Shown here: one piece after another, positions 1 through 35,597 of the stretch
Layout: each line of letters begins with the position of its first letter
Numbering within the stretch: position 1 is the stretch's first letter
IMG/VR virus record: IMGVR_UViG_643348551_000007
DNA length: 35,597 bases
Reading direction: 5' to 3' (one strand)
From: a virus
Taxonomy: Duplodnaviria; Heunggongvirae; Uroviricota; Caudoviricetes
The notes under the pieces: model-generated
The model's database searches: none
Told to the model about the DNA's origin: nothing
What the model saw: only the letters and a program-made list of their open reading frames with translations
Program-made: the position numbers and the translations under genes

Positions 1-62
1 GGTATCCGTTCTGCTGAAGTGTCATGGCGTTGATTTTACGGTGACTCTTCGACAGTGAAAAG

Positions 63-83
63 AAAAAAGGCCGCAGAGCGGCC
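63..83 (-). terminator. Rho-independent terminator candidate ending the int-side (minus-strand) operon
   Basis: GGCCGC-aga-GCGGCC hairpin at 69-83 preceded on the + strand by AAAAAA (63-68), so hairpin plus U-run when read on the minus strand; lies just downstream of the minus-strand gene ending at 209. Confidence 0.45.
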
Positions 84-208
84 ATAAACACAAGTAAAAA
101 TCAACAAGTTAGATAATTATCAAAGACTTACAGACACACAAAAACACAGCCAACCACAACAAATAACAGGGATGTGGTCACTTTGTGGATCATATCGCCG
201 CCATAAAT

Positions 209-646
209 TTACTTAATAACAGTAACCACAGCCACAAGCACGGCCATCGCAGACAGGACAATACCTGTGAGTAACCAAGTCTGATTTGCAAATGATTTCT
301 GAAGTTCAGTACGATGCTCAGCCATCTCAACTTTCAGAGACTGGCGTAAATCAGCCATCTCAGACTTCAGGGATTGGCGCGATTCTGCCATCTCAAGCCT
401 CAACCCTTCGCGAATCTCCAGTACATCAGATTTGGTAGCAAAGGATTCGCTTCTTGTGGTGAGAGTAATCAGGTTGTTTTTGATTTCAGTCACATCACTT
501 TCCAGGCAACTGACCCGCCGTTCAAGGTCGTCATTCATGCCATCACCTCCATCATTACCACTTCCTGTTACTTGGTTGTTGGATACATTATAGGCATTCT
601 CTTTCTTTTTTCTGAACCGCGAAATATGTGCAACATTCTCTGCCAT
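209..646 (-). CDS. Hypothetical coiled-coil protein with C-terminal transmembrane anchor (cargo gene downstream of int)
   Basis: ORF track 209..649; first ATG at 646 overlaps the stop of the upstream gene (ATGA coupling); repeated EMAE/LRQSLK heptad-like motifs and hydrophobic C-terminus WLLTGIVLSAMAVLVAVVTVIK; no family recognised. Confidence 0.55.
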   Translation of the reverse strand: MAENVAHISRFRKKKENAYNVSNNQVTGSGNDGGDGMNDDLERRVSCLESDVTEIKNNLITLTTRSESFATKSDVLEIREGLRLEMAESRQSLKSEMADLRQSLKVEMAEHRTELQKSFANQTWLLTGIVLSAMAVLVAVVTVIK

Positions 647-1008
647 CACTTCTCATCACCCTGCTTGCCTACCCAGTTCATAAAGGCCCGGGCCGAGTAA
701 CGATGAACAAACCCACATCTGTTACAGGTAAGTCGGAATTCATAGTTATGGATATTTTCCCGATCATGTCCCTCATATCCCGGATACCCAGTAAATGGAC
801 CGATGTAATCAAGCATAACAAAAGTGCCTAAATCACACTCCTCAGCAGTTTTCGGCTCAGGCCCCACCTCAACAATATTCGTCAAATACATGTACATATC
901 CGTATCGCCACACGACAAACATTTTTCATTCGTAGACGACTCATTGAGAAAACGCGCAAAATTATCGAGCGTTGCCATTCTTTTAAGTTCATCTAAATGA
1001 AACTTCAC
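646..1008 (-). CDS. Hypothetical zinc-ribbon protein (two CxxC pairs), cargo gene downstream of int
   Basis: ORF track 646..1008; CLSCGD and CNRCGF motifs; starts 2 bp after the int stop (GTG at 1008 or ATG at 978); same strand as int. Confidence 0.55.
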   Translation of the reverse strand: MKFHLDELKRMATLDNFARFLNESSTNEKCLSCGDTDMYMYLTNIVEVGPEPKTAEECDLGTFVMLDYIGPFTGYPGYEGHDRENIHNYEFRLTCNRCGFVHRYSARAFMNWVGKQGDEK

Positions 1009-1010
1009 TC

Positions 1011-1988
1011 TTAAGCACCTCCTAGTGGATTAAACCTCACCGCATCCTGCAGGTAATCCGGCGCAAGATGGGCATAAATCATCGTTGTCTGAATCTTTGC
1101 GTGCCCCAGAATTTTCTGGAGCGTCAGAATATTGCCGCCGTTCATCATGAAATGACTGGCGAAGGTGTGGCGCAGCGCATGAACAGCCTGGCCGTCAGGA
1201 ACATCAGGTGCGACCGTTTTGATGACATCGCGAACCAATGAATAATCCAGCGTCGGAAACACCAGTTTCCCGCCCCGTTTTTTGATCTTTTCAAACAGGC
1301 TTTCAGAAATAGGAACGGTACGGTTTTTGCTGTTCTTCGTTTTTGAAAAAGTGATTCGACAATGAAGAACACGGCGCTGCTCCAGTGCCGCTACCTCGCC
1401 CCATCGCGCCCCGGTCGACAGAAGGATTTCGACAGCCAGTCGTTCATCGGGATTTTCAGCCAGTGCATCCAGCAACTGAACACATTCAGACTTACTCAGA
1501 TATCCCATTTCGCGCTCGTTAACCTTCATTCCTTTAAGGCCTTGAACGGGGTTATCGTTAAGAAAATGGCCGGATGAGATGAGTGCGGTAAACATCGCGC
1601 TTAACGCCCCAATCTCTCGATTTATGGTGCTGGGCTGTATCCCCTGCTCTATCCTGGACACACGTAGCTCGGTGAGCATCGTTGTATTAAGTTTATGCAC
1701 GCACGGGTCATCCATTGCTTCACTCAAGCGCAGCAATTTAAGGCGCGTGTTATGCCCTGACTTCATTAGCTGGCCGTGGTATTTCCACCACAAGTCAATA
1801 AGCACTGACAGAGGACGGCGATCAATAGAGTTTCCTTTCCACTCATTGTTATGCTGTTGCGCCAGCACCCACCGCTCATATAAAACTGCATCCGATTTCG
1901 TTTTAAATTTTTTGCGAATGCGTTTGCCTTTACGCCCCTCAGGGCGCATGTCAAGAAGATACCCTCCCGGAATTGATTTTATGCTCAT
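1011..1988 (-). CDS. int: Tyrosine recombinase, P2-type phage integrase
   Basis: ORF track 1011..2138; C-terminal HALRHTFASHFMMNGGNILTLQKILGH...MIYAH catalytic region; N-terminus MSIKS...RPEGRKGKRIRKKF matches P2 Int, so start placed at internal ATG (1988). Confidence 0.93.
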   Translation of the reverse strand: MSIKSIPGGYLLDMRPEGRKGKRIRKKFKTKSDAVLYERWVLAQQHNNEWKGNSIDRRPLSVLIDLWWKYHGQLMKSGHNTRLKLLRLSEAMDDPCVHKLNTTMLTELRVSRIEQGIQPSTINREIGALSAMFTALISSGHFLNDNPVQGLKGMKVNEREMGYLSKSECVQLLDALAENPDERLAVEILLSTGARWGEVAALEQRRVLHCRITFSKTKNSKNRTVPISESLFEKIKKRGGKLVFPTLDYSLVRDVIKTVAPDVPDGQAVHALRHTFASHFMMNGGNILTLQKILGHAKIQTTMIYAHLAPDYLQDAVRFNPLGGA

Positions 1989-2037
1989 TCGTGAAACCCC
2001 AGCGTTACAAGACCACCATGCCCCCAGCGTTCCATGA

Positions 2038-2346
2038 TTAGCCGGGCTGTGTACCAGTCTTGCGGGATTTTTGAGAAGACGATGTGTTTTCTGGCCCATC
2101 AGGGGAGAGAGAGGGACTGATCTGCCCAGCAGCCTCATTTGTTTTTCCCGTCATAAGCCAATTCATGTACTTAAAAAAGCGAGGGTGATTAACAATCTTG
2201 ATAAGCACTTCGCCCCCTATGTTTTCAATCCGCCCCGTTTCATAACGACGCAAAGTGCCGATAGGCACATCAATCAGGCCGCAAAATTCTTCGCGCGTTA
2301 AATCCTCTGATTCACGAATCACTCTAATTTTTTCACCGATAAGCAT
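2038..2346 (-). CDS. C: Immunity repressor, P2 C-like
   Basis: ORF track 2038..2382; about 100 aa HTH protein transcribed divergently from the cox-like gene and upstream of int as in P2; motif GTLRRYETGR resembles P2 C GTLSYYESGR; start set at internal ATG 2346. Confidence 0.8.
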   Translation of the reverse strand: MLIGEKIRVIRESEDLTREEFCGLIDVPIGTLRRYETGRIENIGGEVLIKIVNHPRFFKYMNWLMTGKTNEAAGQISPSLSPDGPENTSSSQKSRKTGTQPG

Positions 2347-2442
2347 TGACAGTGTTCCTATAAGTACACTAAGCTTGCGCACAAGGTGTACTTATAAGTA
2401 CACCAAGTCACAAACAACCACAGATAGCGCAGGTTATCACAC
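2347..2442. promoter_or_regulatory. Immunity-region operator with divergent Pe/Pc promoters (inferred)
   Basis: Direct repeat TATAAGTACAC at about 2359-2369 and 2392-2402, with inverted element GTGTAC..GTACAC between the divergent repressor and cox-like genes; P2 C is known to bind direct repeats at Pe. Confidence 0.55.
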
Positions 2443-2721
2443 ATGGCAAAAGTCCTGAACACACACGAACAGGCAGACTTTGAGCGTTTAGCAGCGTTCT
2501 ATCCCTACCGCGATGAGCATGGGTTACCAGTACTTGAAGAAAGCCTGAAAGATTACGCAAAGCGTACCAACCAAGCTGTTAACACAGTGAAAAGACAGGC
2601 TGACAGAGGTTCAATTCCCATCAACCAAGATGAAAAGAACTCAAGACGCACAGTAAATCTCTTCGCTCTTTTCCTGAAAACAATCAGGAGCGCAGAAAAA
2701 TACGTGCAGATGACAAAATAA
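2443..2721 (+). CDS. cox: Cox-like excisionase / transcriptional regulator
   Basis: 92 aa, first gene of the rightward early operon; segment TVKRQADRGSIPIN resembles P2 Cox AVRRMIDKGKLPVI. Confidence 0.65.
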   Translation: MAKVLNTHEQADFERLAAFYPYRDEHGLPVLEESLKDYAKRTNQAVNTVKRQADRGSIPINQDEKNSRRTVNLFALFLKTIRSAEKYVQMTK

Positions 2722-2735
2722 CGAGGTGTCATTTT

Positions 2736-3074
2736 ATGCTGAAGCAACGCCGTAATTTTCGTACCGGAACAGAACGCCACGCTAACCGTTTCACTACCAG
2801 TGCATCACGCAGCAACATCCGCTACAGCCTGAGTGATACACACGCAACGCCGGATGGCTACCCAGTAAAACAAATCGGCGAGCACACCTGGCTGATTGAG
2901 AAAGCTGGAATCGTGATCCACAAATGCCCACGCAATCCGTTTACCGGAAACCGCATTTTTGCATTGAGCTGTGGCGACAATCAGTTCGGGCAGGATTTCA
3001 CATTATACGAAGCACTTCGCACGGTTGATCGTCTGCTTCGCGGGCAAAGTTTTATTAAACAGACTGATTTATAA
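2736..3074 (+). CDS. Hypothetical early-operon protein
   Basis: ORF track 2736..3074, 112 aa, tightly packed in the early operon; no family recognised. Confidence 0.55.
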   Translation: MLKQRRNFRTGTERHANRFTTSASRSNIRYSLSDTHATPDGYPVKQIGEHTWLIEKAGIVIHKCPRNPFTGNRIFALSCGDNQFGQDFTLYEALRTVDRLLRGQSFIKQTDL

Positions 3075-3084
3075 CAGGTGCTTT

Positions 3085-3372
3085 ATGACCAAAGACCATG
3101 CACAAGGTGTATTTATCCGTTTTATTGATTTTCGCGGTGAACTGTTATTACGTGCATCCGCTATTGACGGAGTGACTCCGGCGGGTAAAAACGGAGCCGA
3201 CGAAGCCACTTACGTTTATCTGAACGGCACGCGACTGCTTGTGGAACTTCCGTACCAGACCGTACGAGAAATCATTAGCGAAGCTGAAAAGGCACGCCAG
3301 GTTAATGGCGATGAACCCTATATCGAAATTATTTGTATGGATTCAGAAGCTGAAATACAGAAAGCAGATTAA
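3085..3372 (+). CDS. Hypothetical early-operon protein
   Basis: ATG at 3085 preceded by AGGTG, immediately after the previous stop; track ORF 2971..3372 is an upstream extension overlapping the preceding gene. Confidence 0.55.
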   Translation: MTKDHAQGVFIRFIDFRGELLLRASAIDGVTPAGKNGADEATYVYLNGTRLLVELPYQTVREIISEAEKARQVNGDEPYIEIICMDSEAEIQKAD

Positions 3373-3383
3373 AGGGCGTTGTG

Positions 3384-3626
3384 ATGGGCAAAGAATATAA
3401 AACTCTCATTAACAAAGCACTTGAGCGTTTTTATTTTCGCTTAAGTGCATCAGGCGCTCATGCTGAACGTGCGGCCCGTGACTCATTGACCAGAGCAATC
3501 CGAAGTCTGTATGACGTGGCTTTTTACGCTGATGATCTGGATGCACTTAACGAACTTTCCGAGCTGATCTGTGCCGCAGAATGCGGGGAACATATTGAAC
3601 CGTATAAGCTGGGAAATATCGCATGA
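3384..3626 (+). CDS. Hypothetical early-operon protein
   Basis: ORF track 3381..3626 (GTG then ATG); 80 aa. Confidence 0.5.
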   Translation: MGKEYKTLINKALERFYFRLSASGAHAERAARDSLTRAIRSLYDVAFYADDLDALNELSELICAAECGEHIEPYKLGNIA

Positions 3627-3736
3627 GTATATTTATCTCATGGCTTGTTCTGATTATTTCGGTGGTCTGCGCCATTGGGATTATGCGAATTATTAATTCA
3701 GTAAAAAAGATTGAACGCTTTTTCACTGAAGAATAA
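3623..3736 (+). CDS. Small hydrophobic protein (37 aa), not in the ORF track
   Basis: ATG at 3623 overlaps the preceding stop (ATGA); translation MSIFISWLVLIISVVCAIGIMRIINSVKKIERFFTEE is a single predicted transmembrane helix. Confidence 0.35.
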   Translation: MSIFISWLVLIISVVCAIGIMRIINSVKKIERFFTEE

Positions 3737-3822
3737 CCGCGCAAATAAGACCCCAGGTTAAATAAGAAAATGTGAAAACAATCCGCATTCGCGGAGGTAT
3801 TCGCACACGCCAAGGAGGCGTA

Positions 3823-4026
3823 ATGGCAATTAAGCATTTTCCTGTCGTTCGTTTCACCTCCAGAGGACGTGAATACGAAGTTGACGAACGCCTGATTACC
3901 ACAATCGACAAACACCGTTCAGAAAAGGATGCACATCACATCTATCTCACTGACGGCACTTACTTCTGCGCCACCAACGTGGTGCAGGTAAATCTTATCA
4001 GACAGGTACAGGAGTCACGCAGATGA
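3823..4026 (+). CDS. Hypothetical early-operon protein
   Basis: ATG at 3823 preceded by AAGGAGG; track ORF 3772..4026 is an upstream extension. Confidence 0.5.
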   Translation: MAIKHFPVVRFTSRGREYEVDERLITTIDKHRSEKDAHHIYLTDGTYFCATNVVQVNLIRQVQESRR

Positions 4027-4268
4027 TCATTCTGGACTACATCGCTGCCAATCCGGGTTGTAGCGGTGGAGAAATCGCCGCAGCACTGAATACACCAACC
4101 ACAACCATTAATGCGGAGCTACGCCGTCTCTGGCGCAGCGGTTCAGTCATAAGAAAAGAGCGCAAAACAGGCGGTCGCTTTTCTTATCAGGTAAACCCGA
4201 TGCCGTTTGGGTGTAGCAACCCACTAACCCAGATGTTCAACCAGCTACTGAGGGAAATCAGAGCATGA
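4023..4268 (+). CDS. Hypothetical small protein, possibly winged-helix DNA-binding
   Basis: ORF track 4023..4268; ATGA overlap with upstream gene; basic helix RRLWRSGSVIRKERK. Confidence 0.5.
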   Translation: MIILDYIAANPGCSGGEIAAALNTPTTTINAELRRLWRSGSVIRKERKTGGRFSYQVNPMPFGCSNPLTQMFNQLLREIRA

Positions 4269-4409
4269 GCACCTCCAACTGCCGGAAACCACGTCGGGCT
4301 TCAGCAGCTCATCCGGCAGCAAAACAAACTCCATTAATTCCTGTTCCGGGCCTTTCCTGCACCTTGCGGCGGGAGGCCTTCGCACATCTGTAACAAGAGG
4401 ATTGCCGCA

Positions 4410-4775
4410 ATGATTCTCGCCAACGACTTTCTTGAATACCTGCTCAACACAGAACGTGATCTTGCCGCTCGCGTGCGTGATCGTTATGACATGTACCTGA
4501 AATCCCTGCCTGTACCGCAGCTCGCTGACGGAAAGATTGTTATTGATGGTCGCTACATGATTGACAGCCACGAGGGAAATTACAGGCTTTACCGCATTGA
4601 AAGTGGCACCCCGTCCGTTATTGGCATTTACCAGCGCCCATCCTCTGCAATCGTCGATGTGATTGCCGACAGCATCCGCATCACACATCGCCATGCCGAC
4701 ACAGAAGACACCGTGCTGGAAATTCAGCGGCTGGCTACAGTCTGCCGCGACACCCTGAATGGCATGACGAAGTAA
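4410..4775 (+). CDS. Hypothetical early-operon protein
   Basis: ORF track 4410..4775; AAGAGGA Shine-Dalgarno upstream; ends 6 bp before gene A. Confidence 0.55.
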   Translation: MILANDFLEYLLNTERDLAARVRDRYDMYLKSLPVPQLADGKIVIDGRYMIDSHEGNYRLYRIESGTPSVIGIYQRPSSAIVDVIADSIRITHRHADTEDTVLEIQRLATVCRDTLNGMTK

Positions 4776-4781
4776 ATCACT

Positions 4782-7547
4782 ATGACGGCAGAGTACATCA
4801 GGGACTGGCAACAACCGCGCCACGCAGTGGGGCGTGAAGGAACGGGGATCCCCGCTCCTGAATCCGCGCTTTCCTCCTGGCTGGATGCCTACCGGGTAGA
4901 GAACGAGCGCCGCCAGGAAATGGCTGATGCGGCGTTCTCCGCAACGCCGCTGGGCAACCTGATTAATAAAAGCCTGGACGCACAGGAAAAACAGGACAAA
5001 ACCATCACACTGGCAGGAGATGCCAGAAAACAGGCACGCGGCGCGGTGGATGAAGCCATGGCCTCGCTGCGCCTGCTGCCGTCCTATCTGCGCGATCCGC
5101 TTATTCGCCACCTCTCCTTCCTGCGCAAAAAACAGGAAGCCGATCGTCAGAAAGGCAAAAAGAGCTGGCAGGCTGAACGCTACGCGCGCGGAAACCTGCG
5201 CAAAATATTCGAACGTCTGGAGCGCACCGATCACCGCTGGCTGACACAGGGTTATCGCTCCCTTGCCGGACGCGAACGCCTTGACGATTTGCTTTACCTG
5301 CCGCAGCTCAACAAACACCAGATACAGACACTGGCCACCATGACGGCGGCGATGTTCAGCAGCACCTTCGAAAAACTCTGCGATGGCTTTGGCGCGACCG
5401 ATGGCGAACTGACCATGGATGTAACGCTGAAGGCGTATCAGATGCTGGCCCGCATGGCGTTACACCTGCACGCCATGCCTCCACATTATGACGCACTGAC
5501 AACAGACAAAGACCGGAGGAACGAACCGGACACGGAGCTGCTGCCGGGCGCAATCCTTCGCCTGACCTGTGCAGAATGGTGGAAACGCAAACTGTGGCTG
5601 TTACGTTGCGAGTGGAGAGAAGAACAACTCCGCGCCGCCTGTCTGGTTTCCAGAAAAACATCGCCCTATCTGAGCCAGGACGCGTTAAGCGAGTTTCGCG
5701 CACAGCGCGAGAAAACACGCGATTTCCTGAAAAGTTTCATGCTGGAAAATGAAGACGGGTTCACGATTGATCTCGAGACAGTGTATTACGCGGGAGTAAG
5801 TAACCCGGTTCACCGTAAGGCAGAAATGATGGCCACCATGAAGGGGCTGGAACTTCTGGCCGAAGCCCGTGGTGACAAAGCGGTGTTTCTGACTGTCACC
5901 TGCCCGTCAAAATACCACGCAACAACGGAGAACGGTCATCCGAACCCCAAATGGAACGGGGCCACCATGCGCGACTCCAGCGATTACCTGGTTAACACGT
6001 TTTTTGCGGCGGTCCGCAAAAAACTGAACCGCGACGGCCTGCGCTGGTATGGCATCCGCACGGTGGAGCCTCACCATGACGGCACCGTGCACTGGCATAT
6101 GATGGTCTTTGCTCATCCGGAAGAAATCGACAGCATCGTGGCCATCACCCGCGATATTGCCATTCAGGAAGATCGTCACGAACTGGGCGATGATATTACT
6201 CCGCGCTTTAAGGCGGAGTATGTCGACGGCTCAAAAGGCACACCAACCAGCTATATCGCGACCTACATCGGAAAAAACCTGGACAGCCGCGCCGTAGATG
6301 GCATCGACCCGAAAACGGGCAAGCCACGCGTTGACCACGAAACCGGAAAATCAATGGCCGAGAGCGTGGAGCGCGCCATTGGCTGGGCGCGTCTTCATCG
6401 GGTCCGCCAGTTCCAGTTCTTTGGCATCCCCTCCCGTCAGGTATGGCGTGAACTCCGCCGCCTTGCCAGCCAGATGGCACGCAACCCGGAAGGCCCGCAA
6501 CGGCTGAAGGATGATGCAATGGATGCGGTACTCGCTGCCGCTGATGCCGGGTGTTTTGCCTCCTACATTGAAAAACAGGGCGGCGTACTTGTTCCACGTA
6601 AAGACTACCTGATTCGCACCGCCTACGACCTCGCAGATGAGCTGAACGATTACGGCGAGCAGAGTGTACAGATTTACGGGATCTGGTCGCCGCTCATCGG
6701 GGAGTCTTCCCGCGTGTGCACGCACCCGGATAACTGGAAGCTGGTAAGACGTAAACCGGAAGCGGAAGACAGCGCCCGCGAAAATGGTTTTGACATTCAG
6801 GGCGGCCCTACCGCCCCTTGGACTCGTGGCAATAACTGTCCCCGTGTACAGGAAACAGGCAACAGCGGGACAGAACAGTCGGAAGAGCAACCAACACCGT
6901 GGTCGCAGATCCCTGACGGCGTTGATGTGGATGAATGGATGCGCTCACTGAAACGGCACGAACGCCGGGCGCTGATGCGTTCGCTGTGTGACAAACGGGC
7001 AAAAAACAGCAGTGATGAAATGCGGAGCTGGACACAGAGCCGCAAACAGCAACGGCCTTTGCCTGATAACCACGAATTACTTGCTAAAGAATGGCGGGAG
7101 TCTGCTGAATCTCTCGGCCTGCATATCGGTGAACAGCAGATGCAGCACCTGTTACGGGGCGGCAGCCTGTACGTTGACGGCAGCATCATTGCACCGCAGG
7201 GATTTGAAATTGTACGCAAACCGGATACCCGCCCGGACAGCCGAATCACGCAGCTCTGGCAGCGCCTGAGCCGTAATCACGGCGTAAGCAGCACGGAGAT
7301 CCGCCATAACCCGGTCGCCAGCTATCTGGAACAGCTAGGGGCATCAGACCCCGAAGCCGCCGCACACCTGGCATCCACACTTCAGCAAGACCTGAGCACC
7401 ATGAAAACACCAGTTACCGTGCTTTCTGACATGCTGCGCGCCATCCGTGACGCAGAGCACGCACAACGCATCAGTGCAACCACAAAGCATGTACGCCGCA
7501 AAGCTGACCTTCTACAGTCTTGGTTAAACAATAGAAATAAAGAGTAG
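4782..7547 (+). CDS. A: Rolling-circle replication initiation endonuclease, P2 A-like
   Basis: ORF track; HUH motif in GTVHWHMMVF and paired catalytic tyrosines in TSYIATYIGKN (YxxxY, as in phiX174 A / P2 A); 921 aa, longer than P2 A, with a C-terminal extension. Confidence 0.93.
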   Translation: MTAEYIRDWQQPRHAVGREGTGIPAPESALSSWLDAYRVENERRQEMADAAFSATPLGNLINKSLDAQEKQDKTITLAGDARKQARGAVDEAMASLRLLPSYLRDPLIRHLSFLRKKQEADRQKGKKSWQAERYARGNLRKIFERLERTDHRWLTQGYRSLAGRERLDDLLYLPQLNKHQIQTLATMTAAMFSSTFEKLCDGFGATDGELTMDVTLKAYQMLARMALHLHAMPPHYDALTTDKDRRNEPDTELLPGAILRLTCAEWWKRKLWLLRCEWREEQLRAACLVSRKTSPYLSQDALSEFRAQREKTRDFLKSFMLENEDGFTIDLETVYYAGVSNPVHRKAEMMATMKGLELLAEARGDKAVFLTVTCPSKYHATTENGHPNPKWNGATMRDSSDYLVNTFFAAVRKKLNRDGLRWYGIRTVEPHHDGTVHWHMMVFAHPEEIDSIVAITRDIAIQEDRHELGDDITPRFKAEYVDGSKGTPTSYIATYIGKNLDSRAVDGIDPKTGKPRVDHETGKSMAESVERAIGWARLHRVRQFQFFGIPSRQVWRELRRLASQMARNPEGPQRLKDDAMDAVLAAADAGCFASYIEKQGGVLVPRKDYLIRTAYDLADELNDYGEQSVQIYGIWSPLIGESSRVCTHPDNWKLVRRKPEAEDSARENGFDIQGGPTAPWTRGNNCPRVQETGNSGTEQSEEQPTPWSQIPDGVDVDEWMRSLKRHERRALMRSLCDKRAKNSSDEMRSWTQSRKQQRPLPDNHELLAKEWRESAESLGLHIGEQQMQHLLRGGSLYVDGSIIAPQGFEIVRKPDTRPDSRITQLWQRLSRNHGVSSTEIRHNPVASYLEQLGASDPEAAAHLASTLQQDLSTMKTPVTVLSDMLRAIRDAEHAQRISATTKHVRRKADLLQSWLNNRNKE

Positions 7548-7681
7548 TGGATGGGTAAAAATTAATAATAAGTATAAGCAATGTCGACAAACCAAGACAC
7601 AACAAGTATTCAACACAATTAATCATGCACGTGCAAATAGCAATAACATTAACACATTATTTATATAAAAAAAGCGATCTG

Positions 7682-7738
7682 ATATTATTTCGGTTGTGGG
7701 CTTGGTATTTTCAAACCCACAACAATAATATTATTTCG
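7682..7738. terminator. Intergenic hairpin flanked by an 11-bp direct repeat; candidate bidirectional terminator between convergent A and cargo operon
   Basis: Stem GTTGTGGG (7693-7700) / CCCACAAC (7716-7723) with 15-nt loop; ATATTATTTCG occurs at 7682-7692 and again at 7728-7738; AT-rich intergenic 7548-7757. Confidence 0.4.
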
Positions 7739-7757
7739 ATATATTAAACATAGACAA

Positions 7758-8549
7758 TCACCCTATTTTTCTATGCATTTTCATGAGCTCCCTTATTAAG
7801 CTAGCATGAAAGATTGATACATCAGAAATCCTTGTATCAATAGATGAATCAATATTATCAGAAACCTTTTGCTCAAATAAATCACAGATACCATCAAGTG
7901 ACTCAATATCTTTTTCCAACTTAGAAAAACCCTTAAATAGATATAATGAATCCCTTAACTCCCCAAGCTTTGAAAATAGTTGGCTATCTAGTAATGATAT
8001 AAATTCATCAGGGGGAAGCCCCATCGCATCCTTAAAATCTTCCGTAACTTCAAAAGCTAATCCATTAATTTTAGGGAGAATAACTTCTCGTAACCAATAC
8101 CCTTCGTTTATAGCTTCATTTCTTCCTTTATAATGCTGCCACAAAGGAACTCCTACAGATGCAATTAGCGCAATAATTGAAATTGCTATAGAGTACCATT
8201 CAGGTCCTGATTCAGGAACTCTAACGATATTATAGAGATTCCCCGATGAGGTTGAGGGGTAATATCCATTCAGAACATAATTATCAGGTTTATCATAAAG
8301 AAGGTGCGGTGTAAACTTCCTTTCATAACTATTGCATAATTTTAGATCGCTATTTTTTCCAATGCATATATCAGCATTAAAAATGTTTCCACTCTTTGGT
8401 TCTATTACGTGAGACTCTGAATTTTGCGAATCCATGTTAGACGCGGTTCTTTCTGGATATGTCGCAGAGCAAGCGGATATATTAACAAAAAAAATGACAG
8501 GCAATGCTGTCATTTTAAAAACAGAGCACAAATCAGAAGAACGGAACAT
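7758..8549 (-). CDS. Predicted membrane lipoprotein, third gene of the cargo operon
   Basis: ORF track; N-terminus MFRSSDLCSVFKMTALPVIFFVNISAC has a signal-peptide-like hydrophobic core and lipobox-like ISAC; internal hydrophobic helix WYSIAISIIALIASVGVPLW; acidic C-terminal domain; AT-rich; overlaps upstream gene by 17 bp. Confidence 0.65.
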   Translation of the reverse strand: MFRSSDLCSVFKMTALPVIFFVNISACSATYPERTASNMDSQNSESHVIEPKSGNIFNADICIGKNSDLKLCNSYERKFTPHLLYDKPDNYVLNGYYPSTSSGNLYNIVRVPESGPEWYSIAISIIALIASVGVPLWQHYKGRNEAINEGYWLREVILPKINGLAFEVTEDFKDAMGLPPDEFISLLDSQLFSKLGELRDSLYLFKGFSKLEKDIESLDGICDLFEQKVSDNIDSSIDTRISDVSIFHASLIRELMKMHRKIG

Positions 8550-8877
8550 TTCGATGTAATCCTCTTCTCACAGCCCTATCCAGCTCAGAAAGCATTCCTT
8601 CTTTATAATTCACTCCATCTAAAGATGTTCTGCTATAAAATTCATTCGGAGATGAAAAAAGAGGCAATATATTCTCTAGCATACCCAAAAAGTATGAGCT
8701 TGACACAACCACACCATTCGGAATTGATAGAAAAATCCTATCATTGTTATCAAAAGTAAAGCGATCTATGCCAAAGAAACTATATGCCTTGCGACCATTA
8801 TCACGCCCAGCAAATAATTTCTTGCCGCCATCTTTAACTAATTTATTGAAATCTATATAAATATTTGCCATTTTCAT
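8533..8877 (-). CDS. Small STAS-like (DUF4325-like) protein, second gene of the cargo operon
   Basis: 114 aa; segment FLSIPNGVVVSSSYFLGMLENIL resembles the DUF4325/STAS-like signature (hydrophobic-x-SSSF-x-D/E-L), a family typically encoded next to GHKL ATPases; starts 11 bp after the ATPase stop. Confidence 0.6.
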   Translation of the reverse strand: MKMANIYIDFNKLVKDGGKKLFAGRDNGRKAYSFFGIDRFTFDNNDRIFLSIPNGVVVSSSYFLGMLENILPLFSSPNEFYSRTSLDGVNYKEGMLSELDRAVRRGLHRNVPFF

Positions 8878-8888
8878 TTACCTATTCC

Positions 8889-10265
8889 TCAGGTTCTTTG
8901 AGTTGCATTTTCCGGTAAAGGAAAACGTATATTAATCATAACTCCCGGAAAACGGGCTTTCTGCATACACTTAAGATAGGTACGATCTGGTTCAGATTCA
9001 AGCCCTGTATTATTAAATGGATAAGTGAATTTGTCACTTTGGTTATCTAACGTTTGCTTTTTCAACTTATAAGAACCATCAAAGTTTATATGTGTGCATC
9101 CAGAAATTAAAGACATTCTGATGTTTCCACTTAGTTCTTTGGATAGTTCTTTTAAACTATCATGCATATCCTGGAAAAACTTCAATAGTTCAATGGTTCC
9201 CGTACCAGAACTATCTGTCTCCGTTTCATTTTTACAACTAACCCGCCCCTGCAAAGCAGCGACTGTAATCAAACCTTCTCTAAACATCCCTTTTTTATTT
9301 ATGTGTTTTTCCACATAAGGGATTATGTGATTGTTATATGAATAATGTTCTAAAGAAAGTCCTGAAAAAGTTTCATCAATAGTTTTTCCAAAGTTAAAAA
9401 CAGCTATTTCACATGTTGGCTGTTTTAAGCCATTATTTACAAACCCCCTCAAATACCAACGCGGACGCTGCTCAAGCCCACAATGTCTCTCTGCATTATC
9501 AAGTAATTCGCCCATGCAAGATGTTAGATGGTTTTCTGCCTTGCTAACTAATTTTAATTGATGATCACTTAGACACTCGTTTATATAATTAGTGAATTTC
9601 TCAGACATTCTATTTTTGGTATCTTGTGCAAATGCAGACGCATTTTCCTTGCCGATACTATCAGCAGAGAATATTCTTTTCTTAGGGTTATCTTTTTTCG
9701 ATTTTTCTGTTTCATCATGCACCTTCCCTGGCGTCACTTTATTTATTTCTTTAACCAACCCGATGTCACGAATAATTTCTAAATATTTTTCATCCTTCGG
9801 ATAAATGCCATTAAGTTGTACTTGAGCATCTTTTAAATTTATATTGTGACGTTTGGCTGAGCTCAGTGCAACACCAAGGAGACATTCCGCACCTAAACAA
9901 TGCTTTTTATTTTTAGTATAATCAAGCAAATATGATTTACGTTTACCCCTGGCAATCAATCTAGTTACACCATGAATAAACAAAAGAGATTTTTCTGGAT
10001 GATCAAACAAATCGAAATATTTAGGTATTATTATTCTATCTTCTTTGCGACGAAGAGTTGCAGTATCATATTTCTTTACGGATGAAATACTTTCAATAAA
10101 AGTAGCCACCTGACTTTTCACTGGTGTTACTTCGTCAGAAAAATGTAACCTTTCATAGGCTTTATATTTAATTCTTCTTTTATTTTTTCTCTCAACGCCT
10201 TTTAAAAAGCGAATCCAACCACGTAAAAAGCGTTTTCTTGCATCCTTTTTATCTATTTTTTTCAC
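8889..10265 (-). CDS. GHKL-superfamily (histidine/serine-kinase-like) ATPase, first gene of the cargo operon
   Basis: 458 aa; Bergerat-fold N-box ELLDNAERH and glycine-rich DSSGTGT downstream; lysine-rich N-terminal region of about 240 aa; apparent GTG start with AAGGTG Shine-Dalgarno; AT-rich. Confidence 0.7.
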   Translation of the reverse strand: MKKIDKKDARKRFLRGWIRFLKGVERKNKRRIKYKAYERLHFSDEVTPVKSQVATFIESISSVKKYDTATLRRKEDRIIIPKYFDLFDHPEKSLLFIHGVTRLIARGKRKSYLLDYTKNKKHCLGAECLLGVALSSAKRHNINLKDAQVQLNGIYPKDEKYLEIIRDIGLVKEINKVTPGKVHDETEKSKKDNPKKRIFSADSIGKENASAFAQDTKNRMSEKFTNYINECLSDHQLKLVSKAENHLTSCMGELLDNAERHCGLEQRPRWYLRGFVNNGLKQPTCEIAVFNFGKTIDETFSGLSLEHYSYNNHIIPYVEKHINKKGMFREGLITVAALQGRVSCKNETETDSSGTGTIELLKFFQDMHDSLKELSKELSGNIRMSLISGCTHINFDGSYKLKKQTLDNQSDKFTYPFNNTGLESEPDRTYLKCMQKARFPGVMINIRFPLPENATQRT

Positions 10266-10299
10266 AATTCACCTTACTTAACAAACATCTATACTACTT

Positions 10300-10340
10300 C
10301 ATTGCAAAGTATACATATCACTTGCTAATACACAATATGG
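10300..10340 (-). promoter_or_regulatory. Candidate sigma70 promoter for the cargo operon
   Basis: On the minus strand TTGTGT - 16 nt - TATACT about 40-70 nt upstream of the GTG start at 10265; sequence inspection only. Confidence 0.25.
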
Positions 10341-10485
10341 CTTCGAGATAATCCGCAGCATCTGCACAATAGTGCACAAATTTGCACAATTTTTTTGAAC
10401 GACTTTTTGCCCTTCCGGCCCGCATGGCGGCTGGATCCGTCAAGGATCCGTGCGTGCACAAAAAAACACACTTTTTCTGCGCGCA

Positions 10486-10504
10486 GGTGACGGGGGAACA
10501 GCCC
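10486..10504. other. Putative cos (cohesive end) site region
   Basis: GGTGACGGGGGAACAGCCC matches about 13 of 19 positions of the P2 cos overhang as I recall it (GGCGAGGCGGGGAAAGCAC); lies in the noncoding gap between the tin/old slot and Q where P2 cos is located. Confidence 0.2.
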
Positions 10505-10813
10505 GCGTTTCAGGGGGTAAATAGCATTCCCTGAACGATGTCGCAGAGATACAACAGAATGGCTGTATTTCTCACGCTGAGCGTGAAAAAGACGTGAGAG
10601 CTTTTGATTTGATGGGGTGAAAGGTAAGGCCGTCAAAATCGCACTGAGACGGCGAGAACATGCAGTCAACGCGGTGGGATTGCGTAAGAGTCTGACTGTC
10701 GATGATGGCAATCAGCAGGAAAGCGTCGTGAAATTATCTGACTGATACAGGAGCTGGAGAGTCGGGGCATAAATTTTTTATGCCCCGGCGAAGCAGCAGA
10801 CAAGCGAAGCGCG

Positions 10814-11860
10814 TCAGGATGTGGGCTGGGTGTCTAACAGTGCGTAAGGGTTAAAGCGGATCACCTCTTCGCCAAGCCAGTCATTGATGTGCTTCATGGC
10901 CTCCATGACGGGCATCAGCTCGTTAATTGCGTAAACCCGCGCGGCCTTCTCCACATCACCAAACGCACTTTTTTCGCCCGGCATTGCCCCCATCAGTTGC
11001 GGCGGAACGCGGTGCGCAGCCAGCACATCATCACGGGATGCCGCCTTAACATTCATGAACTCATCCTTTGCGGTGATCTGCTGGAACGGCAAAATTTGCA
11101 CCCCCTCTTTGCCCCCGTTGGGCGCATGAATGAGCACGTTTTTAAACGCACCACCACCACGTGCCCCCTGTAGCGTTTCTTTCAGGGAGTCCATGCTTTC
11201 GCGGTTTACCTGCGCTGCACCGATGTAGATGATGCACCCGGCGTGGGATCCGTTGTCGTAATACAGTTTTCTGAACATGTCCGCCGAATGAGACAGGCTG
11301 GCCGAGAGTAATGCGCCAAGATATTCCGGCATGCCGTAGATTTCCTGGTTAATATCCGGATTCATCAGGTGGCACACTTTGCCAGGGCGAAACTGGAACG
11401 CGTCCTTGCCATCCTGCACATACCACCATGATTCAAGATCGCTTCCGCGTCGCATGTATTTCGCCAGGGCGTGCCGTAATTTAAGCGGTTCACCGAGCAT
11501 ATTGCTTCGAAGCTCAAGGAATGCGTTACCGAACACAAACCAGTCCAGCGCCAGCGCCGAGAAATCCTGCCGGGAAAGCAGCGGGTGCGGAATATAGCAA
11601 CCGAGCAATACATTGCGCTTAAAGTAAAGCGCAGACTGATGCCAGGACGTTTGCCGGGCAGCTCTTGCCAGACCGTACCAGTCCACCGGGGTTTCATACC
11701 ACCGCCCGTTATCAGCACAGTACATATTGTCCAGCAGGTCATGCCCGGTCAGGCGATAAGGACCATCAAATGTGAATGCACTGAGCGATGATTCTTTCCT
11801 GAGCGCATCAGCGAGATCAATGCGTGAACTCATGCGCACTTTTTTATTTTTTCTGCTCAT
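10814..11860 (-). CDS. Q: Portal protein
   Basis: ORF track; 348 aa (P2 Q is 344 aa); leftward gene pair with terminase next to cos, as in P2. Confidence 0.9.
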   Translation of the reverse strand: MSRKNKKVRMSSRIDLADALRKESSLSAFTFDGPYRLTGHDLLDNMYCADNGRWYETPVDWYGLARAARQTSWHQSALYFKRNVLLGCYIPHPLLSRQDFSALALDWFVFGNAFLELRSNMLGEPLKLRHALAKYMRRGSDLESWWYVQDGKDAFQFRPGKVCHLMNPDINQEIYGMPEYLGALLSASLSHSADMFRKLYYDNGSHAGCIIYIGAAQVNRESMDSLKETLQGARGGGAFKNVLIHAPNGGKEGVQILPFQQITAKDEFMNVKAASRDDVLAAHRVPPQLMGAMPGEKSAFGDVEKAARVYAINELMPVMEAMKHINDWLGEEVIRFNPYALLDTQPTS

Positions 11861-13611
11861 CAGAACTCCATAACCGTGAAACGCTCGTTTTCTCCTTCGC
11901 CGCCAATCGGTTCGTTAATGACAGCAAGCATGGTCGCCCACGCAAGGTCGCCGTGGCTGATCCCCCTCGCGCGGTCCGTTTCGTAAGTGATAAAGCCGCC
12001 CGGTGTTTTCACCTTACGCACGGCGTTAAAGGCCGCGACCAGTTCGCGTTCGGCGCGATCGTATTCCCACCGCCCGGCACGCATTATTTGCAGCATTTTC
12101 AGTACCAGCGACCGTTTTGATGACAGCGTGAAGGTGTACGGAATAGCAGCAGGGAAAAACCGTTTCACTATCTGATAAACAGCCTCCCCGTTCCCGCCCG
12201 TCACATCAATGCCGATGTGTTCCACGTTGTAGCGACACGTGAACTCTTCAATGACTCTGGCCTGTTCTTCAAACTCCAGCCCCTGAACGCGTCGCGTCTC
12301 CACCGTTCGAAAACGGCCACCAGGAACAGCCGGAGGAACCACCACGGACACAGCGCCGCTGTCGCCGTTGCCACTGCTGCCGTTTGCGTCATACCCAATC
12401 CATACCGGACGATTTCCCATCGGGCGGGGAGCAAAAGGTTTCCAGTCTTTCCAGTCGTCGTATCCGTCAACGCCGCAGCCAATCAGGATATTCAGGTTAA
12501 ATGCCGATTCCCCTTCGCGGACAAACTCACACATATAGAGATTGCGGAACTCGTCTTCGGTGTTTTCATCACGAATTTCATCAATATCGGTGTGTTTCCA
12601 GCCGTGATTAACCACATCTTCCAGCGTGACAATTTGCCGCCACGTCCGGTCGGGGCAGATAAGCCCGTTATGCAGCGTTTTCCAGTCCACAGAAAAACGC
12701 TGGCGTTTATGCGCGGCCTTTTTCTCGTTCCAGCGGTCGCCGTTCCAGTAGACGTATGCCTCGTGCGTTTCGGTTGATGGCGTGGAGAAGTAGGTGCGCC
12801 GCAGTCCGCTGAGGGTTGCCATAGCGCCAGCCACCTTGCGCAGTTCAGCAAAGCGACTGACCCAGAAAAATTCATCAAAATAAAAATTGCCTGTGTAGGA
12901 CTGTGCCGTCGCAGCAGAAGTACCGAGAAAATGCAGTTCTGCGCCGTTGGAGAGGATGATTTTATCGCCCCCTTTCAGCTCCACATCAACTTCAGCCGCG
13001 GCCTTCTGAATAATGCTTTTAAACTGGAACGCCTGACGACGCGACGCAGACAAAAAAATCTGGTTACGCTGGTAAGGTTGTGCCACATCGTCACGCAGCG
13101 CCATCAGCAGTGCTTCCTGTGCAAAATACCAGGTCGCCCCAATCTGTCGGGATTTCAGGATCATCCTGTTACGTATCCCGGCTTCACTGCAAAGGGTCAG
13201 GGAGTCAAACCAGCCCCGCTGATGCCACTCCAGCCTGCTGATGATTTTTTCCCGCAGTGCGGCAATCTGCTCCGGCGTGAAATGATTTTTAAGTTTTTTC
13301 GCCCGGCCTTTCTTTCCTGTGGCCGTCGCATCCGGCTGGCCATCATGCAGTTTTTTAAGCTGCCGGGTCAGCAGGTCTATTTCCTTAAAGTCACCACCTG
13401 TTTTATTCTGTTTTTCAGTAAGCTGGATGAGGCGCGCATCGATGGACTGCGTGACACGCTGCACGGGTGGCGTTTCATCCCACTGGTCGCGTTTTTTCCA
13501 CGCATAAATCGTGTTCGGGTTTATTCCCATCAGACGTGATATTTCTGCGGGCGGATAACCCTGCCAGTAAAGTTGCCGCGCACGCTGGCGCACAAAAGCG
13601 TCCTGAATCAT
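11860..13611 (-). CDS. P: Terminase large (ATPase) subunit
   Basis: ORF track; 583 aa (P2 P about 590 aa); stop overlaps Q start. Confidence 0.92.
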   Translation of the reverse strand: MIQDAFVRQRARQLYWQGYPPAEISRLMGINPNTIYAWKKRDQWDETPPVQRVTQSIDARLIQLTEKQNKTGGDFKEIDLLTRQLKKLHDGQPDATATGKKGRAKKLKNHFTPEQIAALREKIISRLEWHQRGWFDSLTLCSEAGIRNRMILKSRQIGATWYFAQEALLMALRDDVAQPYQRNQIFLSASRRQAFQFKSIIQKAAAEVDVELKGGDKIILSNGAELHFLGTSAATAQSYTGNFYFDEFFWVSRFAELRKVAGAMATLSGLRRTYFSTPSTETHEAYVYWNGDRWNEKKAAHKRQRFSVDWKTLHNGLICPDRTWRQIVTLEDVVNHGWKHTDIDEIRDENTEDEFRNLYMCEFVREGESAFNLNILIGCGVDGYDDWKDWKPFAPRPMGNRPVWIGYDANGSSGNGDSGAVSVVVPPAVPGGRFRTVETRRVQGLEFEEQARVIEEFTCRYNVEHIGIDVTGGNGEAVYQIVKRFFPAAIPYTFTLSSKRSLVLKMLQIMRAGRWEYDRAERELVAAFNAVRKVKTPGGFITYETDRARGISHGDLAWATMLAVINEPIGGEGENERFTVMEF

Positions 13612-13765
13612 TGCTCCCCCTGAGTAATTACAGGAAGATTACCCGCGCGCGAAACCGTTCTCCTTAACCCCCTGTTCTGGCCGTTTTCTTACAACAAAAG
13701 CCCTTTGTATCAGCCTGTTACGCTTTGCCATCATGACTGAAGAACCAGTCAGAGGGGCAAAAACT
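13612..13765. promoter_or_regulatory. Divergent late promoter region (P_P / P_O equivalent)
   Basis: Noncoding gap between divergent P and O, where P2 has its Ogr-dependent late promoters; imperfect dyad TGT-N15-ACA at about 13673-13693. Confidence 0.45.
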
Positions 13766-14602
13766 ATGGCTAATGAAAAAAAGACATCCCGCAAAAAGTT
13801 TCGCGTGGCTGTCTCCGGATCAACTGTTGATGGCCGTGAAATCAGTCCGGTGCATCTGCGTGAAGCCGCCGAGAACTTCAACCCGGATGTTTACGCTGCC
13901 CGCGTGAACGTTGAGCACTATCTCTCGCCATGCCCGTCAAGCGAATTTTCCGCAATGGGCGATGTCACCGCACTGAGTACGGAAGACATTACGGAAGGTC
14001 CGCTGGCCGGACGTACTGCGCTGTATGCAGAAATCGAACCGACCGAGCGCATGAAGCAGCTTGTCGCGGACGGCAAGAAAATCTATTCCAGTATCGAACT
14101 GCACCCGCAGTTCTCCGTTAACGGGCGCGCCTATCTGGTCGGGCTGGCGATGACCGACACCCCGGCAAGCCTGGGCACTGAGCGCCTGAAATTCACGGCA
14201 CAGCAACGTCAGGCGGTGATGACGTTCAACAGTGTCCAGGGTGAAGCACCGCTCATTTCCGAAGCCATCGAGTCTGAAATCATCGAAATGGCAGAACAAC
14301 GCCAGGAAGAAGGCACCCAGTGGTTTAACCGCGTAATGGGGATTATTGGTCGTGGCCGCAAAGCGGATGACGCCAGTTTCTCCCGTATTCAGGAAGCGGT
14401 GGAAGGCGTCGCAACGTCACAGGCCGACATTATCGACCGTTTTAATGTGCTGGAAACCCGCCATCAGCAGGACCGCCAGAAAATCACGTCACTGACCACA
14501 GAGCTGACAGCACTGAAGGAAAAACTGCGCACGCAGGACGGCGATCCGCAGAACCGCTTCACCGCAACGGGCGCAGCCTCCGACCAGCTGGCTGACTTCT
14601 GA
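13766..14602 (+). CDS. O: Capsid scaffolding protein
   Basis: ORF track 13733..14602; N-terminus MANEKKTSRKKFRVAVSGSTVDGREI matches the P2 gpO start (FFRIGVEGDTCDGRVI), so start set at ATG 13766. Confidence 0.88.
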   Translation: MANEKKTSRKKFRVAVSGSTVDGREISPVHLREAAENFNPDVYAARVNVEHYLSPCPSSEFSAMGDVTALSTEDITEGPLAGRTALYAEIEPTERMKQLVADGKKIYSSIELHPQFSVNGRAYLVGLAMTDTPASLGTERLKFTAQQRQAVMTFNSVQGEAPLISEAIESEIIEMAEQRQEEGTQWFNRVMGIIGRGRKADDASFSRIQEAVEGVATSQADIIDRFNVLETRHQQDRQKITSLTTELTALKEKLRTQDGDPQNRFTATGAASDQLADF

Positions 14603-14624
14603 TAAGACAAAGGAGCAAATTTTT

Positions 14625-15677
14625 ATGAATCTGGTGATGTCAGATATTACCCGCAACAAGCTGGGTTGCTATATGGCGCAGCAGGCGTCGCTTAACAATA
14701 TCCCGGTATCTGCACTGGTATCGCGATTTACCGTAGAACCCTCGGTGCAGCAGCGTTTTGAAAACGCAGTAAAGGAGAGCACTGAATTTACAAAAAAAAT
14801 TAACGTGTTCGGTGTGACTGACCAGAAAGGCGAAAAAATCCTCCTGGACACCACCGGGCCGATTGCGCGCACGAATACCAGTTATGACGGCACAAAACGC
14901 CGTAACCCGAATAACGTGGTTGATCTGAAAAACCGCAAATACCAGTGCGAACAGGTGAACTACGACACGTTTATTTCGTATCCGCAGCTTGATGCCTGGG
15001 CGGCACACCCTGATTTTCAGTCCCGCGTCAGCACACAGATTGCCCGGCAGGTGGCGCTTGACCGCATCATGATCGGTTTCAACGGCACGTCTCACGCAGA
15101 TGAGTCCAACTTCAGCACTAACAAGCTGCTTCAGGACGTTAACGTGGGATGGCTGGAGCACATCAGAACCGACGCCAGCGAGCGCGTTATGAATGATGTA
15201 ACGCTGACCTCCCGCAACATGGACAACACCGTGGCGCACGCGGGTAAATATGCGAACGCTGATGCACTGGTACAGGACGCGCGCTCATCCCTGCTGGATG
15301 AATGGCACAAGGAAGCTGACGACCTCGTGGTGATTATGGGGCGCAACCTGTTTAACTCGCTGCGTCTGCCCGTGCTGAACAGCATCAGCGGCCAGAATCC
15401 CAATGCGGAATTACTTGCCGGACAGCTCATCCTGTCATCGCGCGCCATTGGCGGGCTGGATGTATTCCTTGCGCCGTTCTTCCCGGATGCAACGATGCTG
15501 ATCACCTCGTTCAACAACCTGTCAATTTACTGGCAGAAAGGAACAATGCGTCGCCTGATGAAAGACGAGCCGGAATACAACCGCATCGCCACCTACCAGT
15601 CCATCAATGACGCTTATGTCGTTGAAGACTATGGCAAGTGCGCGATGGTCACTGGCCTGAAGTTCGCCGACAGCTAA
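14625..15677 (+). CDS. N: Major capsid protein
   Basis: ORF track; 350 aa; SRFTVEPSVQQ, GEKI and LSIY motifs align with P2 gpN. Confidence 0.92.
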   Translation: MNLVMSDITRNKLGCYMAQQASLNNIPVSALVSRFTVEPSVQQRFENAVKESTEFTKKINVFGVTDQKGEKILLDTTGPIARTNTSYDGTKRRNPNNVVDLKNRKYQCEQVNYDTFISYPQLDAWAAHPDFQSRVSTQIARQVALDRIMIGFNGTSHADESNFSTNKLLQDVNVGWLEHIRTDASERVMNDVTLTSRNMDNTVAHAGKYANADALVQDARSSLLDEWHKEADDLVVIMGRNLFNSLRLPVLNSISGQNPNAELLAGQLILSSRAIGGLDVFLAPFFPDATMLITSFNNLSIYWQKGTMRRLMKDEPEYNRIATYQSINDAYVVEDYGKCAMVTGLKFADS

Positions 15678-15686
15678 TCACCTCAC

Positions 15687-15705
15687 GGCGGGCATCATGC
15701 CCGCC
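15687..15705 (+). terminator. Hairpin after the capsid gene (attenuator candidate, no U-tract)
   Basis: GGCGGGC-atcat-GCCCGCC immediately after the N stop. Confidence 0.3.
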
Positions 15706-15722
15706 TGTAACGGAGAGAAAAA

Positions 15723-16523
15723 ATGATTACTCCTGCACAGCAACACTGGCAGAACGTGATGGCACAGCGCGCAGGCCGGGCGAATGAAGGCGTGGACCAC
15801 GCCGCGCGTACCGCGCATGAAGAGGTGCTGTATCGTCTGCGTCTGGCACAGGCCCGGCTTAAGGGCGTACAGGCCAGAAGCGCGAAAGCCGCCATCAAAA
15901 AAGAGTTATTGCCGGACTTTTCCGGCTGGATTGAGGGAACGCTGGAGGCTGACGGCGGGCAGCAGGATGAAGTGATTGCCACGCTGATGGTCTGGGCGAT
16001 TGACTGCGGCGATCTTCCGCTGGCGCTGCGTATTGGTGCATATGTGGTCCGTCACAACCTCATCATGCCGGATAACTTTGGACGTACTGCTGCCACGGTA
16101 CTGACCGAAGAAATCTGTAATCCGGTACTGACGCAGGCCGGGACGGATGCCGACGCGGATTTGTCCGCCTTTATCGAACCACTGGACACCCTCCGGGAGA
16201 TTGTCACCGACCAGGACATGCCGGACGAAGTGCGCGCCAAATTATGCAAAGCGTGCGCCTTTGCCCGCCGTGGCCTGAGTGATACGGACAGCATGGCCCT
16301 GTCACTGAAGCTGCTGCGCGAAGCAATGCACCTGAACCCGAACGCAGGTGTGAAACGCGAGATTGCAACCCTTTCCCGCGCCCTGAAAAAAGCCGATTCC
16401 GCAGCCGCACCAGAAGACGCCAGCGCACAGCAGACGCAGGACGAAAGCAGCAAAAGTAAAAAGACAACGCGGAAGCCTGCAACACGAAAAACCACTGCGA
16501 CGCAGAAGGCGAAGCGCGGTTAA
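15723..16523 (+). CDS. M: Terminase small (endonuclease) subunit
   Basis: ORF track; KKELLP and DMPDEVRAKL motifs shared with P2 gpM; basic C-terminal tail. Confidence 0.88.
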   Translation: MITPAQQHWQNVMAQRAGRANEGVDHAARTAHEEVLYRLRLAQARLKGVQARSAKAAIKKELLPDFSGWIEGTLEADGGQQDEVIATLMVWAIDCGDLPLALRIGAYVVRHNLIMPDNFGRTAATVLTEEICNPVLTQAGTDADADLSAFIEPLDTLREIVTDQDMPDEVRAKLCKACAFARRGLSDTDSMALSLKLLREAMHLNPNAGVKREIATLSRALKKADSAAAPEDASAQQTQDESSKSKKTTRKPATRKTTATQKAKRG

Positions 16524-16540
16524 CGACTGACCCCGTCAGC

Positions 16541-16611
16541 GGGCGGCGTGCGCGGTGTTCCGGTTTGACTCCGTGACCGTTTACACCGCGCACCCACCGC
16601 CCGATTTTTTT
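16541..16611 (+). terminator. Compound hairpin followed by T7 run between M and L (terminator or attenuator)
   Basis: GGGCGG/CCGCCC and GTGCGCGGTGT/ACACCGCGCAC stems (16541-16602) followed by TTTTTTT (16605-16611). Confidence 0.45.
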
Positions 16612-16625
16612 CAGGAGTGAACCCC

Positions 16626-17120
16626 ATGAGTATGGTTGCCAGAACTGAACCCAGACCCGCAGAGGACGACATCACCGATACCGATGATGGCGATACCCGC
16701 ATTTCAGCGGGTGCATTCTGGCCGGATATTGTGCTGCGCGAGCTGCGTCTGGCGGTACGACTGCCGGGCCGCGTGACCACCTCCCGCCTGCTGCATACTG
16801 CCACCGGGGCTGTGGCACACGTTACCCGCGAGCTGGAAGCATGGCAGCAGGAACAGCAGGCAGCTGGCCATCAGACGCTGGCCGATGTTCCGGCACCCGT
16901 AATTAACGGAGAAAGCGTCAATCTCTGGCACTGGCGCAATGCTGTTTATACCGCCACGCGCGCCCTGATTCTGGAGCGTTACCGCGATGCGGACACAACG
17001 GACAAGGGCGACCGCCGGGCGGACGCACTGGATATACAGACATCGGATTTGTGGCGCGATGTGAGCTGGGCCATCTCTGACATTCTGTGCCGCCCGCGAA
17101 TCTTTGCGGAATTGTGCTGA
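16626..17120 (+). CDS. L: Capsid completion protein
   Basis: ORF track 16617..17120; first ATG at 16626 with CAGGAG Shine-Dalgarno; position and size match P2 gpL. Confidence 0.8.
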   Translation: MSMVARTEPRPAEDDITDTDDGDTRISAGAFWPDIVLRELRLAVRLPGRVTTSRLLHTATGAVAHVTRELEAWQQEQQAAGHQTLADVPAPVINGESVNLWHWRNAVYTATRALILERYRDADTTDKGDRRADALDIQTSDLWRDVSWAISDILCRPRIFAELC

Positions 17121-17320
17121 TGAAAGTGAAGGCACTGGAAGGCGACACCGTGGATTCGCTCTGTTTCCGGTACTACGGCACGACGCAGGGCGTCACCGAA
17201 AAGGTGCTGGATGCCAACCCCGGACTCTGTCAGCAGGTATTTCTGGACGCCGGGCAGGACGTGGAGATGCCGGAGCCGGAGAAGAAGAAACGAGAAATGA
17301 TTCAGTTGTGGGGGGAGTAG
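17120..17320 (+). CDS. X: Tail protein X (LysM-like)
   Basis: 67 aa from ATG 17120 overlapping the L stop; same size and position as P2 gpX. Confidence 0.8.
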   Translation: MKVKALEGDTVDSLCFRYYGTTQGVTEKVLDANPGLCQQVFLDAGQDVEMPEPEKKKREMIQLWGE

Positions 17321-17322
17321 CA

Positions 17323-17646
17323 GTGAGCACCATTCAAACAGGGATCACAGAGCAGGTTATTGCATGGCTCTTTGACCACCTGCCAACGGTGTATGCAGTA
17401 GGCGCGGCGGTCAGCATTTCCGCGCTGATGAGTCTTTATGACGGACGAACACTGGTTCAGACCGTAACGGGATCGCTGGCGTGCGGCGTTCTTGCCATGG
17501 CCGTGGCCGGGTCGTTGCGCTTCTTCGGTTTTCCTGAAGATGCCGTGACGTTTATCGGCGCATCAATCGGTTTCATGGGGGCAGAGAAAGCACGCGACAA
17601 GGTTATTGCGGCCTTTAATCGCAGGGTGAAGGAGAAGGACGAATGA
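17323..17646 (+). CDS. Holin (putative)
   Basis: GTG start after the X stop; hydrophobic segments AVGAAVSISALM and LACGVLAMAVAG; sits in the P2 Y position directly upstream of the endolysin. Confidence 0.6.
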   Translation: MSTIQTGITEQVIAWLFDHLPTVYAVGAAVSISALMSLYDGRTLVQTVTGSLACGVLAMAVAGSLRFFGFPEDAVTFIGASIGFMGAEKARDKVIAAFNRRVKEKDE

Positions 17647-18035
17647 GCAACACATTTAAATTCAGCAGCCGGAGCGAAAAGAATTTGCAGGGCGTAAATC
17701 CTGATCTGGTGAAAGTGACCCGACGGGCACTGGAAATCTCGGAAGTGGATTTTGGTATCACCGAAGGGTTGCGCAGCCGTTACCGCCAGAAGCAACTTGT
17801 GGCCACGGGTAAGAGCCAGACCATGAACAGTCGCCACCTTACGGGGCATGCCGTGGATGTTGTGGCTTATATCGGCAGCCAGGTGTCATGGGAATGGCCG
17901 CTGTACGAAAAAATCGCAGCAGCATTCAGACAGGCCAGCCGGGAACTGAATATTCCGGTGGAATGGGGCGGCGACTGGAAGACCCTGAAAGACGGACCGC
18001 ATTTTCAGTTACCACACGGAGTTTATCCGGCATGA
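17643..18035 (+). CDS. Endolysin, peptidase M15 family (L-alanyl-D-glutamate peptidase type)
   Basis: 130 aa; zinc-peptidase motif SRHLTGHAVDV; follows the holin. Confidence 0.8.
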   Translation: MSNTFKFSSRSEKNLQGVNPDLVKVTRRALEISEVDFGITEGLRSRYRQKQLVATGKSQTMNSRHLTGHAVDVVAYIGSQVSWEWPLYEKIAAAFRQASRELNIPVEWGGDWKTLKDGPHFQLPHGVYPA

Positions 18036-18439
18036 AGCTCTGGCCCACGCTGGGCGTCGCTTTCCTTCTGATTGCCGCATGGGGAACATCCATGCGTCTG
18101 TCGTGGTCGCTGGGCCGGGAGAACGCCAGAAACGAAGCGCAGGCCAGCGCCCTGAAACGTACCGTCGACACCCTGAATATCATCAGCGCCGGGGTACAGG
18201 ATATGCAGCAGGTGCTGGCGCAACTCCGCGTGGAAAATCAACAGCGAAATCAGGACGGAGAGGCCAGACGTGAACAGCTACGCAACGATATTGCAAAAGA
18301 TGAATGCGCCCACGCTTTGCCTGACGCTCGTTTTACTGACAGGTTGCGCAGGCACGCAGAACGCGCCACGGCCAGCGCCGTCAGTCCGGCTTATACCGCA
18401 GACGCTGACCATACCGGTAACGCCTCCCCCCTTCCCTGA
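18032..18439 (+). CDS. Inner-membrane spanin (Rz / LysB-like)
   Basis: ATG overlapping the endolysin stop; N-terminal TM LGVAFLLIAAW followed by a coiled-coil region. Confidence 0.65.
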   Translation: MKLWPTLGVAFLLIAAWGTSMRLSWSLGRENARNEAQASALKRTVDTLNIISAGVQDMQQVLAQLRVENQQRNQDGEARREQLRNDIAKDECAHALPDARFTDRLRRHAERATASAVSPAYTADADHTGNASPLP

Positions 18440-18590
18440 CACTCCCACATGGGGAAATCTCGGTATATGGGGCGACCGCCTTCTGGATGCACTGGAAACC
18501 TGTAACGCGGATAAACGGGCCATTGAATTACTGGAACAGCGCAGGCTGCAACGACTGAACAACGAGGATAACAACCATGCTGAAAACTGA
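18300..18590 (+). CDS. Outer-membrane lipoprotein spanin (Rz1 / LysC-like)
   Basis: Lipobox LLTGC in MNAPTLCLTLVLLTGCAG, proline-rich body, begins inside the 3' part of the i-spanin gene in another frame. Confidence 0.65.
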   Translation: MNAPTLCLTLVLLTGCAGTQNAPRPAPSVRLIPQTLTIPVTPPPFPDTPTWGNLGIWGDRLLDALETCNADKRAIELLEQRRLQRLNNEDNNHAEN

Positions 18591-19044
18591 TTCCCTGCGT
18601 GAAGCCATGACCCGTTCATGCCGATGGTGTCAGGCCAACCCGGAAAAATTCACCATTTTCGTGGAGAGCGGCAACATTGAAACGACAGGAGAAACCCCAT
18701 CGTTTGTTTACCGCTATCAGATGGTGATGTTTGTCATGGATTACGCCGGGGAGCTGGATGACCTCACGCTGCCGCTGCTGGCGTGGTTATCCAAAAATCA
18801 GCCACAGTTGTTGCTCAACCCTGAGCGTAATCAGGACATCAAATTCTCCGCCGTTATCAATGACGATGACAGCGCCGACCTCCTGTTTACGCTCCCCCTG
18901 CGGGAACGCGTTCGCATCACGCGCAACAGTCAGGGCACACCGCAGGCAGAACACCTGCCGGAGCCAAAACCCCGTCTGCCCTCTTCCGAAGGCGACTGGT
19001 CGCATGTATTCCAGGATGTGACGTGGGGTGAAAGCGATGGATAA
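18577..19044 (+). CDS. R: Tail completion protein
   Basis: ORF track; 155 aa, same size and position as P2 gpR. Confidence 0.85.
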   Translation: MLKTDSLREAMTRSCRWCQANPEKFTIFVESGNIETTGETPSFVYRYQMVMFVMDYAGELDDLTLPLLAWLSKNQPQLLLNPERNQDIKFSAVINDDDSADLLFTLPLRERVRITRNSQGTPQAEHLPEPKPRLPSSEGDWSHVFQDVTWGESDG

Positions 19045-19672
19045 GGCATTCACCCGCGTGGATGAAACCTTTGAGGCCATCCGCGACAGCCTGAATCAGC
19101 AGGCCATCAATAACATCGCCAGAAAGCTGGCACAGGATTTACGCCGCGCCCAGCAGGCGCGTATCCGGTCACAGAAAGCGCCGGACGGGACCGCGTGGAC
19201 ACCACGCAGACGCCGCGTAACCCGGATACAGGAGCGCATTCGCTTTATCTGGAATAACGAAGCACGCACGCTGAAAAACTGGCATCACGACACGGGGAAA
19301 TACGGGCGAACCATTACCGGGTGGGATGAGGATAAAAACAATATCCGCACGTTTTACCGGGATGACATCGACCGTTTTCTGGAAATACGCACCCGGCGCA
19401 TCAACCAGGACAGCACCAGGCGCGTCCCCATGTTCGTAAAACTGCGCACCGCCCGCTACCTGAAAGCCCGTGCAGATGCTTCCGGTGTGACGGTGGGTTA
19501 CAGCGGCGTGTCCGCACGTATTGCCCGCGTTCATCAGTTCGGTGAGCGCGATCAGGTTGCGCCGGGCATTTTCACCGATTACCCGGTACGTGAGCTGCTG
19601 GGTATCAGCCAGGCAGATGAGCGCCTGATTTATAACACGGTGCTGGGCCGGATTGCGGAGGCTGTACGGTGA
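19037..19672 (+). CDS. S: Tail completion / virion morphogenesis protein
   Basis: ORF track 19028..19672; position as P2 gpS. Confidence 0.8.
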   Translation: MDKAFTRVDETFEAIRDSLNQQAINNIARKLAQDLRRAQQARIRSQKAPDGTAWTPRRRRVTRIQERIRFIWNNEARTLKNWHHDTGKYGRTITGWDEDKNNIRTFYRDDIDRFLEIRTRRINQDSTRRVPMFVKLRTARYLKARADASGVTVGYSGVSARIARVHQFGERDQVAPGIFTDYPVRELLGISQADERLIYNTVLGRIAEAVR

Positions 19673-20250
19673 GCGCAGAACTCATGCGACTGCTGAGCAA
19701 TATCATCCGCACCGGGATCATCTCTGAAATTGATGAGAAGTCCTGGCGCGTGCGCGTTCGCAGCGGCGAACTGGAAACAGGATGGTTGCGCTGGAACACC
19801 ACGCGCGCGGGAGCCTTCAATGTGTGGCTGCCGCCATCACCAGGCGAACAGGTGGTAATTGCCTGCATTGGCGGCAACCCGGAAACCGCCATGATAATTG
19901 GCAGCCTGTGGAGTGATGCCAGTCCGGCACCCGGCAAAAGCCTGAAAGAAATCGTGGTCAGCGCGCCGGATGGCGCGGTGTTCCGCTACGACGCGGACGC
20001 AGGCGCACTGAGCGCCAGCGGCATGAAAACGGCCACTTTACAGGCATCCGTCAGCGTGAAACTGGATACGCCCGTCGTGGAATGCACAAACCTTCTGAGA
20101 ACGGCGACGCTTGACGTCACAAAAGGAGGAAAGATGAGCGGCAATATCACGCACAGCGGCGGCAACTTCACCTCAAACGGCATCACAGTGCATACGCATA
20201 AACACGGTGGCGTGAAAGGCGGCAGCGATTCGACAGGAGGCCCGCAGTGA
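19669..20250 (+). CDS. V: Baseplate spike protein
   Basis: ORF track; 193 aa; order V-W-J-I as in P2. Confidence 0.88.
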   Translation: MSAELMRLLSNIIRTGIISEIDEKSWRVRVRSGELETGWLRWNTTRAGAFNVWLPPSPGEQVVIACIGGNPETAMIIGSLWSDASPAPGKSLKEIVVSAPDGAVFRYDADAGALSASGMKTATLQASVSVKLDTPVVECTNLLRTATLDVTKGGKMSGNITHSGGNFTSNGITVHTHKHGGVKGGSDSTGGPQ

Positions 20251-20597
20251 CAACCCGCTACACAGGAATGAATCCGGACGGGACGGGAAACCTGAACGAT
20301 ATGGAGCACCTGAAACAGTCAGTCAGGGATATCCTGACCACCCCGCTGGCAAGCCGGGTTATGCGACGGGAATATGGCAGCCTTGTGCCTGATTTGATTG
20401 ACGAACCCATGAATAACACCACGCGTCTGCAATGCATGAGTGCTGCCGTGATTGCGCTGACACGATGGGAACCCCGCATTGCCCTGGATGCCATCGACGT
20501 TGTCTGGAAAGCGGGAGGCCGCGCCGGGGTGACGCTGTCGGGCACTGTCATGCAGACCATGCAGAATGTTGAATTAACCATCACGCTGAGGGAGTAA
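20247..20597 (+). CDS. W: Baseplate wedge protein (GPW/gp25 family)
   Basis: ORF track; 116 aa (P2 W is 115 aa). Confidence 0.88.
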   Translation: MTTRYTGMNPDGTGNLNDMEHLKQSVRDILTTPLASRVMRREYGSLVPDLIDEPMNNTTRLQCMSAAVIALTRWEPRIALDAIDVVWKAGGRAGVTLSGTVMQTMQNVELTITLRE

Positions 20598-20600
20598 ATC

Positions 20601-21497
20601 ATGCCCGCCGTTGACCTTTCACAGTTACCGGACCCCGCCATCATCGCGGAGCCTGACTTTGAGGCAATTCTGGCTGACACAAAGGCCATGATGATTGCGG
20701 CTTATCCCGCCGAACAGCGTGAAGCCGTTTCCGCCGCGCTGGAGCTGGAATCGGAACCCCTGAACGTTATCGCTCAAACCATGTCGTTTCGTGAAATGCT
20801 GTTACGCCAGCGGGTTAACGAGGGGGCACGCGCCTGCATGTTAAGCCACAGCGCCGGGACAGACCTGGACAACCTCGCGGGCAATATGAACACAAAGCGC
20901 CTGACCATCACTCCGGCAACGGATACCACCGACGCAGTGATGGAAAGTGACACCTCGCTGAGACTGCGGGCGCAGCGGGCGTACGATGGCCTGAGTGTTG
21001 CTGGCCCGTCAGGTGCATACGAGTATTTTGCCCGCAGCGCCAGCGGTCTGGTGCGTGATGCGCGGGCTATCAGTCCGTCTCCGGCAAATGTGACGGTTTC
21101 CATCCTGTCCACTGAAGGCGACGGCACAGCAACGGAGGCGTTGCTTAATACCGTTCGCGCCGTTCTGAATGCAGAGGATACCCGCCCGGTGGCCGACCGC
21201 CTTACTGTACAGAGCGCCAGAATCGTGACATGGCGGCTGAATGCAAAACTGTACTTTTACCCCGGCCCGGAATCCGAACCTATTCTGGCGGCGGCTGAAT
21301 CGTCGTTCAGGAAGTGGCTGGCTGAGCAGGGGCTTATCGGTCAGGACGTGGCGTTGTCCGCCATTGCTGCCGCACTGCATGTGCACGGTGTGCAACGCGT
21401 GGAGATAATCGAACCCACACAGAATATGGCCATCAGCGACATACAGGCGGCGCGCTGTGAGTCGTTCACCATCAGCGAAGGTGGGCGCAATGAGTAA
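20601..21497 (+). CDS. J: Baseplate assembly protein
   Basis: ORF track; 298 aa (P2 J about 302 aa). Confidence 0.88.
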   Translation: MPAVDLSQLPDPAIIAEPDFEAILADTKAMMIAAYPAEQREAVSAALELESEPLNVIAQTMSFREMLLRQRVNEGARACMLSHSAGTDLDNLAGNMNTKRLTITPATDTTDAVMESDTSLRLRAQRAYDGLSVAGPSGAYEYFARSASGLVRDARAISPSPANVTVSILSTEGDGTATEALLNTVRAVLNAEDTRPVADRLTVQSARIVTWRLNAKLYFYPGPESEPILAAAESSFRKWLAEQGLIGQDVALSAIAAALHVHGVQRVEIIEPTQNMAISDIQAARCESFTISEGGRNE

Positions 21498-22020
21498 TTC
21501 ACTGTTACCACCATCAGCCAGCAGTTTCATGCGTTGTGCCGAAGCTGTCGGAACGCGCATTACAGACATCCCGGTAGACCTCAACACGCTGTGGTCGCCG
21601 GACACCTGCCCGGTGCACCTGCTGCCTTATCTCGCCTGGGCATTTTCCGTTGACCGTTGGGATCGCAACTGGCCGGAAGAGACAAAACGACAGGTGATTC
21701 GTGATGCATGGCTGATACACCGACACAAAGGGACCATCAGCGCACTGCGCAGGGCCATTGAGCCGCTGGGATACCTCATTCGCGTGTCTGAGTGGTGGGA
21801 GTTCGGCGGAGAACCGGGAACATTTACCGTTGAAGTCGGCACACTGGACAGTGGCGTGACGGAGGAAATGTATCTGGAAATGGAGCGGTTGATTGCTGAT
21901 GCCCGTCCGGTCAGCCGCCACATGACAGGGCTGAATATCATTCAGGAAATTCCGGGGGATATTTTTGCAGCGGCGGCAACTTATGACGGTGAAGTTATTA
22001 CCATTTATCCGGACGATTAA
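21490..22020 (+). CDS. I: Baseplate protein
   Basis: ORF track 21457..22020; start set at ATG 21490 overlapping the J stop. Confidence 0.85.
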   Translation: MSNSLLPPSASSFMRCAEAVGTRITDIPVDLNTLWSPDTCPVHLLPYLAWAFSVDRWDRNWPEETKRQVIRDAWLIHRHKGTISALRRAIEPLGYLIRVSEWWEFGGEPGTFTVEVGTLDSGVTEEMYLEMERLIADARPVSRHMTGLNIIQEIPGDIFAAAATYDGEVITIYPDD

Positions 22021-22022
22021 GC

Positions 22023-24008
22023 ATGAGTACCACAACACGAAAATTTAAAACCGTTATCACCGATACAGGTGCCAAAAAATTAGCTCAGGCAGCCGCGCCA
22101 GATGGTAAGCCTGTCCGCCTGACTCATATGGCCGTGGGCGACGGTGGCGGCACGTTGCCCACACCAGACAGTAAGCAGACCCGTCTGGTGCATGAGGTGT
22201 GGCGACACACTGTTAATCGCGTCATCCTGGACGCAACACATCAGAACCGCATTATTGCGGAGCTGGTTATTCCTCCTGAAACGGGCGGATTCTGGATCCG
22301 GGAAATTGGTGTATTTGATGAGCACGGCGATTTAATCGCGGTGGGCAATACTGCCGAAAGTTACAAACCAACCGTTGCCGAAGGGTCCGGACGTGCACAA
22401 ACATTTCGCACCATTCTGACCGTATCCAGCACTGCCACCGTGGCGCTTACCGTGGATAACACCATGGTGATGGCCACAGTGGATTACGTGGATGACAAAC
22501 TGAAAGAGCATGAACAGTCACGACGTCACCCGGACGCCTCGCTGACCGCAAAAGGCTTTGTTCAACTCAGTAGCGCCACTAACAGCGTGTCTGAAACGCA
22601 GGCTGCAACGCCGAAAGCGGTTAAGGCCGCCTATGACCTTGCTAACGGGAAATATACCGCACAGGACGCCACTATAGCGCGAAAAGGCCTTGTTCAGCTC
22701 AGTAGCGCCACCAACAGCGATTCTGAAACGCTGGCGGCAACACCAAAGGCGGTAAAGGCAGCATATGACCTTGCTAACGGGAAATATACCGCACAGGACG
22801 CTACCACAGCGCGAAAAGGTCTTGTCCAGCTCAGTAGTGCCACCAACAGCACGTCTGAAACATTGGCCGCGACATCGAAAGCGGTTAAGGCGGTAATGGA
22901 TGAAACAAATAAGAAAGCCCCATTAAACAGCCCGACGCTGACCGGAACGCCAACAACACCAACTGCGCGACAGGGAACGAATAATACCCAAATCGCAAGC
23001 ACGGCTTTCGTTATGGCTGCGATTGCCGCCCTTGTAGATTCGTCACCTGATGCACTGAACACGCTGAACGAGCTGGCTGCGGCGTTGGGCAACGACCCGA
23101 ATTTTGCGACCACCATGACTAACGCGCTTGCGGGTAAGCAACCGAAAGATGCCACCCTGACGGCGCTGGCCGGGCTTGCTACTGCGGCAGACAGGTTTCC
23201 GTATTTTACGGGGAATGATGTCGCCAGCCTGGCAACTCTGACAAAAGTCGGGCGGGATATTCTTGCGAAATCGACCGTTGCCGCCGTTATCGAATACCTC
23301 GGTTTACGAGAACTCGGCACAAGCGGGGAGAAAATACCGTTACTCAGTACAGCGAATACCTGGACCAATCGACAAACATTCAGCGGTGGCCTTTCTGGGG
23401 AACTGTCCGGCAATGCCGCTACTGCAACAAAGCTGAAAACAGCACGAAAAATTGCTGGAGTTGGTTTTGATGGTTCTAGCGATATTTCAATTAGTGCCAA
23501 AAATGTCAATGCATTTGCACTCCGACAAACAGGTAATACTGTTAATGGTGATACATCCGTTGGATGGAATTGGGATAGTGGTGCATATAACGCCATGATT
23601 GGTGGTGCATCTGCATTAATTCTTCACTTTAATATAAATGCTGGTAGCTGTCCTGCCGTACAATTCCGTGTGAATTATAAAAATGGTGGCATTTCCTACA
23701 GGTCGGCTCGTGATGGTTATGGGTTTGAATTAGGTTGGTCAGATTTCTATACCACGACACGAAAACCTTCAGCGGGAGATGTTGGTGCATATACGCGGGC
23801 AGAATGTAACTCAAGGTTTATTACAGGTATTCGCCTTGGCGGTCTGTCATCTGTTCAGACATGGAATGGTCCCGGCTGGTCTGACAGGTCAGGTTATGTC
23901 GTTACGGGTTCAGTTAACGGAAACCGTGATGAATTAATTGATACAACACAGGCAAGGCCAATTCAGTATTGCATTAATGGGACGTGGTATAACGCGGGGA
24001 GTATTTAA
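22023..24008 (+). CDS. H: Tail fibre protein, constant N-terminal part fused to the currently expressed variable C-terminus
   Basis: 661 aa; tandem repeats in the shaft; C-terminus ...IQYCINGTWYNAGSI; followed by a tail-fibre assembly gene. Confidence 0.9.
   Translation: MSTTTRKFKTVITDTGAKKLAQAAAPDGKPVRLTHMAVGDGGGTLPTPDSKQTRLVHEVWRHTVNRVILDATHQNRIIAELVIPPETGGFWIREIGVFDEHGDLIAVGNTAESYKPTVAEGSGRAQTFRTILTVSSTATVALTVDNTMVMATVDYVDDKLKEHEQSRRHPDASLTAKGFVQLSSATNSVSETQAATPKAVKAAYDLANGKYTAQDATIARKGLVQLSSATNSDSETLAATPKAVKAAYDLANGKYTAQDATTARKGLVQLSSATNSTSETLAATSKAVKAVMDETNKKAPLNSPTLTGTPTTPTARQGTNNTQIASTAFVMAAIAALVDSSPDALNTLNELAAALGNDPNFATTMTNALAGKQPKDATLTALAGLATAADRFPYFTGNDVASLATLTKVGRDILAKSTVAAVIEYLGLRELGTSGEKIPLLSTANTWTNRQTFSGGLSGELSGNAATATKLKTARKIAGVGFDGSSDISISAKNVNAFALRQTGNTVNGDTSVGWNWDSGAYNAMIGGASALILHFNINAGSCPAVQFRVNYKNGGISYRSARDGYGFELGWSDFYTTTRKPSAGDVGAYTRAECNSRFITGIRLGGLSSVQTWNGPGWSDRSGYVVTGSVNGNRDELIDTTQARPIQYCINGTWYNAGSI
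22551..22946 (+). repeat. Three in-frame tandem repeats of 132 bp (44 aa) inside H
   Basis: KGFVQLSSATNS.SET.AATPKAVKAAYDLANGKYTAQDAT.AR repeated starting at about 22551, 22683 and 22815; third copy diverges at its end. Confidence 0.75.
23287..23313 (+). other. gix-like recombination (crossover) site, left
   Basis: TTATCGAATACCTCGGTTTACGAGAAC; shares the ACCTCGGTTTAC core with the right site and with Gin gix sites. Confidence 0.7.
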
Positions 24009-24010
24009 CG

Positions 24011-24544
24011 ATGATGCACTTAAAAAACATTACTGCTGGCAACCCTAAAACAAAAGAGCAATACCAGCTAACAAAGCAATTTAACATCAAATGGCTTTAT
24101 TCAGATGATGGAAAAAACTGGTATGAGGAACAAAAGAATTTCCAGCCAGACACTTTGAAAATGGTCTATGACCATAACGGCGTTATTATTTGTATTGAAA
24201 AGGATGGTTCAGCAATTAATCCGGAAGGCGCAAGCGTCGTTGAATTACCTGATATTACAGCAAATCGCCGGGCTGATATTTCGGGGAAATGGTTGTTCAA
24301 AGATGGCGTAGTGATAAAGCGAACTTATACCGAGGAAGAGCAGAGGCAACAAGCGGAAAATGAAAAGCAAAGCCTGTTGCAACTTGTCAGGGATAAAACC
24401 CAGCTATGGGACTCACAGCTACGGCTGGGCATCATTTCCGACGAGAATAAACAAAAATTAACCGAGTGGATGCTCTATGCGCAGAAAGTCGAATCTACAG
24501 ACACCTCCAGCCTGCCAGTAACGTTTCCCGAACAACCAGAATGA
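24011..24544 (+). CDS. G: Tail fibre assembly protein (currently expressed copy)
   Basis: 177 aa; conserved N-terminus [22 protein letters not shown] shared with the inverted copy. Confidence 0.85.
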   Translation: MMHLKNITAGNPKTKEQYQLTKQFNIKWLYSDDGKNWYEEQKNFQPDTLKMVYDHNGVIICIEKDGSAINPEGASVVELPDITANRRADISGKWLFKDGVVIKRTYTEEEQRQQAENEKQSLLQLVRDKTQLWDSQLRLGIISDENKQKLTEWMLYAQKVESTDTSSLPVTFPEQPE

Positions 24545-24547
24545 GAG

Positions 24548-24575
24548 AAGGCCCGATATTGGGCCTTAATTTTTA
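24548..24575. terminator. Bidirectional rho-independent terminator between the convergent tail-fibre assembly genes
   Basis: AAGGCCC-gatatt-GGGCCTT hairpin followed by AATTTTT. Confidence 0.65.
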
Positions 24576-25100
24576 CTCAGGCTTTTGTGGCCATTCTGGA
24601 TTTGCTGTATCCACACGGCTGACCAGAACGCTGTAGCGTTCCCATGACTCCAGTCGTGTGCGTTCCTCATCCGTCGCCATATTCAGCCTGACAGCGCGTT
24701 CCAGTGGCTGAATAACGCTTTCAGCTTCAGAAAGCAACGCGACCTTTTGTGATTCGGCCTGTTGTTGCTGTTCGTCTGCTGTATAAATCCGCTTAACCAC
24801 AGTTCCGTCCTTAAACATCCACTTCCCTGAATCATCGGCACGACGATTGGCTGTTATATCTGGAATCTCAACGACACTAAAGCCTTCGGGATTAAGCGTT
24901 GAGGCATCTTTGGTTATGGCAACAATAATATTATTTTCGTCGTATACAATCTTTATGGTGTCGTCCTGAAAGTTATTTACTTCCTCATACCAGTTTTTAC
25001 CGTCTTCGGACCATAACCAGATAACATCAAAATTCTTTGTTAGCTGATATTGTTCTTTTGTTTTTGGACTTCCGGACTTAATATTTTTTAAATGCTGCAT
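24573..25100 (-). CDS. Tail fibre assembly protein (alternative copy)
   Basis: 175 aa; N-terminus [22 protein letters not shown] paralogous to 24011..24544. Confidence 0.85.
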
Positions 25101-25103
25101 AAT

Positions 25104-25976
25104 TTACACCTGTGCGACGTTATACCATGTGCCATTGATGTATTTTTGTATTGGTCTGAAGATGGCTTCATCATCGCCATCTACTTCACCAATGATTCTT
25201 AATCCGGTAATTGCGTGTCCGGCTTTTTCATAACGACCACCACGCGCCATCAATTGAACAACACGCGTACCCAGGCGAACATCTTTTACATAGCGTGAAT
25301 CAAAATTCCCCCAGTTGCTGGGCTGTATCTGACCGTTAACAGAAAATATTACCGAGTTATCTGTATTTCGCTGGCTATAGAAATGCCATCCTGCCTCATC
25401 GCCTAACTCTGCAACTACTGGACGGGTTGAAGCACCCCATAAATTAAACGTTGCATTCTTTGTGGAGGTGTTGGAGCTGGATAGCGAGAACTTTTTACTA
25501 TCACCTGCCTGAATGTTTTTAAAAGCAATAGCAACTCCATTCTGAAAGCGGAATACTCGCTGACTATTAGCGTAAACATCCAGAATACCATCACCATTCT
25601 GTTTGAATCCGGTGTCATTATCACCAAGAACAATAGAGCTACCACCTAACGCATTCGTCGTACCAACTCCAAGACTGCCATTAATGACGGCATTTACCAG
25701 AATATTTAGTGCATCCCATTTCAGCGTCATCAGGTCTTTTGTTGTGGTGCTCTGGCGGCTTCTCCATTTGAAATATTCATTGCCGTTGTCGCCTGTTTCA
25801 AACCACATGTATGAATCAGTGTCACCATCAGCATCATTTTTAAATCCAATCTTCGCCCAGTCAGTATTTCGAATCCAGGCAAGGATTGAGTCATTTTCAA
25901 AAGTAAGCCTACCGGACAAAGTATCGCCATTTTTTTGCACGGCGTTACCAGCCCTGTTTACCGTTTCCTGTAAACC
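25104..25976 (-). CDS. Alternative tail-fibre C-terminal cassette (promoterless and startless until inversion)
   Basis: Open frame runs from the right gix site; on inversion it would read ...EYLGLQETVNRAGNAVQKNGD... in frame with H; C-terminus IQKYINGTWYNVAQV parallels that of H. Confidence 0.75.
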   Translation of the reverse strand, partial: GLQETVNRAGNAVQKNGDTLSGRLTFENDSILAWIRNTDWAKIGFKNDADGDTDSYMWFETGDNGNEYFKWRSRQSTTTKDLMTLKWDALNILVNAVINGSLGVGTTNALGGSSIVLGDNDTGFKQNGDGILDVYANSQRVFRFQNGVAIAFKNIQAGDSKKFSLSSSNTSTKNATFNLWGASTRPVVAELGDEAGWHFYSQRNTDNSVIFSVNGQIQPSNWGNFDSRYVKDVRLGTRVVQLMARGGRYEKAGHAITGLRIIGEVDGDDEAIFRPIQKYINGTWYNVAQV

Positions 25977-25990
25977 GAGGTTTTAAATAA
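25963..25990 (-). other. gix-like recombination (crossover) site, right
   Basis: Reverse complement reads TTATTTAAAACCTCGGTTTACAGGAAAC, near-identical to the Gin gix consensus as I recall it. Confidence 0.75.
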
Positions 25991-26026
25991 TGGCCGTTTC
26001 TGGCCTGCATGGCATGATTTGCGCTT

Positions 26027-26644
26027 TTGGACGGGAGATTCAGTGTGCTGATTGGCTATGTAAGGGTATCAACAAATGACCAGAATACAGACCTGCAACG
26101 AAACGCTCTTGTTTGTGCAGGATGTGAACAAATATTTGAAGATAAATTAAGCGGGACAAAGACAGACCGACCGGGATTAAAACGCGCTTTAAAGCGCCTT
26201 CAAAAAGGTGACACGCTGGTTGTCTGGAAACTGGATCGCCTCGGGCGAAGCATGAAACATCTGATTTCTCTCGTCGGGGAACTACGGGAGCGAGGGATTA
26301 ATTTTCGCAGTCTGACCGACAGCATAGACACATCTTCTCCAATGGGGCGTTTTTTCTTCCACGTGATGGGTGCCCTGGCTGAAATGGAACGTGAATTAAT
26401 TGTTGAACGTACACTGGCCGGGCTGGCGGCAGCGCGCGCAAGGGGGCGCACAGGCGGACGTCGACCGAAGCTGACAAAAGAACAGCATGAGCAAATAGCA
26501 AGGCTAATCAAAAACGGGCACGACAGAAAACAACTGGCAATAATTTACGGCATTGGCACATCGACGATTTATCGTTATCACCCTGTAGGCGATATACAGA
26601 CTGAAGAAACAACCGGGCAGACTCAGGAAAATGAAAACCGCTAA
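26027..26644 (+). CDS. Serine recombinase, Gin/Pin/Hin-family DNA invertase
   Basis: VLIGYVRVSTNDQNTDLQRNALVCAGCEQIFEDKLSG... is near-identical over the catalytic domain to Mu Gin as I recall it; likely true start is the GTG at 26045. Confidence 0.95.
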   Translation: MDGRFSVLIGYVRVSTNDQNTDLQRNALVCAGCEQIFEDKLSGTKTDRPGLKRALKRLQKGDTLVVWKLDRLGRSMKHLISLVGELRERGINFRSLTDSIDTSSPMGRFFFHVMGALAEMERELIVERTLAGLAAARARGRTGGRRPKLTKEQHEQIARLIKNGHDRKQLAIIYGIGTSTIYRYHPVGDIQTEETTGQTQENENR

Positions 26645-26663
26645 TCTGACCATTAGCGGTTTT
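26634..26663. terminator. Bidirectional terminator between convergent invertase and U
   Basis: Perfect 12-bp stem AAAACCGCTAAT / ATTAGCGGTTTT with 6-nt loop; T-rich on both flanks. Confidence 0.6.
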
Positions 26664-26672
26664 TGTGTTAAA

Positions 26673-27167
26673 TCAGAACAGCCCTTTAACTGAACTGGCC
26701 GCGCTGTTAAGAGATGATGTCACCTTATCTTTGAAGCCGGACAGCATATCACTGAACGATGAGGATTGCAGGCGCTCCCGCAAATCCTCATCACAGCGTT
26801 CAAGGGTCAGTGAAAATTCTATCTTTTTCGCCTTACCGTAGCGATCAAACTCGGAACGGGTCGTATTCGTTCCGGTCAGGACATACATGCCGTAAATCTG
26901 CCCGACGCCATCAATCAAAGGCCAGGGTCGTCCTGTATACGCCTGCGTGGTCAGCAGCGACAGCGACACTTCGCCACCTGTAATTTCAGGATAAAGCACA
27001 CCAGAAAGAACGATGCGATCATCACCTGCACCGATATACTGCCAGCTTGCTGAACGGTTAACGCGTTCATTTTTCACATGCCGCCAGCTTTTGTTTTGCT
27101 GTAACTGCTGATGCGGCAGCGTGCGCAGCTCAAAAACAAACATGCCGTAGATCATCATCATGGCCAT
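26673..27167 (-). CDS. U: Tail protein U
   Basis: 164 aa; ...FVFELRTLPHQQLQQNKSWRH... resembles the P2 gpU N-terminus; directly downstream of T. Confidence 0.82.
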   Translation of the reverse strand: MAMMMIYGMFVFELRTLPHQQLQQNKSWRHVKNERVNRSASWQYIGAGDDRIVLSGVLYPEITGGEVSLSLLTTQAYTGRPWPLIDGVGQIYGMYVLTGTNTTRSEFDRYGKAKKIEFSLTLERCDEDLRERLQSSSFSDMLSGFKDKVTSSLNSAASSVKGLF

Positions 27168-27173
27168 GACTCC

Positions 27174-30017
27174 TCAATCTTTATCGTAAAAACTGCCACG
27201 CCCGGCACGGGCGCGCCGTTCCATTTCTGCCCTGACCATTTCACCGACCAGTTTCGCCAGTTCGCGGGGATTCTGCGTAACAACGTTATGCAGATGAACA
27301 TGAATTTCACCACCAAATCCGGAGGCAACAGGCTCCCGGTTACGGGAAGTTGCAGGAACTGATGCCACTGGCGATCGTATGGCCTCCGCCACCGGGCGGG
27401 AGCTGGCCGCAACAACAGGGACCAGCGCCGGAGGCAGCGGAGCCGGAACCACGGGTGTGATATTAATTGCGGGGTCAGGCTTACTGACCTGCGCAATCTT
27501 CCGCTCCTGCCACTCCCCACGAACAGCAAGTGCGCGGGGCAGGTTCTTAAAGACAATATCGCCGGGGCCAATGCGTTTTTTCGTCTCATCAACCAGCTTA
27601 CCTGTGTTATCAGCAATTTTGCTGAGTCTGCGTAGCGTACCGGTATTGCTGTCTGTGAGCGGTTTGTTGTCTTTGGGCTTATCACCTCCGGTGCCATTGC
27701 CATTTTCCACAGGCTTCGGCGGATTGATTTTCGCCAGGTCCCCCTGAAGCAAGGCAACCTTGTCCTGAAGAATGGCCGCACGCTGTGCGTCTTCGATTTT
27801 CTTGCGCGCCCTTTCCGCTTCATCCGGAAGCACACCGAGCTTTTCAAGTATCCACGCCAGCGTATCCAGCAACATTTTTGCAGGTGTCAGAACAAGTTGT
27901 AACGCACCGCCAAGAACGTTACCGAATATCTCGCCAGCACTGGTACATTTATCCAGCGTTTCCTTGCTGGACTCCATCGGTGACAGCAGCGATTTAAACC
28001 AGTTAAACACCTGGCTGATCCCGCTTCCGATTGCGTCAAAAACAGGACCAAACCGTTCAAAGGTTTCGCGCAACGGGGTCAGCCTTTCCATAATCCCGCT
28101 GAACACCCCGGCAAAAAATGCCCTGATGGGATCCCAGTATTTCCAGATAAGAACGGCAGCTCCGGCAAGCGCAGCCACGATAAGACCGACCGGACTGAAC
28201 AACGCCCCGATAGCGCCCCCCAGTAACGAAACGGAACCCGTCACCATTCCCCATAGTGCTGGCAGGAGTCTGACAGCATTCATTGAACCGGTCAGGAGGG
28301 AAAAGCCAAGACGCAGTTTTGCCAGCGGGCCAGCAAGCACACCAATAGCCAGCGACAACGAGCCAACCGTTGCAGTCATTGCCAGCAACGCACCGCCTGC
28401 TATCAGTAGCTGGCGCGTCAGTACCGGATGGGCCTGCGCCAGCGAGGTGATTTTTTCAAGCACCCGCGTGAGCCACTGCGTGACAGAACGCAGCGGACCG
28501 TCAACCAGATCACTGATGCGAATACGAAGACCTTCCCATGCGCTGTCGAGATTTTTCAGGTCCCCATCAAGATTATCGGCCATTACTTTTGCAACGCGAT
28601 CGGCCTCTCCCCTTGCCCCCTGCAATTCTCTGGTCAGTTTTTGCAGCTCTCCTGAACCAGCCGCCGCAACAAGCGTCTGCAAACCAACGAACGCCTCTTC
28701 TCCGGCGATGTCCTTGAAGAAGGAGACCTGGTCCACCTGTCCGTATTTTTGTGTCGCCTTATAGAGATCAAGCAGCACATCCTCCATCGGGCGCATTTTG
28801 CCTCTGGCGTCAGCAACTGACACCCCCAGCTCTTTCAGCGCATCAGCCGCAGCTTTTGGCGGTGATGCAAGGCGGGACAGACTTGCGCGCATGGCCGTAC
28901 CAGCATCGCTTCCACGAAGACCATTATTGGCAAGCATCCCGGCCATGGCTGCCGCTTCTTCAAGACTGATACCAAGTTTTGCGGCAACCGGACCGGTATA
29001 CTTCATGGTTTCGCCCAGCGCGCGTAAATCAGTATTGGTCCGGGTGAATGCCGCTGTCAGCGTATCGCCAACCCGGTCCATTTGATCGGCTGTCAGTTTG
29101 AACTGTGTGAGGATATTGGAGCCTATATCCGCCGTCTCGCCGAGTTCGACGCCACCTGCCAGCGCCATATTAAGAACACCGGGCAATGCGGCCTGAATGG
29201 CCTGCGGAGTAAAACCAGCCATTGCCAGAAAGCTCTGCCCACTGGCGGCATCACTCGCAGTAAACTGTGTTTCAGAACCAAGTTTTAACGCCTGCTCACG
29301 CAGCGCCTTAAACTGCGGGCTTTTTTTGTCGATTCGCGTCAGTGCCTGAACGCGGGACATCTCTTTGCCGAACCCGATCGCAGGCTGCAAAAAACGCCCG
29401 GCAGCATAGCCGCCAGCCGCTGCAGCACCAATTGCCAGCGCACCACCTGTTTTCAGTTTTCCCGCGGTTTCCTGCGCGCGCGAATACCGCTCACGCGCCC
29501 GCGTTACACGCGCAAGCGCCTGCCGTTCGCGTTCAAGCTGGTTGTTGTACTGTTCGGTGCGTCTGATGGCCTGCTGGATGGTGTTATCGCTGCCTGTCAG
29601 GGAAATGCCGTGGCGTTTCAGCTCTCCGCCAAGTTCCCGCATTTTCTGAATTTCCCGTGTGCGCGATTCATTCAGGCGTTCAAGCCGGGTGCTTAACTGC
29701 TGCATCAGCTTTTGTTGTTTTTCGCTGAGCACTGTACCCGTGCGTTGTAACTGATTAAGGGCGTTAAGCTGGCGTCGTGCTTTCACGATACCCGCATCCG
29801 CTTTACTGACAGCGTCGCGGGCGCGCTCAAATGAACGCGCCTGACGCTCGAGATTTTTGATCGCCCCCTGCGTTCGCTGGATGGAGTCACCAAACTGCCC
29901 CATCAGGCGGCGGGCGTTTTCGGCAGGCCGGGTCAGCCTGTCAACGGCGCTGAAAGCGACCCGGATATCAAGAGTCTTCATTGTCTGCATTCCCGCTGCG
30001 AAGTGCCGCCCGCTCAC
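27174..30017 (-). CDS. T: Tail tape measure protein
   Basis: 947 aa; N-terminal coiled coil, central hydrophobic Gly/Ala-rich segments, downstream of E/E'; true start may be an internal Met near 29980-29990. Confidence 0.9.
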   Translation of the reverse strand: MSGRHFAAGMQTMKTLDIRVAFSAVDRLTRPAENARRLMGQFGDSIQRTQGAIKNLERQARSFERARDAVSKADAGIVKARRQLNALNQLQRTGTVLSEKQQKLMQQLSTRLERLNESRTREIQKMRELGGELKRHGISLTGSDNTIQQAIRRTEQYNNQLERERQALARVTRARERYSRAQETAGKLKTGGALAIGAAAAGGYAAGRFLQPAIGFGKEMSRVQALTRIDKKSPQFKALREQALKLGSETQFTASDAASGQSFLAMAGFTPQAIQAALPGVLNMALAGGVELGETADIGSNILTQFKLTADQMDRVGDTLTAAFTRTNTDLRALGETMKYTGPVAAKLGISLEEAAAMAGMLANNGLRGSDAGTAMRASLSRLASPPKAAADALKELGVSVADARGKMRPMEDVLLDLYKATQKYGQVDQVSFFKDIAGEEAFVGLQTLVAAAGSGELQKLTRELQGARGEADRVAKVMADNLDGDLKNLDSAWEGLRIRISDLVDGPLRSVTQWLTRVLEKITSLAQAHPVLTRQLLIAGGALLAMTATVGSLSLAIGVLAGPLAKLRLGFSLLTGSMNAVRLLPALWGMVTGSVSLLGGAIGALFSPVGLIVAALAGAAVLIWKYWDPIRAFFAGVFSGIMERLTPLRETFERFGPVFDAIGSGISQVFNWFKSLLSPMESSKETLDKCTSAGEIFGNVLGGALQLVLTPAKMLLDTLAWILEKLGVLPDEAERARKKIEDAQRAAILQDKVALLQGDLAKINPPKPVENGNGTGGDKPKDNKPLTDSNTGTLRRLSKIADNTGKLVDETKKRIGPGDIVFKNLPRALAVRGEWQERKIAQVSKPDPAINITPVVPAPLPPALVPVVAASSRPVAEAIRSPVASVPATSRNREPVASGFGGEIHVHLHNVVTQNPRELAKLVGEMVRAEMERRARAGRGSFYDKD

Positions 30018-30204
30018 GCCAGCTAACCACTTCGCCGGGCGTCATCATGAAGATTTCGGCGGGCGACCAGTTAAAAATGGCGGCAATATCCGCCACAAAG
30101 TCTTCTATGTGCTCAAAGCACACAACCGTGATCAGGCTTCCGTCGCCTGTTCGTTCTTCCCGCCAGAGTCCGCACCGCTCAAAAAATTTACGGCAACCAC
30201 ACAT
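29968..30204 (-). CDS. E': E' extension frame (expressed only as the E+E' frameshift product)
   Basis: Track ORF 29968..30204 overlaps the 3' end of E in the -1 frame and continues to the tape measure start, exactly the gpE/gpE+E' arrangement. Confidence 0.7.
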   Translation of the reverse strand: MCGCRKFFERCGLWREERTGDGSLITVVCFEHIEDFVADIAAIFNWSPAEIFMMTPGEVVSWRERAALRSGNADNEDS

Positions 30205-30506
30205 AACTGAATAAAGTCACGGGATGCCATTTTTTTGATCGTCACTTCATCCAGTCGCGGTGATGTCACGCGTGACAGCAGCGTAAACATGGATTCCGCT
30301 TTCAGATTCAGCACATCAGACAGCGACAAATCTCGCAGAGATCCAGCCTGCTCAATAGCCCCGGTGATCTCCACATACGTGATTTTTTCGCCACCACGCT
30401 CAATTGGCCGGGAAAGTTTTACACCACGTTCGACAGCCATATCCTCACCTGCCGTCACATCATCCGCCACGGTGTTATTCCGGGTTTCAGTATCGATGTC
30501 TTTCAT
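30132..30506 (-). CDS. E: Tail assembly chaperone
   Basis: 124 aa between tail tube and tape measure; ends shortly after the slippery site. Confidence 0.82.
   Translation of the reverse strand: MKDIDTETRNNTVADDVTAGEDMAVERGVKLSRPIERGGEKITYVEITGAIEQAGSLRDLSLSDVLNLKAESMFTLLSRVTSPRLDEVTIKKMASRDFIQLCVVAVNFLSGADSGGKNEQATEA
30180..30186 (-). promoter_or_regulatory. Programmed -1 ribosomal frameshift slippery heptamer (TTTTTTG)
   Basis: Minus strand reads GTA AAT TTT TTG AGC near the end of E; slipping one base back here joins the E frame to the E' frame. Confidence 0.7.
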
Positions 30507-30561
30507 CAGTTGTCTCCTTTTCAGTCAGAGGCGACGCACTGCGCCGCCTGCATATTACTTA

Positions 30562-31074
30562 TCAGCCAAGCCCAAGCGCGGAACGGATACGGTCAGGCAC
30601 AATGTCCTTGCCGTCCTTCCGGTAGATGTGGTTCAACAGGTCGATTTCCCACAGCGGGCGATCGTTAACGCTCAGCTTGTAGTAGGTGTTTTTGACAGCG
30701 TAAGTGTGTGATGTGGCTTCGCCCTGTTTGGCTTCCCCCATATCAATTTCCGTCACACGTCCGCGCATCTCGATTTCATACAGATCGCTTTCTGCATCGG
30801 TGTAGTATTCACCCGCAAAACGCAGCAGCGTGCCGTCAATCGTGCCGCCATATTTAAGGAACAGCGCACGAACAGCTCCCCCCATAACAAAACTCGCATC
30901 AAGCGCGGAGTCGTCCAGACCGAGATCAATACTTACCGCCCCCATCATGCCACCACCACGATAGCTGTCGGTTTTGCGCGTCAGTTTGGGCGGCGTGACG
31001 GATGTCACTTTACCCACTTCGTTTTCACCATCCACAAACAACGTAAAAAAGCGAAGATGTTTTGGTACAGCCAT
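30562..31074 (-). CDS. FII: Tail tube protein
   Basis: 170 aa (P2 FII 172 aa); directly downstream of sheath. Confidence 0.9.
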   Translation of the reverse strand: MAVPKHLRFFTLFVDGENEVGKVTSVTPPKLTRKTDSYRGGGMMGAVSIDLGLDDSALDASFVMGGAVRALFLKYGGTIDGTLLRFAGEYYTDAESDLYEIEMRGRVTEIDMGEAKQGEATSHTYAVKNTYYKLSVNDRPLWEIDLLNHIYRKDGKDIVPDRIRSALGLG

Positions 31075-32258
31075 CAGGCACCTCCCAGCACCGCAAATGC
31101 GGGACCAAAGAATTCATCAGTAAACGTCTGGTAAAGCTCCATGTCTTCCAGTGGCGGAACGGGCGTATATTTGTAGCGAATACGCACACGTCCCTGACGT
31201 AAATCCGTGGTGCCGTTATCCACTACGTCATACCAGCACTCCGCACCAATCAGTTTCCCGGCAGTAACCAGCGAATCCAGTTTTGCCCTGATGGCACTGA
31301 TAACATCCTTCACGTTCGCAGGCGTCAGTGGACTGTCGATGGTTTCAAACTGCGCTTCCGCAATTGAATCAGCCAGCACCTGTGCGGTTCGGGTATACAC
31401 CTCAAAGATGTAGGCGTTCGTTTCCGGTGTGCGGTTGCCCCAGAAGCGGAACCCGTTGCGACGAATAATGGTCGTAATTTCTTTGTTATTGAGGCTGTTG
31501 GCATCACTGTCTTCGGCCTGCAACGACCAGAACACATGCCTGGACATTCCCAGCACATTTTTAACCGGAACGTTGGACAGCGATTTGTGCCAGCCCTGCT
31601 CATGGTCAATGTACGCACGAAGGCCGCACGCATAAGCAGGCGCGGGGAACGTTTCGTTTTTGCCACTTTTCGGGTTGTAGGCGATGAAGTCAGGCCATAA
31701 GAGCATCACCTCACGTTCGTTGAATTTCTGGCGGTAGGTAATCGCCTCAGCCATCGTGTTACAACCATGACATGTGGCATACACAAACGCGCGCAGTTTA
31801 CCCGCAATCACGCACAGGGATTTTGTTACCGCCTCCGTGTCCAGCTCCGGCGCGGCCAGAATACGCGGACGGTATCCGATGCTTTCATCCTGCTCTGCAA
31901 CAAGCAGCGCATACATCCCCGTATAGCTGCCGTCATCCTCAGAACCACCGATAACCAGTTGATCCTGCGTCTTTCCATCTTCTTCTTTGTGTTCAGCCAC
32001 GCGAACGACGATCACCTTTGTGCTCACCTGGTCTGCGATGGCCTTAAGCGCACGATAAAGCGTCCCCGTTGTTCCGCATTTTCCCAGCACGTCATTGACG
32101 CGGGTCAGCAGTGTGGGCTTGTTCAGCGGGAACAGCTTCGCGTCCGCATCATCCGCCGTTGCCACGATACCGATAACGCTGGAATCAACATCGTTAATCG
32201 CTGTTACCAGGTCGGTATTTTCCGTAACACGGGCACCATGAAAACGAGTTTCACTCAT
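31074..32258 (-). CDS. FI: Tail sheath protein
   Basis: 394 aa (P2 FI 396 aa). Confidence 0.93.
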   Translation of the reverse strand: MSETRFHGARVTENTDLVTAINDVDSSVIGIVATADDADAKLFPLNKPTLLTRVNDVLGKCGTTGTLYRALKAIADQVSTKVIVVRVAEHKEEDGKTQDQLVIGGSEDDGSYTGMYALLVAEQDESIGYRPRILAAPELDTEAVTKSLCVIAGKLRAFVYATCHGCNTMAEAITYRQKFNEREVMLLWPDFIAYNPKSGKNETFPAPAYACGLRAYIDHEQGWHKSLSNVPVKNVLGMSRHVFWSLQAEDSDANSLNNKEITTIIRRNGFRFWGNRTPETNAYIFEVYTRTAQVLADSIAEAQFETIDSPLTPANVKDVISAIRAKLDSLVTAGKLIGAECWYDVVDNGTTDLRQGRVRIRYKYTPVPPLEDMELYQTFTDEFFGPAFAVLGGA

Positions 32259-32415
32259 AGCTTCAGCCCCTTGTATCCGTTAAATGATTCAGCAACAATC
32301 ATCACCTACCACGCGCGTAATCTCACCCCTGCGCCGTTCTCCCGCCACGGCGACAACAAAAAGCAGTAACCCCTTCCGCACGCACATGCGACCATGCCGC
32401 ACAGGGAGGGAACAG
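32259..32415. promoter_or_regulatory. Divergent promoter region between FI (minus) and D (plus)
   Basis: 157-bp noncoding gap between divergent starts; contains dyad TGATT-N7-AATCA and a TGT...ACA element at about 32272-32297. Confidence 0.35.
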
Positions 32416-33513
32416 ATGACCGACACCACCATGCAATTGCTCAGTCAGGGCACAGACCCCGTGAAAATGCCGGATTTTGATATTCTCGCGGAGGGTAAAA
32501 CGCTGTCAGGCGTGGCAGAGCGCCTGATGAGCCTGTCACTGACCGACAACCGGGGATTTGAGGCGGACCAGCTCACCATCACGCTGGATGATGCGGATGG
32601 TCAGTTGCAGCTACCGCCACGGGGCGCGCGCCTGACGGTTCTCATTGGCTGGAAAGGAGAACCGCTGACAGAAAAAGGCACTTACATTGTTGATGAAATC
32701 GCTCACGAAGGACCGCCGGACAGGCTGACGGTTTCAGCCAGAAGCGCAGATTTTCGGGATGAATTTAACGTTAAACGTGAGGTGTCCTGGCATGATGTGA
32801 CCGTTGAGCGCGTGGTATCCGCCATCGCTCATCGGTACGGTCTGAAACCACAAATCAGCGAAATGCTGATGGATATTGAAATCGACCACGCCGACCAGAC
32901 CGAAGAAAGCGACATGTCCTTCCTTACGCGCATGGCGGAAATGCTGGGCGCAATCACTACGGTAAAAAGCGGTAATCTGTTATTCATCATGCCAGGCGGT
33001 GGCGTGAACGCGCAGGGCCAGCCGTTGCCCTCGTTCGCCATCACACGCAGCAGCGGCGATCGCCATCAGTTCCGCATTGCTGACCGAGAGGCGTATACGG
33101 GGGTACGCGCTTACTGGCTTGATCTTAATTACGGGAAAAAGAAAAAAGTCAGCGTGAAACGCCGTAAACCGAAAATGGAGAAAAGCAGTAGCCGTGAAGG
33201 CGACTATATGGAAGGTGCGGAAGGCAACGTGTTTGTGTTACGCAAGACTTATCAGAACGAACAGGCAGCAAGACGCGCTGCGGCGGCAAAGTGGCAGCAG
33301 CTACAACGCGGAGCCGCATCATTCTCCATCACACTGGCACGTGGACGCGCAGAACTCTACCCCGAAATGCATGGCACGGTAACAGGATTTAAAAGCGAGA
33401 TTGATAATCAGGACTGGATTATTGCAAAAGCCGAGCACACCATTGATAACAGCGGTTTTACCACGCAGCTTGAACTTGAAACAAAAATCCCTGAATGGAT
33501 TGCGCAGACCTAA
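32416..33513 (+). CDS. D: Tail protein D (late control gene D family)
   Basis: LSLTDNRGFEADQL, RSADFR, SWHD, ITRSDGDRH-like, EGDYMEGAEGNVF and SGFTTQLELE blocks match P2 gpD as I recall it; start set at ATG 32416 with GGGAGGG Shine-Dalgarno. Confidence 0.9.
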   Translation: MTDTTMQLLSQGTDPVKMPDFDILAEGKTLSGVAERLMSLSLTDNRGFEADQLTITLDDADGQLQLPPRGARLTVLIGWKGEPLTEKGTYIVDEIAHEGPPDRLTVSARSADFRDEFNVKREVSWHDVTVERVVSAIAHRYGLKPQISEMLMDIEIDHADQTEESDMSFLTRMAEMLGAITTVKSGNLLFIMPGGGVNAQGQPLPSFAITRSSGDRHQFRIADREAYTGVRAYWLDLNYGKKKKVSVKRRKPKMEKSSSREGDYMEGAEGNVFVLRKTYQNEQAARRAAAAKWQQLQRGAASFSITLARGRAELYPEMHGTVTGFKSEIDNQDWIIAKAEHTIDNSGFTTQLELETKIPEWIAQT

Positions 33514-33528
33514 ATGGTGGGAAGATAC

Positions 33529-33567
33529 GGCACAGAGCCAACATAATATACCTGTTTGCTCTGTGCC
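33529..33567. terminator. 10-bp inverted repeat after D (possible terminator)
   Basis: GGCACAGAGC ... GCTCTGTGCC with a 19-nt loop; no clear U-tract. Confidence 0.3.
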
Positions 33568-33643
33568 CGAAATAGGCATCATAAACCTAACGATGAATTG
33601 ATATGCAAGATTATAAAAAATCCGCTGACATTATTTCTCATCG

Positions 33644-34804
33644 TTAATCAAGTTTTTGCTGATGATACCGATACAGCATCATTCTAAGTTTTAGCAAGGT
33701 TGTACTATCATTATCTGCAGAGCAAAAATTATACCAACCTTCAGTATATTTATTTAAAGTATCAAAGTAATAATCCTTCAATGGATCATCCCTATCTGAG
33801 TGGAGACAAGAAAACATCTTCTGAAGAATATAATTTAATTCACCTGTAGGAAGCCTCGAAATAATCACATCACAAGTAGTTGTTAAATCTTCAATATTCA
33901 TTTTCTGAAGATTATTTCTAATCTCTAAAACGATCGGATAGAGTTTACTCAAAAACTCATTTACTTCATCTTGAAGATGCTTCTCTTTAACACAACCATC
34001 AAACAAATGAATTAACTCTTCCAATTGCATTCGGTAATAATCATTATTACCTCGTATAGCGACTTCTGAAAGAAGCAGCCTCAACTCATCATAAATGTTA
34101 TCGGTGGATGATATAACTTGCGCGGACAAAACATCGTAATGGTTGTTACGAATTACCACTATAGAGTCCATTAGTTTTTCTAGATATTTATACCTACTTT
34201 CAACATATGAGATAAGCTCGTTAAATTTAATACCGAAAATAACATCATCCACACCGGGTTTATTATTATAAAGACTTATAGTAAAATCATTATTATTAAG
34301 TGCATAAAAATGAGGCCAACTCGCAAACAATCTCTCCCCGTGGTTATTTTTAAGATTCGTAGGGTGAGCACCAAAAATAGCGCGAACACTCTTAAAATAA
34401 GAGTCATCATCCTCATGCGAAAGATAATGTATTTTATCCTTAAAAATATCAACAGAGCCTTTAAAGGGCCATTTCATAAAATTATTGTCACTTTCAATAA
34501 TACGATGGAGTTGCCGCACCGCTTCCACTATTATATCGATTGATGATATAATAGTATAAATCTGCATAGCTTTAATATCAATGTCTTCAGATATTTCAGG
34601 GATGTTCATAAGATAGCGTACAGAAACAGTAATCCAATCCATGCATGAACAAATAGGGCTGAACTGATTTTTACCATTTCTGTTTATGAAGTAACTATAA
34701 ACAAAATCTCTTTCATTAACTACATCGCGAAAATCCGTTATTAAAGTATCATTAATAGTTATACCAAAATTTGTCTTAGTTATCTTCATGGTGACCATTT
34801 TCAC
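33644..34804 (-). CDS. AT-rich cargo gene, hypothetical 386-aa cytoplasmic protein (possible Abi/HEPN-like)
   Basis: ORF track; strongly AT-rich, opposite orientation to flanking D and ogr; contains an R-x5-H stretch (RAIFGAH); no TM segments. Confidence 0.7.
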   Translation of the reverse strand: MKMVTMKITKTNFGITINDTLITDFRDVVNERDFVYSYFINRNGKNQFSPICSCMDWITVSVRYLMNIPEISEDIDIKAMQIYTIISSIDIIVEAVRQLHRIIESDNNFMKWPFKGSVDIFKDKIHYLSHEDDDSYFKSVRAIFGAHPTNLKNNHGERLFASWPHFYALNNNDFTISLYNNKPGVDDVIFGIKFNELISYVESRYKYLEKLMDSIVVIRNNHYDVLSAQVISSTDNIYDELRLLLSEVAIRGNNDYYRMQLEELIHLFDGCVKEKHLQDEVNEFLSKLYPIVLEIRNNLQKMNIEDLTTTCDVIISRLPTGELNYILQKMFSCLHSDRDDPLKDYYFDTLNKYTEGWYNFCSADNDSTTLLKLRMMLYRYHQQKLD

Positions 34805-35005
34805 ATCAACATTCTCATAGAGAGTAGATTTTTACCGTTATCATATATAAACACAAGTCATCTGGTTATCCGAATCACTATATTTAAAGCAATTAGGTTT
34901 AAACATGCACTCCTGCGCTAACTTTTTGCTCAAGGCGGAGTGGCTGTTGGAGTCTGAGCCAGTACAACTTAAAATAGAACCAGCACCACGTTAAGGGAGG
35001 TCGCT

Positions 35006-35266
35006 ATGTTCCGTTGTCCGCTTTGTGGCGCATCTGCCCGTATCCGCACCAGTCGTCCGGAAAATGATTCAAACACCGTGCGGCAAAAGTATTACCAGTG
35101 TAACAACCTGGAATGCGGCGTATGCTTCTCAACACTGGAAGCTTTCCATAAATTCACATCGAAACACGCCTCCGGCGTTCACTCTTCAGATGGTATCCCG
35201 TGGCATGAGCTGCCAGCTTCACACAGGGGAAACAATCAGATGAGTTTGCCTTTACCTCAGAATTAA
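35006..35266 (+). CDS. ogr: Zinc-finger late-gene transcriptional activator, Ogr/Delta family
   Basis: MFRCPLCGASARIRTSR...YYQCNNLECG parallels P2 Ogr (MFHCPLC...YHQCQNVNCS) with four Cys; AAGGGAGG Shine-Dalgarno. Confidence 0.9.
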   Translation: MFRCPLCGASARIRTSRPENDSNTVRQKYYQCNNLECGVCFSTLEAFHKFTSKHASGVHSSDGIPWHELPASHRGNNQMSLPLPQN

Positions 35267-35456
35267 CAGGCAGAATTGCCGGAGCAACAAAAAAGCGATA
35301 GATTACGCGCGGGTGCCTTTCGGCTGATGGTCGGAGGGAATACCCGAAGGCCAGATGTGGAAAGGCCCCGGAAAACATCTCTGTTTAACCGAGGCCCTAA
35401 CCGCATTACCTTGACAAGTGAAAGGTTAGCGCCTCTCCGGAAAAGGAGCAAGTGCT

Positions 35457-35597
35457 ATGTCGCAAAAATCGCTTACGGCCATCACGTTCTGCGTGACGGC
35501 AATCCTCATCATCTGGATGCTGCACGGTTCGCTGTGCGAAATACGGATGAGCTTCTGGGGAGCGGAGTTTGCGGCGTTCTTACAGTGTAAGCAGTAA
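35457..35597 (+). CDS. Hok/Gef-family type I toxin (46 aa)
   Basis: Not in the ORF track (<60 aa); translation MSQKSLTAITFCVTAILIIWMLHGSLCEIRMSFWGAEFAAFLQCKQ has an N-terminal TM helix plus the SLCEI and AAF signatures of Hok peptides (closest in my memory to HokA); AGGAG Shine-Dalgarno; stop codon is the last 3 bases of the window. Confidence 0.65.
   Translation: MSQKSLTAITFCVTAILIIWMLHGSLCEIRMSFWGAEFAAFLQCKQ

Follow-up and report, generated by a model that had tools for sequence, protein, structure and literature searches.

The two small genes between the integrase gene (int) and the attachment site at the left end of the window (the whole stretch of viral DNA analysed, 35,597 nucleotides) form a conserved, mobile two-gene unit, which temperate phages of several kinds carry within their lysogeny operons. 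The genes are best explained, tentatively, as a mobile accessory ("moron") cassette of a P2-like E. coli prophage that is expressed in the lysogen and is most likely a phage-exclusion or abortive-infection module.

Gene organization

The genes of this part of the window are:

209-649, minus strand: ORF2, predicted tail-anchored coiled-coil partner of ORF1, 146 aa (GTG start) or 145 aa (ATG start, 646)
646-1008, minus strand: ORF1 (ZnR), predicted Cys4 zinc-ribbon protein, 120 aa (ORF list, annotation and homologue alignment)
1011-1988, minus strand: int, P2-type tyrosine integrase (Pfam Int_N and Phage_integrase; annotation)
2038-2346, minus strand: C-type immunity repressor, HTH, leading the presumed lysogenic operon C-int-ORF1-ORF2 (Pfam HTH_3, phrog_147 and annotation)

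The coordinates of int are those of the PGAP start, and its reading frame is open as far as 2138. Its TAA stop codon (1011-1013) is separated from ORF1 by the 2 nt gap reported in the initial annotation (1009-1010). ORF1 begins with GTG (1006-1008), which corrects the earlier description, and has AGGTG seven nt upstream. Its TGA stop codon (646-648) overlaps the start of ORF2 whichever of two start codons is used, either the GTG at 647-649, giving 146 aa and a GTGA overlap, or the ATG at 644-646, the PGAP call, giving 145 aa and a TGATG overlap. The overlap had been read as ATGA; that the genes overlap stands, but the junction in the window is GTGATG, and it is in close variants, which have ATGATG, that the ATGA is found. 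ORF2 ends with a TAA stop codon at 209-211. Tight coupling from int to ORF1 and from ORF1 to ORF2, by overlaps or by gaps of no more than 3 nt, recurs in diverged homologues. More than 1000 contigs have ORF2 called at 109 aa; this reflects another choice of start in the same locus and not a further context.

The prophage boundary and the terminator

The features to the left of the pair are:

58-83, minus strand: intrinsic terminator, GGCCGC-UCU-GCGGCC followed by a U-run (terminator scan, RNA fold and position in the empty site)
59-83, no strand: attL core (AAAGAAAAAAGGCCGCAGAGCGGCC, 25 bp), left prophage boundary (attL/attB/attR comparison)
84-208, no strand: attP arm between the core and the cargo, AT-rich (35% GC) and non-coding (GC content; comparison with variant prophages)

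The comparison with an unoccupied site that the initial annotation had proposed located the attL core at 59-83, mapped from attL, attR and the empty btuC/ihfA site of E. coli genomes. The core is identical in attL (the window), attB (the empty site of Nissle, L002) and attR (L004). Positions 1-83 of the window are found in 5425 of 5426 complete E. coli genomes, and the genomes with an empty site match these positions and nothing further. It had been noted that an attL between int and the pair would make the two genes part of the host; the core lies to the left of both, so that ORF1 and ORF2 are inside the prophage and are prophage genes, not host genes. Indeed, in an excised circular P2-like genome of Klebsiella, a homologous pair is present between int and attP. 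A direct repeat (58-74 and 33137-33153) was rejected as a marker of attR, since the second copy is inside gene D and the true attR is past the end of the window.

A hairpin terminator had been placed at 63-83, after the pair. There is a terminator there, but the hairpin is at 69-83 with a T-run at 58-68 on the minus strand, and the sequence is of host origin: in the empty site it lies 17 nt past the stop codon of ihfA. It is therefore the ihfA terminator, embedded in the att core, and is not specific to the cargo. Past the end of ORF2 in the lysogen, no convincing terminator comes before it.

Variation at the int-att slot

The int gene of the window is present in 305 E. coli genomes, 81-85 of which have the window pair, while the remaining int carriers have a version of the pair that is 23-36% identical or an unrelated gene. 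In these variant prophages both int and the 84-208 segment are matched and the cargo between them differs. Three alternative contents of the slot are thus seen beside int genes that are 98-99% identical: the window pair, the divergent pair, and an unrelated gene of 131 aa. Because the content of the slot differs among prophages with near-identical int, the ORF1-ORF2 pair is variable cargo, and the initial description of two small cargo genes is borne out. The cargo deviates from the backbone in composition, with a GC content of 43-45% against 51%. Of complete E. coli genomes, about 1.5% have the window pair. For P2-like phages the int-att slot is already on record as a minor defence hotspot, reportedly with 3% of the P2 defence systems (PMC13586616).

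Distribution of the cassette

The pair is also present in Shigella, Salmonella, Klebsiella, Morganella, Rahnella, and Photorhabdus, and in almost all loci the ORFs matched by the HMMs of the two families adjoin or overlap. The cassette recurs as an overlapping pair. In P2-like phages it is either after int or between the repressor and int. One Rahnella prophage, of the lambdoid kind (L020), has it directly after a cI-like repressor, opposite cro, and in one context (L018) it is within a tail module, outside any lysogeny operon. In Photorhabdus remnants both genes are intact although int and C have decayed. Solitary partner-like genes without a ZnR gene are present in Erwinia, and one ZnR gene was found without a partner. 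The families of ORF1 and ORF2 are confined to phages and prophages.

Among sequenced phages, megablast with positions 1-1100 of the window gave no match, tblastn with ORF2 found none, and tblastn with ORF1 found the Klebsiella record only. A search of species-representative genomes with the single ZnR protein found no related locus.

Selection on ORF1 and ORF2

In comparison with the Salmonella homologues, dN/dS is 0.23 for ORF1 and 0.23 for ORF2, and it is 0.18 for codons 1-36 of ORF2. The four Cys, G99 and W112 of ORF1 are invariant among homologues down to 22% identity. With a dN/dS of about 0.2 and these invariant residues, ORF1 and ORF2 go beyond chance ORFs and are real genes under purifying selection. 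The variant comparison also shows an in-frame indel in the region of the ORF2 N-terminal peptide.

ORF1, a predicted zinc-ribbon protein

The two CxxC pairs that had been noted in the 120-aa protein are CLSC at residues 30-33 and CNRC at residues 95-98:

910-921, minus strand: first zinc knuckle, C30-L-S-C33 (invariant alignment columns)
715-726, minus strand: second zinc knuckle, C95-N-R-C98, followed by the invariant G99 (invariant alignment columns)

All of 17 sequences, with identity down to 22%, have C30, C33, C95, and C98. The AF2 model (pLDDT 80, pTM 0.72) has strands beside both knuckles, and ORF1 matches phrog_4293 (E 3e-30). A sequence search of the PDB with the ZnR profile found nothing below E 0.2, and the best Foldseek match in BFVD has an E of only 0.011; such weak structural matches as there are belong to zinc-ribbon proteins (Rpb9, TFIIS-type). 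The sequence and the model together point to a Cys4 zinc ribbon without a known fold relative. What ORF1 shares with generic Cys4 zinc ribbons (TFIIS/Rpb9-type, Ogr/Delta, Lar-like) is the presence of two CxxC knuckles on predicted beta-hairpins.

ORF2, a predicted membrane-anchored stalk

ORF2 matches phrog_9415 (E 1e-42). The following parts can be distinguished:

539-649, minus strand: residues 1-37, variable N-terminal peptide and Gly/Asp run (GSGNDGGDG), proposed docking peptide for ORF1
275-538, minus strand: residues 38-125, predicted coiled-coil stalk with heptads, beta-layer and three 11-residue repeats (alignment, AF2 helix)
425-442, minus strand: residues 70-75, FATKSD, putative beta-layer motif of parallel trimeric coiled coils
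215-274, minus strand: residues 126-145 (LLTGIVLSAMAVLVAVVTVI), predicted C-terminal TM helix, with one residue beyond it

The AF2 model of the monomer has residues 1-37 disordered (pLDDT <50) and a single helix from 38 to 145. The frame of the N-terminal peptide is open in every homologue. Its last codons (GGAGGTGAT) form a Shine-Dalgarno-like sequence before the internal Met38, which is nearly universal among homologues and absent in those of Photorhabdus. The 11-residue repeats are residues 86-118 (nt 296-394), with 33-nt direct repeats at 318-383. As first described, this is a coiled-coil protein of 146 aa with a terminal transmembrane anchor: the only hydrophobic stretch is residues 126-145, with a mean KD of 2.65, and this putative TM helix is rich in small residues. 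The hydrophobic C-terminus is conserved in all homologues, after QT(K)W.

The ORF2 profile aligns FATKSD to the MATKDD of Tcar0761 (PDB 5apz), and the beta-layer consensus is [aliphatic]-A-T-K-[polar]-[DE] (PMC4786415). In the ORF2 family the A, T, K, and D are conserved and K73 is invariant, while the first position is aromatic (F/Y) where the consensus has an aliphatic residue. A trimer with a beta-layer may be inferred from this six-residue motif, in which F replaces the aliphatic residue.

The DUF1640/CCDC90-like proteins (PF07798; MCUR1/CCDC90B and prokaryotic relatives) have in common with ORF2 a coiled-coil stalk and a C-terminal TM anchor, and FATKSD may correspond to their beta-layer motif. 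ORF2 differs in having F for the aliphatic residue, in lacking a folded head, its N-terminus being disordered, and in its obligate pairing with a phage zinc-ribbon gene. PF07798 does not match the window ORF2 at E<=0.1. Both the variant partner (L056), at 26.5 bits (E 6.7e-6), and an Erwinia relative, at 29.6 bits, fall short of the gathering score of 33.5 bits. RefSeq names the variant partner in the int-att slot 'DUF1640 domain-containing' or 'CCDC90 family', and the UniRef name of one close ORF2 homologue is DUF1640.

Co-variation of the two proteins

The type of ZnR co-varies more with the N-terminal peptide of the partner (Mantel r of identities 0.72) than with the stalk (0.53). There are also clear chimeras, one being seen in the comparison of the window with a Salmonella locus (L060), with 29% identity in ZnR, 19% in the N-terminal peptide and 81% in the stalk and TM helix. 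This co-variation could stem from physical linkage instead of contact.

Predicted expression of the pair

The lysogenic operon of P2 consists of C and int and is transcribed from Pc (PMC3936717). In the window, a terminator scan from the C repressor gene to the att-core terminator found no convincing terminator between the two. The pair would be read through from the Pc-driven C-int transcript, which would end at the ihfA terminator in the att core, and would therefore be made in the lysogen. Expression in the lysogen is suggested by the structure of the operon and the P2 precedent, and indirectly by the placement of the cassette after cI in the lambdoid prophage and, in other P2-like phages, between repressor and int. 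A σ70-like site within the pair (616->587) was considered, but 3 such sites were found where 3.5 are expected and the site is weakened in one variant, so no internal promoter is claimed. Translation would be by coupling, from the int stop codon to ORF1 and from the ORF1 stop codon to the overlapping start of ORF2. P2 keeps int low, and translation by coupling to it could mean very low levels of ORF1 and ORF2.

Searches of Pfam, NCBIfam, and PADLOC-DB 2.0 with both window proteins gave nothing significant, a Cas12a match in PADLOC-DB 2.0 (E 0.03) being at chance level. Matches between the variant partner and ZorA or LmuB in PADLOC were discounted as generic coiled-coil segments. No homology to RexA or RexB was found by Pfam, PHROG, or PADLOC, nor any match to a toxin or antitoxin family in Pfam, PADLOC, or NCBIfam. 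The Rfam scan of the window found no family, and the literature search found no paper on either protein.

A possible exclusion module and its alternatives

The pair is a candidate phage-exclusion or addiction module, and an exclusion function is suggested by its setting. ORF2 would form a parallel trimeric stalk facing the cytoplasm, DUF1640-like and with a beta-layer at FATKSD, the C-terminal helix of which would be in the inner membrane. Its disordered N-terminal peptide, on the Gly/Asp linker, may dock cytoplasmic ORF1; sensing or regulation would then fall to the zinc-ribbon subunit, and the part of membrane effector to the clustered small-residue TM helices of ORF2.

A more specific version is possible, if doubtful: that the pair represents an unrecognised class of lysogen-expressed, membrane-tethered conflict system in enterobacterial temperate phages, with a tail-anchored trimeric alpha/beta stalk, three docking peptides and a zinc-ribbon sensor of novel fold. 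Infection, or loss of the sensor, would free the TM helices to breach the membrane. Specificity would change through swaps of the sensor and docking peptide against the stalk and TM helix at the Gly-run joint, and the Met38 start may add a regulatory isoform without the peptide.

The exclusion genes rexA-rexB of lambda are expressed in the lysogen, co-transcribed with cI, and RexB is polytopic. Like them, the pair is a two-gene cassette after the immunity repressor in the lambdoid prophage L020, and within the C-int operon in P2-like phages, and is predicted to have one cytoplasmic and one membrane product. The analogy is of position only, there being no likeness of sequence or fold, and ORF2 has one C-terminal helix and a long, predicted trimeric stalk in place of the polytopic RexB. 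With the cargo hotspots of P2-like phages (old/tin, Z/fun and the minor int-att slot) the pair shares the character of a variable, lower-GC cassette in a fixed slot, flanked by conserved phage sequence and exchanged among near-identical backbones, although it matches no catalogued defence family and is also found outside P2-like phages.

A toxin-antitoxin or addiction role, in which ORF2 would be a membrane-depolarising toxin neutralised by the upstream, coupled ORF1, so that the prophage or its remnant is stabilised, is unlikely. In layout the pair resembles such a module, a two-gene operon in which the genes overlap and the regulator is upstream. Indeed, type II toxin-antitoxin operons are also made up of two small overlapping genes kept in decaying mobile elements, and this pair is intact in the Photorhabdus remnants with degraded int and C. 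The small-residue-rich TM helix is as in small membrane toxins, and a Hok-family toxin is encoded at the other end of the same prophage, so addiction genes belong to the repertoire of this prophage. The pair, however, has no likeness to any toxin-antitoxin family, type II included; a coiled coil of 90 residues and variable length is unusual for a small membrane toxin; and the partner-like genes that stand alone in Erwinia, without ZnR, would be odd for a toxin that is not neutralised. A toxin-antitoxin role overlaps with abortive infection, and would thus not wholly displace the favoured reading.

Slightly less probable is a lysogenic conversion of host physiology, for example by a membrane-tethered scaffold by which a host protein or nucleic acid is sequestered or positioned. 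The tail-anchored proteins of the YqjD/ElaB type do this with ribosomes, and the predicted tail-anchored, cytoplasm-facing architecture of ORF2, with its variable stalk length, would suit such a role. That the pair is cargo of a lysogen operon is also consistent with it, and that remnants keep the pair points to some gain for the host. Against this, neither protein has homology to YqjD/ElaB or to any host family, the family is restricted to phages and prophages, and alleles at the one slot are replaced rapidly and modules shuffled, which fits conflict systems better than a benefit of the housekeeping kind.

The location of the pair, adjoining int and coupled with it beside the attP arm, might indicate an accessory for the phage's own control of lysogeny or its integration and excision, either as a zinc-finger binder at attL/attP or as a membrane tether of a regulator. 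P2-family phages do use Cys4 zinc-finger regulators (Ogr, window 35006-35266). Such a role is improbable, given that unrelated genes fill the slot in prophages that share int and att, that the cassette is also found after cI in a lambdoid phage and in a tail module, and that there is no likeness to the Ogr, Cox, or Xis families.

A pair involved in lysis, whether holin/antiholin-like with dual starts, XhlA-like or spanin-like, is very improbable. The combination of a coiled coil and a single TM helix, a conserved Met after a purine-rich run of Gly codons that could serve as a second start, and a weak PHROG match to an Rz-like spanin (E 0.035) would accord with it. The genes nevertheless belong to the lysogeny operon, far from the lysis cassette, and are read from the other strand than the early and late genes; the C-terminal anchor gives a topology opposite to that of Rz, and the internal Met is missing in the Photorhabdus homologues. 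A reading of the two ORFs as genes of the host, or as non-functional remnants, outside the prophage, for which there is their position at the edge of the element only, is refuted by the att mapping, which places attL to their left, and is at odds with the 5425 empty-site genomes that lack them, the purifying selection on both and the pair in an excised phage genome.

Implications

Should the pair be inert cargo, the mapping of the att site and the alleles of the hotspot would still be useful annotation. For the favoured reading as an exclusion or abortive-infection module, the comparative data predict that the N-terminal peptide binds ZnR, that stalk length and the TM helix matter, and that chimeras joined at the Gly run are functional. 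If the pair is indeed an exclusion, abortive-infection, or addiction module, prophage conflict systems would gain a new two-protein architecture, in which a zinc-ribbon protein of novel fold is docked on a trimeric stalk with a tail anchor. A prokaryotic stalk protein of the DUF1640-like beta-layer type would then be given a function in a phage setting for the first time, and P2-like phages would have a concrete, widespread occupant for their minor int-att hotspot.

Integration into the ihfA terminator

Of 5426 complete E. coli genomes, 5425 contain window positions 1–83 and only 85 contain most of 1–1100. The empty site of strain Nissle 1917 has this 83 nt segment after btuC, then the ihfA stop after another 17 nt, an adjacency that identifies the hairpin in the segment as the ihfA terminator. 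The initial annotation had seen a hairpin downstream of the two ORFs, which is indeed present, but it spans 58–83 rather than 63–83 and belongs to ihfA rather than to the cargo. The features of this end of the prophage are as follows.

58–83: hairpin of six all-GC pairs with a U-run
59–83: 25 bp att core AAAGAAAAAAGGCCGCAGAGCGGCC (1559–1583 in the Nissle 1917 locus, L002; about 1840–1864 in the carrier genome, L004)
209–649, minus strand: ORF2, start GTG 647–649 (146 aa) or ATG 644–646 (145 aa, the RefSeq call), stop TAA 209–211
646–1008, minus strand: ORF1, start GTG 1006–1008, stop TGA 646–648, 120 codons, with CxxC pairs CLSC (residues 30–33) and CNRC (residues 95–98)
1011–1013, minus strand: int stop TAA

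The core, defined by comparing attL from the window, attB from Nissle 1917, and attR from L004, holds the entire hairpin and T-run of the ihfA intrinsic terminator, which is the integration target of this prophage family. As the whole terminator is inside the core, a working copy is left at either end after integration, for ihfA at attR and for the phage lysogenic operon at attL. The comparison with an unoccupied site that had been proposed places attL to the left of both ORFs, not between int and the pair, so that both are inside the element, as first supposed, and a host origin is refuted. A Klebsiella assembly includes a 32 kb extrachromosomal P2-like genome in which the repressor gene C, int, a zinc-ribbon homologue, and its partner are in the same order, with tail-end genes following the partner across attP; the pair travels with the phage.

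At the other end, an ORF of the Hok/Gef toxin family (containing GSLCEIRMSF; 35458–35597, plus strand) is the last gene before attR, which in L004 is seen about 280 bp beyond the window end; the window ends at the stop codon of this ORF. No Sok-like RNA was found in the window by Rfam scan.

An obligate pair of genes

The initial annotation was otherwise accurate as to the two-base gap between int and ORF1 and the 120 aa product with two CxxC pairs. The stop of ORF1 does overlap the start of ORF2, but as GTGATG, not the ATGA described; close variants have ATGATG. Against Salmonella homologues, dN/dS is 0.23 for each ORF and 0.18 for ORF2 codons 1–36, and an indel in the N-terminal region of ORF2 keeps the frame. 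The family HMMs match adjacent, usually overlapping, ORFs at essentially all retrieved loci. The exceptions are one zinc-ribbon gene adjoining type I-F cas genes, without a recognisable partner, solitary partner-like genes in Erwinia, and Photorhabdus kayaii (L031), where the partner and an int stump are the sole detections. On these sequence comparisons, both are real genes and an obligate pair. The solitary gene in Erwinia, without an upstream zinc-ribbon gene, is between map and glnD (L025 3929–4399; L026 3827–4615), with a Gly run, a SFATHAD coiled coil, a long 11-residue repeat array, and a C-terminal TM segment.

The ORF1 family is small: HMMER run against all 1.84 billion representatives finds 16 at E ≤ 1e-3, and a profile search gives 18 clusters, all named 'hypothetical'. 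The PHROG assignments, phrog_4293 for ORF1 and phrog_9415 for ORF2, are both without known function. C30, C33, C95, C98, G99, and W112 of ORF1 are invariant down to 22% identity. Its confident model (pLDDT 80, pTM 0.72) has two N-terminal helices with a conserved TPxxFaxFL, a sheet bearing both knuckles, and a C-terminal helix. That of ORF2 is disordered over residues 1–37, then a single helix across 38–145, the only strongly hydrophobic stretch being 126–145.

The ORF2 family profile gives its best matches to 5apz and 7o92, two alpha/beta coiled-coil constructs, with FATKSD of ORF2 aligned to the MATKDD beta-layer. The motif [aliphatic]-A-T-K-[polar]-[DE] is a signature of coiled coils that form parallel trimers, and membrane proteins of the DUF1640 type show it prominently (PMC4786415). 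The window ORF2 has no match to Pfam CCDC90-like/DUF1640, and relatives score 26.5–29.6 bits against a cutoff of 33.5. Stalk length differs with the number of 11-residue repeats, which ranges from zero to many.

Modular evolution of the partner

In every homologue the frame is open from Met38 of ORF2 back to the zinc-ribbon stop, and the motif class of the N-terminal peptide tracks the type of zinc-ribbon protein: xSxxRKKxxxYN with short forms (the window, L013, L017, L018) and xPLPFP-like with long forms (L014, L021, L054, L060, L062). The prediction of this rule was borne out by Salmonella P0038, where a window-like stalk (81% identity) has the other peptide class and a 165 aa zinc-ribbon protein. 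Over 16 pairs, the Mantel r of zinc-ribbon identity is 0.72 with the peptide and 0.53 with the stalk. The Gly/Asp run would provide both a flexible linker and a joint for recombination, and the peptide is a putative docking site for the zinc-ribbon protein; physical linkage is an alternative explanation for this co-variation. A Shine–Dalgarno-like GGAGGTGA formed by the Gly codons precedes the nearly universal Met38, which would allow a second, peptide-less isoform. The Photorhabdus homologues do not have this Met.

Allelic exchange between int and att

The int of the window is present in 305 E. coli genomes, mostly at 95–99% DNA identity, 81 of which have the window's pair. Alternative contents of the interval (L003 3190–3585; L056 710–1748; L058) are a 166 aa zinc-ribbon protein (23% identity) whose partner shows 36% identity over the stalk and is named 'DUF1640 domain-containing' or 'CCDC90 family' in RefSeq, as in O157:H7 strain FRIK2069, and a single unrelated 131 aa ORF, sequenced in L003, whose match pattern recurs in strains such as O104:H4 C227-11 and O127:H6. 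The flanks, int and the attP arm at 84–208, are conserved, and the cargo is 43–45% GC against 51% for the prophage. That the pair is cargo in an allelic swap site is near certain.

Elsewhere in the prophage, an AT-rich (32% GC) ORF of 386 aa (33644–34804, minus strand), without Pfam or PADLOC match, is between tail gene D (ending at 33513) and ogr (35006–35266). Strain 12E115 has a GmrSD restriction endonuclease in this position, which makes it another cargo swap site and the ORF a second unknown defence candidate. Within a 661 aa ORF (22023–24008), presumably a tail-fibre gene, a 132 nt unit is present in three tandem copies (22532–22927), 84% and 64% identical to the first.

Genomic contexts and expression

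At the edge of prophages in E. coli, Shigella, Salmonella, and further genera, the pair comes after a P2-type int, the genes overlapping or spaced by no more than 3 nt. In three viral contigs it is flanked by int and a repressor-like HTH gene, all on the same strand. In a Rahnella lambdoid prophage it begins at the final base of a cI-like repressor gene, opposite a P22_Cro-type cro, the position of rexAB in lambda, and in another myophage it is between the tape-measure and DNA-circulation genes. In P2, C and int form a lysogenic operon driven by Pc (PMC3936717), and no convincing terminator was found in the window ahead of the att core. Together with the placements, these argue for probable expression of the pair in the lysogen.

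Other P2-like phages have further cargo beside the pair in the C–int operon (L014 2494–3111, 4111–4947; L054 2124–3422; L055 2618–3514), namely VasI-domain proteins, a 278 aa membrane protein, and 200 aa proteins with a C-terminal TM segment, so that the whole lysogenic operon acts as a cargo site. A 17 nt direct repeat, GCACAAGGTGTAyTTAT, is present at 2379–2395, in the C/cox switch region adjoining the TATAAGTACAC palindrome, and at 3100–3116, 721 nt apart; these are possible operator-like sites.

Predicted function

The pair may form a membrane-tethered complex, made in the lysogen, that would act as a phage-exclusion or abortive-infection module, although this function is a guess and tentatively held. 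A toxin–antitoxin or addiction role, which may overlap with abortive infection, is unlikely, although the operon layout fits, as does retention in remnants. Four Photorhabdus species (L027–L030) have a decayed P2-like remnant, flanked by cobS and cobC/cobT, in which both genes are intact at about 3300–4600 (zinc-ribbon protein 116 aa, partner 97 aa); in L028, the locus inspected, stumps of 86 and 63 codons are left of int and the repressor, respectively. This intact pair suggests domestication or addiction. Host-directed conversion is distinctly improbable, an accessory role in recombination or lysogeny very much so, and lysis scarcely credible, as all three fit worse with the allelic swapping, multi-phage distribution, and operon position.

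What is stated here on structure and on cargo status is near certain. As far as the literature was searched, no description was found of either protein family, their pairing, or their modular evolution. The interval between int and att of P2-like phages has been reported as a minor defence hotspot, with 3% of systems (2026 survey, PMC13586616); the location is already known, but this occupant is not. Moron cassettes in lysogeny operons or at hotspots are likewise a known kind of element.

Follow-up and report, generated by a model that had tools for sequence, protein, structure and literature searches.

Kinase–STAS partner switching was long viewed as a form of sigma-factor control, until 2026 brought the VapKSC toxin system and the CapK-CapS immune regulators. 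VapKSC comprises a kinase, a STAS antitoxin and a PIN toxin, its S protein is the binder of the effector, and its anti-phage activity has been demonstrated experimentally (Chambers, Corbett et al., EMBO J 2026, PMC13373217). CapK-CapS are transcriptional controllers of immune operons, often placed directly downstream of restriction-modification (R-M) genes (88/443 cases; PMC13373217). In P2-like phages, the gpA-gpQ interval, the slot that holds old and tin in P2, is an established defence hotspot and also bears cargo unrelated to defence, for example a cytolethal distending toxin or partition systems (Rousset et al. 2022, PMC9122126). Here we describe a three-gene cassette from this slot, K-S-M, whose closest known system is VapKSC and which looks like a variant of it with a membrane effector.

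A mobile three-gene cassette in the gpA-gpQ slot

The window (the whole stretch of DNA analysed, 35,597 nt, numbered from its first letter) holds a P2-like prophage of E. coli SE11 that is complete. The cassette lies between replication gene A and cos/portal Q:

4782-7547: replication endonuclease gpA, one border of the slot
7758-8549, minus strand: gene 3 (M), 263 aa, WP_012565106.1, bitopic membrane protein
8533-8877, minus strand: gene 2 (S), 114 aa, WP_000781372.1, divergent DUF4325/STAS-like protein
8889-10265, minus strand: gene 1 (K), 458 aa, WP_000717775.1, GHKL kinase-like protein
10266-10361, minus strand: non-coding operon leader, ending at the start of conserved cos-proximal phage sequence
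10814-11860: portal Q, the other border

The initial annotation had described three tightly packed, AT-rich genes in the tin/old position of P2, and the ORF calls, the same three CDS in RefSeq and the base composition all agree with that description. An 11-nt gap separates genes 1 and 2, genes 2 and 3 overlap by 17 nt, and GC content falls to 0.30-0.37 over 7500-10500 vs 0.52-0.59 on both flanks. Cos-proximal sequence begins at about 10362, with 10362-10400 matching the 40 nt at the end of linear genomes of P2-like phages. Because homologues of all three proteins occur in other genera, down to 24-45% identity and with gene order kept, these ORFs are real genes and not chance reading frames.

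The island is a self-contained, horizontally mobile module. K, S and M stay side by side and in unchanged order in each of the 24 viral loci and in 23/23 gamma-/beta-proteobacterial genome loci, and 3 alpha-proteobacterial loci carry the triad with a minimal M. The P2 hotspot (portal-gpA) houses it in 16/24 viral contigs, in P2-family phages whose own portal proteins are just 45-72% identical. Elsewhere it is found downstream of type III R-M pairs (two very divergent instances), among plasmid toxin-antitoxin modules (one copy) and beside integrases, in hosts as different as Aeromonas, Paraburkholderia, Vibrio and Ensifer.

The cassette might not be anti-phage at all, and instead be a toxin-antitoxin-like addiction module stabilising the mobile element that carries it, or serve lysogenic conversion by acting on the cell envelope. 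The non-defence cargo of the P2 hotspot (Rousset 2022, PMC9122126) and the copy amid plasmid toxin-antitoxin modules fit such a role, and the neighbours of the genome representatives, which are generic mobile-element genes with no clear defence island, count against an anti-phage one. We nevertheless consider a purely non-defensive cassette improbable, given that the same slot is filled across diverged P2-family phages and that adjacency to type III R-M recurs; moreover, VapKSC is itself toxin-antitoxin-like yet protects against phage, and addiction and abortive infection are compatible.

Direct profile searches of Pfam, NCBIfam and PADLOC returned nothing for any of the three proteins. Judged against PADLOC v2 and the tested systems of Rousset 2022, the triad is no named system, in line with what had first been surmised from the sequence; it is catalogued merely as "hypothetical ×3", outside the set of tested systems (Rousset 2022, PMC9122126). 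Rst_3HP, a validated system, likewise consists of three "hypothetical proteins" in the same slot (PMC9122126), and we rejected it as the identity of the triad: its E. coli E1114 proteins (Table S2A, Rousset 2022) are wholly different, PADLOC gives no match, and the N-termini of the window proteins are absent from all Rousset 2022 supplements. P2 old/tin and other gpA-gpQ cargo share the slot and the AT-richness, but their proteins are unrelated to the triad (PMC9122126).

The kinase-like protein K and the STAS-like protein S

K resembles GHKL serine kinases of the SpoIIAB/RsbW type, to which it adds a basic N-terminal tail and a further alpha/beta domain. Its parts, all on the minus strand, are:

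10071-10265: residues 1-65, strongly basic N-terminal helix/tail (helix 6-36 in the model)
9561-10070: residues 66-235, conserved alpha/beta N-domain, alternating strands and helices (pLDDT 80-95)
8892-9560: residues 236-458, Bergerat-fold (GHKL) domain of the anti-sigma-factor serine-kinase type
9483-9509: N-box ELLDNAERH (E253, N257, H261), invariant in 36/36 family members, aligned with VapK EIYANSFEH
9378-9395: variant G1 box NFGKTI (N291 for the canonical Asp, T295 for the second Gly), aligned with VapK DFGVGI
9195-9215: G2 box DSSGTGT (G354, G356), both Gly invariant in 36/36, aligned with VapK RGLGL

The AlphaFold model of K (pLDDT 83.7, pTM 0.83) has the Bergerat alpha/beta sandwich, and its closest structural neighbours are the SpoIIAB/RsbW anti-sigma-factor serine kinases; together with the invariant N-box and G2 glycines, this bears out the GHKL assignment of the initial annotation. 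The lysine-rich N-terminal domain of about 240 aa proposed there does not hold as one domain: the first 65 or so residues form a strongly basic tail, and the next 170 or so an alpha/beta domain. The tail has kept its charge and not its sequence: K has 24 Lys/Arg among its first 75 residues, and all 36 family members have 14-29. Fold searches with the N-domain gave no significant hit, and neither its fold nor its profile matches STAS significantly; its hhalign alignment with the STAS region of VapK is collinear and non-significant (E 0.082), and it is possibly the counterpart of the VapK/CapK STAS domain.

The nucleotide pocket is atypical. In place of a canonical DxGxG G1 box the K family has NFGxT/S (N291 in 35/36, G293 in 36/36, T/S295 in 36/36), N291 aligning with VapK D190, and after the G2 glycines come T357, a hydrophobic residue and L360. 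The G1-box Asp contacts adenine in GHKL proteins, and its change to Asn in other members abolishes ATP binding. The same change leaves the putative kinase activity of K uncertain.

S is DUF4325/STAS-like by transitive, profile-level homology, as the initial annotation had it. An S family HMM recruits 100 representatives at a library-wide E<=1e-3, of which 11 are Pfam DUF4325 (PF14213) proteins (best 3.7e-8), and no other family recurs among those 100 matches. Searched directly, PF14213 matches neither S nor any of 25 close homologues at E<=10; likewise, Pfam HATPase_c and HATPase_c_2 do not match K at E<=1 (best among the 36 members, E 0.041), and none of the 56 clusters of K homologues carries a Pfam domain. 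Direct searches with HATPase_c and DUF4325/STAS profiles had been put forward as the check on both domain calls, and by that measure both would have been lost.

The residue on which a switch would turn lies in a short motif:

8683-8703, minus strand: S59-S60-S61-Y-F-L-G65 of S, candidate phospho-acceptor, at the start of the second helix

SSSYFLG is invariant in 25/25 close homologues; across the 100 superfamily members, position 61 is 96% Ser (98% Ser/Thr), position 60 is 75% Ser and G65 is 100% conserved. An hhalign alignment places S60 on the phospho-Ser48 of VapS (P 0.22 for S vs VapS overall), and in an alignment with TM1081 the motif falls on IDSFSLG, the DS motif. S60/S61 is thus our predicted phospho-acceptor.

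The unusual G1 box could instead keep K from binding ATP normally, making it a pseudokinase or a GHKL protein that does not use ATP, with the module working by regulated binding only, or through another nucleotide, and S staying unphosphorylated. N291 in nearly every member, T/S295 in place of the second G1 glycine and the failure of both HATPase profiles to recognise K are what would be expected of such a protein. By contrast, if K did no nucleotide chemistry, one would hardly expect the Mg-binding Asn257, Glu253, His261 and the two G2 glycines to be invariant; the Ser at the predicted phospho-site of S is highly conserved, and VapK, which is genetically required, also barely reaches HATPase_c (E 8.5e-5, below the gathering score). 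We therefore regard a catalytically silent K as unlikely.

The membrane protein M and possible control of its synthesis

M falls into four parts, again on the minus strand:

8469-8549: residues 1-27, signal peptide ending in the lipobox ISAC (24-27), with invariant Cys27
8238-8468: residues 28-104, hypervariable segment, presumably periplasmic
8139-8237: residues 105-137, conserved VPESGPEW juxtamembrane motif and single transmembrane (TM) helix (Kyte-Doolittle peak 118-139)
7761-8138: residues 138-263, conserved cytoplasmic helical domain, opening with a basic stretch and INEGYWLREVILPKIN

The protein has only two hydrophobic segments, and its homologues form 15 clusters. The initial annotation called it a lipoprotein with an internal TM helix; the single TM helix stands, and the lipoprotein feature is specific to one clade. 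The SE11 copy has a canonical lipobox with basic residues upstream, predicting lipidation, and most close homologues have PTAC (Cys invariant), whereas distant homologues carry SPase-I-type signals or none and lack a lipobox. The segment after it has a mean pairwise identity of 31% vs 64% for the C-domain, and in distant loci is different, low-complexity or absent. What stays invariant in M is a core made up of the single TM helix and some 125 aa of helical cytoplasmic domain, and in all gamma/beta loci the TM helix is followed by the signature [SN][IV]xD[DEG][FY]W[LFIM]R[KEDQ][VI]. The cytoplasmic domain has no PDB or Pfam relative, and nothing in M can be recognised as a pore-forming, enzymatic or toxin domain or gives a PIN match.

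M might be the sensor or anchor, its exposed ectodomain or TM helix reporting envelope events such as phage DNA injection or membrane perturbation, with K-S signalling to a host target outside the operon or with the ATPase of K as the output. A hypervariable ectodomain fits a surface under an arms race, and M is free of toxin-like domains. That ectodomain cannot, however, be a conserved sensor, because it is low-complexity, wholly different between clades and absent from the alpha-proteobacterial versions; further, the cassette moves alone among very different hosts, as would not be expected if it relied on one particular host target. Of the alternatives weighed here, this one seems to us the least probable.

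An effector role for M would have parallels in other defence systems: 2TM+1TM+TIR (phage AC1), RT-nitrilase+1TM and Hydrolase+3TM (Rousset 2022) also join a sensor or enzyme in the cytoplasm to a small TM protein, the presumed killer or arrester of the cell. They use TIR, RT or hydrolase chemistry where the triad has a kinase and a STAS protein, and none is related in sequence to M.

The operon also bears signals that may set the dosage of M. Gene 1 starts with GTG, 5 nt downstream of the Shine-Dalgarno TAAGGTGA in the leader, which presumably also holds the promoter, although a consensus scan of its minus strand found no strong sigma-70 site. The S/M gene overlap (14-17 nt in loci L032, L033, L038 and L039) points to coupled synthesis of the two proteins. 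Two hairpins lie downstream on the minus strand:

8483-8516: terminator-like hairpin of 10 bp with a T8 run (terminator scan), inside the 5' end of gene 3 and spanning the internal ATG of Met13
7692-7723: 12-bp hairpin with no adjacent T-run, 35 nt 3' of the gene 3 stop (direct sequence reading)

The first is found in 8 of about 13 close locus types, with 11 consensus pairs of which 4 show compensatory changes, and is a possible attenuator of gene 3 expression. The second, which the terminator scan did not flag, is possibly the 3' end of the operon transcript.

Likeness to VapKSC and a proposed switch

K-S-M and VapKSC share the operon order of kinase, small STAS protein and effector, and in both the SpoIIAB-like GHKL domain of the kinase is preceded by another domain. 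VapS (116 aa, to 114 aa for S) is a DUF4325 protein at E 2.7e-17, and S, of the same superfamily, has a conserved Ser at the same position and a C-terminal helix as well. In K and VapK the N-box, G1, G2 and C-terminal strand align in register. Neither system includes a phosphatase, and both reside on mobile or defence-associated DNA. The hhalign alignments are collinear, but their scores, each from a comparison of a family profile with one sequence, are not significant (P 0.082 for the N-domain plus N-box and 0.017 for the GHKL domain of K vs VapK, and the value given above for S vs VapS). The differences are in the effector, a PIN nuclease (VapC) in VapKSC and a membrane-anchored protein here; in the kinase, 302 residues in VapK against 458 in K with its basic tail; in the G1 box, DFGVG against NFGxT; and in the aromatic residue that contacts ssDNA (VapK F54, CapK W68), which has no conserved counterpart in K.

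CapK-CapS offers a second comparison, with a GHKL kinase, a STAS substrate and, as in the two divergent K-S-M loci, a position downstream of R-M genes. CapS, however, bears a wHTH and CapK an HTH, whereas no HTH family was detected in K or S, and S, at 114 aa, is too short to hold a wHTH. Downstream of CapKS lies a multi-gene immune operon under their control; downstream of K and S there is only M. SpoIIAB-SpoIIAA and RsbW-RsbV provide the best structural match to K, and their STAS-type partner, like S, bears a conserved Ser where helix 2 begins. They differ in that the triad has a membrane-protein output and no sigma factor or PP2C phosphatase (both absent from the window and from more than 50 related loci), that K has about 235 additional N-terminal residues, and that S belongs to the DUF4325 branch and not to the canonical STAS family (PF01740).

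The polarity of the switch could follow the classical RsbW/RsbV/sigma-B scheme, with K sequestering the cytoplasmic domain of M, unphosphorylated S competing M off, and phosphorylation of S resetting the system. Anti-sigma factors, the best structural matches of K, work in this way, and the extra conserved N-domain of K could hold a partner. We think this arrangement rather improbable: no PP2C phosphatase lies in or beside any locus to regenerate unphosphorylated S, S binds the effector in VapKSC, the closest three-gene analogue (PMC13373217), and the translational overlap ties S, not K, to M.

Our preferred reading, to which we give roughly even odds, is that K-S-M is a mobile module of the P2 anti-phage hotspot working by a VapKSC-like switch, in which phosphorylation of S by K would release M. 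A kinase/STAS switch controlling an effector, proposed in the initial annotation, is no longer unprecedented, VapKSC having the same gene order and the same logic; we infer the anti-phage role and M as the effector, and draw up the mechanism by analogy with VapKSC. In an uninfected lysogen, S would bind the cytoplasmic domain of M and keep it inert. An infection cue, perhaps a nucleic acid sensed through the basic tail and N-domain of K, would activate the kinase, which would phosphorylate S on S60/S61; phospho-S would then release M, and free M would compromise the inner membrane, so that infection is aborted or blocked at the envelope. A more specific proposal, which we put forward tentatively and hold to be somewhat less probable, is that K-S-M is an unrecognised anti-phage family, in which a GHKL kinase that has an atypical nucleotide pocket and senses nucleic acid or the membrane would phosphorylate a DUF4325 "antitoxin" and so release a new type of single-pass membrane effector.

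The cassette is readily testable, being 2.6 kb long, equipped with its own leader and taken from E. coli, and its G1 box is a natural experiment on GHKL nucleotide recognition. If the proposed switch is correct, K-S-M would form a second, sequence-unrelated branch with a membrane effector, making the switch a reusable immune trigger: a general kinase–STAS phospho-switch to which unrelated effectors (a PIN nuclease, a transcription factor, a membrane protein) can be coupled, as they are to cyclic-nucleotide signalling in CBASS. The intragenic terminator-like hairpin would add a further layer of control and may hold the dosage of the effector below that of its inhibitor. The cassette would also explain one "hypothetical ×3" cargo among the ~19% of P2-like hotspots without a recognised defence gene, and would give a function to some members of DUF4325, a large family that has hardly been studied.

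Locus anatomy within the prophage

The window is 100% identical to Escherichia coli SE11 (NC_011415.1) and contains a complete P2-like prophage, bounded by integrase and ogr genes. The three genes of interest, which we call K, S and M in order of transcription, lie between replication gene A and portal gene Q.

1011-1988: integrase, prophage end marker
4782-7547, plus strand: replication endonuclease gene A
7758-8549, minus strand: gene 3 (M), 263 aa
8533-8877, minus strand: gene 2 (S), 114 aa
8889-10265, minus strand: gene 1 (K), 458 aa; GTG start with TAAGGTGA ahead of it
10814-11860, minus strand: portal gene Q
35006-35266: ogr, the other prophage end marker

There are 11 nt between genes 1 and 2 and a 17-nt overlap between genes 2 and 3, and GC content falls to 0.30-0.37 across 7500-10500, compared with 0.52-0.59 on both flanks. 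Just past the end of this island, positions 10362-10400 are identical to the terminal 40 nt of linear P2-like phage genomes; the island edge therefore sits at cos. The gpA-gpQ interval has been defined as a hotspot, and it is there that P2 itself carries old and tin (Rousset et al., 2022, PMC9122126). The initial annotation had described three minus-strand ORFs, tightly joined and AT-rich, in the slot between gene A and cos/Q, and this description is accurate. A sigma-70 promoter scan of the minus strand upstream of gene 1 yielded no convincing site (14 against a shuffle expectation of 11.8), and an Rfam search over the island returned one sub-threshold snoRNA match, which we regard as noise.

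On the minus strand at 8483-8516, a 10-bp hairpin (AAAATGACAG-CATTGC-CTGTCATTTT) followed by a run of eight T resembles an intrinsic terminator. Located 17 nt past the gene 2 stop codon, it falls within codons 1-22 of gene 3 and spans an internal ATG (Met13). In a small sample of sequences that we picked ourselves, covering about 13 distinct close locus types, 8 types have an equivalent hairpin and T-run with differing stem sequences, and RNAalifold finds 11 consensus pairs, four of them with compensatory changes (ACAG/CTGT to GCAG/CTGC). Such a structure might lower the output of M, at the transcriptional or translational level, compared with that of K and S, which is what one would expect for a dangerous effector.

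Several other features of the prophage were recorded. Between a gpD-like gene and ogr, another AT-rich island (GC 0.33-0.35) holds a 384-aa minus-strand ORF (33644-34798) with no Pfam or PADLOC match, a further unannotated accessory cargo gene. Within 32672-33513, the gpD-like gene carries the annotation of a VgrG/Pvc8-family protein of 262 aa, and a short pseudogene fragment (32672-32764) stands before it; this hints at rearrangement where the gene adjoins the AT-rich island that follows. Just past the integrase are two small hypothetical minus-strand ORFs (209-1008; 145 and 120 aa, GC ~0.43), for which searches gave only insignificant coiled-coil-type matches. The early region contains, upstream of gene A, an ash-family pseudogene fragment (4294-4413), and just past ogr there is a toxin gene of the Hok/Gef family (35457-35597). 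Finally, 24011-26644 is a probable invertible tail-fibre (host-range) segment.

24011-24544, plus strand: tail-fibre assembly gene
24573-25100, minus strand: tail-fibre assembly gene, opposed to the preceding one
25104-25940: inverted 278-aa ORF with a Gp34 trimerisation domain (E 1.3e-11)
26045-26644: recombinase-family gene

Conservation and novelty of the triad

Behind every divergent homologue of gene 1 (28-46% identity) comes a gene of ~110 aa and then one of ~190-315 aa. A set of 24 viral contigs from IMG/VR bears a gene 1 relative, and in 16 of them the triad sits between portal/terminase and gpA in P2-family phages whose core genes have diverged from those of the window (portal 45-72% identity, gpA 29-40%); across the viral contigs gene 2 always diverges slowest and gene 3 fastest, with gene 1 between them. 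A scan of one genome per species, covering 100,044 species, recovered 21 loci, whose credible hosts all belong to the gamma-, beta- or alpha-Proteobacteria. HMM detection found the three genes contiguous and in the same order in all 23 gamma- and betaproteobacterial loci. The finding is real, and we are highly confident of the anatomy of the locus and of the conservation of the triad.

The triad also occurs outside the P2 slot. In two instances with gene 1 identities of 42% and 31% (loci L003/L004, 377-3397, and L031, 2373-6823), it lies downstream of a type III restriction-modification (R-M) pair (Mod+Res; N6_N4_Mtase + ResIII), directly in L031 and with an integrase fragment and two small ORFs intervening in L003/L004. 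Chambers et al. (EMBO J 2026, PMC13373217) report adjacency to R-M for CapK-CapS too, with 88 such cases out of 443. Other contexts are a lambdoid prophage region adjoining lysis genes, an element with a P4-like primase, a Pantoea plasmid amid TA modules, an Aeromonas locus where the three genes are cleanly inserted among metabolic genes, and sites beside integrases. Two of the three alphaproteobacterial loci, L054 and L055 of L054-L056, have an ORF for a secreted protein, staphylococcal-nuclease-like and with a signal peptide, ~1.1-1.6 kb upstream of a cassette of K, S and a minimal M.

All three genes are labelled "hypothetical protein" in RefSeq, and a survey of 5,426 complete genomes of E. 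coli found the operon in only 9. Profile searches with the individual proteins, the check proposed in the initial annotation, returned nothing for any gene in Pfam, NCBIfam or PADLOC v2, even at E≤1. PADLOC gave one marginal match among 67 diverse members of the three families, and PHROGs matched families of unknown function only (gene 1, phrog_3364 at 2.7e-7; gene 2, phrog_37359 at 7.7e-4). The P2-hotspot cargo catalogue lists the operon as "hypothetical + hypothetical + hypothetical" (WP_000717775 + WP_001761865 or WP_012565106 + WP_000781372); it is a catalogue entry only, absent from the systems cloned in that study (Rousset et al., 2022, PMC9122126). We considered whether the triad might be Rst_3HP, and rejected this because the validated "hp+hp+hp" of strain E1114 comprises unrelated proteins (Rousset et al., 2022, Table S2, PMC9122126). 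None of the papers in the library searched describes such a triad or mentions its accessions, and a 2026 preprint on P2/P4 hotspots does not mention it. The view that the triad is not a named system is upheld by the PADLOC v2 result and by its absence from the cloned set.

Predicted functions of the three proteins

The domains called for the three genes (GHKL, DUF4325/STAS-like and membrane protein) proved correct. None of 56 gene 1 homologue clusters has a Pfam domain, and the gene 1 profile found nothing meaningful among PDB sequences. Six residues (E253, N257, H261, G293, G354 and G356) are invariant in 36 of 36 diverse members, and an AlphaFold model built on the family alignment is confident (pLDDT 83.7, pTM 0.83), with the top six Foldseek matches all being anti-sigma-factor kinases. 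Aligned by hhalign to VapK, the kinase of the VapKSC system, the C-terminal domain matches over 145 columns (pairwise P 0.017) with four motifs in register.

Motifs aligned by hhalign between gene 1 and VapK
N-box: gene 1 ELLDNAERH; VapK EIYANSFEH
G1 box: gene 1 VFNFGKTI; VapK VVDFGVGI
G2 box: gene 1 SSGTGT; VapK PRGLGL
Last strand: gene 1 FPGVMINIRF; VapK FEGTILNITL

Sequence and model place gene 1 among GHKL proteins of the anti-sigma-kinase type. A deviation that the initial annotation overlooked concerns the G1 box, in which Asp is replaced by Asn in 35 of 36 members and the second glycine by Thr or Ser. In GHKL proteins the G1-box Asp touches adenine, and ATP binding by gene 1 may therefore depart from the norm. 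Ahead of the GHKL domain, all 36 members have a basic tail (14-29 Lys/Arg within the first 75 residues) whose sequence itself is unconserved, followed by a well-modelled alpha/beta domain (residues ~66-235) that retrieved only macro-like folds with Foldseek (E ~1). We also considered whether the N-terminal half is an internal STAS domain duplicated from gene 2, and rejected this because hhalign gave no signal (probability <1%).

Pfam recognised no domain in gene 2 or 25 close homologues. A family HMM searched against 1.84 billion representative proteins (library-wide E≤1e-3) recruited 100 proteins, mostly of 100-115 aa; Pfam assigns 11 of them to DUF4325 (best E 3.7e-8), and no second family recurs. 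Across these 100 relatives, G24, G28 and G65 are 99-100% conserved, with Ser at position 61 in 96% and at position 60 in 75%. The sole match among PDB sequences, a weak one (E 0.14), is the anti-sigma antagonist TM1081, in an alignment that places VVSSSYFLG over the STAS phospho-serine motif; hhalign to VapS, at non-significant similarity, places S60 over phospho-Ser48, a site mapped by experiment. From the family profile, gene 2 is a divergent DUF4325/STAS-like protein.

Gene 3 has exactly two hydrophobic segments, an N-terminal signal peptide and a single TM helix (118-139), and profile searches found no relatives in Pfam or PDB. The signal peptide ends in ISAC with an invariant Cys27. Mean pairwise identity is 31% in the hypervariable region between the segments, 79% in the juxtamembrane motif VPESGPEW, 62% in the TM helix and 64% in the next 125 residues. 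Distant loci have a different signal peptide and an unrelated low-complexity ectodomain in the third gene, with the TM helix followed by a basic stretch and [SN][IV]xD[DEG][FY]W[LFIM]R[KEDQ][VI]; the three alphaproteobacterial versions are cut down to an N-terminal hydrophobic anchor and a helical domain. The ectodomain and lipoprotein character are thus dispensable, and we rejected the ectodomain as a conserved sensor on the same grounds. Gene 3 had been read as a lipoprotein with a TM helix: the helix stands, and the lipobox is canonical in this copy, but it reads PTAC in most close homologues. Gene 3 is a membrane-anchored protein with its conserved part predicted to be cytoplasmic.

Comparison with VapKSC and a proposed mechanism

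CapK, a kinase of HTH-STAS-GHKL architecture, responds to ssDNA by becoming active and phosphorylates CapS, a STAS-wHTH repressor; VapKSC is a three-gene anti-phage system of VapK (STAS + GHKL), VapS (a 116-aa STAS protein) and VapC (a PIN toxin), in which VapS binds and inhibits VapC and the phosphomimetic S48E abolishes both binding and antitoxin activity (Chambers et al., EMBO J 2026, PMC13373217). In our profile searches VapS is a clear DUF4325 protein (E 2.7e-17), whereas VapK reaches HATPase_c at only 8.5e-5, so that such kinases are hard to spot by sequence. The window operon matches VapKSC in gene order and protein sizes, and shares with it a SpoIIAB-like putative kinase, a DUF4325-type partner with a conserved serine, and the lack of a phosphatase; it differs in that the third gene encodes a membrane protein rather than a PIN toxin. 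Because hhalign similarity of K to VapK and of S to VapS is not significant, the triad is better said to work like VapKSC than to be a member of it.

The most likely mechanism, each step of which we infer by analogy with VapKSC, is that S would keep the cytoplasmic domain of M inactive until an infection cue switches on K, which would phosphorylate S at S60/S61; M, set free, would then damage or block the inner membrane. The translational overlap of S and M is consistent with a stoichiometric inhibitor-effector pair. We offer this specific phospho-release scheme tentatively, with rather low confidence. The triad itself has no name, and the kinase-STAS concept was already published in 2026 with a different effector. 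That it is anti-phage we hold with moderate confidence (roughly 0.6).

Follow-up and report, generated by a model that had tools for sequence, protein, structure and literature searches.

Three co-oriented genes in the cargo hotspot of a P2-like Escherichia coli prophage: a lipobox-bearing membrane protein as candidate effector of a kinase/STAS-like pair

The window, that is, the whole 35,597-nucleotide stretch of DNA that was analysed, was identified as an E. coli prophage of the P2-like (P88/Xuanwuvirus-type) kind, inserted beside btuC. Between the genes for gpA and gpQ it was found to contain an AT-rich cargo island with a trio of co-oriented genes, referred to here as A, B and C, of which C was the last; this location corresponds to the cos-proximal hotspot of P2. 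The features of the locus were as follows.

4782-7547, plus strand: gpA, replication endonuclease, one flank of the cargo island
7550..10500, no strand assigned: AT-rich cargo island, with 30-37% GC vs 52-59% in the phage backbone
7758..8549, minus strand: gene C, membrane protein of 263 aa (RefSeq WP_012565106, 'hypothetical protein')
7761..8135, minus strand: predicted cytoplasmic domain of C, codons 139-263, opening with INEGYWLREVILPKIN, a motif shared across the family, and containing a modelled four-helix bundle (residues 146-262, pLDDT 83-92)
8136..8198, minus strand: transmembrane helix of C, codons 118-138, from the sequence and the AlphaFold2 model
8199..8468, minus strand: predicted periplasmic spacer of C, codons 28-117, disordered (pLDDT <50)
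8469..8549, minus strand: predicted signal peptide of C with the lipobox I-S-A-C, codons 1-27; Cys27 invariant in 15 close homologues
8533..8877, minus strand: gene B, DUF4325/STAS-like protein of 114 aa, its last 17 nt overlapping the start of gene C
8695-8697, minus strand: codon of the invariant Ser61 of B in the motif SSSYFLG, from the alignment of the B family
8889..10265, minus strand: gene A, protein of 458 aa; basic helix at the N-terminus, then a domain resembling STAS (about 72-202) and one of SpoIIAB-like GHKL type (about 215-450)
9483-9509, minus strand: N-box ELLDNAERH of A, residues 253-261, from the sequence motif
10814-11860, minus strand: gpQ, portal, the other flank of the cargo island

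The cos-proximal hotspot holds old and tin in P2 and was described as a reservoir of anti-phage genes (Rousset 2022). Cassettes matching it almost exactly (identity of 99.5% or more, covering 80% or more of the query) were found in 8 of the 5,426 complete E. coli genomes, with all three genes annotated as 'hypothetical protein', and the accessions of the trio were found in Table S5A of Rousset 2022 as 'hypothetical + hypothetical + hypothetical'. The trio was absent from the tested systems of Table S2 in the same study and was not cloned there. As three of the eight additional P2 hotspot systems tested in that study were active, the location in the hotspot was not taken as proof of a defence function, and many cargos of the hotspot were reported to be non-defence genes, including partition systems and a cytolethal distending toxin (Rousset 2022).

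The start codon M1 of gene C was found to be preceded by a Shine-Dalgarno-like AGAGGA at about 10 nt on the 5′ side. No Shine-Dalgarno-like motif was found upstream of the internal Met13, and a start at Met13 would give an n-region without positive charge. An overlap of 17 bp between the start of gene C and the STAS-like gene had been described in an earlier note on this DNA; it was found to be exact (8533-8549) and is consistent with translational coupling of B and C. A word-indexed search returned 15 clusters of homologues of gene C at 35-51% identity from Enterobacterales and Aeromonas, whereas an exhaustive profile search among 1.84 billion proteins returned 36 representatives (E<=1e-3), all of 73-286 aa and none fused to another domain, so that the C family appeared to be rare. 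The 15 clusters of homologues, the 36 representatives and the invariant Cys27 argue that gene C is a real gene and not a chance open reading frame. The protein matched no Pfam, NCBIfam, PADLOC or PHROGs model, and 50,697 phage genomes searched by tblastn contained no match to C or A.

The N-terminus of C was found to contain the signal peptide proposed from the sequence, with R3 and K12 in the n-region and an h-region at about residues 13-26 (Kyte-Doolittle mean 1.4-1.7) followed by the lipobox I24-S25-A26-C27. The lipobox fitted the pattern [LVI][ASTVI][GAS]C with the Cys within positions 15-35, and was missed by the older PROSITE pattern PS00013, having Asn at position -4. Among 59 distinct members of the C family, 27 were found to contain a lipobox-like Cys (11 strict and 16 relaxed), about 19 had a signal but no canonical lipobox, and in about 13 the N-terminal signal was undetectable; the latter included several short forms of 170-200 aa that consisted of the transmembrane helix and the bundle alone. 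The family is hence not defined by the lipobox, which about half of the members carry. Some homologues contained the textbook lipoboxes IIGC-D and AVGC-D, with Asp at position +2, which is an inner-membrane retention signal of lipoproteins, while Klebsiella members contained ...VISYA/AEGE, resembling an ordinary signal-peptidase I site. Because lipobox or Ala-x-Ala-type sites were present in the homologues, N-terminal cleavage seems to be the rule in the family. Judged from these sequence features, C would be exported and then acylated at Cys27, with the transmembrane helix stopping the transfer.

It is unlikely that the N-terminal segment of C instead stays uncleaved and unlipidated and that the protein forms a hairpin of two transmembrane helices with the N-terminus in, the loop out and the C-terminus in. 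Such a hairpin would agree with the non-canonical Pro at -3 in close homologues (PTAC), with the Asn at -4 that the old PROSITE pattern excludes in the protein of the window, and with the complete absence of the lipobox Cys from many family members, but it is opposed by the length of the h-region, merely about 13 residues, by the retention of Cys27 in 15 of 15 aligned close homologues although the sequence around it has diverged, by the textbook lipoboxes with Asp at +2 in some homologues, and by the Ala-x-Ala-type cleavage sites in others.

The polar region that follows the lipobox was found to contain 90 aa (residues 28-117; Ser, Asn and Thr together 29%) and not about 110 aa as the earlier note had it. 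It was followed by the one strongly hydrophobic helix that had been pointed out, WYSIAISIIALIASVGVPLW, at residues 118-137 (Kyte-Doolittle 19-residue mean up to 1.96), and by a C-terminal part of 125 aa, which was acidic as described, though moderately rather than 'highly' so, with 23 Asp and Glu vs 16 Lys and Arg (net -7). In the AlphaFold2 model, built on the alignment of 15 sequences, residues 1-110 had no confident structure (pLDDT <50), residues 117-142 were modelled as a transmembrane helix, and residues 146-262 formed an up-down four-helix bundle (pLDDT 83-92). The best structural matches of the bundle were designed bundles, and structure comparison recognised no pore-forming or enzymatic fold in C, which was counted against an effector role.

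In the alignment of the 15 close homologues, the region from residue 105 to the end was found to be well conserved and residues 28-100 poorly conserved. The spacer was 10-23% identical between homologues and absent from the short members, its conservation being limited to the juxtamembrane N107...VPESGPEW. The transmembrane helix contained S124, A127, L128, S131 and P135, which were invariant in the close homologues and lay on one helical face, and this conserved small/polar face suggests helix-helix packing. Constant throughout the C family was the presence of the transmembrane helix, followed directly by [NH][DE]G[FY]W-x-R-x-V-x-x-P and then by a helical domain. The 15 residues before the helix were mostly net negative across the family and the 15 residues after it mostly carried zero to +4, and from these flanking charges the spacer is predicted to be periplasmic and the bundle cytoplasmic. 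Having the length of a signal peptide, about 13 aa, the N-terminal h-region is not expected to form a stable span. Both the flanking charges and the short h-region support the topology proposed earlier, with the segment after Cys27 outside and the C-terminal domain inside. The accompanying claim of domains on both sides of the membrane holds for the cytoplasmic side, where the four-helix bundle is predicted to be folded, but not for the periplasmic part, which was predicted to be disordered and was unconserved and missing in the short forms.

Compared with the nearest locus, A was found to be 72%, B 75% and C 45% identical overall; within C, the periplasmic part was 23% identical vs 58% for the transmembrane helix and the cytoplasmic part. 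As they are variable or missing across the family, the lipid anchor and the spacer appear to be lineage-specific additions outside the core. The conserved 'business end' of C, as read from the sequences, is the transmembrane helix with the cytoplasmic bundle.

The model of A was confident (AlphaFold2; pLDDT 84, pTM 0.83) and was found to contain two distinct folds, from which A was assigned two domains, a STAS-like domain and a GHKL kinase domain, preceded by about 70 N-terminal residues that formed mainly a long basic helix. The residues E253, N257 and H261 of the N-box and the G354-x-G356-T motif were invariant in 33 sequences, down to 24% identity. The G1-box contained Asn in place of Asp in 32 of the 33 members of the A family; in A itself this residue is Asn291. 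The G1-box Asp contacts adenine in GHKL proteins, and owing to its replacement by Asn the kinase activity of A is not assured. Position 122, just before helix alpha-2 of the STAS domain, was occupied by Tyr, His or Phe in 28 of the 33 sequences. It was also observed to lie within one residue of the aligned F54, a predicted ssDNA-stacking residue of VapK, the kinase of the VapKSC operon described below, in an alignment of E 0.079, and this is noted as a hint about the trigger only. A had no Pfam, NCBIfam or PADLOC match; weak matches of unknown function were found in PHROGs for A and for B, and profile searches of the PDB with either protein returned nothing meaningful. No qualifying promoter was found upstream of gene A in the consensus scan. 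A weak TTGTGT-16-TATACT was seen there by eye and is not claimed as a promoter.

The B family was found to contain 63 clusters, all of 102-120 aa, and none of the 63 carried a precomputed Pfam domain. The profile of DUF4325 ('STAS-like domain') was weakly matched by 6 of 19 locus-derived members (best E 4e-4) and, again weakly, by 2 of the 33 members of the diverse alignment; the B protein of the window had no Pfam, NCBIfam or PADLOC match. Only G28, S61 and G65 were invariant in the 33 sequences, which shared 15-77% identity, and the last two lay in the conserved motif (S/T)(S/P)-S61-(F/Y)-(F/V)-x-G65. In STAS proteins the phospho-acceptor serines sit at the start of helix alpha-2. Since the invariant Ser61 lies where these acceptors do, and given the DUF4325 matches, the label 'STAS-like' that the second gene had received appears reasonable, although the profile matches behind it are faint.

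In E. coli, Enterobacter and Klebsiella, remote homologues of A were found in the same slot between portal and gpA of P2-like prophages, each followed by a 114-aa gene and then by a gene of 213-266 aa. A scan of one genome per species returned 24 loci with relatives of A, from Gamma-, Beta- and Alphaproteobacteria, one Opitutaceae and one Pseudobdellovibrionaceae MAG, and in all 24 a B-like gene (102-157 aa) came after the A relative, with a small membrane protein of 167-283 aa behind it. Of 23 loci whose third protein was compared with the C-family profile, 16 gave a match (E 6e-90 to 0.003, for a nominal database of 1e6 sequences), the matching loci being L009-L022; that of L023 matched marginally (E 1.8). 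For the eight remotest loci, L024-L031, homology of the third protein to C was undetectable by profile, and these proteins were of the same size with a hydrophobic N-terminus. Outside prophages, the neighbours of the trio included a type I HsdM with AbiEi/AbiEii in L015, C5 DNA methylases in L016 and L019, and a PLD nuclease with a SNF2 helicase in L021; integrase-like open reading frames, judged from sequence motifs, were found there as well. This neighbourhood is consistent with a mobile defence module.

The arrangement of the trio was compared with that of known systems. The kinase CapK has an HTH-STAS-GHKL architecture and the repressor CapS is of the STAS-wHTH type; VapKSC is a three-gene toxin-antitoxin-like operon of the STAS + GHKL kinase VapK, the 116-aa STAS protein VapS and the PIN nuclease VapC, which VapS binds and inhibits (Chambers et al., EMBO J 2026, PMC13373217). 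The phosphomimetic substitution S48E in VapS led to the loss of binding and antitoxin activity and to the release of the toxin; CapK was activated by ssDNA in vitro, VapK was predicted to bind ssDNA, and VapKSC protected against phage Bas42 by about 2 logs (PMC13373217). With the sequences of VapS and VapK taken from the AF3 model deposited with that study (PMC13373217), VapS was found to be a clear DUF4325 protein (E 2.7e-17) and VapK matched HATPase_c weakly. The hhalign comparison of A with VapK was not significant (E 0.079) and was colinear from STAS to STAS, with GELLDNAERH opposite WEIYANSFEH; that of B with VapS was likewise not significant (E 0.028 to 0.19), placed S60/S61 of B at the phospho-acceptor S48 of VapS and also paired aromatic residues. 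Because neither alignment was significant, a shared architecture is claimed here and membership of the VapKSC family is not. The two operons were found to share the gene order, with a STAS + GHKL kinase, a small STAS or putative STAS-like protein (about 115 aa in VapKSC) and an output gene; the invariant Ser on helix alpha-2 of VapS would have its counterpart in Ser61 of B. Both operons are often near defence genes and both occur in Escherichia. They differ in the third gene, whose product is here a four-helix-bundle membrane protein and not a VapC/PIN nuclease, in the length of the kinase (458 aa in A, where a basic stretch of about 70 aa is added at the N-terminus, and 302 aa in VapK), and in the G1-box, where the Asp is replaced by Asn in A.

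A second likeness was found to the pairs SpoIIAB-SpoIIAA and RsbW-RsbV, in which the kinase decides which partner the STAS protein holds and the STAS partners have their phospho-acceptor Ser where helix alpha-2 begins. Unlike these, the trio contained a membrane protein as the third partner and no sigma factor, A combined its kinase domain in cis with a STAS-like domain whose acceptor position was not a Ser, and a phosphatase gene was absent from the cassette. The gpA-gpQ hotspot also houses the '2TM + 1TM + TIR' system of the P2-like phage AC1 (Rousset 2022), and membrane effectors of this Abi type resemble C as small membrane proteins whose genes lie, in a defence locus, next to that of a cytoplasmic sensor. 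They have no sequence or fold relationship to C, which contains a signal peptide/lipobox and a single span, and the control proposed here is by a kinase and a STAS protein rather than by a nucleotide signal. The validated system Rst_3HP ('hp + hp + hp' of E. coli E1114; Rousset 2022) was considered as a further candidate, since it also consists of three hypothetical-protein genes in the P2 hotspot, and was rejected as unrelated to the trio; its proteins are soluble, of 340-360 aa, without a transmembrane protein among them, and the trio had no PADLOC match.

The earlier note had left open whether C is an effector or a superinfection-exclusion protein. By analogy, the best reading is that C is a membrane effector or toxin gated by the kinase A and the STAS antitoxin B, with a VapK/VapS-like pair ahead of it and C itself in the slot of the toxin, and this is given a little less than an even chance; the exclusion alternative is disfavoured. 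C is the only member of the trio without a regulatory fold and, at 45% identity against 72% for A and 75% for B, it evolves fastest, both of which argue for an effector role. The genes of antitoxins and toxins commonly overlap, and the 17-nt overlap, fitting coupled synthesis, argues for B and C as such a pair. In the uninfected cell, the small STAS-like protein B would bind the cytoplasmic bundle of C and keep C inactive. A cue of infection, possibly ssDNA as for CapK/VapK, would activate the kinase A, followed by the phosphorylation of B at the invariant Ser61, after which B would let go of C. The freed C might then self-associate through the small-residue face of its transmembrane helix and damage the inner membrane, so that the infection is aborted. 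We infer these steps from VapKSC and from the partner switching of SpoIIAB/SpoIIAA and RsbW. The full scheme of a partner-switching module with a membrane toxin as its output, in which a STAS antitoxin holds the bundle until phosphorylation by the kinase frees a killer C, is put forward tentatively, with roughly one chance in three of being correct.

Alternatively, C may serve as an anchor or sensor in the membrane, bringing the A-B kinase module to the inner membrane and signalling an event at the envelope, for instance the entry of phage DNA or damage to the membrane; A would then act by phosphorylating proteins of the phage or the host. The lack of a recognisable toxic fold in C fits this role, as does the finding that C is most conserved in its juxtamembrane and first-helix motif, a pattern that a docking surface would show, and the long basic N-terminal helix of A might rest on the membrane or serve to bind nucleic acid. 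However, C appears to lack an obvious sensing domain, since its periplasmic segment is disordered, unconserved and in the short forms missing; neither A nor B contains an effector domain, and VapKSC, the sole characterised analogue, has the toxin as its third gene, so that an anchor or sensor role is rather improbable.

A role of C as a superinfection-exclusion lipoprotein that blocks incoming phage DNA, with A and B as its regulators, is considered very improbable. Small lipoproteins of the envelope are among the known exclusion factors of prophages, and C is encoded by a prophage and carries a lipobox signal peptide and a segment exposed to the periplasm, but it was always found as the third gene of the trio and never alone, also in non-prophage chromosomal contexts. 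Its periplasmic part was predicted to be disordered, was not conserved (about 20% identical) and was wholly absent from the short members, and about half of the family had no lipobox-like Cys. The cassette might also have no anti-phage role at all and serve as a stress-responsive or prophage-physiology module, for example in DNA-damage addiction or membrane remodelling. The boundary between immunity and general stress was called blurred by the authors of the CapKS/VapKSC study (PMC13373217), and many P2 hotspot cargos have other roles (Rousset 2022); against this stand the RM, AbiE and PLD + helicase genes that adjoin the trio in unrelated taxa and the old/tin slot of P2-like phages that it fills, and a non-defence module is accordingly thought to be quite unlikely.

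The kinase/STAS logic has already been published (2026), and its coupling to a membrane protein was not described in the literature searched, where no earlier study of the A-B-C trio was found either. With C, a rare and uncharacterised family of membrane proteins is added, and its lipobox signal peptide ahead of a stop-transfer helix makes it a handy test case. If the proposed role of C is true, kinase/STAS immune modules would gain a new class of effector, and C would be one of the rare lipoproteins with a span through the inner membrane. On confirmation, this switch of kinase and STAS protein would become a portable unit that couples to a membrane effector, a repressor or a nuclease, and a function would be given to a trio that is annotated as 'hypothetical' across the P2-like prophages of Enterobacterales, followed by the extension of the same function to the related trios of Beta- and Alphaproteobacteria.

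The N-terminus and the GHKL domain of A, the STAS-like/GHKL protein of the trio, were found to contain the following segments.

10056-10265, gene on the minus strand: basic N-terminal region of A (codons 1-70)
9393-9395, same gene: G1 box of the GHKL domain (codon 291)

The N-terminus of A was found to form a long and very basic helix, KKIDKKDARKRFLRGWIRFLKGVERKNKRRIKYKAYERL (pLDDT about 80-90), which is absent from VapK, the kinase of the published VapKSC system, and is distinct from the HTH of CapK, the kinase of the published CapKS system. The helix could bind either nucleic acid or membrane. The G1 box of A contained N-F-G-K-T residues as against D-x-G-x-G, and the adenine-contacting Asp was replaced by Asn in 32 of the 33 members of the A family, whereas VapK was found to retain the Asp (VVDFGVGI). 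This departure may lead to altered nucleotide use or to weak catalysis.

Gene C, encoding the membrane protein of the trio, was found to be accompanied by two repeat structures.

7693-7723: inverted repeat of 8 bp in the AT-rich gap on which gpA and C converge
8491-8516, minus strand: hairpin of 10 bp with a T-run, within the signal-peptide codons of C

The inverted repeat contained the arms GTTGTGGG and CCCACAAC separated by a loop of 15 nt and is a candidate bidirectional terminator. No terminator was called there by the consensus scan. The hairpin, AAAATGACAGCATTGCCTGTCATTTT followed by TTTTGTT, was picked out by the terminator scan immediately past the overlap of B and C; it could modulate read-through or the translation of C, or could be a chance product of AT-rich sequence.

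A gene pair was found towards one end of the prophage.

209-1008, minus strand: two small overlapping genes between the integrase and the btuC-side end of the prophage

One product (146 aa) contained a coiled-coil and a C-terminal tail-anchor TM helix and the other (120 aa) contained two CxxC pairs, both being labelled 'hypothetical' in RefSeq. The pair may constitute a second cargo module of the prophage.

The slot between gpQ and gpA in E. coli, Enterobacter and Klebsiella was found to contain several diverged versions of the trio (L002-L007; protein clusters P0012 and P0117), in which identity to the window's proteins was about 50% for A and about 28-45% for C. The exact cassette was carried by 8 of 5,426 genomes. 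Given these diverged trios and the presence of P0117, a variant of B, on 157 contigs, the trio family is commoner overall than the exact cassette.

The genome of Paraburkholderia sp. BL9I2N2 was found to contain an A-B-C trio and, about 900 bp downstream, a further module.

L012 (the Paraburkholderia locus), 9273-10614: second GHKL/STAS and membrane-protein module

Its first protein (300 aa) contained fused HATPase_c and DUF4325 domains (Pfam E 1.3e-5 and 1.3e-8, respectively), followed by an overlapping gene for a 155-aa product with a single TM segment. Because of this module, small membrane proteins may be paired with GHKL/STAS units in another form as well.

Follow-up and report, generated by a model that had tools for sequence, protein, structure and literature searches.

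The window, as we call the whole stretch of 35,597 nucleotides that was analysed, very probably carries a working two-state DNA inversion switch of the site-specific Gin/Cin type, located inside a P88-like (Xuanwuvirus, P2-family) prophage. The switch is real and already known: an intact version of the textbook system of phages Mu and P1. All mechanistic elements named for a Gin-type switch are present and intact in the window, and no sequence evidence against a switch was found at this locus. Its anatomy, reading frames and homologies are plain, and both orientations occur in nature, with the breakpoint inside the core of the recombination sites. The sites and the segment between them are as follows.

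23287-23312, plus strand: left recombination site, gixL-like, TTATCGAATACC-TC-GGTTTACGAGAA from outside to inside, within the fibre coding sequence
25965-25990, minus strand: right recombination site, gixR-like, reverse complement TTATTTAAAACC-TC-GGTTTACAGGAA from outside to inside
23301-25976, no strand: invertible segment, spanning 2676 bp from one crossover dinucleotide to the other; its homologues are the G segment of Mu and the C segment of P1

The two 26-bp gix-like sites are inverted, with imperfect 12-bp half-sites and the same asymmetric 2-bp core (TC in both when read from outside), as is typical of Din-family sites. They are equal at 21 of 26 positions, and a repeat search recovered them as an inverted repeat (I2) with arms at 23283-23312 and 25965-25994 (30 nt, 80% complementary). 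The perfect 12-nt core ACCTCGGTTTAC is present in exactly two copies in the 35.6 kb, one per strand, also when one mismatch is tolerated; 0.07 copies are expected by chance, and two matches were obtained in none of 100 shuffles. These are the only two gix-like sites in the window. A hand count on the printed sequences gives 22 of 26 positions shared between the left site and Mu gixL, and 24 of 26 between the right site and Mu gixR; from the right site up to the start of the invertase, the alignment with Mu is close. Both site sequences quoted in a preliminary description of this DNA were found where it had placed them, with the perfect core only there, and its estimate of a segment of about 2.7 kb is refined to 2676 bp between the crossover points. 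The segment has a G+C content of 0.42-0.49, below that of the phage core. Positions 23283-25994 match phage P884B11 at 99.3% and Shae_phiSM at 97.2%. Identity to the G segment of Mu is 90.3% over 23510-25139, and to the C segment of P1 it is 88.7% over 23510-25310.

The segment contains two convergent cassettes, each consisting of a tail-fibre C-terminus and its own assembly chaperone, and the constant part of the fibre adjoins it on the left.

22023-24008, plus strand: fibre gene, an ORF with Pfam Phage_tail_fib and Phage_fiber_2 matches
22023-23300, plus strand: constant fibre N-terminal part (Sc), with the Phage_tail_fib N-terminal domain and three Phage_fiber_2 repeats
23301-24008, plus strand: variable fibre C-terminus Sv in the now expressed orientation, Mu S'/P1 Sv' type, giving a 661-aa fibre
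24011-24544, plus strand: tail-fibre assembly chaperone in the now expressed orientation, Mu U'/P1 U' type, Pfam Caudo_TAP
24548-24567, plus strand: G+C-rich hairpin between the convergent chaperone genes, AAGGCCCGATATTGGGCCTT then AATTTTT
24573-25100, minus strand: silent chaperone gene, Mu U/P1 U type, Pfam Caudo_TAP
25104-25976 (ORF to 25979), minus strand: silent fibre C-terminus Sv', without its own start codon at the junction

Sc sits beyond the invertible segment, start codon included, and is therefore fused to whichever C-terminal cassette faces it. The C-terminal 165 aa of Sv are 88.5% identical to Mu S' and 85.5% identical to P1 Sv', and the adjacent gene encodes a chaperone that shares 96.6% identity with Mu U' and 94.4% with P1 U'. 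For the silent chaperone, which would be expressed once the segment is inverted, the identities are 96.6% (Mu U) and 95.4% (P1 U). The two cassettes are orthologous to Mu S'/U' and S/U. As the preliminary description had it, two tail-fibre C-termini and two paralogous assembly genes lie in opposite orientation; the ORFs and the Caudo_TAP matches bear this out, and the two chaperones are just 55.9% identical to each other. The hairpin between them looks like a candidate plus-strand terminator; no T-run was found on its minus strand.

Inversion of the segment in silico joins Sc to Sv' in frame (...AAVIEYLGL/QETVNRAGNAVQK...), as proposed earlier for the minus-strand cassette, and yields an uninterrupted ORF of 716 aa in place of 661 aa. 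This 716-aa form is the annotated fibre in NU14. Sv' shares 47% identity with Mu S and 54% with P1 S and is a mosaic: both ends are Mu S/P1 S-like and the middle is divergent, with no blastn match to Mu or P1 for positions ~25311-25676. The two fibre tips are ~32% identical across 117 aa, and a comparison with known fibre tips, suggested beforehand as a check, paired each with a different solved Mu structure: Sv with PDB 8JU3 (Mu S/S' construct; E = 7e-97) and Sv' with 5YVQ (Mu S; E = 8.7e-75, best across residues 1-138). The arrangement is that of Mu G/P1 C-type cassettes, in which the constant part lies outside and two convergent, promoterless sets of C-terminus and Caudo_TAP gene, both in frame, lie inside.

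Just outside the segment is the invertase gene, where a Gin/Pin-like invertase had already been pointed out.

26045-26644, plus strand: Gin-family serine DNA invertase, 199 aa, GTG start with GGAG upstream; Pfam Resolvase (1.5e-50) and HTH_7 (4.4e-13)
26063-26134, plus strand: presumed recombinational enhancer (sis element, putative Fis-binding), inside the 5' end of the invertase gene

Translation most likely starts at the GTG at 26045 (199 aa, as in Mu gin) rather than at the TTG at 26027. The protein is full length and shares 85.6% identity with Mu Gin and 71.5% with Cin. Position 39 is the sole difference from Gin within residues 1-113, the Ser9 nucleophile is kept, and the alignment with Gin structures 4M6F and 3UJ3 (E = 3e-100) contains MLIGYVRVSTNDQ with S9. 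Compared with Mu gin in blocks of 60 nt, the gene is 87-100% identical over its first ~360 nt and ~50-58% identical beyond. By this comparison the invertase is chimeric, a Gin-like catalytic domain being joined to a divergent C-terminal DNA-binding domain. The latter is ~55% identical to that of Gin by hand count, and residues 139-185 match the Hin domain (1HCR; E = 5e-12); its recognition-helix stretch, compared by hand, is presumably nearer to that of Hin. The build of the protein is that of Din-family invertases, which are ~190 aa long with a Ser9 catalytic N-terminal domain and a C-terminal helix-turn-helix.

Din-family systems also have a cis enhancer in the 5' part of the invertase gene, and at the sequence level the window has its putative counterpart there. 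Positions 26063-26134 are the equivalent of cin nt 19-90, annotated in the P1 record as 'enhancer of Cin-mediated C-segment inversion', and are identical to the Mu gin stretch at 72 of 72 positions and to P1 at 55 of 72. Because the left site departs from gixL at 4 of 26 positions and the DNA-binding domain shares so little with Gin, the case for site recognition is built on an inversion seen between two E. coli strains, UTI89 and NU14, rather than on Mu biochemistry; the left site in both strains has the same sequence as in the window.

Both orientations, which the preliminary description had proposed to look for, were found in other genomes. Among complete E. coli genomes, 326 have the native junction and 355 the flipped one, a split of ~50:50, the matches reaching 99.6% identity over 800 nt. 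Between UTI89 and NU14, the only difference across 10.8 kb is an exact inversion (a 2662-nt reverse complement with 0 mismatches) bounded by the shared core. The breakpoint lies inside the site core, and Sc is the same in both strains as far as the crossover. Both orientations with breakpoints in the site core, as expected of the Din family, were thus seen in genomes other than that of the window's strain. UTI89 is 98.8% identical to the window over the 5.1-kb module. Its 0.9-Mb prophage inversion has been validated by PCR in cultures (Russell et al. 2019; PMC6458436), and the primers of that study map to 21475-21494 (plus), 24411-24430 (minus) and 28281-28300 (minus) of the window, that is, one per flank and one within the segment. 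Continuous flipping has also been reported for P2-like prophages of EPEC (Goldberg et al. 2014; PMC4272514). The intact sequence, together with relatives at 98-99% identity, leads us to infer that the switch would be active in the window's strain as well. A single orientation together with a damaged invertase, or a crossover out of phase, had been named beforehand as arguing against a switch, and neither was found.

The host element is a P88-like P2-family prophage, whose best phage match is Xuanwuvirus (Peduoviridae). Pfam matches comprise Phage_GPA, Phage_portal, Baseplate_J, Tail_P2_I, Phage_P2_GpU, Phage_tube, Phage_sheath and Phage_GPD, and there is a Cox-like PHROG match. The P2 gene set (integrase, Cox-like, gpA, portal/terminase/capsid, V-W-J-I, H, G, FI, FII, E, T, U and D) is represented, and the prophage appears to be complete: integrase and repressor genes are there, as are gpA and the genes for head, lysis and tail. 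The gene order departs from that of P2, in which H-G-(Z/fun)-FI-FII-E-T-U-D lie on one strand: the FI-FII-E-T-U block (26673-32258) is on the strand opposite to the P2 arrangement and converges on the invertase, and D is on the plus strand. Phage 503458 has the same gene order as the window. With its FI-U block reversed, the element is P88-like and not P2-syntenic here, and the 'P2 Z/fun position' given in the preliminary description is therefore just loosely right: the G-equivalent gene does precede the module, but the tail block beyond the module lies on the opposite strand.

By analogy with the known systems, invertase dimers would bind both inverted 26-bp sites, and a synaptic tetramer would form with host Fis at the enhancer that the invertase gene carries in its 5' end. 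Ser9 would cut both sites at the central TC/GA dinucleotide, and one pair of subunits would rotate by 180 degrees before religation, leaving 23301-25976 inverted. Dependence on Fis and negative supercoiling and strand exchange by subunit rotation are known from Gin/Hin biochemistry (PMC3575834); for the window, we infer the need for Fis, the chemistry of cleavage and the effect on host range from the Mu, P1 and Hin paradigms. The fibre promoter, start codon and first 426 codons all lie outside the segment, and so inversion would swap only the C-terminal receptor-binding part and the co-transcribed chaperone. The present orientation would give the 661-aa fibre with a Mu S'/U'-type tip, and the flipped orientation the 716-aa fibre with a Mu S/P1 S-like tip and divergent middle. 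Through this swap, the virions released by a population of lysogens would be of two kinds, differing in host range. A more far-reaching joint reading, which we regard as very unlikely, is that the silent-cassette tip, whose stretch at ~25311-25676 has no nucleotide match in Mu or P1, may have a specificity of its own, that the flip would alter the susceptibility of the lysogen to other phages (in analogy to PinQ/StfE2), and that the chimeric invertase would act in trans on other Din-type segments.

As for explanations that compete with a working switch, the locus could be a frozen relic whose architecture is kept and whose flipping has been lost, either because the invertase is not expressed or through a subtle inactivating substitution, with the fibre fixed at 661 aa. 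The single assembled window shows one orientation, a simple sigma-70 scan upstream of the invertase gave nothing convincing as a promoter, and the four UTI89 assemblies in the collection all share one orientation. Nevertheless, the invertase ORF is intact and retains Ser9, with 99.5% identity to its counterpart in Shae_phiSM, an active Citrobacter phage, the sites and the enhancer are intact, the closely similar UTI89 locus flips in culture, and the genomes are evenly divided by orientation, which makes a relic very unlikely. Less probable still is that the switch is real but mainly benefits the lysogen, its fibre and chaperone products blocking the adsorption of other phages or arming a tailocin-like particle. 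PinQ-driven inversion of the e14 P segment gives StfE2, which blocks T2 adsorption (PMC12529663), and benefits to the host have been speculated on (Goldberg et al. 2014; PMC4272514); against this, the prophage looks complete and the fibre gene lies within a late structural operon. RecA-dependent homologous recombination between inverted cassette homologies, in place of invertase action, is extremely improbable as the source of the inversions between genomes, for although a 40-nt repeat (I1; 23955-23994 and 25118-25157, 78% complementary) and the paralogous, inverted chaperone genes could offer substrates, the UTI89/NU14 breakpoints fall exactly within the gix-like core and not at the longer internal homologies, the perfect core match of 12 nt is too short for efficient RecA exchange, and exchange at the internal repeats would give no in-frame fibre fusion.

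The two-state switch of the window shares the layout of the Mu G segment/Gin system, with the constant part outside, Sv-U and U'-Sv' convergent inside, the invertase past the right site and, within the 5' end of its gene, the enhancer. The Mu right site and the 5' end of its invertase gene are near-identical or identical to those of the window, as are, to a lesser degree, the chaperones (96.6%), the S' tip (88.5%) and Gin (85.6%). Mu, however, is a transposable phage, whereas the host here is a P2-family myovirus; the constant part of Mu S is unrelated (24% identity), and the Mu segment is ~3 kb long compared with 2.68 kb. Further differences from Mu are the P1-like start of Sv (RELGTSGEK...), the divergent middle of Sv' and the replaced DNA-binding domain of the invertase. 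The C segment/Cin/cix system of P1/P7 works on the same principle. Its chaperones are 94-95% identical to those of the window, the constant fibre parts have Phage_fiber_2-type repeats in common and are 60% identical over ~340 aa, and the enhancer position is annotated within cin. Unlike the window, P1 has a C segment of 4.2 kb with 0.6-kb terminal inverted repeats, and cin flanks it on the opposite side; the core of cix reads CCTTGG instead of CCTCGG, and Cin is just 71.5% identical to the invertase of the window.

The e14 P segment/Pin, Salmonella Hin/hix, Fels-2 Fin, p15B Min and carotovoricin Er systems likewise use Fis-dependent serine invertases of the Din family that act on inverted 26-bp sites, and most of these systems swap tail-fibre C-termini. 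Hin inverts a promoter, whereas the switch described here inverts a coding exon; the p15B Min shufflon has six sites and many isomers compared with two sites in the window; and the carotovoricin Er inversion belongs to a tailocin. The two-state locus of EPEC E2348/69 (Goldberg et al. 2014) is grouped with the invertible tail-fibre segments of P2-like E. coli prophages, of a lineage that may not be that of the window. The 0.9-Mb inversion of UTI89 (Russell et al. 2019) and the P88-like phages P88, P884B11, 503458 and Citrobacter phiSM represent the element family of the window itself, with strain-level sequence differences only.

The tail-fibre inversion switch in the window is a textbook member of the Din family and sits in a known phage lineage; the observation made in the preliminary description is confirmed and its interpretation supported. 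Gene calls and Pfam domains agree with its account of two fibre C-termini and two assembly genes on opposite strands, with an invertase just outside. The locus comprises the following features:

22023-24008, plus strand: tail fibre of 661 aa, with a Phage_tail_fib N-terminal domain and three Phage_fiber_2 repeats
24011-24544, plus strand: Caudo_TAP chaperone (Pfam domain)
24548-24567, plus strand: G+C-rich hairpin
24573-25100, minus strand: second Caudo_TAP chaperone, 55.9% identical to the first
25104-25979, minus strand: promoterless fibre C-terminus (Sv', the silent one)
26045-26644, plus strand: serine recombinase (the invertase), with Resolvase and HTH_7 domains

The recombination sites form an inverted repeat retrieved by a repeat search of the window, with 30-nt arms at 23283-23312 and 25965-25994 that are 80% complementary. 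Both gix-like sequences were located where they had been placed, in inverted orientation:

23287-23312: left (gixL-like) site, read from outside inward as TTATCGAATACC-TC-GGTTTACGAGAA
reverse complement of 25965-25990: right (gixR-like) site, read from outside inward as TTATTTAAAACC-TC-GGTTTACAGGAA

The two sites agree at 21 of 26 positions. Each strand of the 35.6-kb window has exactly one copy of their perfect common core, ACCTCGGTTTAC, and the total stays at two when one mismatch is allowed (chance expectation 0.07; none of 100 shuffles reached two). The crossover dinucleotides lie 2676 bp apart (23301-25976), in line with the segment of about 2.7 kb first proposed. A shufflon-type multi-inversion system was rejected, as no further gix-like sites were found in the window with the 12-nt core at up to one mismatch.

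Inversion of 23301-25976 in silico joined ...AAVIEYLGL to QETVNRAGNAVQK... and yielded an uninterrupted 716-aa fibre. The claim that the minus-strand cassette is in frame across the crossover is therefore correct. A simple promoter scan inside the segment and upstream of the invertase returned fewer promoter-like sites than shuffled sequence, none of them convincing. Within the constant N-terminal part of the fibre gene, the 44-aa Phage_fiber_2 repeats are encoded by three tandem 132-nt repeats (22532-22927), whose later copies show 84% and 64% identity to the first; analogous repeated elements are annotated in P1 S.

The invertase most likely starts at the GTG at 26045, preceded by GGAG as in Mu gin, which gives a protein of 199 aa. 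It shares 85.6% identity with Mu Gin and 71.5% with P1 Cin. Residues 1-113 differ from the Gin crystal-structure sequences (4M6F and 3UJ3; E = 3e-100) solely at position 39, and the alignment retains the catalytic Ser9, whereas the C-terminal DNA-binding domain is far more divergent from Gin. Compared with Mu gin in 60-nt blocks, the gene is 87-100% identical up to about nt 360 and about 50-58% identical thereafter, and is thus chimeric. In a comparison by hand, the recognition helix looks closer to that of Hin. The window aligns closely with Mu gixR-gin over the interval between the right site and the start of the invertase gene. In the P1 record, nt 19-90 of cin are annotated as the enhancer of Cin-mediated inversion; the equivalent stretch of the window (26063-26134) is identical to Mu gin at 72/72 positions and to P1 at 55/72. 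Kahmann et al. 1985 reportedly located the Mu enhancer inside gin.

Both orientations of the switch were retrieved from sequenced genomes. A flipped-junction query, assembled in silico from 400 nt of the constant fibre and 400 nt of reverse-complemented Sv', matched 355 of 5,426 complete E. coli genomes at a coverage of at least 80%, with identities of up to 99.6%; the native junction was present in 326. Both junctions occur in E. coli genomes and the invertase is intact, rather than a single orientation accompanying a disrupted enzyme. The prophage sits at the same position in the chromosomes of uropathogenic strains UTI89 and NU14, flanked in both by the same protein accessions. Over 10.8 kb, these two prophages show no difference outside one 2662-nt stretch, which is the exact reverse complement, with zero mismatches, and is bounded by the shared cores of both sites. 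The UTI89 prophage is 98.8% identical to the window across the 5.1-kb module. Russell et al. 2019 (PMC6458436) found an inversion 'at 0.9 Mb' beside 'phage invertase pin' in UTI89 cultures and confirmed it by PCR. The three primers of that study map to 917318, 921188 and 924124 in UTI89 and to 28281-28300 (minus), 24411-24430 (minus) and 21475-21494 (plus) in the window, one in each flank and one within the segment, with at most one mismatch each. There is thus experimental proof that the orthologous locus flips, and the switch is already known, being documented in a prophage 98.8% identical. Tail-fibre segments of P2-like prophages in EPEC also flip constantly (Goldberg et al. 2014, PMC4272514).

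That the switch is a frozen relic, which no longer flips in the window prophage, is very improbable, as its parts are intact and its orthologue flips. A host-side role, such as the adsorption blocking reported for PinQ/StfE2 (PMC12529663), is improbable and found no support here. RecA-type inversion at longer internal homologies or repeats is excluded, because the UTI89/NU14 breakpoints sit in the gix core.

The site-specific switch has its sites, open frames, intact enzyme and identical enhancer-equivalent sequence in place, together with a natural inversion whose breakpoint lies in the core. By analogy with Gin and Hin biochemistry, invertase dimers would bind the two sites, enhancer-bound Fis would activate the synaptic tetramer, Ser9 would cut the central TC/GA dinucleotide, and 180-degree subunit rotation followed by religation would invert the segment (PMC3575834). 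Fibre transcription and translation begin in the constant part, outside the segment, so that a flip replaces the receptor-binding C-terminus together with the chaperone that belongs to it and leaves the rest of the fibre unchanged. The fibre has 661 aa in the native and 716 aa in the flipped orientation, and the virions are expected to be a mixture of two types that differ in host range. By analogy with Mu, in which G(+) virions form plaques on E. coli K-12 and G(-) virions do so on Citrobacter freundii, Shigella sonnei and Enterobacter, the two virion types here may have corresponding hosts.

Judged from its gene content, the window holds a P2-family prophage that is essentially complete. Genes recognised by Pfam or PHROG:

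1011-2138: integrase
2038-2382: HTH repressor
2443-2721: Cox-like protein
4782-7547: gpA
10814-11860: portal
also baseplate J and I, fibre, gpU, tape measure, tube, sheath and gpD

Other head, lysis and baseplate genes were assigned positionally against annotated phage 503458. The best phage matches were Xuanwuvirus (P88-like): 503458, 520873, P884B11, P88 and Citrobacter phiSM. The proposed placement of the switch at the P2 Z/fun position is only approximate, because, unlike in P2, the FI-FII-E-T-U genes are on the minus strand and run towards the invertase. The sheath-tube-E-tape measure-gpU block (26673-32258, minus strand) is inverted relative to the P2 order, and the start codons of the gpD ORF (32284-33513, plus strand) and of the divergent sheath gene are only 25 nt apart. 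The block inversion is a feature of the lineage, since phage 503458 has the same arrangement.

Two low-GC stretches were also observed. The first (7758-10265, minus strand; GC 0.35 versus 0.53-0.60 in the phage core) is flanked by the gpA replication gene and the portal gene, at the P2 tin/old hotspot for accessory genes, and encodes ORFs with lengths of 263, about 114 and 458 aa. The second (GC 0.34), close to the prophage's right end and just past gpD, holds a 386-aa ORF (33644-34804, minus strand). Searches of these cargo ORFs against Pfam, PADLOC, PHROGs, NCBIfam and PDB sequences gave zero functional matches: the first block matched only PHROGs of unknown function, with nothing in Pfam, PADLOC, NCBIfam or PDB sequences, and the 386-aa ORF matched nothing in Pfam, PADLOC, PHROGs or NCBIfam. 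The first block could be uncharacterised cargo or an anti-phage system.

In RefSeq, the silent fibre exon is called a 'hypothetical protein' in UTI89 (L003, the UTI89 locus, 7204-8040) and an 'incomplete; partial' pseudogene in NU14 (L002, the NU14 locus, 7369-7866). These calls are an annotation artefact of the phase-variable architecture. RefSeq entries labelled 'hypothetical protein' or 'partial phage tail protein' beside the invertase are the silent exon of a phase-variable fibre, and either orientation is therefore expected in prophage assemblies. Orientation differences at this locus between near-clonal genomes should be taken neither as assembly errors nor as phylogenetic signal, and host-range prediction for P88-like phages should weigh both tips. 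Beyond correct annotation, the importance of the switch is small.

Both C-termini matched known fibre tips. The expressed cassette is of the Mu G(-) type: its chaperone is 96.6% identical to Mu U', and the C-terminal 165 aa of Sv, the expressed variable C-terminus, share 88.5% identity with Mu S' and have a match in PDB 8JU3 (E = 7e-97). The silent cassette is of the Mu G(+) type. Its chaperone shares 96.6% identity with Mu U, and Sv' shares 47% with Mu S and 54% with P1 S. In the PDB, Sv' matches 5YVQ (E = 8.7e-75), with the best agreement at residues 1-138. The central stretch of Sv' (about 25311-25676, minus strand) had no blastn match to Mu or P1, with flanks about 88-90% identical, and may be a tip variant of different specificity. 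The same variant is carried by P884B11 (99.3%) and Shae_phiSM (97.2%). The Mu G segment aligns with the window at 90.3% over 23510-25139 and 89.8% over 25677-25990, and the P1 match reaches 25310. At the sequence level, the switch module is closely related to the inversion systems of the Mu G and P1 C segments, both classical cases.

Follow-up and report, generated by a model that had tools for sequence, protein, structure and literature searches.

In phages P2 and 186 the tail genes FI to D are read in one direction, whereas in the prophage studied here FI to U point the opposite way and D stands apart from them. Such a locus raises the question of whether the block has flipped recently, leaving D stranded, or whether this is the settled layout of a phage lineage, and from where D would then be transcribed. 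The stretch of DNA analysed (hereafter the window) is the whole 35,597-nucleotide IMG/VR record IMGVR_UViG_643348551_000007. Genes in its tail half were called from an ORF list together with PHROGs and Pfam matches (Table 1), whilst position and size, plus comparison of the O N-terminus with that of P2, served to assign the head genes. The window thereby holds a complete P2-type late set (Q P O N M L X, lysis, R S V W J I H G, FI FII E E' T U D and ogr), and every tail ORF is full length as judged by PHROGs. H and G form the end of a rightward V-W-J-I-H-G operon, FI-FII-E-T-U is a leftward operon with FI first and U last, and D is a transcription unit of its own. The first-pass annotation had placed H, G and the invertase on the plus strand, U, T, E'/E, FII and FI on the minus strand and D on the plus strand, and had described the block as inverted relative to P2 and 186; the ORF list, PHROGs and Pfam confirm the strands, and the annotation of the P2 record confirms the inversion. 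Our preferred reading, to which we give a probability of roughly 80%, is that the window is a P88-type prophage in which FI to U were inverted once, long ago, for the whole lineage; that the operon was split by this event; that D would now be transcribed from an Ogr site shared with FI; and that the adjoining invertase is unrelated.

Table 1. Features of the late region of the window (strand is left empty where none applies)
Feature	Position	Strand	Basis or remark
Dyad GTTCT-N12-ACAACA in divergent P-O gap	13674-13696		Same dyad as in FI-D gap; gap comparison
-10-like hexamers of P-O gap	13641-13636; 13729-13734		TAATCT on P side; CATCAT on O side
H, tail fibre	22023-24008	+	PHROGs tail fibre families, E 1e-191
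Left gix-like crossover site, within H	23283-23312		Inverted repeat (I3) with 25965-25994, 80% over 30 nt
G, tail fibre assembly	24011-24544	+	phrog_136, E 1e-73
G', alternative chaperone	24573-25100	-	phrog_136; Caudo_TAP
Alternative H C-terminus	25104-25940	-	phrog_454; Gp34_trimer
Right gix-like crossover site, TTCCTGTAAACCGAGGTTTTAAATAA	25965-25994		Immediately upstream of invertase gene; only close copy in window
Gin/Cin/Pin-type serine DNA invertase	26027-26644	+	phrog_125, E 1e-96; Pfam Resolvase and HTH_7
Hairpin, perfect 12-bp stem, 6-nt loop, T-runs on both strands	26634-26663		Terminator scan; between convergent invertase and U
U, tail	26673-27167	-	phrog_76, E 8e-75
T, tape measure	27174-30017	-	phrog_28, E 3e-220
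E' frame	29968-30204	-	PF06528 Phage_P2_GpE
E	30132-30506	-	phrog_103
E/E' -1 slippery heptamer TTTTTTG, P2-type	30186-30180	-	Sequence match
FII, tail tube	30562-31074	-	phrog_55, E 1e-58; alignable to P2 FII
FI, tail sheath	31074-32258	-	phrog_23, E 1e-124
FI-D divergent gap, 157 bp	32259-32415		Between FI and D; predicted two-way Ogr-dependent late promoter
Predicted -10 GATGAT for FI (pF)	32298-32303	-	Predicted start ~32291
Ogr/Delta-type activator dyad GTTCT-N12-ACAACA	32336-32358		5/6 match to TGT-N12-ACA
Predicted extended -10 TGcGACCAT for D	32387-32395	+	Predicted start ~32402, 13-14 nt before ATG
D, tail/baseplate hub	32416-33513	+	PF05954; GGAGGG ahead of start; 99% identical to P88 D
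ogr-type late activator	35006-35266	+	PF04606 Ogr_Delta, E 5e-14

The invertase gene lies directly beside one end of the block, and the first-pass annotation had linked the flip to it, whilst reporting no gix-like repeat at the two junctions. Its ORF opens at a TTG (26027), the likely start being the GTG at 26045 (VLIGYVRVS...). The two gix-like sites enclose G' and the alternative H C-terminus, and the enclosed genes resemble those of the Mu G and P1/P7 C segments. All the hallmarks of a Gin/Cin/Pin/Hin system are found in this tail-fibre segment (23283-25994), namely a serine invertase, inverted 26-bp sites, and an opposed alternative fibre C-terminus with its chaperone. Searching 21500-33600 for inverted repeats returned no pair that brackets the tail block or joins its two junctions, and no third gix-like site with up to 3 mismatches was found in the window. 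The absence of repeats at the junctions is thus upheld, whereas the link to the invertase is not, given that the gix-like pair flanks the fibre segment. This link is weakened further by the relatives: among the closest 80 of 421 loci, some 50 of the flipped ones lack a nearby invertase, and at two loci of P2 layout one is present. We regard the invertase as an unrelated accessory module whose action is confined to the 2.7-kb tail-fibre segment enclosed by its two gix-like sites. The tail block itself was considered as a Gin/Cin/Pin/Hin invertible segment and rejected, its ends having no gix-type pair and the E. coli genomes only one orientation.

A recent inversion of the 5.6-kb block, whether the work of the neighbouring Gin-like invertase acting on cryptic sites or a product of misassembly, would strand D and might make the prophage defective. 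Such an event would fit both the position of the invertase gene and the exactness of the inversion relative to P2, but it is effectively refuted by the distribution of the layout. Of 5426 complete E. coli genomes, 1103 have the collinear flipped arrangement at 95-98% identity, ST131 strains such as JJ1886 being among the carriers, and 1357 have an intact FI-D junction. A synthetic canonical U-D junction, by comparison, was found in none of the 1413 E. coli genomes holding either half. A very common prophage type, carried by roughly one in four complete E. coli genomes, has the flipped layout as its standard architecture. Moreover, sequence comparison places P88, PhiSM and SEN4/5 in the same layout, and these are plaque-forming phages (PMC5285337, PMC6456863, PMC5261728). 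Functional relatives in this orientation are part of what the first-pass annotation had said would speak against its reading. The full-length tail ORFs, the confinement of the gix-like sites to the fibre segment and the spread of a single flipped clade whose members mostly lack an invertase all argue in the same direction. The first-pass annotation had left two options, a defective prophage or a lineage that has rewired its operon; the latter is favoured, whilst a defect finds no support among functional relatives arranged alike, nor does a recent or artefactual origin.

The wider survey of architecture took in the closest 80 of 421 D-positive loci plus outgroups, and rare reversions elsewhere are possible. 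Among phage records, 48 have a D at least 60% identical to the query. Within it, every locus whose D is 58.8-100% identical to the query is flipped (64/64, approximately 27 genera), and every locus with a more distant D is of P2 type (24/24), among them the outgroups from Ralstonia (RSA1), Pseudomonas and Vibrio. In neighbour-joining trees of both D (63/63) and FI (62/62) the flipped loci group together to the exclusion of all others, and this single clade points to one ancient inversion. The opposite polarity, in which enterobacterial P2-like phages started from the flipped order and an inversion then produced that of P2/186, might draw on the fact that both layouts are widespread in Enterobacterales. 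It is, however, highly improbable: FI..U and D are co-directional in all of the Ralstonia, Pseudomonas and Vibrio outgroups, and the rooted D and FI trees nest the flipped clade, with P2-layout loci paraphyletic around it. Our literature search found no paper that remarks on the inversion or on a promoter for D, and the papers describing P88, PhiSM and SEN4/5 do not mention gene orientation.

If the layout is ancient, D still has to be transcribed. The first-pass annotation reasoned that it must be expressed from the 157-bp divergent gap, and this is upheld. The motifs in the gap suggest that D most likely has an Ogr-dependent promoter of its own there. Transcription from Ogr/Delta late promoters needs the activator and the RNA polymerase alpha subunit (rpoA109 phenotype), and the cognate zinc-finger activator is encoded by the phage. 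Promoters of this class were taken to have a TGT-N12-ACA dyad centred approximately 55 nt upstream of the start and a poor -35 region. An exact search of the window for TGT-N12-ACA gave five matches, which is chance level, none of them in late control regions; this search misses the candidate sites because one half reads TCT, and the TCT-bearing dyads were located by comparing the two divergent gaps. The exact string GTTCT-N12-ACAACA has only two copies in the window, one in the FI-D gap and one in the P-O gap. In the FI-D gap both -10-like hexamers are as far from the TCT-N12-ACA dyad as expected; the dyad centre is 88 nt from the ATG of FI and 70 nt from that of D, and the predicted FI and D starts are approximately 111 bp apart. 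A generic sigma-70 promoter scan returned nothing in this gap, as expected for activator-dependent promoters.

The same geometry recurs in relatives, for which we compared 59 distinct FI-D gaps of flipped loci with 14 pF regions of P2 layout. The distance from dyad centre to FI ATG is 72-88 nt across the 59 gaps; the dyad is canonical (TGT-N12-ACA) in 35 and has only one perfect half in 23. An A2/T6 hexamer is found D-ward at +44 to +49 in 53/59, accompanied by TG at +41/42 in 35/59, and FI-ward at the mirror offset in 58/59, whilst no other offset between 30 and 61 has a fraction above 0.17. In pF regions of P2 layout, the FI-side hexamer is likewise common (12/14) but its opposite-side counterpart occurs in only 1/14. 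The 59 gaps share descent and their conservation could in part be inheritance and not selection; against that stands the divergence of most other gap columns, to below 55% consensus.

D could instead be served by an Ogr-independent sigma-70 promoter in the gap, or by some other source, within an equally ancient layout, the dyad then acting for pF alone. We consider this unlikely, even though the element on the D side belongs to the extended -10 class (TGn plus hexamer), which can function without a -35 or an activator, and the left half-site of the dyad is degenerate in the window as in many relatives. In 53/59 loci the D-side hexamer is fixed 44 nt from the dyad centre, as is the FI-side one, despite variable gap length, and a spacing locked to the dyad is hard to explain if the dyad is irrelevant to the D side. 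The poor -35 region also speaks against a sigma-70 promoter, as does the nature of D, a structural late protein required along with the other tail proteins, and P2 pP/pO provides a precedent for one site serving both directions. The D-side -10 of the window (GACCAT) is weak, and the predicted D leader is only about 13 nt. On balance we favour a gap that would act as a mirror-symmetric, two-way Ogr-dependent promoter built on a single site and arisen after the inversion, and from the sequence we infer Ogr binding at the dyad and both transcription starts.

At the other junction, terminator scanning and folding bear out the perfect 12-bp hairpin noted in the first-pass annotation. Its folding energy is -17.1 kcal/mol on one strand and -15.7 kcal/mol on the other (z -4.6 and -4.3), and none of 200 shuffles folds as well. 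With a stable stem-loop and a U tract on both strands, placed between convergent genes, it looks like a putative two-way intrinsic terminator. Under a strict hairpin-plus-T-run rule, U is followed by a terminator in only 18 of the 61 flipped loci examined, and we therefore claim no conserved terminator; many of the other loci have a GC-rich hairpin after U with no clear T run.

We therefore return to the ancient, lineage-wide inversion as the preferred reading, and propose the following course of events. The window would be a P88-type (Xuanwuvirus-like) prophage of the P2 family, and its FI-FII-E/E'-T-U block would be leftward since a single inversion in the ancestor of a large Enterobacterales P2-like clade. 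The former F operon (FI..U-D) would thereby have come apart into two units, of which FI..U would still be under the old pF, with a new operon end converging on the V-W-J-I-H-G operon and, in the window, probably marked by the two-way terminator hairpin past the invertase cassette. D would have become a separate rightward unit, its late promoter using the dyad-symmetric Ogr-binding site of pF read in the opposite direction, with -10 elements predicted at mirror positions 44-49 nt to each side of the dyad. By virtue of the dyad symmetry, flipping pF-FI..U would have put D on the unused face of the activator site, and co-regulation of D would have been restored once a -10 evolved at the mirror distance. 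If true, this is a clean natural case of an operon split by inversion, rescued by promoter sharing and fixed across at least 27 bacterial genera, and it shows a way for an operon to outlive an inversion cut. The flipped tail block is otherwise ordinary biology with a modest regulatory footnote, and its presence in a P2-like prophage is no ground for calling that prophage rearranged, misassembled or defective.

The closest known systems are P88 (Xuanwuvirus P88, Peduoviridae) and Citrobacter phage PhiSM, whose late regions are 94-99% identical to the window in protein and approximately 94% in nucleotide sequence. From J to D both phages match the window exactly in gene order and strand, invertase cassette and leftward U-T-E-FII-FI included, and their FI-D gap (158 bp) has the same motifs. 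Against the genus-level criterion of approximately 70% nucleotide similarity over full length, P88 was compared over the 14-kb right part of the window, of which megablast aligned about 60% at 94% identity; the window has the P88/Xuanwuvirus-type trait of a leftward U-T-E-FII-FI with FI divergent from D. It differs from both phages in the H C-terminal/invertible segment, in an extra 1.16-kb low-GC gene between D and ogr (33644-34804) and in its low-GC cargo at 7758-10265. Scans of the low-GC cargo genes with PADLOC, Pfam and NCBIfam gave no match.

For the fibre segment the counterparts are the Mu G, P1 C and e14 P segments (Gin/Cin/Pin), with the same invertase, 26-bp sites and alternative fibre C-termini and chaperones; nucleotide identity to the Mu, P1, P7 and D108 segments is 89-93%. 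These systems explain the 2.7-kb fibre segment only, and not the orientation of the 5.6-kb tail block. The block itself compares with the F operon of P2 and 186 (pF-FI-FII-E-E'-T-U-D), which has the same genes, internal order and E/E' TTTTTTG frameshift site, and likewise an Ogr-type dyad approximately 80 nt upstream of FI. In the window, by contrast, the block is inverted and D no longer co-transcribed, protein identities are only 32-62%, and a predicted -10 lies on the far side of the dyad where the P2 pF region has none. The FI-D gap is closest in design to P2 pP/pO. In the annotation of the P2 record both promoters share a single activator site (3057-3087), midway between divergent starts 111 bp apart (3016 and 3127), a geometry like that of the FI-D gap, and the dyad in the P-O gap of the window is identical in sequence to that between FI and D. 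P2 pP/pO has been mapped experimentally and serves head genes, whereas the FI/D version is predicted and serves tail genes; if D is transcribed from that side of the pF activator site which faces away from FI, this would extend the 'one site, two promoters' design of P2 to tail genes.

The ORF map and family scans bore out every gene identity and strand named in the first-pass annotation, with the FI-FII-E/E′-T-U tail block inverted relative to the annotated P2 genome and a 157-bp gap separating FI from D (Table). The P2 slippery heptamer TTTTTTG is retained in the E/E′ pair at 30186-30180. Elsewhere in the window, S (18577-19044) overlaps V (19028-19672) and therefore, unlike P2, there is neither orf30 nor a separate pV control region. 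One long rightward late operon may run from pO through the genes for head, lysis, baseplate and fibre.

Table. Coordinates and strands of annotated and predicted features in the window.
Feature	Position	Strand	Basis or remark
H	22023-24008	+	ORF map and family scans
gix-like site, left	23283-23312		within H
G	24011-24544	+	ORF map and family scans
gix-like site, right	25965-25994		immediately 5′ of the invertase gene
Serine invertase	26027-26644	+	ORF map and family scans
Hairpin	26634-26663		12-bp stem, AAAACCGCTAAT-CTGACC-ATTAGCGGTTTT; between convergent invertase and U stops; T-runs on both strands
U	26673-27167	-	ORF map and family scans
T	27174-30017	-	ORF map and family scans
E′ frame	29968-30204	-	PF06528
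E	30132-30506	-	ORF map and family scans
FII	30562-31074	-	ORF map and family scans
FI	31074-32258	-	ORF map and family scans
FI start of transcription, predicted	about 32291		
FI -10 hexamer, predicted	32303-32298	-	GATGAT
D extended -10, predicted	32387-32395	+	TGcGACCAT
D start of transcription, predicted	about 32402		
D	32416-33513	+	PF05954; GGAGGG just ahead
ogr	35006-35266	+	PF04606
Island ORFs	7758-8549, 8533-8877, 8889-10265	-	263, 114 and 458 aa
386-aa ORF	33644-34804	-	33% GC insert between D and ogr

To place this layout among relatives, 80 loci (the best 80 of 421, one genome per species) were fetched from an alignment of D proteins and homologues of FI, FII, E, U, ogr and the invertase were placed by tblastn. 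In all 64 surveyed loci with a D at 58.8-100% identity to that of the window, among them the window itself, P88, PhiSM and SEN5, the block is leftward and D rightward. They span Escherichia, Salmonella, Citrobacter, Serratia, Edwardsiella, Kluyvera, Enterobacter, Pantoea, Erwinia, Kosakonia, Pectobacterium, Symbiopectobacterium, Mixta, Brenneria, Izhakiella, Klebsiella, Raoultella, Yokenella, Providencia, Xenorhabdus, Photorhabdus, Rouxiella, Dryocola, Hafnia, Morganella, Yersinia and an Aeromonas MAG. FI..U and D are co-directional in 24/24 loci with a more distant D, including P2 and the outgroups Ralstonia RSA1, a Pseudomonas Citexvirus and Vibrio VP58.5. Moreover, flipped loci form an exclusive clade in outgroup-rooted neighbour-joining trees of both D (63/63) and FI (62/62). 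Therefore, the P2 order is ancestral and the flip, a single ancient event, is a derived character shared across a large clade. Three surveyed loci merit comment. One contig filed under the Firmicutes ('Vagococcus sp. WN89Y', NZ_JBQPOM010000071.1, 226 kb) carries a prophage of the window's type whose D shares 99% identity with the E. coli form, and this assembly is most likely contaminated or mislabelled. In the flipped loci of Symbiopectobacterium purcellii and Klebsiella sp. WOUb02 the FI match is displaced or partial (FII lies ~1 kb further off in the former; the alignment begins at residue 146 in the latter), which suggests insertion or decay inside the sheath gene; these copies are probably degraded prophages.

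The first-pass annotation had offered two readings, a defective prophage or a lineage that has rewired the operon, and had named close functional relatives of the same orientation as grounds for refuting its account. Such relatives exist in deposited and published genomes. P88 (Xuanwuvirus), which matches the window in gene order and strand throughout J to D, was induced from E. coli K88; it is plaque-forming and has a burst size of ~65 and normal contractile-tail virions (PMC5285337). The layout is shared by Citrobacter phage PhiSM, which is spontaneously released, lysogenising and plaque-forming (PMC6456863). In the plaque-forming Salmonella phage SEN4/5 (Senquatrovirus; PMC5261728) D is just 62% identical, yet U-T-E-FII-FI run leftward and D rightward, at a locus without an invertase. 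A defect is thus not supported, and rewiring is the correct reading. The published papers on these three phages make no comment on tail-block orientation. Some public records also contain annotation slips: in OR565851.1 (Citrobacter phage Shae_phiSM, 9940-12391) 'late control gene D protein' is the label given to the sheath gene and 'ogr/Delta-like zinc finger' that given to D, whilst the ogr CDS is unannotated in the P88 RefSeq (NC_026014.1, about 14260), where tblastn places one directly after D at 98% identity.

Two further explanations for the orientation had been raised, an assembly artefact and a flip linked to the adjoining Gin-like invertase. Of 5426 complete E. coli genomes, 1103 gave a collinear one-piece match at 95-98% identity to a 7.7-kb query across both block junctions; these 1103 include ST131 strains such as JJ1886. 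The FI-D junction by itself is uninterrupted in 1357. A synthetic canonical junction, in which the 3′ end of U was fused to the start of D, occurs in none of these complete genomes, compared with 1413 containing one or both halves. Misassembly is therefore excluded, and the tail block is not a switching segment. As for the invertase, its own pair of gix-like sites encloses an alternative fibre C-terminus and chaperone, a standard member of the Mu G/P1 C type of invertible fibre segment. We found no further gix-like copy in the window and no inverted repeat bracketing the tail block. Moreover, the invertase adjoins U in only ~9 surveyed flipped loci and is also present in two P2-layout loci. 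The invertase is thus unrelated to the flip. The perfect hairpin reported beside it is real, folding at -17.1 and -15.7 kcal/mol (one value per strand), and reads as a putative two-way intrinsic terminator at which the rightward unit and the leftward FI..U operon would both end. In relatives a hairpin right after U is frequent, though only 18/61 satisfy a strict stem-plus-T-run rule.

The window also carries low-GC genes. A 2.5-kb island (7758-10265; 33-36% GC vs about 55% for the phage) is flanked by replication gene A and portal gene Q, where P2 has old/tin. None of its three ORFs matches Pfam, NCBIfam or PADLOC, and the island could be uncharacterised anti-phage cargo. The 386-aa ORF likewise has no family match in these three collections; P88 and most relatives lack it, with ogr directly after D. 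In the stretch from the D stop to this ORF there is a hairpin, GGCACAGAGC...GCTCTGTGCC (about 33529-33567).

Lastly, we considered how D may be transcribed from the FI-D gap (32259-32415). The Ogr/Delta consensus of P2/P4 late promoters is TGT-N12-ACA. The window contains just two exact copies of GTTCT-N12-ACAACA, which is this consensus with one mismatch (P2 sites are comparably imperfect), one in the P-O gap (13674-13696) and one in the FI-D gap (32336-32358). When 59 distinct FI-D gaps of the flipped clade were aligned on the dyad, 35 contained the canonical TGT-N12-ACA and 23 one perfect half, and the FI start codon lay 72-88 nt from the dyad centre in all. A -10-type hexamer, defined by the two key positions A2 and T6, occurs toward D at +44..+49 in 53/59 gaps and toward FI, at the mirrored offset, in 58/59; at the remaining offsets between 30 and 61 the fraction nowhere exceeds 0.17. 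Ahead of the D-side hexamer come TG at +41/+42, making an extended -10, in 35/59 gaps, and a conserved CGCGCGCG spacer. In contrast, 14 control pF regions of P2 layout have the FI-side hexamer in 12 and the far-side one in only 1. From this conserved geometry we propose that the FI-D gap acts as an Ogr-dependent late promoter in both directions. FI would continue to be driven by the old pF, and a mirror-image promoter toward D would have arisen after the inversion; the sole new element is this predicted shared-site promoter for D. The longest ORF for scaffold gene O begins at 13733, and comparison with P2 gpO suggests that the true start is the ATG at 13766 (MANEKK...), downstream of the 13733-13765 stretch; with that start the P-O gap would be 154 bp, nearly the size of the FI-D gap. 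In P2 itself, a single activator-binding site (3057-3087) is annotated for the divergent pP and pO, whose starts map to 3016 and 3127. These two lie 111 bp from each other, the distance that also separates the predicted FI and D starts.

What the first reader, a model, noticed from the sequence alone, without database searches (positions are those of the whole stretch)
33644..34804. AT-rich cargo gene between D and ogr on the opposite strand: possible abortive-infection protein
A 386-aa ORF of strikingly low GC content is inserted between two conserved late genes and points the other way. It has no TM segment, is rich in Asn/Ile/Lys/Asp, and contains an R-x5-H stretch (VRAIFGAHPTN) reminiscent of the catalytic R-x(4-6)-H motif of HEPN RNases and the R-N-x-x-A-H block of Abi_2 (AbiD/AbiF) proteins. 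The motif match is weak evidence on its own, but the location, composition and orientation mark it as a horizontally acquired accessory gene.
Basis: partly seen in the sequence, partly recalled or inferred. Interest (0 to 1): 0.6.

Follow-up and report, generated by a model that had tools for sequence, protein, structure and literature searches.

The report
Unknown prophage cargo gene, probable defence
A foreign, AT-rich gene sits in a swap-prone slot between two tail/late genes of a P2-like prophage; it belongs to a widespread, entirely uncharacterised protein family that travels on prophages, conjugative elements and defence islands, so it is a good candidate anti-phage gene, but the proposed HEPN/Abi RNase identity is not supported.

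Summary
A 384-386-aa ORF (33644-34798/34804, minus strand) has GC 0.32, against 0.54 for gene D, and is the lowest-GC stretch of the window. It lies antisense between D and ogr of a P88/P2-like prophage. The D-ogr junction is a cassette hotspot. About 1,200 of 5,426 complete E. coli genomes carry this junction, and about 40% of those are occupied by many unrelated low-frequency cargos. These include two PIN proteins, a weak HEPN_RiboL-PSP-like protein, and the experimentally validated HXS defence system. This gene is in 19 genomes.

The protein belongs to an unannotated family with 684 representatives at 50% identity. Relatives also sit in a lambdoid nin region, beside a phage serine recombinase, in SXT/R391 ICE hotspot 4, and next to Avs2, Mads, Shedu, Gabija and R-M genes. 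It has no conserved partner gene. A confident AlphaFold model (pLDDT 92) matches no solved structure.

R139-x5-H145 is invariant, but HEPN, Abi_2 and AIPR are not supported. No profile hit occurs in 76 diverse members. The motif-bearing N-terminal half gives no HEPN fold hits. Such a motif is also expected by chance about 1.5 times per protein.

Best reading: a standalone, lysogen-expressed candidate anti-phage protein with a conserved enzyme-like N-module and a variable helical C-module. The mechanism is unknown.

The parts
33644..34798 (-). Cargo CDS of 384 aa (stop codon 33644-33646). Alternative starts are GTG 34804 (386 aa) and ATG 34789 (381 aa). It belongs to an uncharacterised protein family.
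   Evidence: The AF2 model has pLDDT 92.3 and pTM 0.84.
34226..34798 (-). Conserved N-terminal module (residues 1-191): three long helices, a short helix and a three-stranded sheet. It carries most invariant residues (S51, D54, W55, D88, D131, R139, F142, H145, S160, W161).
   Evidence: Mean pairwise identity is 36% with 38 columns at >=80%.
34364..34384 (-). It is invariant in the family but not in a HEPN-like structural context.
33647..34225 (-). [not shown]
   Evidence: Mean pairwise identity is 22% with 10 columns at >=80%. The source of the HEPN-like hits is inferred.
33507..34973 (.). Inserted cassette of about 1.47 kb, relative to the empty P88-type D-ogr junction. The left edge lies inside the last codons of D: a deletion of about 31 bp removed the left copy of the 9-mer and changed the D C-terminus to ...EWIAQT*. 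The right edge is the 9-mer CAACTTAAA (34965-34973).
34946..34958 (+). Conserved right-end cassette motif GTTGGAGTCTGAG. It is shared by unrelated D-ogr cargos and absent from the empty site.
33529..33567 (.). GC-rich hairpin (GGCACAGAGCCAACA / TGTTTGCTCTGTGCC) between the convergent stops of D and the cargo gene. It is a possible bidirectional terminator or RNA-stability element, with no U-run.
   Evidence: z = -4.2 for the 3' region; I5; not called as a canonical terminator.
33588..33646 (-). Second predicted stem-loop immediately 3' of the cargo stop codon on the cargo transcript.
34799..34964 (-). AT-rich region upstream of the cargo gene, where its own promoter is presumed to lie. No consensus sigma-70 site was called. 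A TTGTGT-16-TAAAAT candidate was seen by eye only.
   Evidence: plus inference.
32284..33513 (+). Left anchor: late gene D (Phage_GPD baseplate hub/tail protein). The true start is probably downstream of this ORF's first ATG.
35006..35266 (+). Right anchor: ogr (Ogr/Delta zinc-finger late-gene activator).

Best explanation
The gene is a horizontally acquired, standalone cargo gene. It occupies a cassette-exchange hotspot between late genes D and ogr of a P88/P2-like (Peduoviridae) prophage integrated next to ihfA/pheT in E. coli. It belongs to a large, wholly unannotated protein family of about 360-385 aa that moves between prophages of unrelated types, SXT/R391 ICEs and chromosomal defence islands.

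The most likely function is a single-protein anti-phage or anti-MGE defence. It would be expressed from its own promoter in the lysogen, since it is antisense to the late operon. The inferred working model has two parts. The strongly conserved N-terminal module forms an enzymatic (hydrolase or phosphoesterase-type) effector site, using an invariant polar cluster (S51, D54, D88, D131, R139, H145, S160). The faster-evolving helical C-terminal module would provide regulation or trigger recognition, so that infection by a competing phage switches the activity on.

Shown: the gene is real, foreign, standalone and mobile. Its slot is a hotspot that elsewhere holds a validated defence system. Its relatives keep defence-island company. 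Its fold has no solved counterpart. Inferred, not shown: the defence phenotype, the enzymatic nature, the substrate, and whether it acts by abortive infection.
For: Foreign cargo: GC is 0.32 against 0.54. The same junction is empty in P88, Chuche, PhiR44_2 and Shae_phiSM and in about 720 of about 1,200 E. coli genomes carrying it.

Hotspot: at least eight different cargo states were seen at the identical site. Counts per 5,426 genomes are: this gene 19, PIN-356 16, PIN-500 59, a 221-aa hypothetical 58, a 465-aa hypothetical 20, and a 340-aa protein with a weak HEPN_RiboL-PSP match 65. A 132-aa protein and hxsDBCA were also found. HXS is an experimentally validated anti-phage system (PMC13128918).

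Family: 91 clusters at 90% identity and 684 representatives at 50% identity were found, all 'hypothetical' with no Pfam domain.

Mobility: the homologue with 73% identity lies in a lambdoid nin region. The 59% homologue follows a large serine recombinase of another prophage. A cluster at >=90% identity lies in SXT/R391 ICE hotspot 4, next to an IdeA-type Endonuclease_1, in Edwardsiella, Pasteurella, Vibrio, Proteus, Shewanella and Enterobacter. Others lie in integrase or resolvase islands with Eco57I/MTase/Alw26I, AAA_13 and Mrr.

Neighbours: within two genes in 36 species-level loci, PADLOC finds Avs2 x3, Mads x3, AriA-like x3, RmrA x2, and Shedu, Gabija, AbiEi, PDC-S20 and a type II MTase once each. 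No partner gene recurs.

Structure and conservation: pLDDT is 92. The invariant polar residues are concentrated in the N-half, which shows 36% pairwise identity against 22% for the C-half.

Base rate: 6 of 8 randomly chosen unknown-function P4 hotspot loci were protective (preprint 10.64898/2026.02.27.708500).
Against: There is no experimental phenotype. No homology exists to any known defence protein or enzyme, so the enzymatic and mechanistic part is inference from conservation alone.

None of the sampled D-ogr cargos is recognised by PADLOC, so this slot is not an established defence hotspot apart from HXS. Part of the neighbourhood signal is neutral: MerR and heavy-metal ATPase genes in three syntenic Psychrobacter loci, and housekeeping genes elsewhere.

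For P2 specifically, the 2026 preprint's machine-learning estimate flags only 15-32% of unknown-function proteins as antiviral. No clear sigma-70 promoter or canonical terminator was detected around the gene.
Confidence: 0.55

Rival explanations
1. One reading: the protein is a HEPN-superfamily (or Abi_2/AbiD-AbiF-like) RNase. The R139-x5-H145 motif would form a metal-independent RNase site, and the protein would act by abortive infection through RNA cleavage.
Confidence: 0.1
2. The gene benefits the mobile element in another way than defence. It could be a counter-defence (anti-restriction or anti-Abi) factor, a superinfection-exclusion or entry-blocking factor, or a lysogenic-conversion gene affecting host fitness or virulence.
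For: Prophage hotspots and ICE variable regions also carry non-defence cargo. Rousset et al. report partition systems and cytolethal distending toxin in P2 hotspots (PMC9122126). In the SXT/R391 ICE it sits beside an IdeA-type DNase that controls DNA uptake rather than phage. The lambdoid nin region hosts many kinds of morons. None of the cargos in this slot is a PADLOC-recognised system.
Against: The protein is large (about 45 kDa), has an enzyme-like invariant core, and has no signal peptide or TM segment. That does not fit typical small acidic anti-defence proteins or membrane-located exclusion proteins. It frequently neighbours Avs2, Mads, Shedu, Gabija and R-M genes in non-prophage chromosomal islands. 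It is also found in free-living marine and environmental bacteria, which argues against a virulence role.
Confidence: 0.25
3. The gene is a selfish or neutral passenger. It could be an addiction-type toxin, or a decaying gene that merely hitch-hikes in a recombination-prone slot.
For: It has low frequency in E. coli (19 of 5,426 genomes). A hok/gef addiction module lies just downstream of ogr. A small deletion occurred at the left cassette border.
Against: The ORF is intact in all 19 genomes at 98.9-99.8% DNA identity. The family keeps full length and an invariant residue set down to about 21% identity across phyla, which indicates purifying selection on a function. No antitoxin-like partner ORF is present in the cassette, and no partner gene recurs.
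Confidence: 0.07

Closest known systems
Defence/accessory hotspots of P2-like phages: old/tin between gpA and the portal gene, Z/fun among the tail genes (Rousset et al. 2022, PMC9122126; iLund4u preprint 10.1101/2024.10.15.618418; 10.64898/2026.02.27.708500)
   Same: A small locus (about 1-4 kb) lies between two conserved phage genes, with rapid turnover of unrelated low-frequency cargo. The cargo is often AT-rich, single-gene, and oriented for expression in the lysogen. One tenant of the slot (HXS) is a validated defence system.
   Different: The slot here is D-ogr, not the two classical sites. The read passages of Rousset et al. and the 2026 P2/P4 census do not name it. [quoted passage not shown] None of the sampled cargos is recognised by PADLOC, so annotation-based censuses would miss it. 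Cassettes here share conserved ends and a flanking 9-mer.
HEPN-domain abortive-infection RNases (AbiD/AbiF = Pfam Abi_2, AbiV, AbiU2, AbiJ, the AbiA C-terminal domain, HepT toxins)
   Different: No profile match exists. The motif lies outside the region that resembles HEPN. The local structure (helix C-terminus followed by Pro) and the residue after Arg (Ala) are atypical. Additional invariant acidic and Ser residues (D54, D88, D131, S160) have no HEPN counterpart.
HXS (hxsABCD) anti-phage system (Nat Commun 2026, PMC13128918)
   Same: It occupies the identical D-ogr slot in a sister prophage (E. coli A24), bounded by the same cassette ends.
   Different: It is a four-gene radical-SAM and repeat-peptide system acting in the periplasm on DNA entry. 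It has no sequence or architectural relation to this cytoplasmic single protein.
SXT/R391 ICE variable hotspots (HS4 with the IdeA DNase; HS5 defence cargo; LeGault et al., 10.1101/2020.12.16.423150)
   Same: A family member at about 39% identity is cargo of ICE hotspot 4 (between traN and the ssb-bet-exo module), beside an Endonuclease_1/IdeA-type gene. It is spread at >=90% identity across many genera.
   Different: The documented ICE defence hotspot is HS5, with a WYL regulator. HS4 cargo has only been linked to blocking transformation, not to phage defence.

Membership tests
HEPN superfamily | Significant sequence-profile match to a HEPN family model (Pfam HEPN_*, Abi_2, AbiV, AbiU2 and others) | tested here: not met
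   No hit at E<=10 for the protein. No HEPN family appears among recurrent hits of 76 diverse members. PADLOC gives 0 hits. Profiles against PDB sequences give 0 relevant hits.
HEPN superfamily | Conserved R-x(4-6)-H motif | tested here: met
   R139 (99%) and H145 (100%) are conserved with x5 spacing. The bare pattern is expected about 1.5 times per protein, and three occur here.
HEPN superfamily | The motif is embedded in the last long helix of a four-helix up-down bundle, usually with a polar residue (N/D/H) after the Arg (my recollection of Anantharaman et al. 2013) | tested here: not met
   [not shown]
HEPN superfamily | Overall fold similarity to solved HEPN domains | tested here: inconclusive
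   [not shown]
HEPN superfamily | Metal-independent RNase activity from a composite dimeric R/H site | not testable with these tools
   Needs biochemistry or an oligomer structure.
Abi_2 (AbiD/AbiD1/AbiF), Pfam PF07751 | Match to the Abi_2 model, including the R-N-x-x-A-H block | tested here: not met
   No Pfam or PADLOC hit. The sequence reads R-A-I-F-G-A-H, not R-N-x-x-A-H.
AIPR (Pfam PF10592) | Match to the AIPR model | tested here: not met
   No hit.
Any catalogued defence system (PADLOC-DB v2.0.0, 2023) | Match to a defence-protein HMM | tested here: not met
   0 families at E<=10. Systems described after 2023 were not covered. No paper cites the accessions.
Prophage hotspot cargo (P2-like diversity hotspot, in the sense of Rousset et al. 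2022) | Located between two conserved phage genes at a site with empty and alternative-cargo alleles in related phages | tested here: met
Prophage hotspot cargo (P2-like diversity hotspot, in the sense of Rousset et al. 2022) | Anti-phage activity of the cargo | not testable with these tools
   Only circumstantial evidence: defence neighbours and HXS in the same slot.
Defence-island-associated gene family (guilt by association, Doron/Gao-type criterion) | Family members are frequently adjacent to known defence genes in unrelated genomes | tested here: inconclusive
   Within +-2 genes in 36 loci there are Avs2 x3, Mads x3, AriA-like x3, RmrA x2, and SduA, GajA, AbiEi, PDC-S20 and MTase_II once each. 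R-M and Mrr genes appear. No per-locus fraction or genome-wide background could be computed with the tools.

The most novel reading that the evidence does not exclude
The gene would be the founding E. coli member of a new, widespread single-protein anti-phage defence family. That family would have a fold and a catalytic constellation (D54, D88, D131, R139, H145, S160) unlike any characterised defence effector. It rides in a previously uncharted D-ogr cassette hotspot of P2-like prophages. The conserved cassette ends and flanking 9-mer repeat would mark a dedicated cassette-exchange site, occupied in about 9% of complete E. coli genomes by almost entirely unknown cargo.
Probability: 0.4. Interest if true: 0.65.

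Novelty: new variant of a known kind. Interest (0 to 1): 0.45.

Why it matters
If the gene protects against phages, it adds a new protein family to the defence repertoire. The family has hundreds of diverged members in Gammaproteobacteria, Campylobacterota, Firmicutes and spirochaetes, and it has an apparently new fold and active site. The evidence also points to a third, largely unexplored cargo slot in P2-like prophages. That slot is occupied in roughly 480 of 5,426 complete E. coli genomes, and current annotation-based defence finders cannot see its tenants. It would therefore be a compact, anchor-defined source of new systems: amplify between D and ogr, then test. If the gene is not defensive, it is still a clean example of the same cargo gene moving between P2-like and lambdoid prophages, serine-recombinase phages and SXT/R391 ICEs.

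Tried and rejected
- **Sequence libraries.** Pfam, PADLOC, PHROGs and NCBIfam scans of the protein gave only noise.
- **PDB by sequence.** phmmer and two profile searches against PDB sequences gave only coiled-coil or designed-protein noise.
- **Zinc site.** A site formed by C50-x-C52 with H98 and H145 was considered, because one member has a Cys-to-His swap. It was rejected because C52 and H98 are not conserved in the wider family, where CSAMDW is common.
- **Terpene-synthase-like DDxxD/NSE motifs, HD-domain and PLC/P1-nuclease-type metal sites.** These were considered from the conserved acidic residues. They were rejected because the motifs are not conserved and no fold hit supports them.
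- **Relationship to the other minus-strand D-ogr cargo (340 aa, weak HEPN_RiboL-PSP).** None was found.
- **Domain fusions.** One C-terminal DUF6577 fusion (P0209) and two unannotated extensions were found, and none was informative. The search with the N-module profile found no annotated fusions.
- **Conserved partner gene or antitoxin.** None was found.
- **Promoter and terminator scans.** Nothing was called upstream or downstream of the gene.
- **Cassette-end motifs elsewhere in the window.** They are absent from the classical hotspot. The repeat finder did not support long terminal inverted repeats.
- **Literature.** A search by accession numbers found nothing.

Full report
**1. Observation**

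The ORF at 33644..34804 (-) exists. It is 386 aa from a GTG start. RefSeq uses the ATG at 34798 (384 aa, 'hypothetical protein'), and some GenBank records use the ATG at 34789 (381 aa).

Its flanks are a Phage_GPD ORF (gene D, 32284..33513 +) and an Ogr_Delta ORF (35006..35266 +). The window as a whole is a P88/P2-like Peduoviridae prophage: integrase 1011..2138, gpA 4782..7547, portal and terminase, tail genes, D and ogr. In sister genomes it is integrated next to ihfA/pheT.

The gene has GC 0.321 and GC3 0.286, against 0.540 and 0.583 for D. It is the lowest-GC 1155-nt stretch of the whole window. There is no TM segment, and the pI is 5.3. Ile, Leu, Asp and Asn are the commonest residues. 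The string VRAIFGAHPTN is present.

The bare R-x(4-6)-H pattern is not informative. Three such patterns occur in this protein, and about 1.5 are expected from its composition.

**2. The locus is a cassette hotspot**

Phage records related to the window fall into three states at the D-ogr junction:
- D and ogr are adjacent, 42 nt apart, in P88, Chuche, PhiR44_2 and Shae_phiSM.
- Phage 520873 carries a 132-aa plus-strand gene.
- Phage 500465-2 carries a 340-aa minus-strand gene.

Using the empty P88 junction as a query, 1,201 of 5,426 complete E. coli genomes carry this junction. In 720 it is contiguous, and in about 480 it is split by more than about 0.85 kb.

Five sampled split sites each held a different cargo:
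- a 356-aa PIN protein
- a 500-aa PIN protein
- a 221-aa hypothetical
- a 465-aa minus-strand hypothetical
- the four-gene hxsDBCA operon

Each cargo is rare. Counts per 5,426 genomes are 16, 59, 58, 20 and 65 for five of the alternative cargos, and 19 for the gene under study. Together these explain only about half of the occupied sites.

The 340-aa cargo has a sub-threshold HEPN_RiboL-PSP match (E = 1.2e-4). It is unrelated to our protein. PADLOC recognises none of the sampled cargos. HXS, however, was experimentally shown in 2026 to be a broad anti-phage system (PMC13128918).

The literature I could read describes two classical P2 hotspots. [quoted passage not shown] D-ogr is not named.

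All occupied sites share conserved cassette ends and a 9-mer, CAACTTAGA, at both borders. The empty site has one copy. In the window, a deletion of about 31 bp removed the left copy and rewrote the last codons of D. I could not resolve whether this reflects site-specific cassette exchange or one ancestral insertion followed by cargo swapping.

**3. The protein family**

A first search found 91 clusters at 90% identity. An exhaustive profile search found 684 representatives at 50% identity, 229 of them below E = 1e-30. Almost all are standalone proteins of 355-395 aa. Every named member is 'hypothetical', and none has a Pfam domain.

Species-level genomes with the gene include Psychrobacter, Vibrio, Marinomonas, Shewanella, Photobacterium, Pseudoalteromonas, Arcobacter and Halarcobacter, Clostridium, Bacillus, Paenibacillus, Virgibacillus and Sphaerochaeta.

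Contexts of family members:
- The homologue at 73% identity in Atlantibacter lies in a lambdoid nin region, between O/P and NinG/Q.
- The Leclercia homologue at 59% identity follows a large serine recombinase at a prophage end.
- A cluster at >=90% identity lies between an Endonuclease_1 (IdeA-type) gene and traN of SXT/R391-type ICEs. This position is hotspot 4 by my knowledge of Wozniak et al. 2009. The cluster spans Edwardsiella, Pasteurella, Vibrio, Proteus, Shewanella and Enterobacter.
- Other members sit in integrase or resolvase islands with Eco57I/MTase/Alw26I, AAA_13 and Mrr genes.

Among the two genes on either side in 36 loci, PADLOC finds Avs2 x3, Mads x3, AriA-like x3, RmrA x2, and Shedu, Gabija, AbiEi, PDC-S20 and a type II MTase once each. 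Housekeeping and heavy-metal genes are also present. No neighbour family recurs beyond a few syntenic loci, so there is no partner gene.

**4. Structure and conserved residues**

The AlphaFold2 model built from a 63-sequence alignment has pLDDT 92.3 and pTM 0.84. Its layout is:
- an N-terminal half of three long helices (18-37, 46-64, 73-101), a long loop, a short helix (131-144) and a three-stranded sheet (156-190)
- a C-terminal half that is entirely helical (192-383)

In a 76-sequence alignment reaching about 21% identity, W55, D131, F142 and H145 are invariant. S51, D54, D88, R139, S160, W161, Y177, E245, R249, Q298 and Y323 are conserved at >=90%. The two Cys of the 'CSCMDW' block are not conserved, which rules out a zinc site.

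The N-half is much more conserved than the C-half: 36% against 22% mean pairwise identity, and 38 against 10 columns at >=80%. I read this as a conserved catalytic or ligand-binding module joined to a faster-evolving helical module.

**5. Test of the HEPN / Abi_2 idea**

- **Sequence:** no HEPN, Abi_2 or AIPR hit occurs for the protein or for any of the 76 diverse members at E<=10. PADLOC gives no hit, and neither do profile searches against PDB sequences.
- **Local context:** R139 is followed by a conserved Ala. H145 sits at the end of a short helix, before a highly conserved Pro (P146; invariant in A1, 87% in A5).

The HEPN/Abi_2 assignment therefore fails the tests that could be run. A residue-level superposition is still needed to close the question.

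**6. Most likely function**

The shown facts are these. The gene is foreign, intact, under purifying selection and standalone. It is carried by several unrelated mobile elements, in slots that hold accessory and defence genes. It is oriented against the late operon, so it must use its own promoter. These facts are best explained by a lysogen-expressed single-protein defence or inter-MGE competition function.

A useful prior comes from the 2026 P2/P4 preprint. Six of 8 random unknown-function P4 hotspot loci were protective, but only 15-32% of unknown-function P2 proteins were predicted antiviral.

I put about 0.55 on a defence function. Conditional on that, an enzymatic effector built from the D/H/R/S cluster is the leading mechanism. 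Abortive infection and the substrate remain open. I give about 0.1 to the HEPN RNase model, about 0.25 to a non-defence benefit for the mobile element, and below 0.1 to a selfish or neutral passenger.

**7. Novelty and score**

The kind of thing is familiar: hotspot-borne candidate defence cargo. The protein family has no known relatives or solved fold, and the D-ogr slot is essentially uncharted. I class it as a new variant of a known kind.

Specialists would regard it as a solid candidate rather than a surprise. Interest is 0.45. If the novel reading holds (a new defence family plus a new cassette hotspot), it would merit about 0.65.

Noticed in passing
window 33507-33530 and 34937-34985; loci L002, L003, L061-L065 and L004: Every occupied D-ogr site, whatever its cargo, starts with (G/A)CAACTTA(G/A)A-TGYATTAGCYCAGAC and ends with GCTGTYAGTTGGARTCTGAG..AGTACAACTTAGA-ATAGCG. 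The empty P88 site has a single GAACTTAGA. This gives a 9-bp (possibly about 22-bp, imperfect) direct repeat plus conserved cassette termini. It suggests an att-like cassette-exchange site, or one ancestral insertion followed by cargo swapping. In the window the left repeat copy is deleted, and the D C-terminus is changed to ...EWIAQT*.
   Followed up: partly
window 7758-10711 (minus strand), between gpA (4782-7547) and the portal gene (10814-11860): The classical old/tin hotspot of this prophage is also low in GC (about 0.40). It holds four ORFs (263, 114, 458 and 128 aa) with no Pfam or PADLOC hit. This may be a second uncharacterised cargo or defence locus in the same prophage.
   Followed up: partly
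L065 (E. coli A24, NZ_CP028751.1) 5009-8406: The experimentally validated HXS anti-phage system (hxsDBCA) sits in the same D-ogr slot of a sister prophage. The HXS paper reports that most hxs operons are not in predicted prophage regions.
   Followed up: partly
L061 and L062 (E. coli M15 and TW05614), L064 (G12), L063 (TUM1887), L003 (phage 500465-2): Other D-ogr cargos are two different PIN-domain proteins (356 and 500 aa), a 465-aa and a 221-aa hypothetical, and a 340-aa protein with a sub-threshold HEPN_RiboL-PSP match. Each occurs in 16-65 of 5,426 E. coli genomes, and none is recognised by PADLOC.
   Followed up: partly
L015 (NZ_JBQPOM010000071.1, labelled Vagococcus sp. WN89Y): A 226-kb contig of a 'Vagococcus' assembly carries this gene at 99% identity, flanked by ORFs whose sizes and order match the window's ogr, D, tail sheath and tail tube genes. 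This is most likely Escherichia contamination or mislabelling of that assembly.
   Followed up: no
L005, L006 and L032 (Edwardsiella ictaluri and a Cellvibrionaceae MAG): In SXT/R391-type ICEs the family member lies in the traN-proximal variable region (hotspot 4), directly downstream of an Endonuclease_1 (IdeA-type DNase) gene and a 200-aa unknown gene, all on one strand. They may form an operon.
   Followed up: no
window 24573-26644: This looks like an invertible tail-fibre segment. A resolvase/invertase gene (26027-26644 +) lies next to minus-strand alternative tail-fibre C-terminus (25104-25940) and assembly (24573-25100) ORFs, downstream of the plus-strand tail-fibre genes (22023-24544).
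   Followed up: no
window 35457-35597 (+): A hok/gef-family toxin ORF begins just downstream of ogr. It is annotated Hok/Gef or MokW-like in sister genomes and phages. It is an addiction module at the prophage end, next to the host ihfA gene.
   Followed up: no
P0209 (609 aa), P0100 (623 aa), P0234 (542 aa): Rare family members carry extra regions. P0209 has a C-terminal DUF6577 domain (E = 6.5e-37). P0100 has a 255-aa N-terminal extension. P0234 keeps only the N-module and has a different 360-aa C-terminal part. This hints that the N-module is an autonomous unit.
   Followed up: partly

Follow-up and report, generated by a model that had tools for sequence, protein, structure and literature searches.

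The window analysed here, the whole 35,597-nt stretch of DNA of an IMG/VR provirus, ends in a short open reading frame (ORF) just downstream of the phage gene ogr, and this arrangement raises three questions: whether the ORF encodes a Hok-family type I toxin, whether it belongs to the prophage or to the host, and whether it is governed by an mRNA switch and an antisense RNA of the kind described for the hok/mok/sok locus (parB) of R1. Taking the evidence together, we consider it highly likely that the locus is a hok/sok-type type I toxin-antitoxin passenger placed between ogr and attR of a P88-like prophage and regulated in an R1-like manner.

The gene and its ribosome-binding site are placed as follows:

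35457..35597, plus strand: hok toxin gene, 46 amino acids (Hok cluster 72, peptide 72_1621; RefSeq WP_000078916.1)
35443..35448, plus strand: hok Shine-Dalgarno sequence AAGGAG, read from the sequence, 8 nt before the ATG

In the ORF listing of the window this frame starts with ATG and encodes MSQKSLTAITFCVTAILIIWMLHGSLCEIRMSFWGAEFAAFLQCKQ, its TAA stop being the final three bases of the window, so that the 46-codon ORF with a good Shine-Dalgarno sequence proposed in a preliminary description was recovered exactly. The same description had assigned the peptide to the Hok family, and this was confirmed by the Pfam profile HOK_GEF (PF01848), which matched above its gathering threshold (29.9 bits against 22, E = 4.1e-7) and aligned peptide residues 7-44 with profile positions 5-42 of 42. 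The PHROG family phrog_251, labelled 'MokW-like host killing', matched with E = 1.3e-22, and the NCBIfam models HokA (34 bits against 89) and Hok (21.6 bits against 73) both scored below their cut-offs. The phage label derives from hokW-sokW and is misleading, because the gene is neither mok nor hokW. Hok family members have about 45-55 amino acids and one N-terminal hydrophobic helix; the peptide has 46, and its residues 6-22 (LTAITFCVTAILIIWML), read directly from the sequence, are hydrophobic and uncharged, which fits the single N-terminal helix of the family. Seven residues (M1, C16, T18, L30, C31, E32 and E41 in the numbering of bioRxiv 10.1101/2025.08.07.668861) are each shared by over 80% of Hok peptides, and alignment with R1 Hok located all of them in our peptide as M1, C12, T14, L26, C27, E28 and E37. 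By profile match and residue conservation, the 46-codon ORF is a genuine Hok/Gef-family toxin gene.

A large protein search returned 67 relatives of the peptide, some truncated to 25-29 amino acids; the named ones, mostly 46 amino acids long, all come from Escherichia, Shigella, Salmonella or Klebsiella oxytoca and carry the NCBI name 'Hok/Gef family protein', the name that PGAP/RefSeq also gives to the product of this locus. An alignment-based search of a genome collection gave only 6 loci, several of them on contigs with an implausible taxon label. Among 5,426 complete E. coli genomes, 1,547 contained the 308-nt locus in 1-7 copies each, and at least 80% of the query was covered in 1,520 genomes. 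The locus is also 96-98% identical in the P88-like P2 phages P88, P884B11, 500465-2, Chuche, PhiR44_2 and Citrobacter Shae_phiSM, and the same 141-nt coding sequence is annotated in several P88-like phage records (P88 gp52 is a 'hok/gef family protein').

The exact peptide has moreover been catalogued as Hok 72_1621 in a 2026 preprint by Escalera-Maurer et al., where it falls in a high-abundance 60%-identity cluster and was cloned, under the name LRP137, to assay its toxicity on arabinose induction (bioRxiv 10.1101/2025.08.07.668861). In that assay 42 of the 45 Hok homologs were toxic, and the three named exceptions do not include 72_1621 (bioRxiv 10.1101/2025.08.07.668861). Since the three non-toxic clones are all other sequences, we infer, from the text of the preprint rather than from a per-clone table, that the bare coding sequence of 72_1621 is toxic when overexpressed, and the toxicity expected of this gene in the preliminary description can in effect be taken as found. 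The same work reports that hok genes are four-fold enriched in prophages and notes that its analysis did not extend to mok, Sok or the mRNA elements (bioRxiv 10.1101/2025.08.07.668861). Literature searches that combined hok with P2-like phages and ogr returned nothing specific. Gene, family assignment, toxicity and prophage association are therefore all on record already, and the finding as such is correct but ordinary; its research value lies only in the regulatory anatomy of this Hok cluster, which lacks a conserved mok and has a hypervariable loop for Sok recognition, and recent surveys explicitly left this anatomy unanalysed.

The second question, whether the gene lies in the prophage or in host DNA, had been left undecided in the preliminary description because the provirus caller had cut the record at the last gene and so removed attR. 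Two features of the window served as reference points:

35006..35266, plus strand: ogr, late-gene activator (Pfam Ogr_Delta, 52.3 bits; RefSeq 'ogr/Delta-like zinc finger family protein')
59..83, no strand assigned: attL core, the 25-bp direct repeat AAAGAAAAAAGGCCGCAGAGCGGCC, located from the annotation of NZ_CP097198

The Ogr_Delta match bears out the identity of ogr, which hok adjoins at the right edge of a P2-like prophage. Positions 33400..35597 of the window share 99.8% identity with E. coli strain 2-1 (NZ_CP097198), where gpD is followed by a hypothetical gene, ogr, hok and then ihfA-pheT-pheS; the opposite end of that prophage abuts btuC, and its btuC-side flank is matched exactly by window positions 1..50. 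A second copy of the 25-bp AAAGAAAAAAGGCCGCAGAGCGGCC lies in NZ_CP097198 264 nt past the hok stop and 18 nt from the ihfA stop. With the att cores at 59..83 and 264 nt beyond the hok stop, hok is placed as the last gene inside the prophage, before attR, which settles the question left undecided. In free phage genomes hok likewise follows D and ogr and precedes variable cargo and int, in agreement with this placement. The prophage is a P88-like (Xuanwuvirus) P2-type element that occupies the btuC-ihfA interval of E. coli, and positions 1..58 of the window are host DNA upstream of btuC. Because the core is the ihfA terminator hairpin, which is duplicated at attL, ihfA retains a terminator when the phage integrates between it and btuC.

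The window ends exactly at the hok stop, as do dozens of IMG/VR proviruses (L018, L020, L024 and others), and when a boundary caller ends the record at the last gene, both the hok 3' untranslated region (UTR) and attR are dropped. As a consequence the processing hairpin, the fbi element and the terminator are absent from the window, and the 3' UTR was taken from the 99.8%-identical genome (locus L004), whose coordinates plus 27399 give window coordinates.

Other passengers occur in the same prophage. A 386-aa ORF (33644..34804, minus strand) lies between gpD and ogr, with a GC content of 0.30-0.35 compared with about 0.53 in the flanking phage genes. It had no match in Pfam, NCBIfam, PHROGs or PADLOC, its homologue was found in only one phage record (phi458, 71% amino acid identity, 'hypothetical'), and it is present in only 3 of the 98 loci compared; it is an orphan cargo gene and possibly a candidate for defence. 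In related P2-like prophages the gap between gpD and ogr (33514..35005 in the window; loci L014-L093) measures anywhere from 47 to 1,978 nt, and it looks like a variable cargo slot. At the left end, between attL and the integrase gene, a 146-aa protein (209..649, minus strand; RefSeq 'DUF1640 domain-containing protein'; phrog_9415, function unknown) is another small passenger.

The third question concerns the regulation of hok, and the predicted elements of its mRNA are these:

35276..35281 and 35299..35304, plus strand: predicted hok promoter, read from the sequence, with -35 TTGCCG, a 17-nt spacer and -10 TAGATT
35311..35325, plus strand: predicted hok mRNA 5' end and tac element (GGGUGCCUUUCGGCU), starting at position 1 of the RF01794 match and pairing with fbi or ucb
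35360..35369, plus strand: ucb or anti-Shine-Dalgarno box (GAAAGGCCCC), pairing with tac in the truncated fold; its GGCCCC part pairs with GAGG in the full-length fold
35391..35401, plus strand: conserved GAGGCCCTAAC with invariant GAGGC, of which GAGG corresponds to the R1 mok Shine-Dalgarno sequence (numbering as in PMC9841398)
35431..35436, plus strand: dcb box (GCCUC at 35431..35435), overlapping the anti-Shine-Dalgarno pairing with the hok ribosome-binding site
L004 8208..8229, outside the window: 3' hairpin GACGGGGGAGCAATCCCCCGTC just after the hok stop, 9 pairs, 5 with compensatory changes
L004 8255..8263, equivalent to window positions 35654..35662: fbi AAGGCACCC, complementary to the 5' GGGUGCCUU
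L004 8285..8318: terminator of the hok 3' UTR

A consensus promoter scan of the full locus reported neither a hok nor an antisense promoter. The hok promoter was missed because it agrees with the consensus at only 8 of 12 positions; both promoters, which match 7-8 of 12, were instead positioned from homology and conservation. The -10 hexamer (TAGATT, TAGAAT or TAAATT) stands at a fixed distance before GGGTGCC in the E. coli, Salmonella, Klebsiella and Sp5 loci; the mRNA would start with this sequence at about 35311, which corresponds to the first position of the RF01794 model. Against the leader (35311..35470, plus strand) this Rfam model gave E = 3.7e-9 and 48.4 bits, below its gathering score of 59, and on an R1-type control (L006 232..403, plus strand) it gave 87 bits on the same strand and at the same position relative to hok. 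Since the sense strand is matched in the control as well, the model describes the hok leader up to the hok ATG, and its name, 'sok antitoxin', is misleading as to both content and strand.

The full-length 355-nt RNA was predicted to fold with -162 kcal/mol (z = -7.8), its first 15 nt being paired with the 3' end. In this fold GGCCCC pairs with GAGG (35391..35394) and the hok Shine-Dalgarno sequence lies in a local stem, which in the consensus is formed by CUCU (35433..35436) with GGAG (35445..35448). The 322-nt RNA trimmed after the 3' hairpin refolds: its 5' end pairs with GAAAGGCCCC at 35360..35369, GAGGC pairs with GCCUC (35431..35435) and the hok Shine-Dalgarno sequence is largely released.

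These folds were then compared with an alignment of 33 distinct versions of the locus from E. coli, E. albertii, Salmonella, Klebsiella and Sp5. The full-length consensus (RNAalifold with pair counts) had 98.1% of cells paired, with compensatory changes in 21 of 99 pairs; none of 500 shuffles was as good, and slid controls reached 34-43% paired. The tac/fbi pairing comprises 7 + 5 base pairs with 98-100% of cells paired and compensatory changes in 4 pairs, all fbi variants being G-U compatible. In the tac/ucb pairing 97.7% of the cells of its 12 pairs are paired, and 4 pairs show compensatory changes at tac columns that also covary with fbi. Tac columns 10 and 11 change from U-A to C-G and from C-G to G-C both against fbi (359, 358) and against ucb (51, 50), as two alternative partners of the same 5' end predict. 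This covariation comes mostly from one Salmonella/Klebsiella clade, which makes for few independent events, and it was scored on consensus structures derived from the same sequences. The fold-back inhibitory element sought in the preliminary description thus has a predicted counterpart in the covarying tac/fbi end-pairing, and the results support an R1-type mRNA switch with two mutually exclusive pairings of the 5' end.

In the same alignment the 3' part of the hok coding sequence (GCGGAGTTTGCGGCGTTCTTACAGTGTAA) is invariant at the nucleotide level across genera, synonymous sites included. A predicted 12-bp helix (35460..35473 with 35563..35576), no pair of which is ever lost, joins this region to hok codons 2-6.

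The conservation of these pairings also bears on the reading of the locus as a decaying, non-functional hok remnant. Such a fate would resemble that of several E. coli K-12 chromosomal hok loci, which are reported to be mostly inactive (bioRxiv 10.1101/2025.08.07.668861), and the truncated relatives of 25-29 amino acids would be in keeping with it. Here, however, the ORF is intact and nucleotide diversity is lower in the coding sequence (0.018) than in the leader (0.05), while compensatory changes keep the regulatory pairings. The coverage in 1,520 genomes noted above, the presence of the locus in viable phages and, as read from the text, the inclusion of the identical peptide among the toxic clones (bioRxiv 10.1101/2025.08.07.668861) likewise speak against decay, so we judge this reading very improbable and already largely refuted.

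We then asked whether the R1-like regulation extends to mok, as the preliminary description had suggested on the basis of a long overlapping frame:

35276..35590, plus strand: ORF in the -1 frame relative to hok, TTG start, 104 amino acids, proposed as mok and judged not conserved

The ORF exists, and its frame relation to hok and its stop position are those of mok and hok in R1, but the part of the claim that makes it a conserved mok did not stand. Its TTG at 35276 belongs to the -35 hexamer of the predicted hok promoter and precedes the point near 35311 at which the transcript would begin. In the locus GAGGCCCTAAC is followed by no canonical start codon, and no ATG, GTG or TTG occurs at R1-like spacing after the conserved GAGG in any allele. 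No leader ORF in any frame reaches the hok Shine-Dalgarno sequence in 14 of the 33 distinct versions, including P88, Chuche and the Sp5 copy, and the leader ORFs of the other 19 begin at the non-homologous positions 17, 45, 47, 100, 101, 106 and 113. The -1 frame itself is closed, without a start codon, in phages P88 and Chuche, in the Stx-phage homologue and in others. A leader ORF from AUG 35355 or GUG 35357 behind GAAGG was also considered and rejected; these codons are AAA/AAG in the Salmonella and Klebsiella members and lie inside the tac/ucb stem.

It may nevertheless be argued that the locus is a canonical R1-type hok/mok/sok, in which the -1 frame, starting at GUG 35357, AUU 35405 or UUG 35411, is a true mok whose translation opens the hok ribosome-binding site and which Sok acts upon by blocking it. 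In the allele of the window this frame runs uninterrupted from the leader past the hok start, with the R1-like offset and stop, some leader ORF reads through the hok Shine-Dalgarno sequence in the 19 versions mentioned, and in R1 translation of mok up to that sequence is mandatory (PMC9841398). Given that the starts are non-homologous, upstream of the predicted transcript in the case of the 104-codon ORF, or missing from the Salmonella and Klebsiella members as at 35355/35357, we regard a true mok as unlikely, although mok-type coupling may still occur in the window's own allele with its open frame. The absence of a conserved mok leader frame, unlike in R1, indicates that control at the hok ribosome-binding site is probably direct, and the overlap of dcb with the hok anti-Shine-Dalgarno pairing makes such direct control a plausible substitute for mok coupling in the predicted folds.

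For the antisense RNA, which the preliminary description had placed in the region upstream of hok, three features were defined:

35423..35451, minus strand: predicted sok-like promoter, placed by conservation and homology, with -35 TTGCTC (35451..35446), a 17-nt spacer and -10 TAACCT (35428..35423)
about 35415 to 35358, minus strand: predicted Sok-like RNA of about 58 nt, its ends inferred from promoter spacing and the hairpin
35402..35422, plus strand: hypervariable block (CGCATTACCTTGACAAGTGAA), top of the predicted Sok-target hairpin and complement of the Sok 5' tail

The promoter hexamers are invariant in 45 E. coli-type versions and differ in Salmonella and Klebsiella by at most one base or a shifted spacing. 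They occupy the same positions as TTGCGC/TATCCT of the R1-type locus L006, and the -10 also matches the sokW -10 mutated by Takada et al. (PMC8621323). The RNA would consist of an 18-nt 5' tail, a hairpin (GGGCCUCGG...CCGGGGCCU) and a UUU tail, with a folding energy of -26.4 kcal/mol (z = -4.0). The predicted promoter at the R1-homologous place and the predicted tail-hairpin structure are compatible with the proposed sok-like antisense RNA.

The hypervariable block comprises the 21 nt between GAGGCCCTAAC and AGGTTAG and shows at least 12 alleles among 91 loci. Its nucleotide diversity is 0.22 compared with 0.034 outside, the maximum of all sliding windows, and this pattern fits a predicted role as the Sok specificity determinant. 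Some Salmonella genomes carry two cluster-72 hok loci in tandem at an apparent prophage/host junction (L094 2501..3131; L095 2501..3135), and these tandem copies differ in their Sok-target loop alleles. Tentatively, we suggest that cluster 72 might represent a natural mok-less hok/sok in which dcb doubles as the hok anti-Shine-Dalgarno element and the 21-nt loop, with its six-fold excess diversity, is under diversifying selection. If this possibility were true, the mRNA switch and Sok would act directly on the hok ribosome-binding site, and loop diversity would give co-resident prophages private, non-cross-reacting antidotes.

The predicted structures make an R1-like mechanism very probable, and it would proceed as follows. 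A primary transcript of about 355-410 nt from about 35311 would be locked shut by end-pairing, with GAGG held by GGCCCC and the hok ribosome-binding site held by CUCU. Slow 3' trimming to the stable hairpin would remove fbi, so that the mRNA would end after the GACGGGGG...CCCCCGTC hairpin and its 5' end would flip onto ucb; GAGGC would then pair with GCCUC (dcb), freeing the hok ribosome-binding site and displaying the variable loop. A Sok-like RNA of about 58 nt, short-lived and transcribed constitutively from the invariant predicted antisense promoter, would dock on this loop by its 5' tail, and the duplex would be destroyed, by RNase III as in R1. Once the supply of Sok stops, Hok would be made and the inner membrane depolarised.

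As to the role of the system, we prefer prophage stabilisation, followed by assistance in lysis, as for hokW-sokW, and then by phage exclusion. Cluster-72 members are found where several types of prophage meet host DNA, and also in tandem pairs, which suggests a generic passenger module. In the lytic reading, late read-through from the tail operon and ogr would lower Sok, release Hok and speed lysis and phage release. The layout is compatible with this: hok shares its strand with ogr and lies only 10 nt beyond the ogr stop codon, a scan of the locus found no terminator-like site between the two, and the predicted sok promoter fires head-on against transcription in the ogr direction. There is also a precedent, since deletion of hokW-sokW halves Sp5 release and sokW RNA drops on induction (PMC8621323). 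HokW is, however, only 31% identical to the peptide of the window and belongs to another Hok cluster, and the occurrence of cluster members at the ends of other prophage types and in tandem fits a generic passenger equally well, so that a lytic role is possible but doubtful in our view, and stabilisation of the prophage remains our preferred reading.

Compared with known systems, the locus shares most with hok/mok/sok of R1, for which the tac/fbi, tac/ucb and Shine-Dalgarno/dcb pairings and the element names were described (PMC9841398). Both have the tac/fbi end-pairing with its tac/ucb alternative, the GAGG/anti-Shine-Dalgarno hairpin, the GAGGC/dcb stem, a stable 3' hairpin at which trimming would halt, and, predicted in our case, an antisense promoter in the corresponding position and an RNA of Sok size built from a 5' tail and a hairpin. 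They differ in the toxin, R1 Hok having 52 amino acids against 46 here and 39% identity over 31 residues, in the start and frame of mok, which are not conserved here, in the dcb box, which here overlaps the hok anti-Shine-Dalgarno element, and in location, in a prophage here and on a plasmid in R1. With hokW-sokW of the Stx2 phage Sp5/933W (PMC8621323) the locus shares its nature as a prophage-borne hok/sok module, but HokW has 51 amino acids, is 31% identical over 35 residues, falls in another Hok cluster and is encoded at a separate locus. An 82% DNA match in Stx phages was considered as hokW and rejected, the primers and peptide in PMC8621323 showing that hokW is the other, 51-aa gene. The true Stx-phage homologue at that 82% DNA identity is a second hok of 46 amino acids adjoining lom (peptide 72_1589); this second gene (L007 570..710, Sp5 / VT2-Sakai), just downstream of lom, is unannotated in several records. 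The closest counterparts are found in Hok cluster 72 (72_1621, 72_1589), where the peptide of the window is identical to 72_1621, and in the P88-like phages, which carry hok in the same place after ogr.
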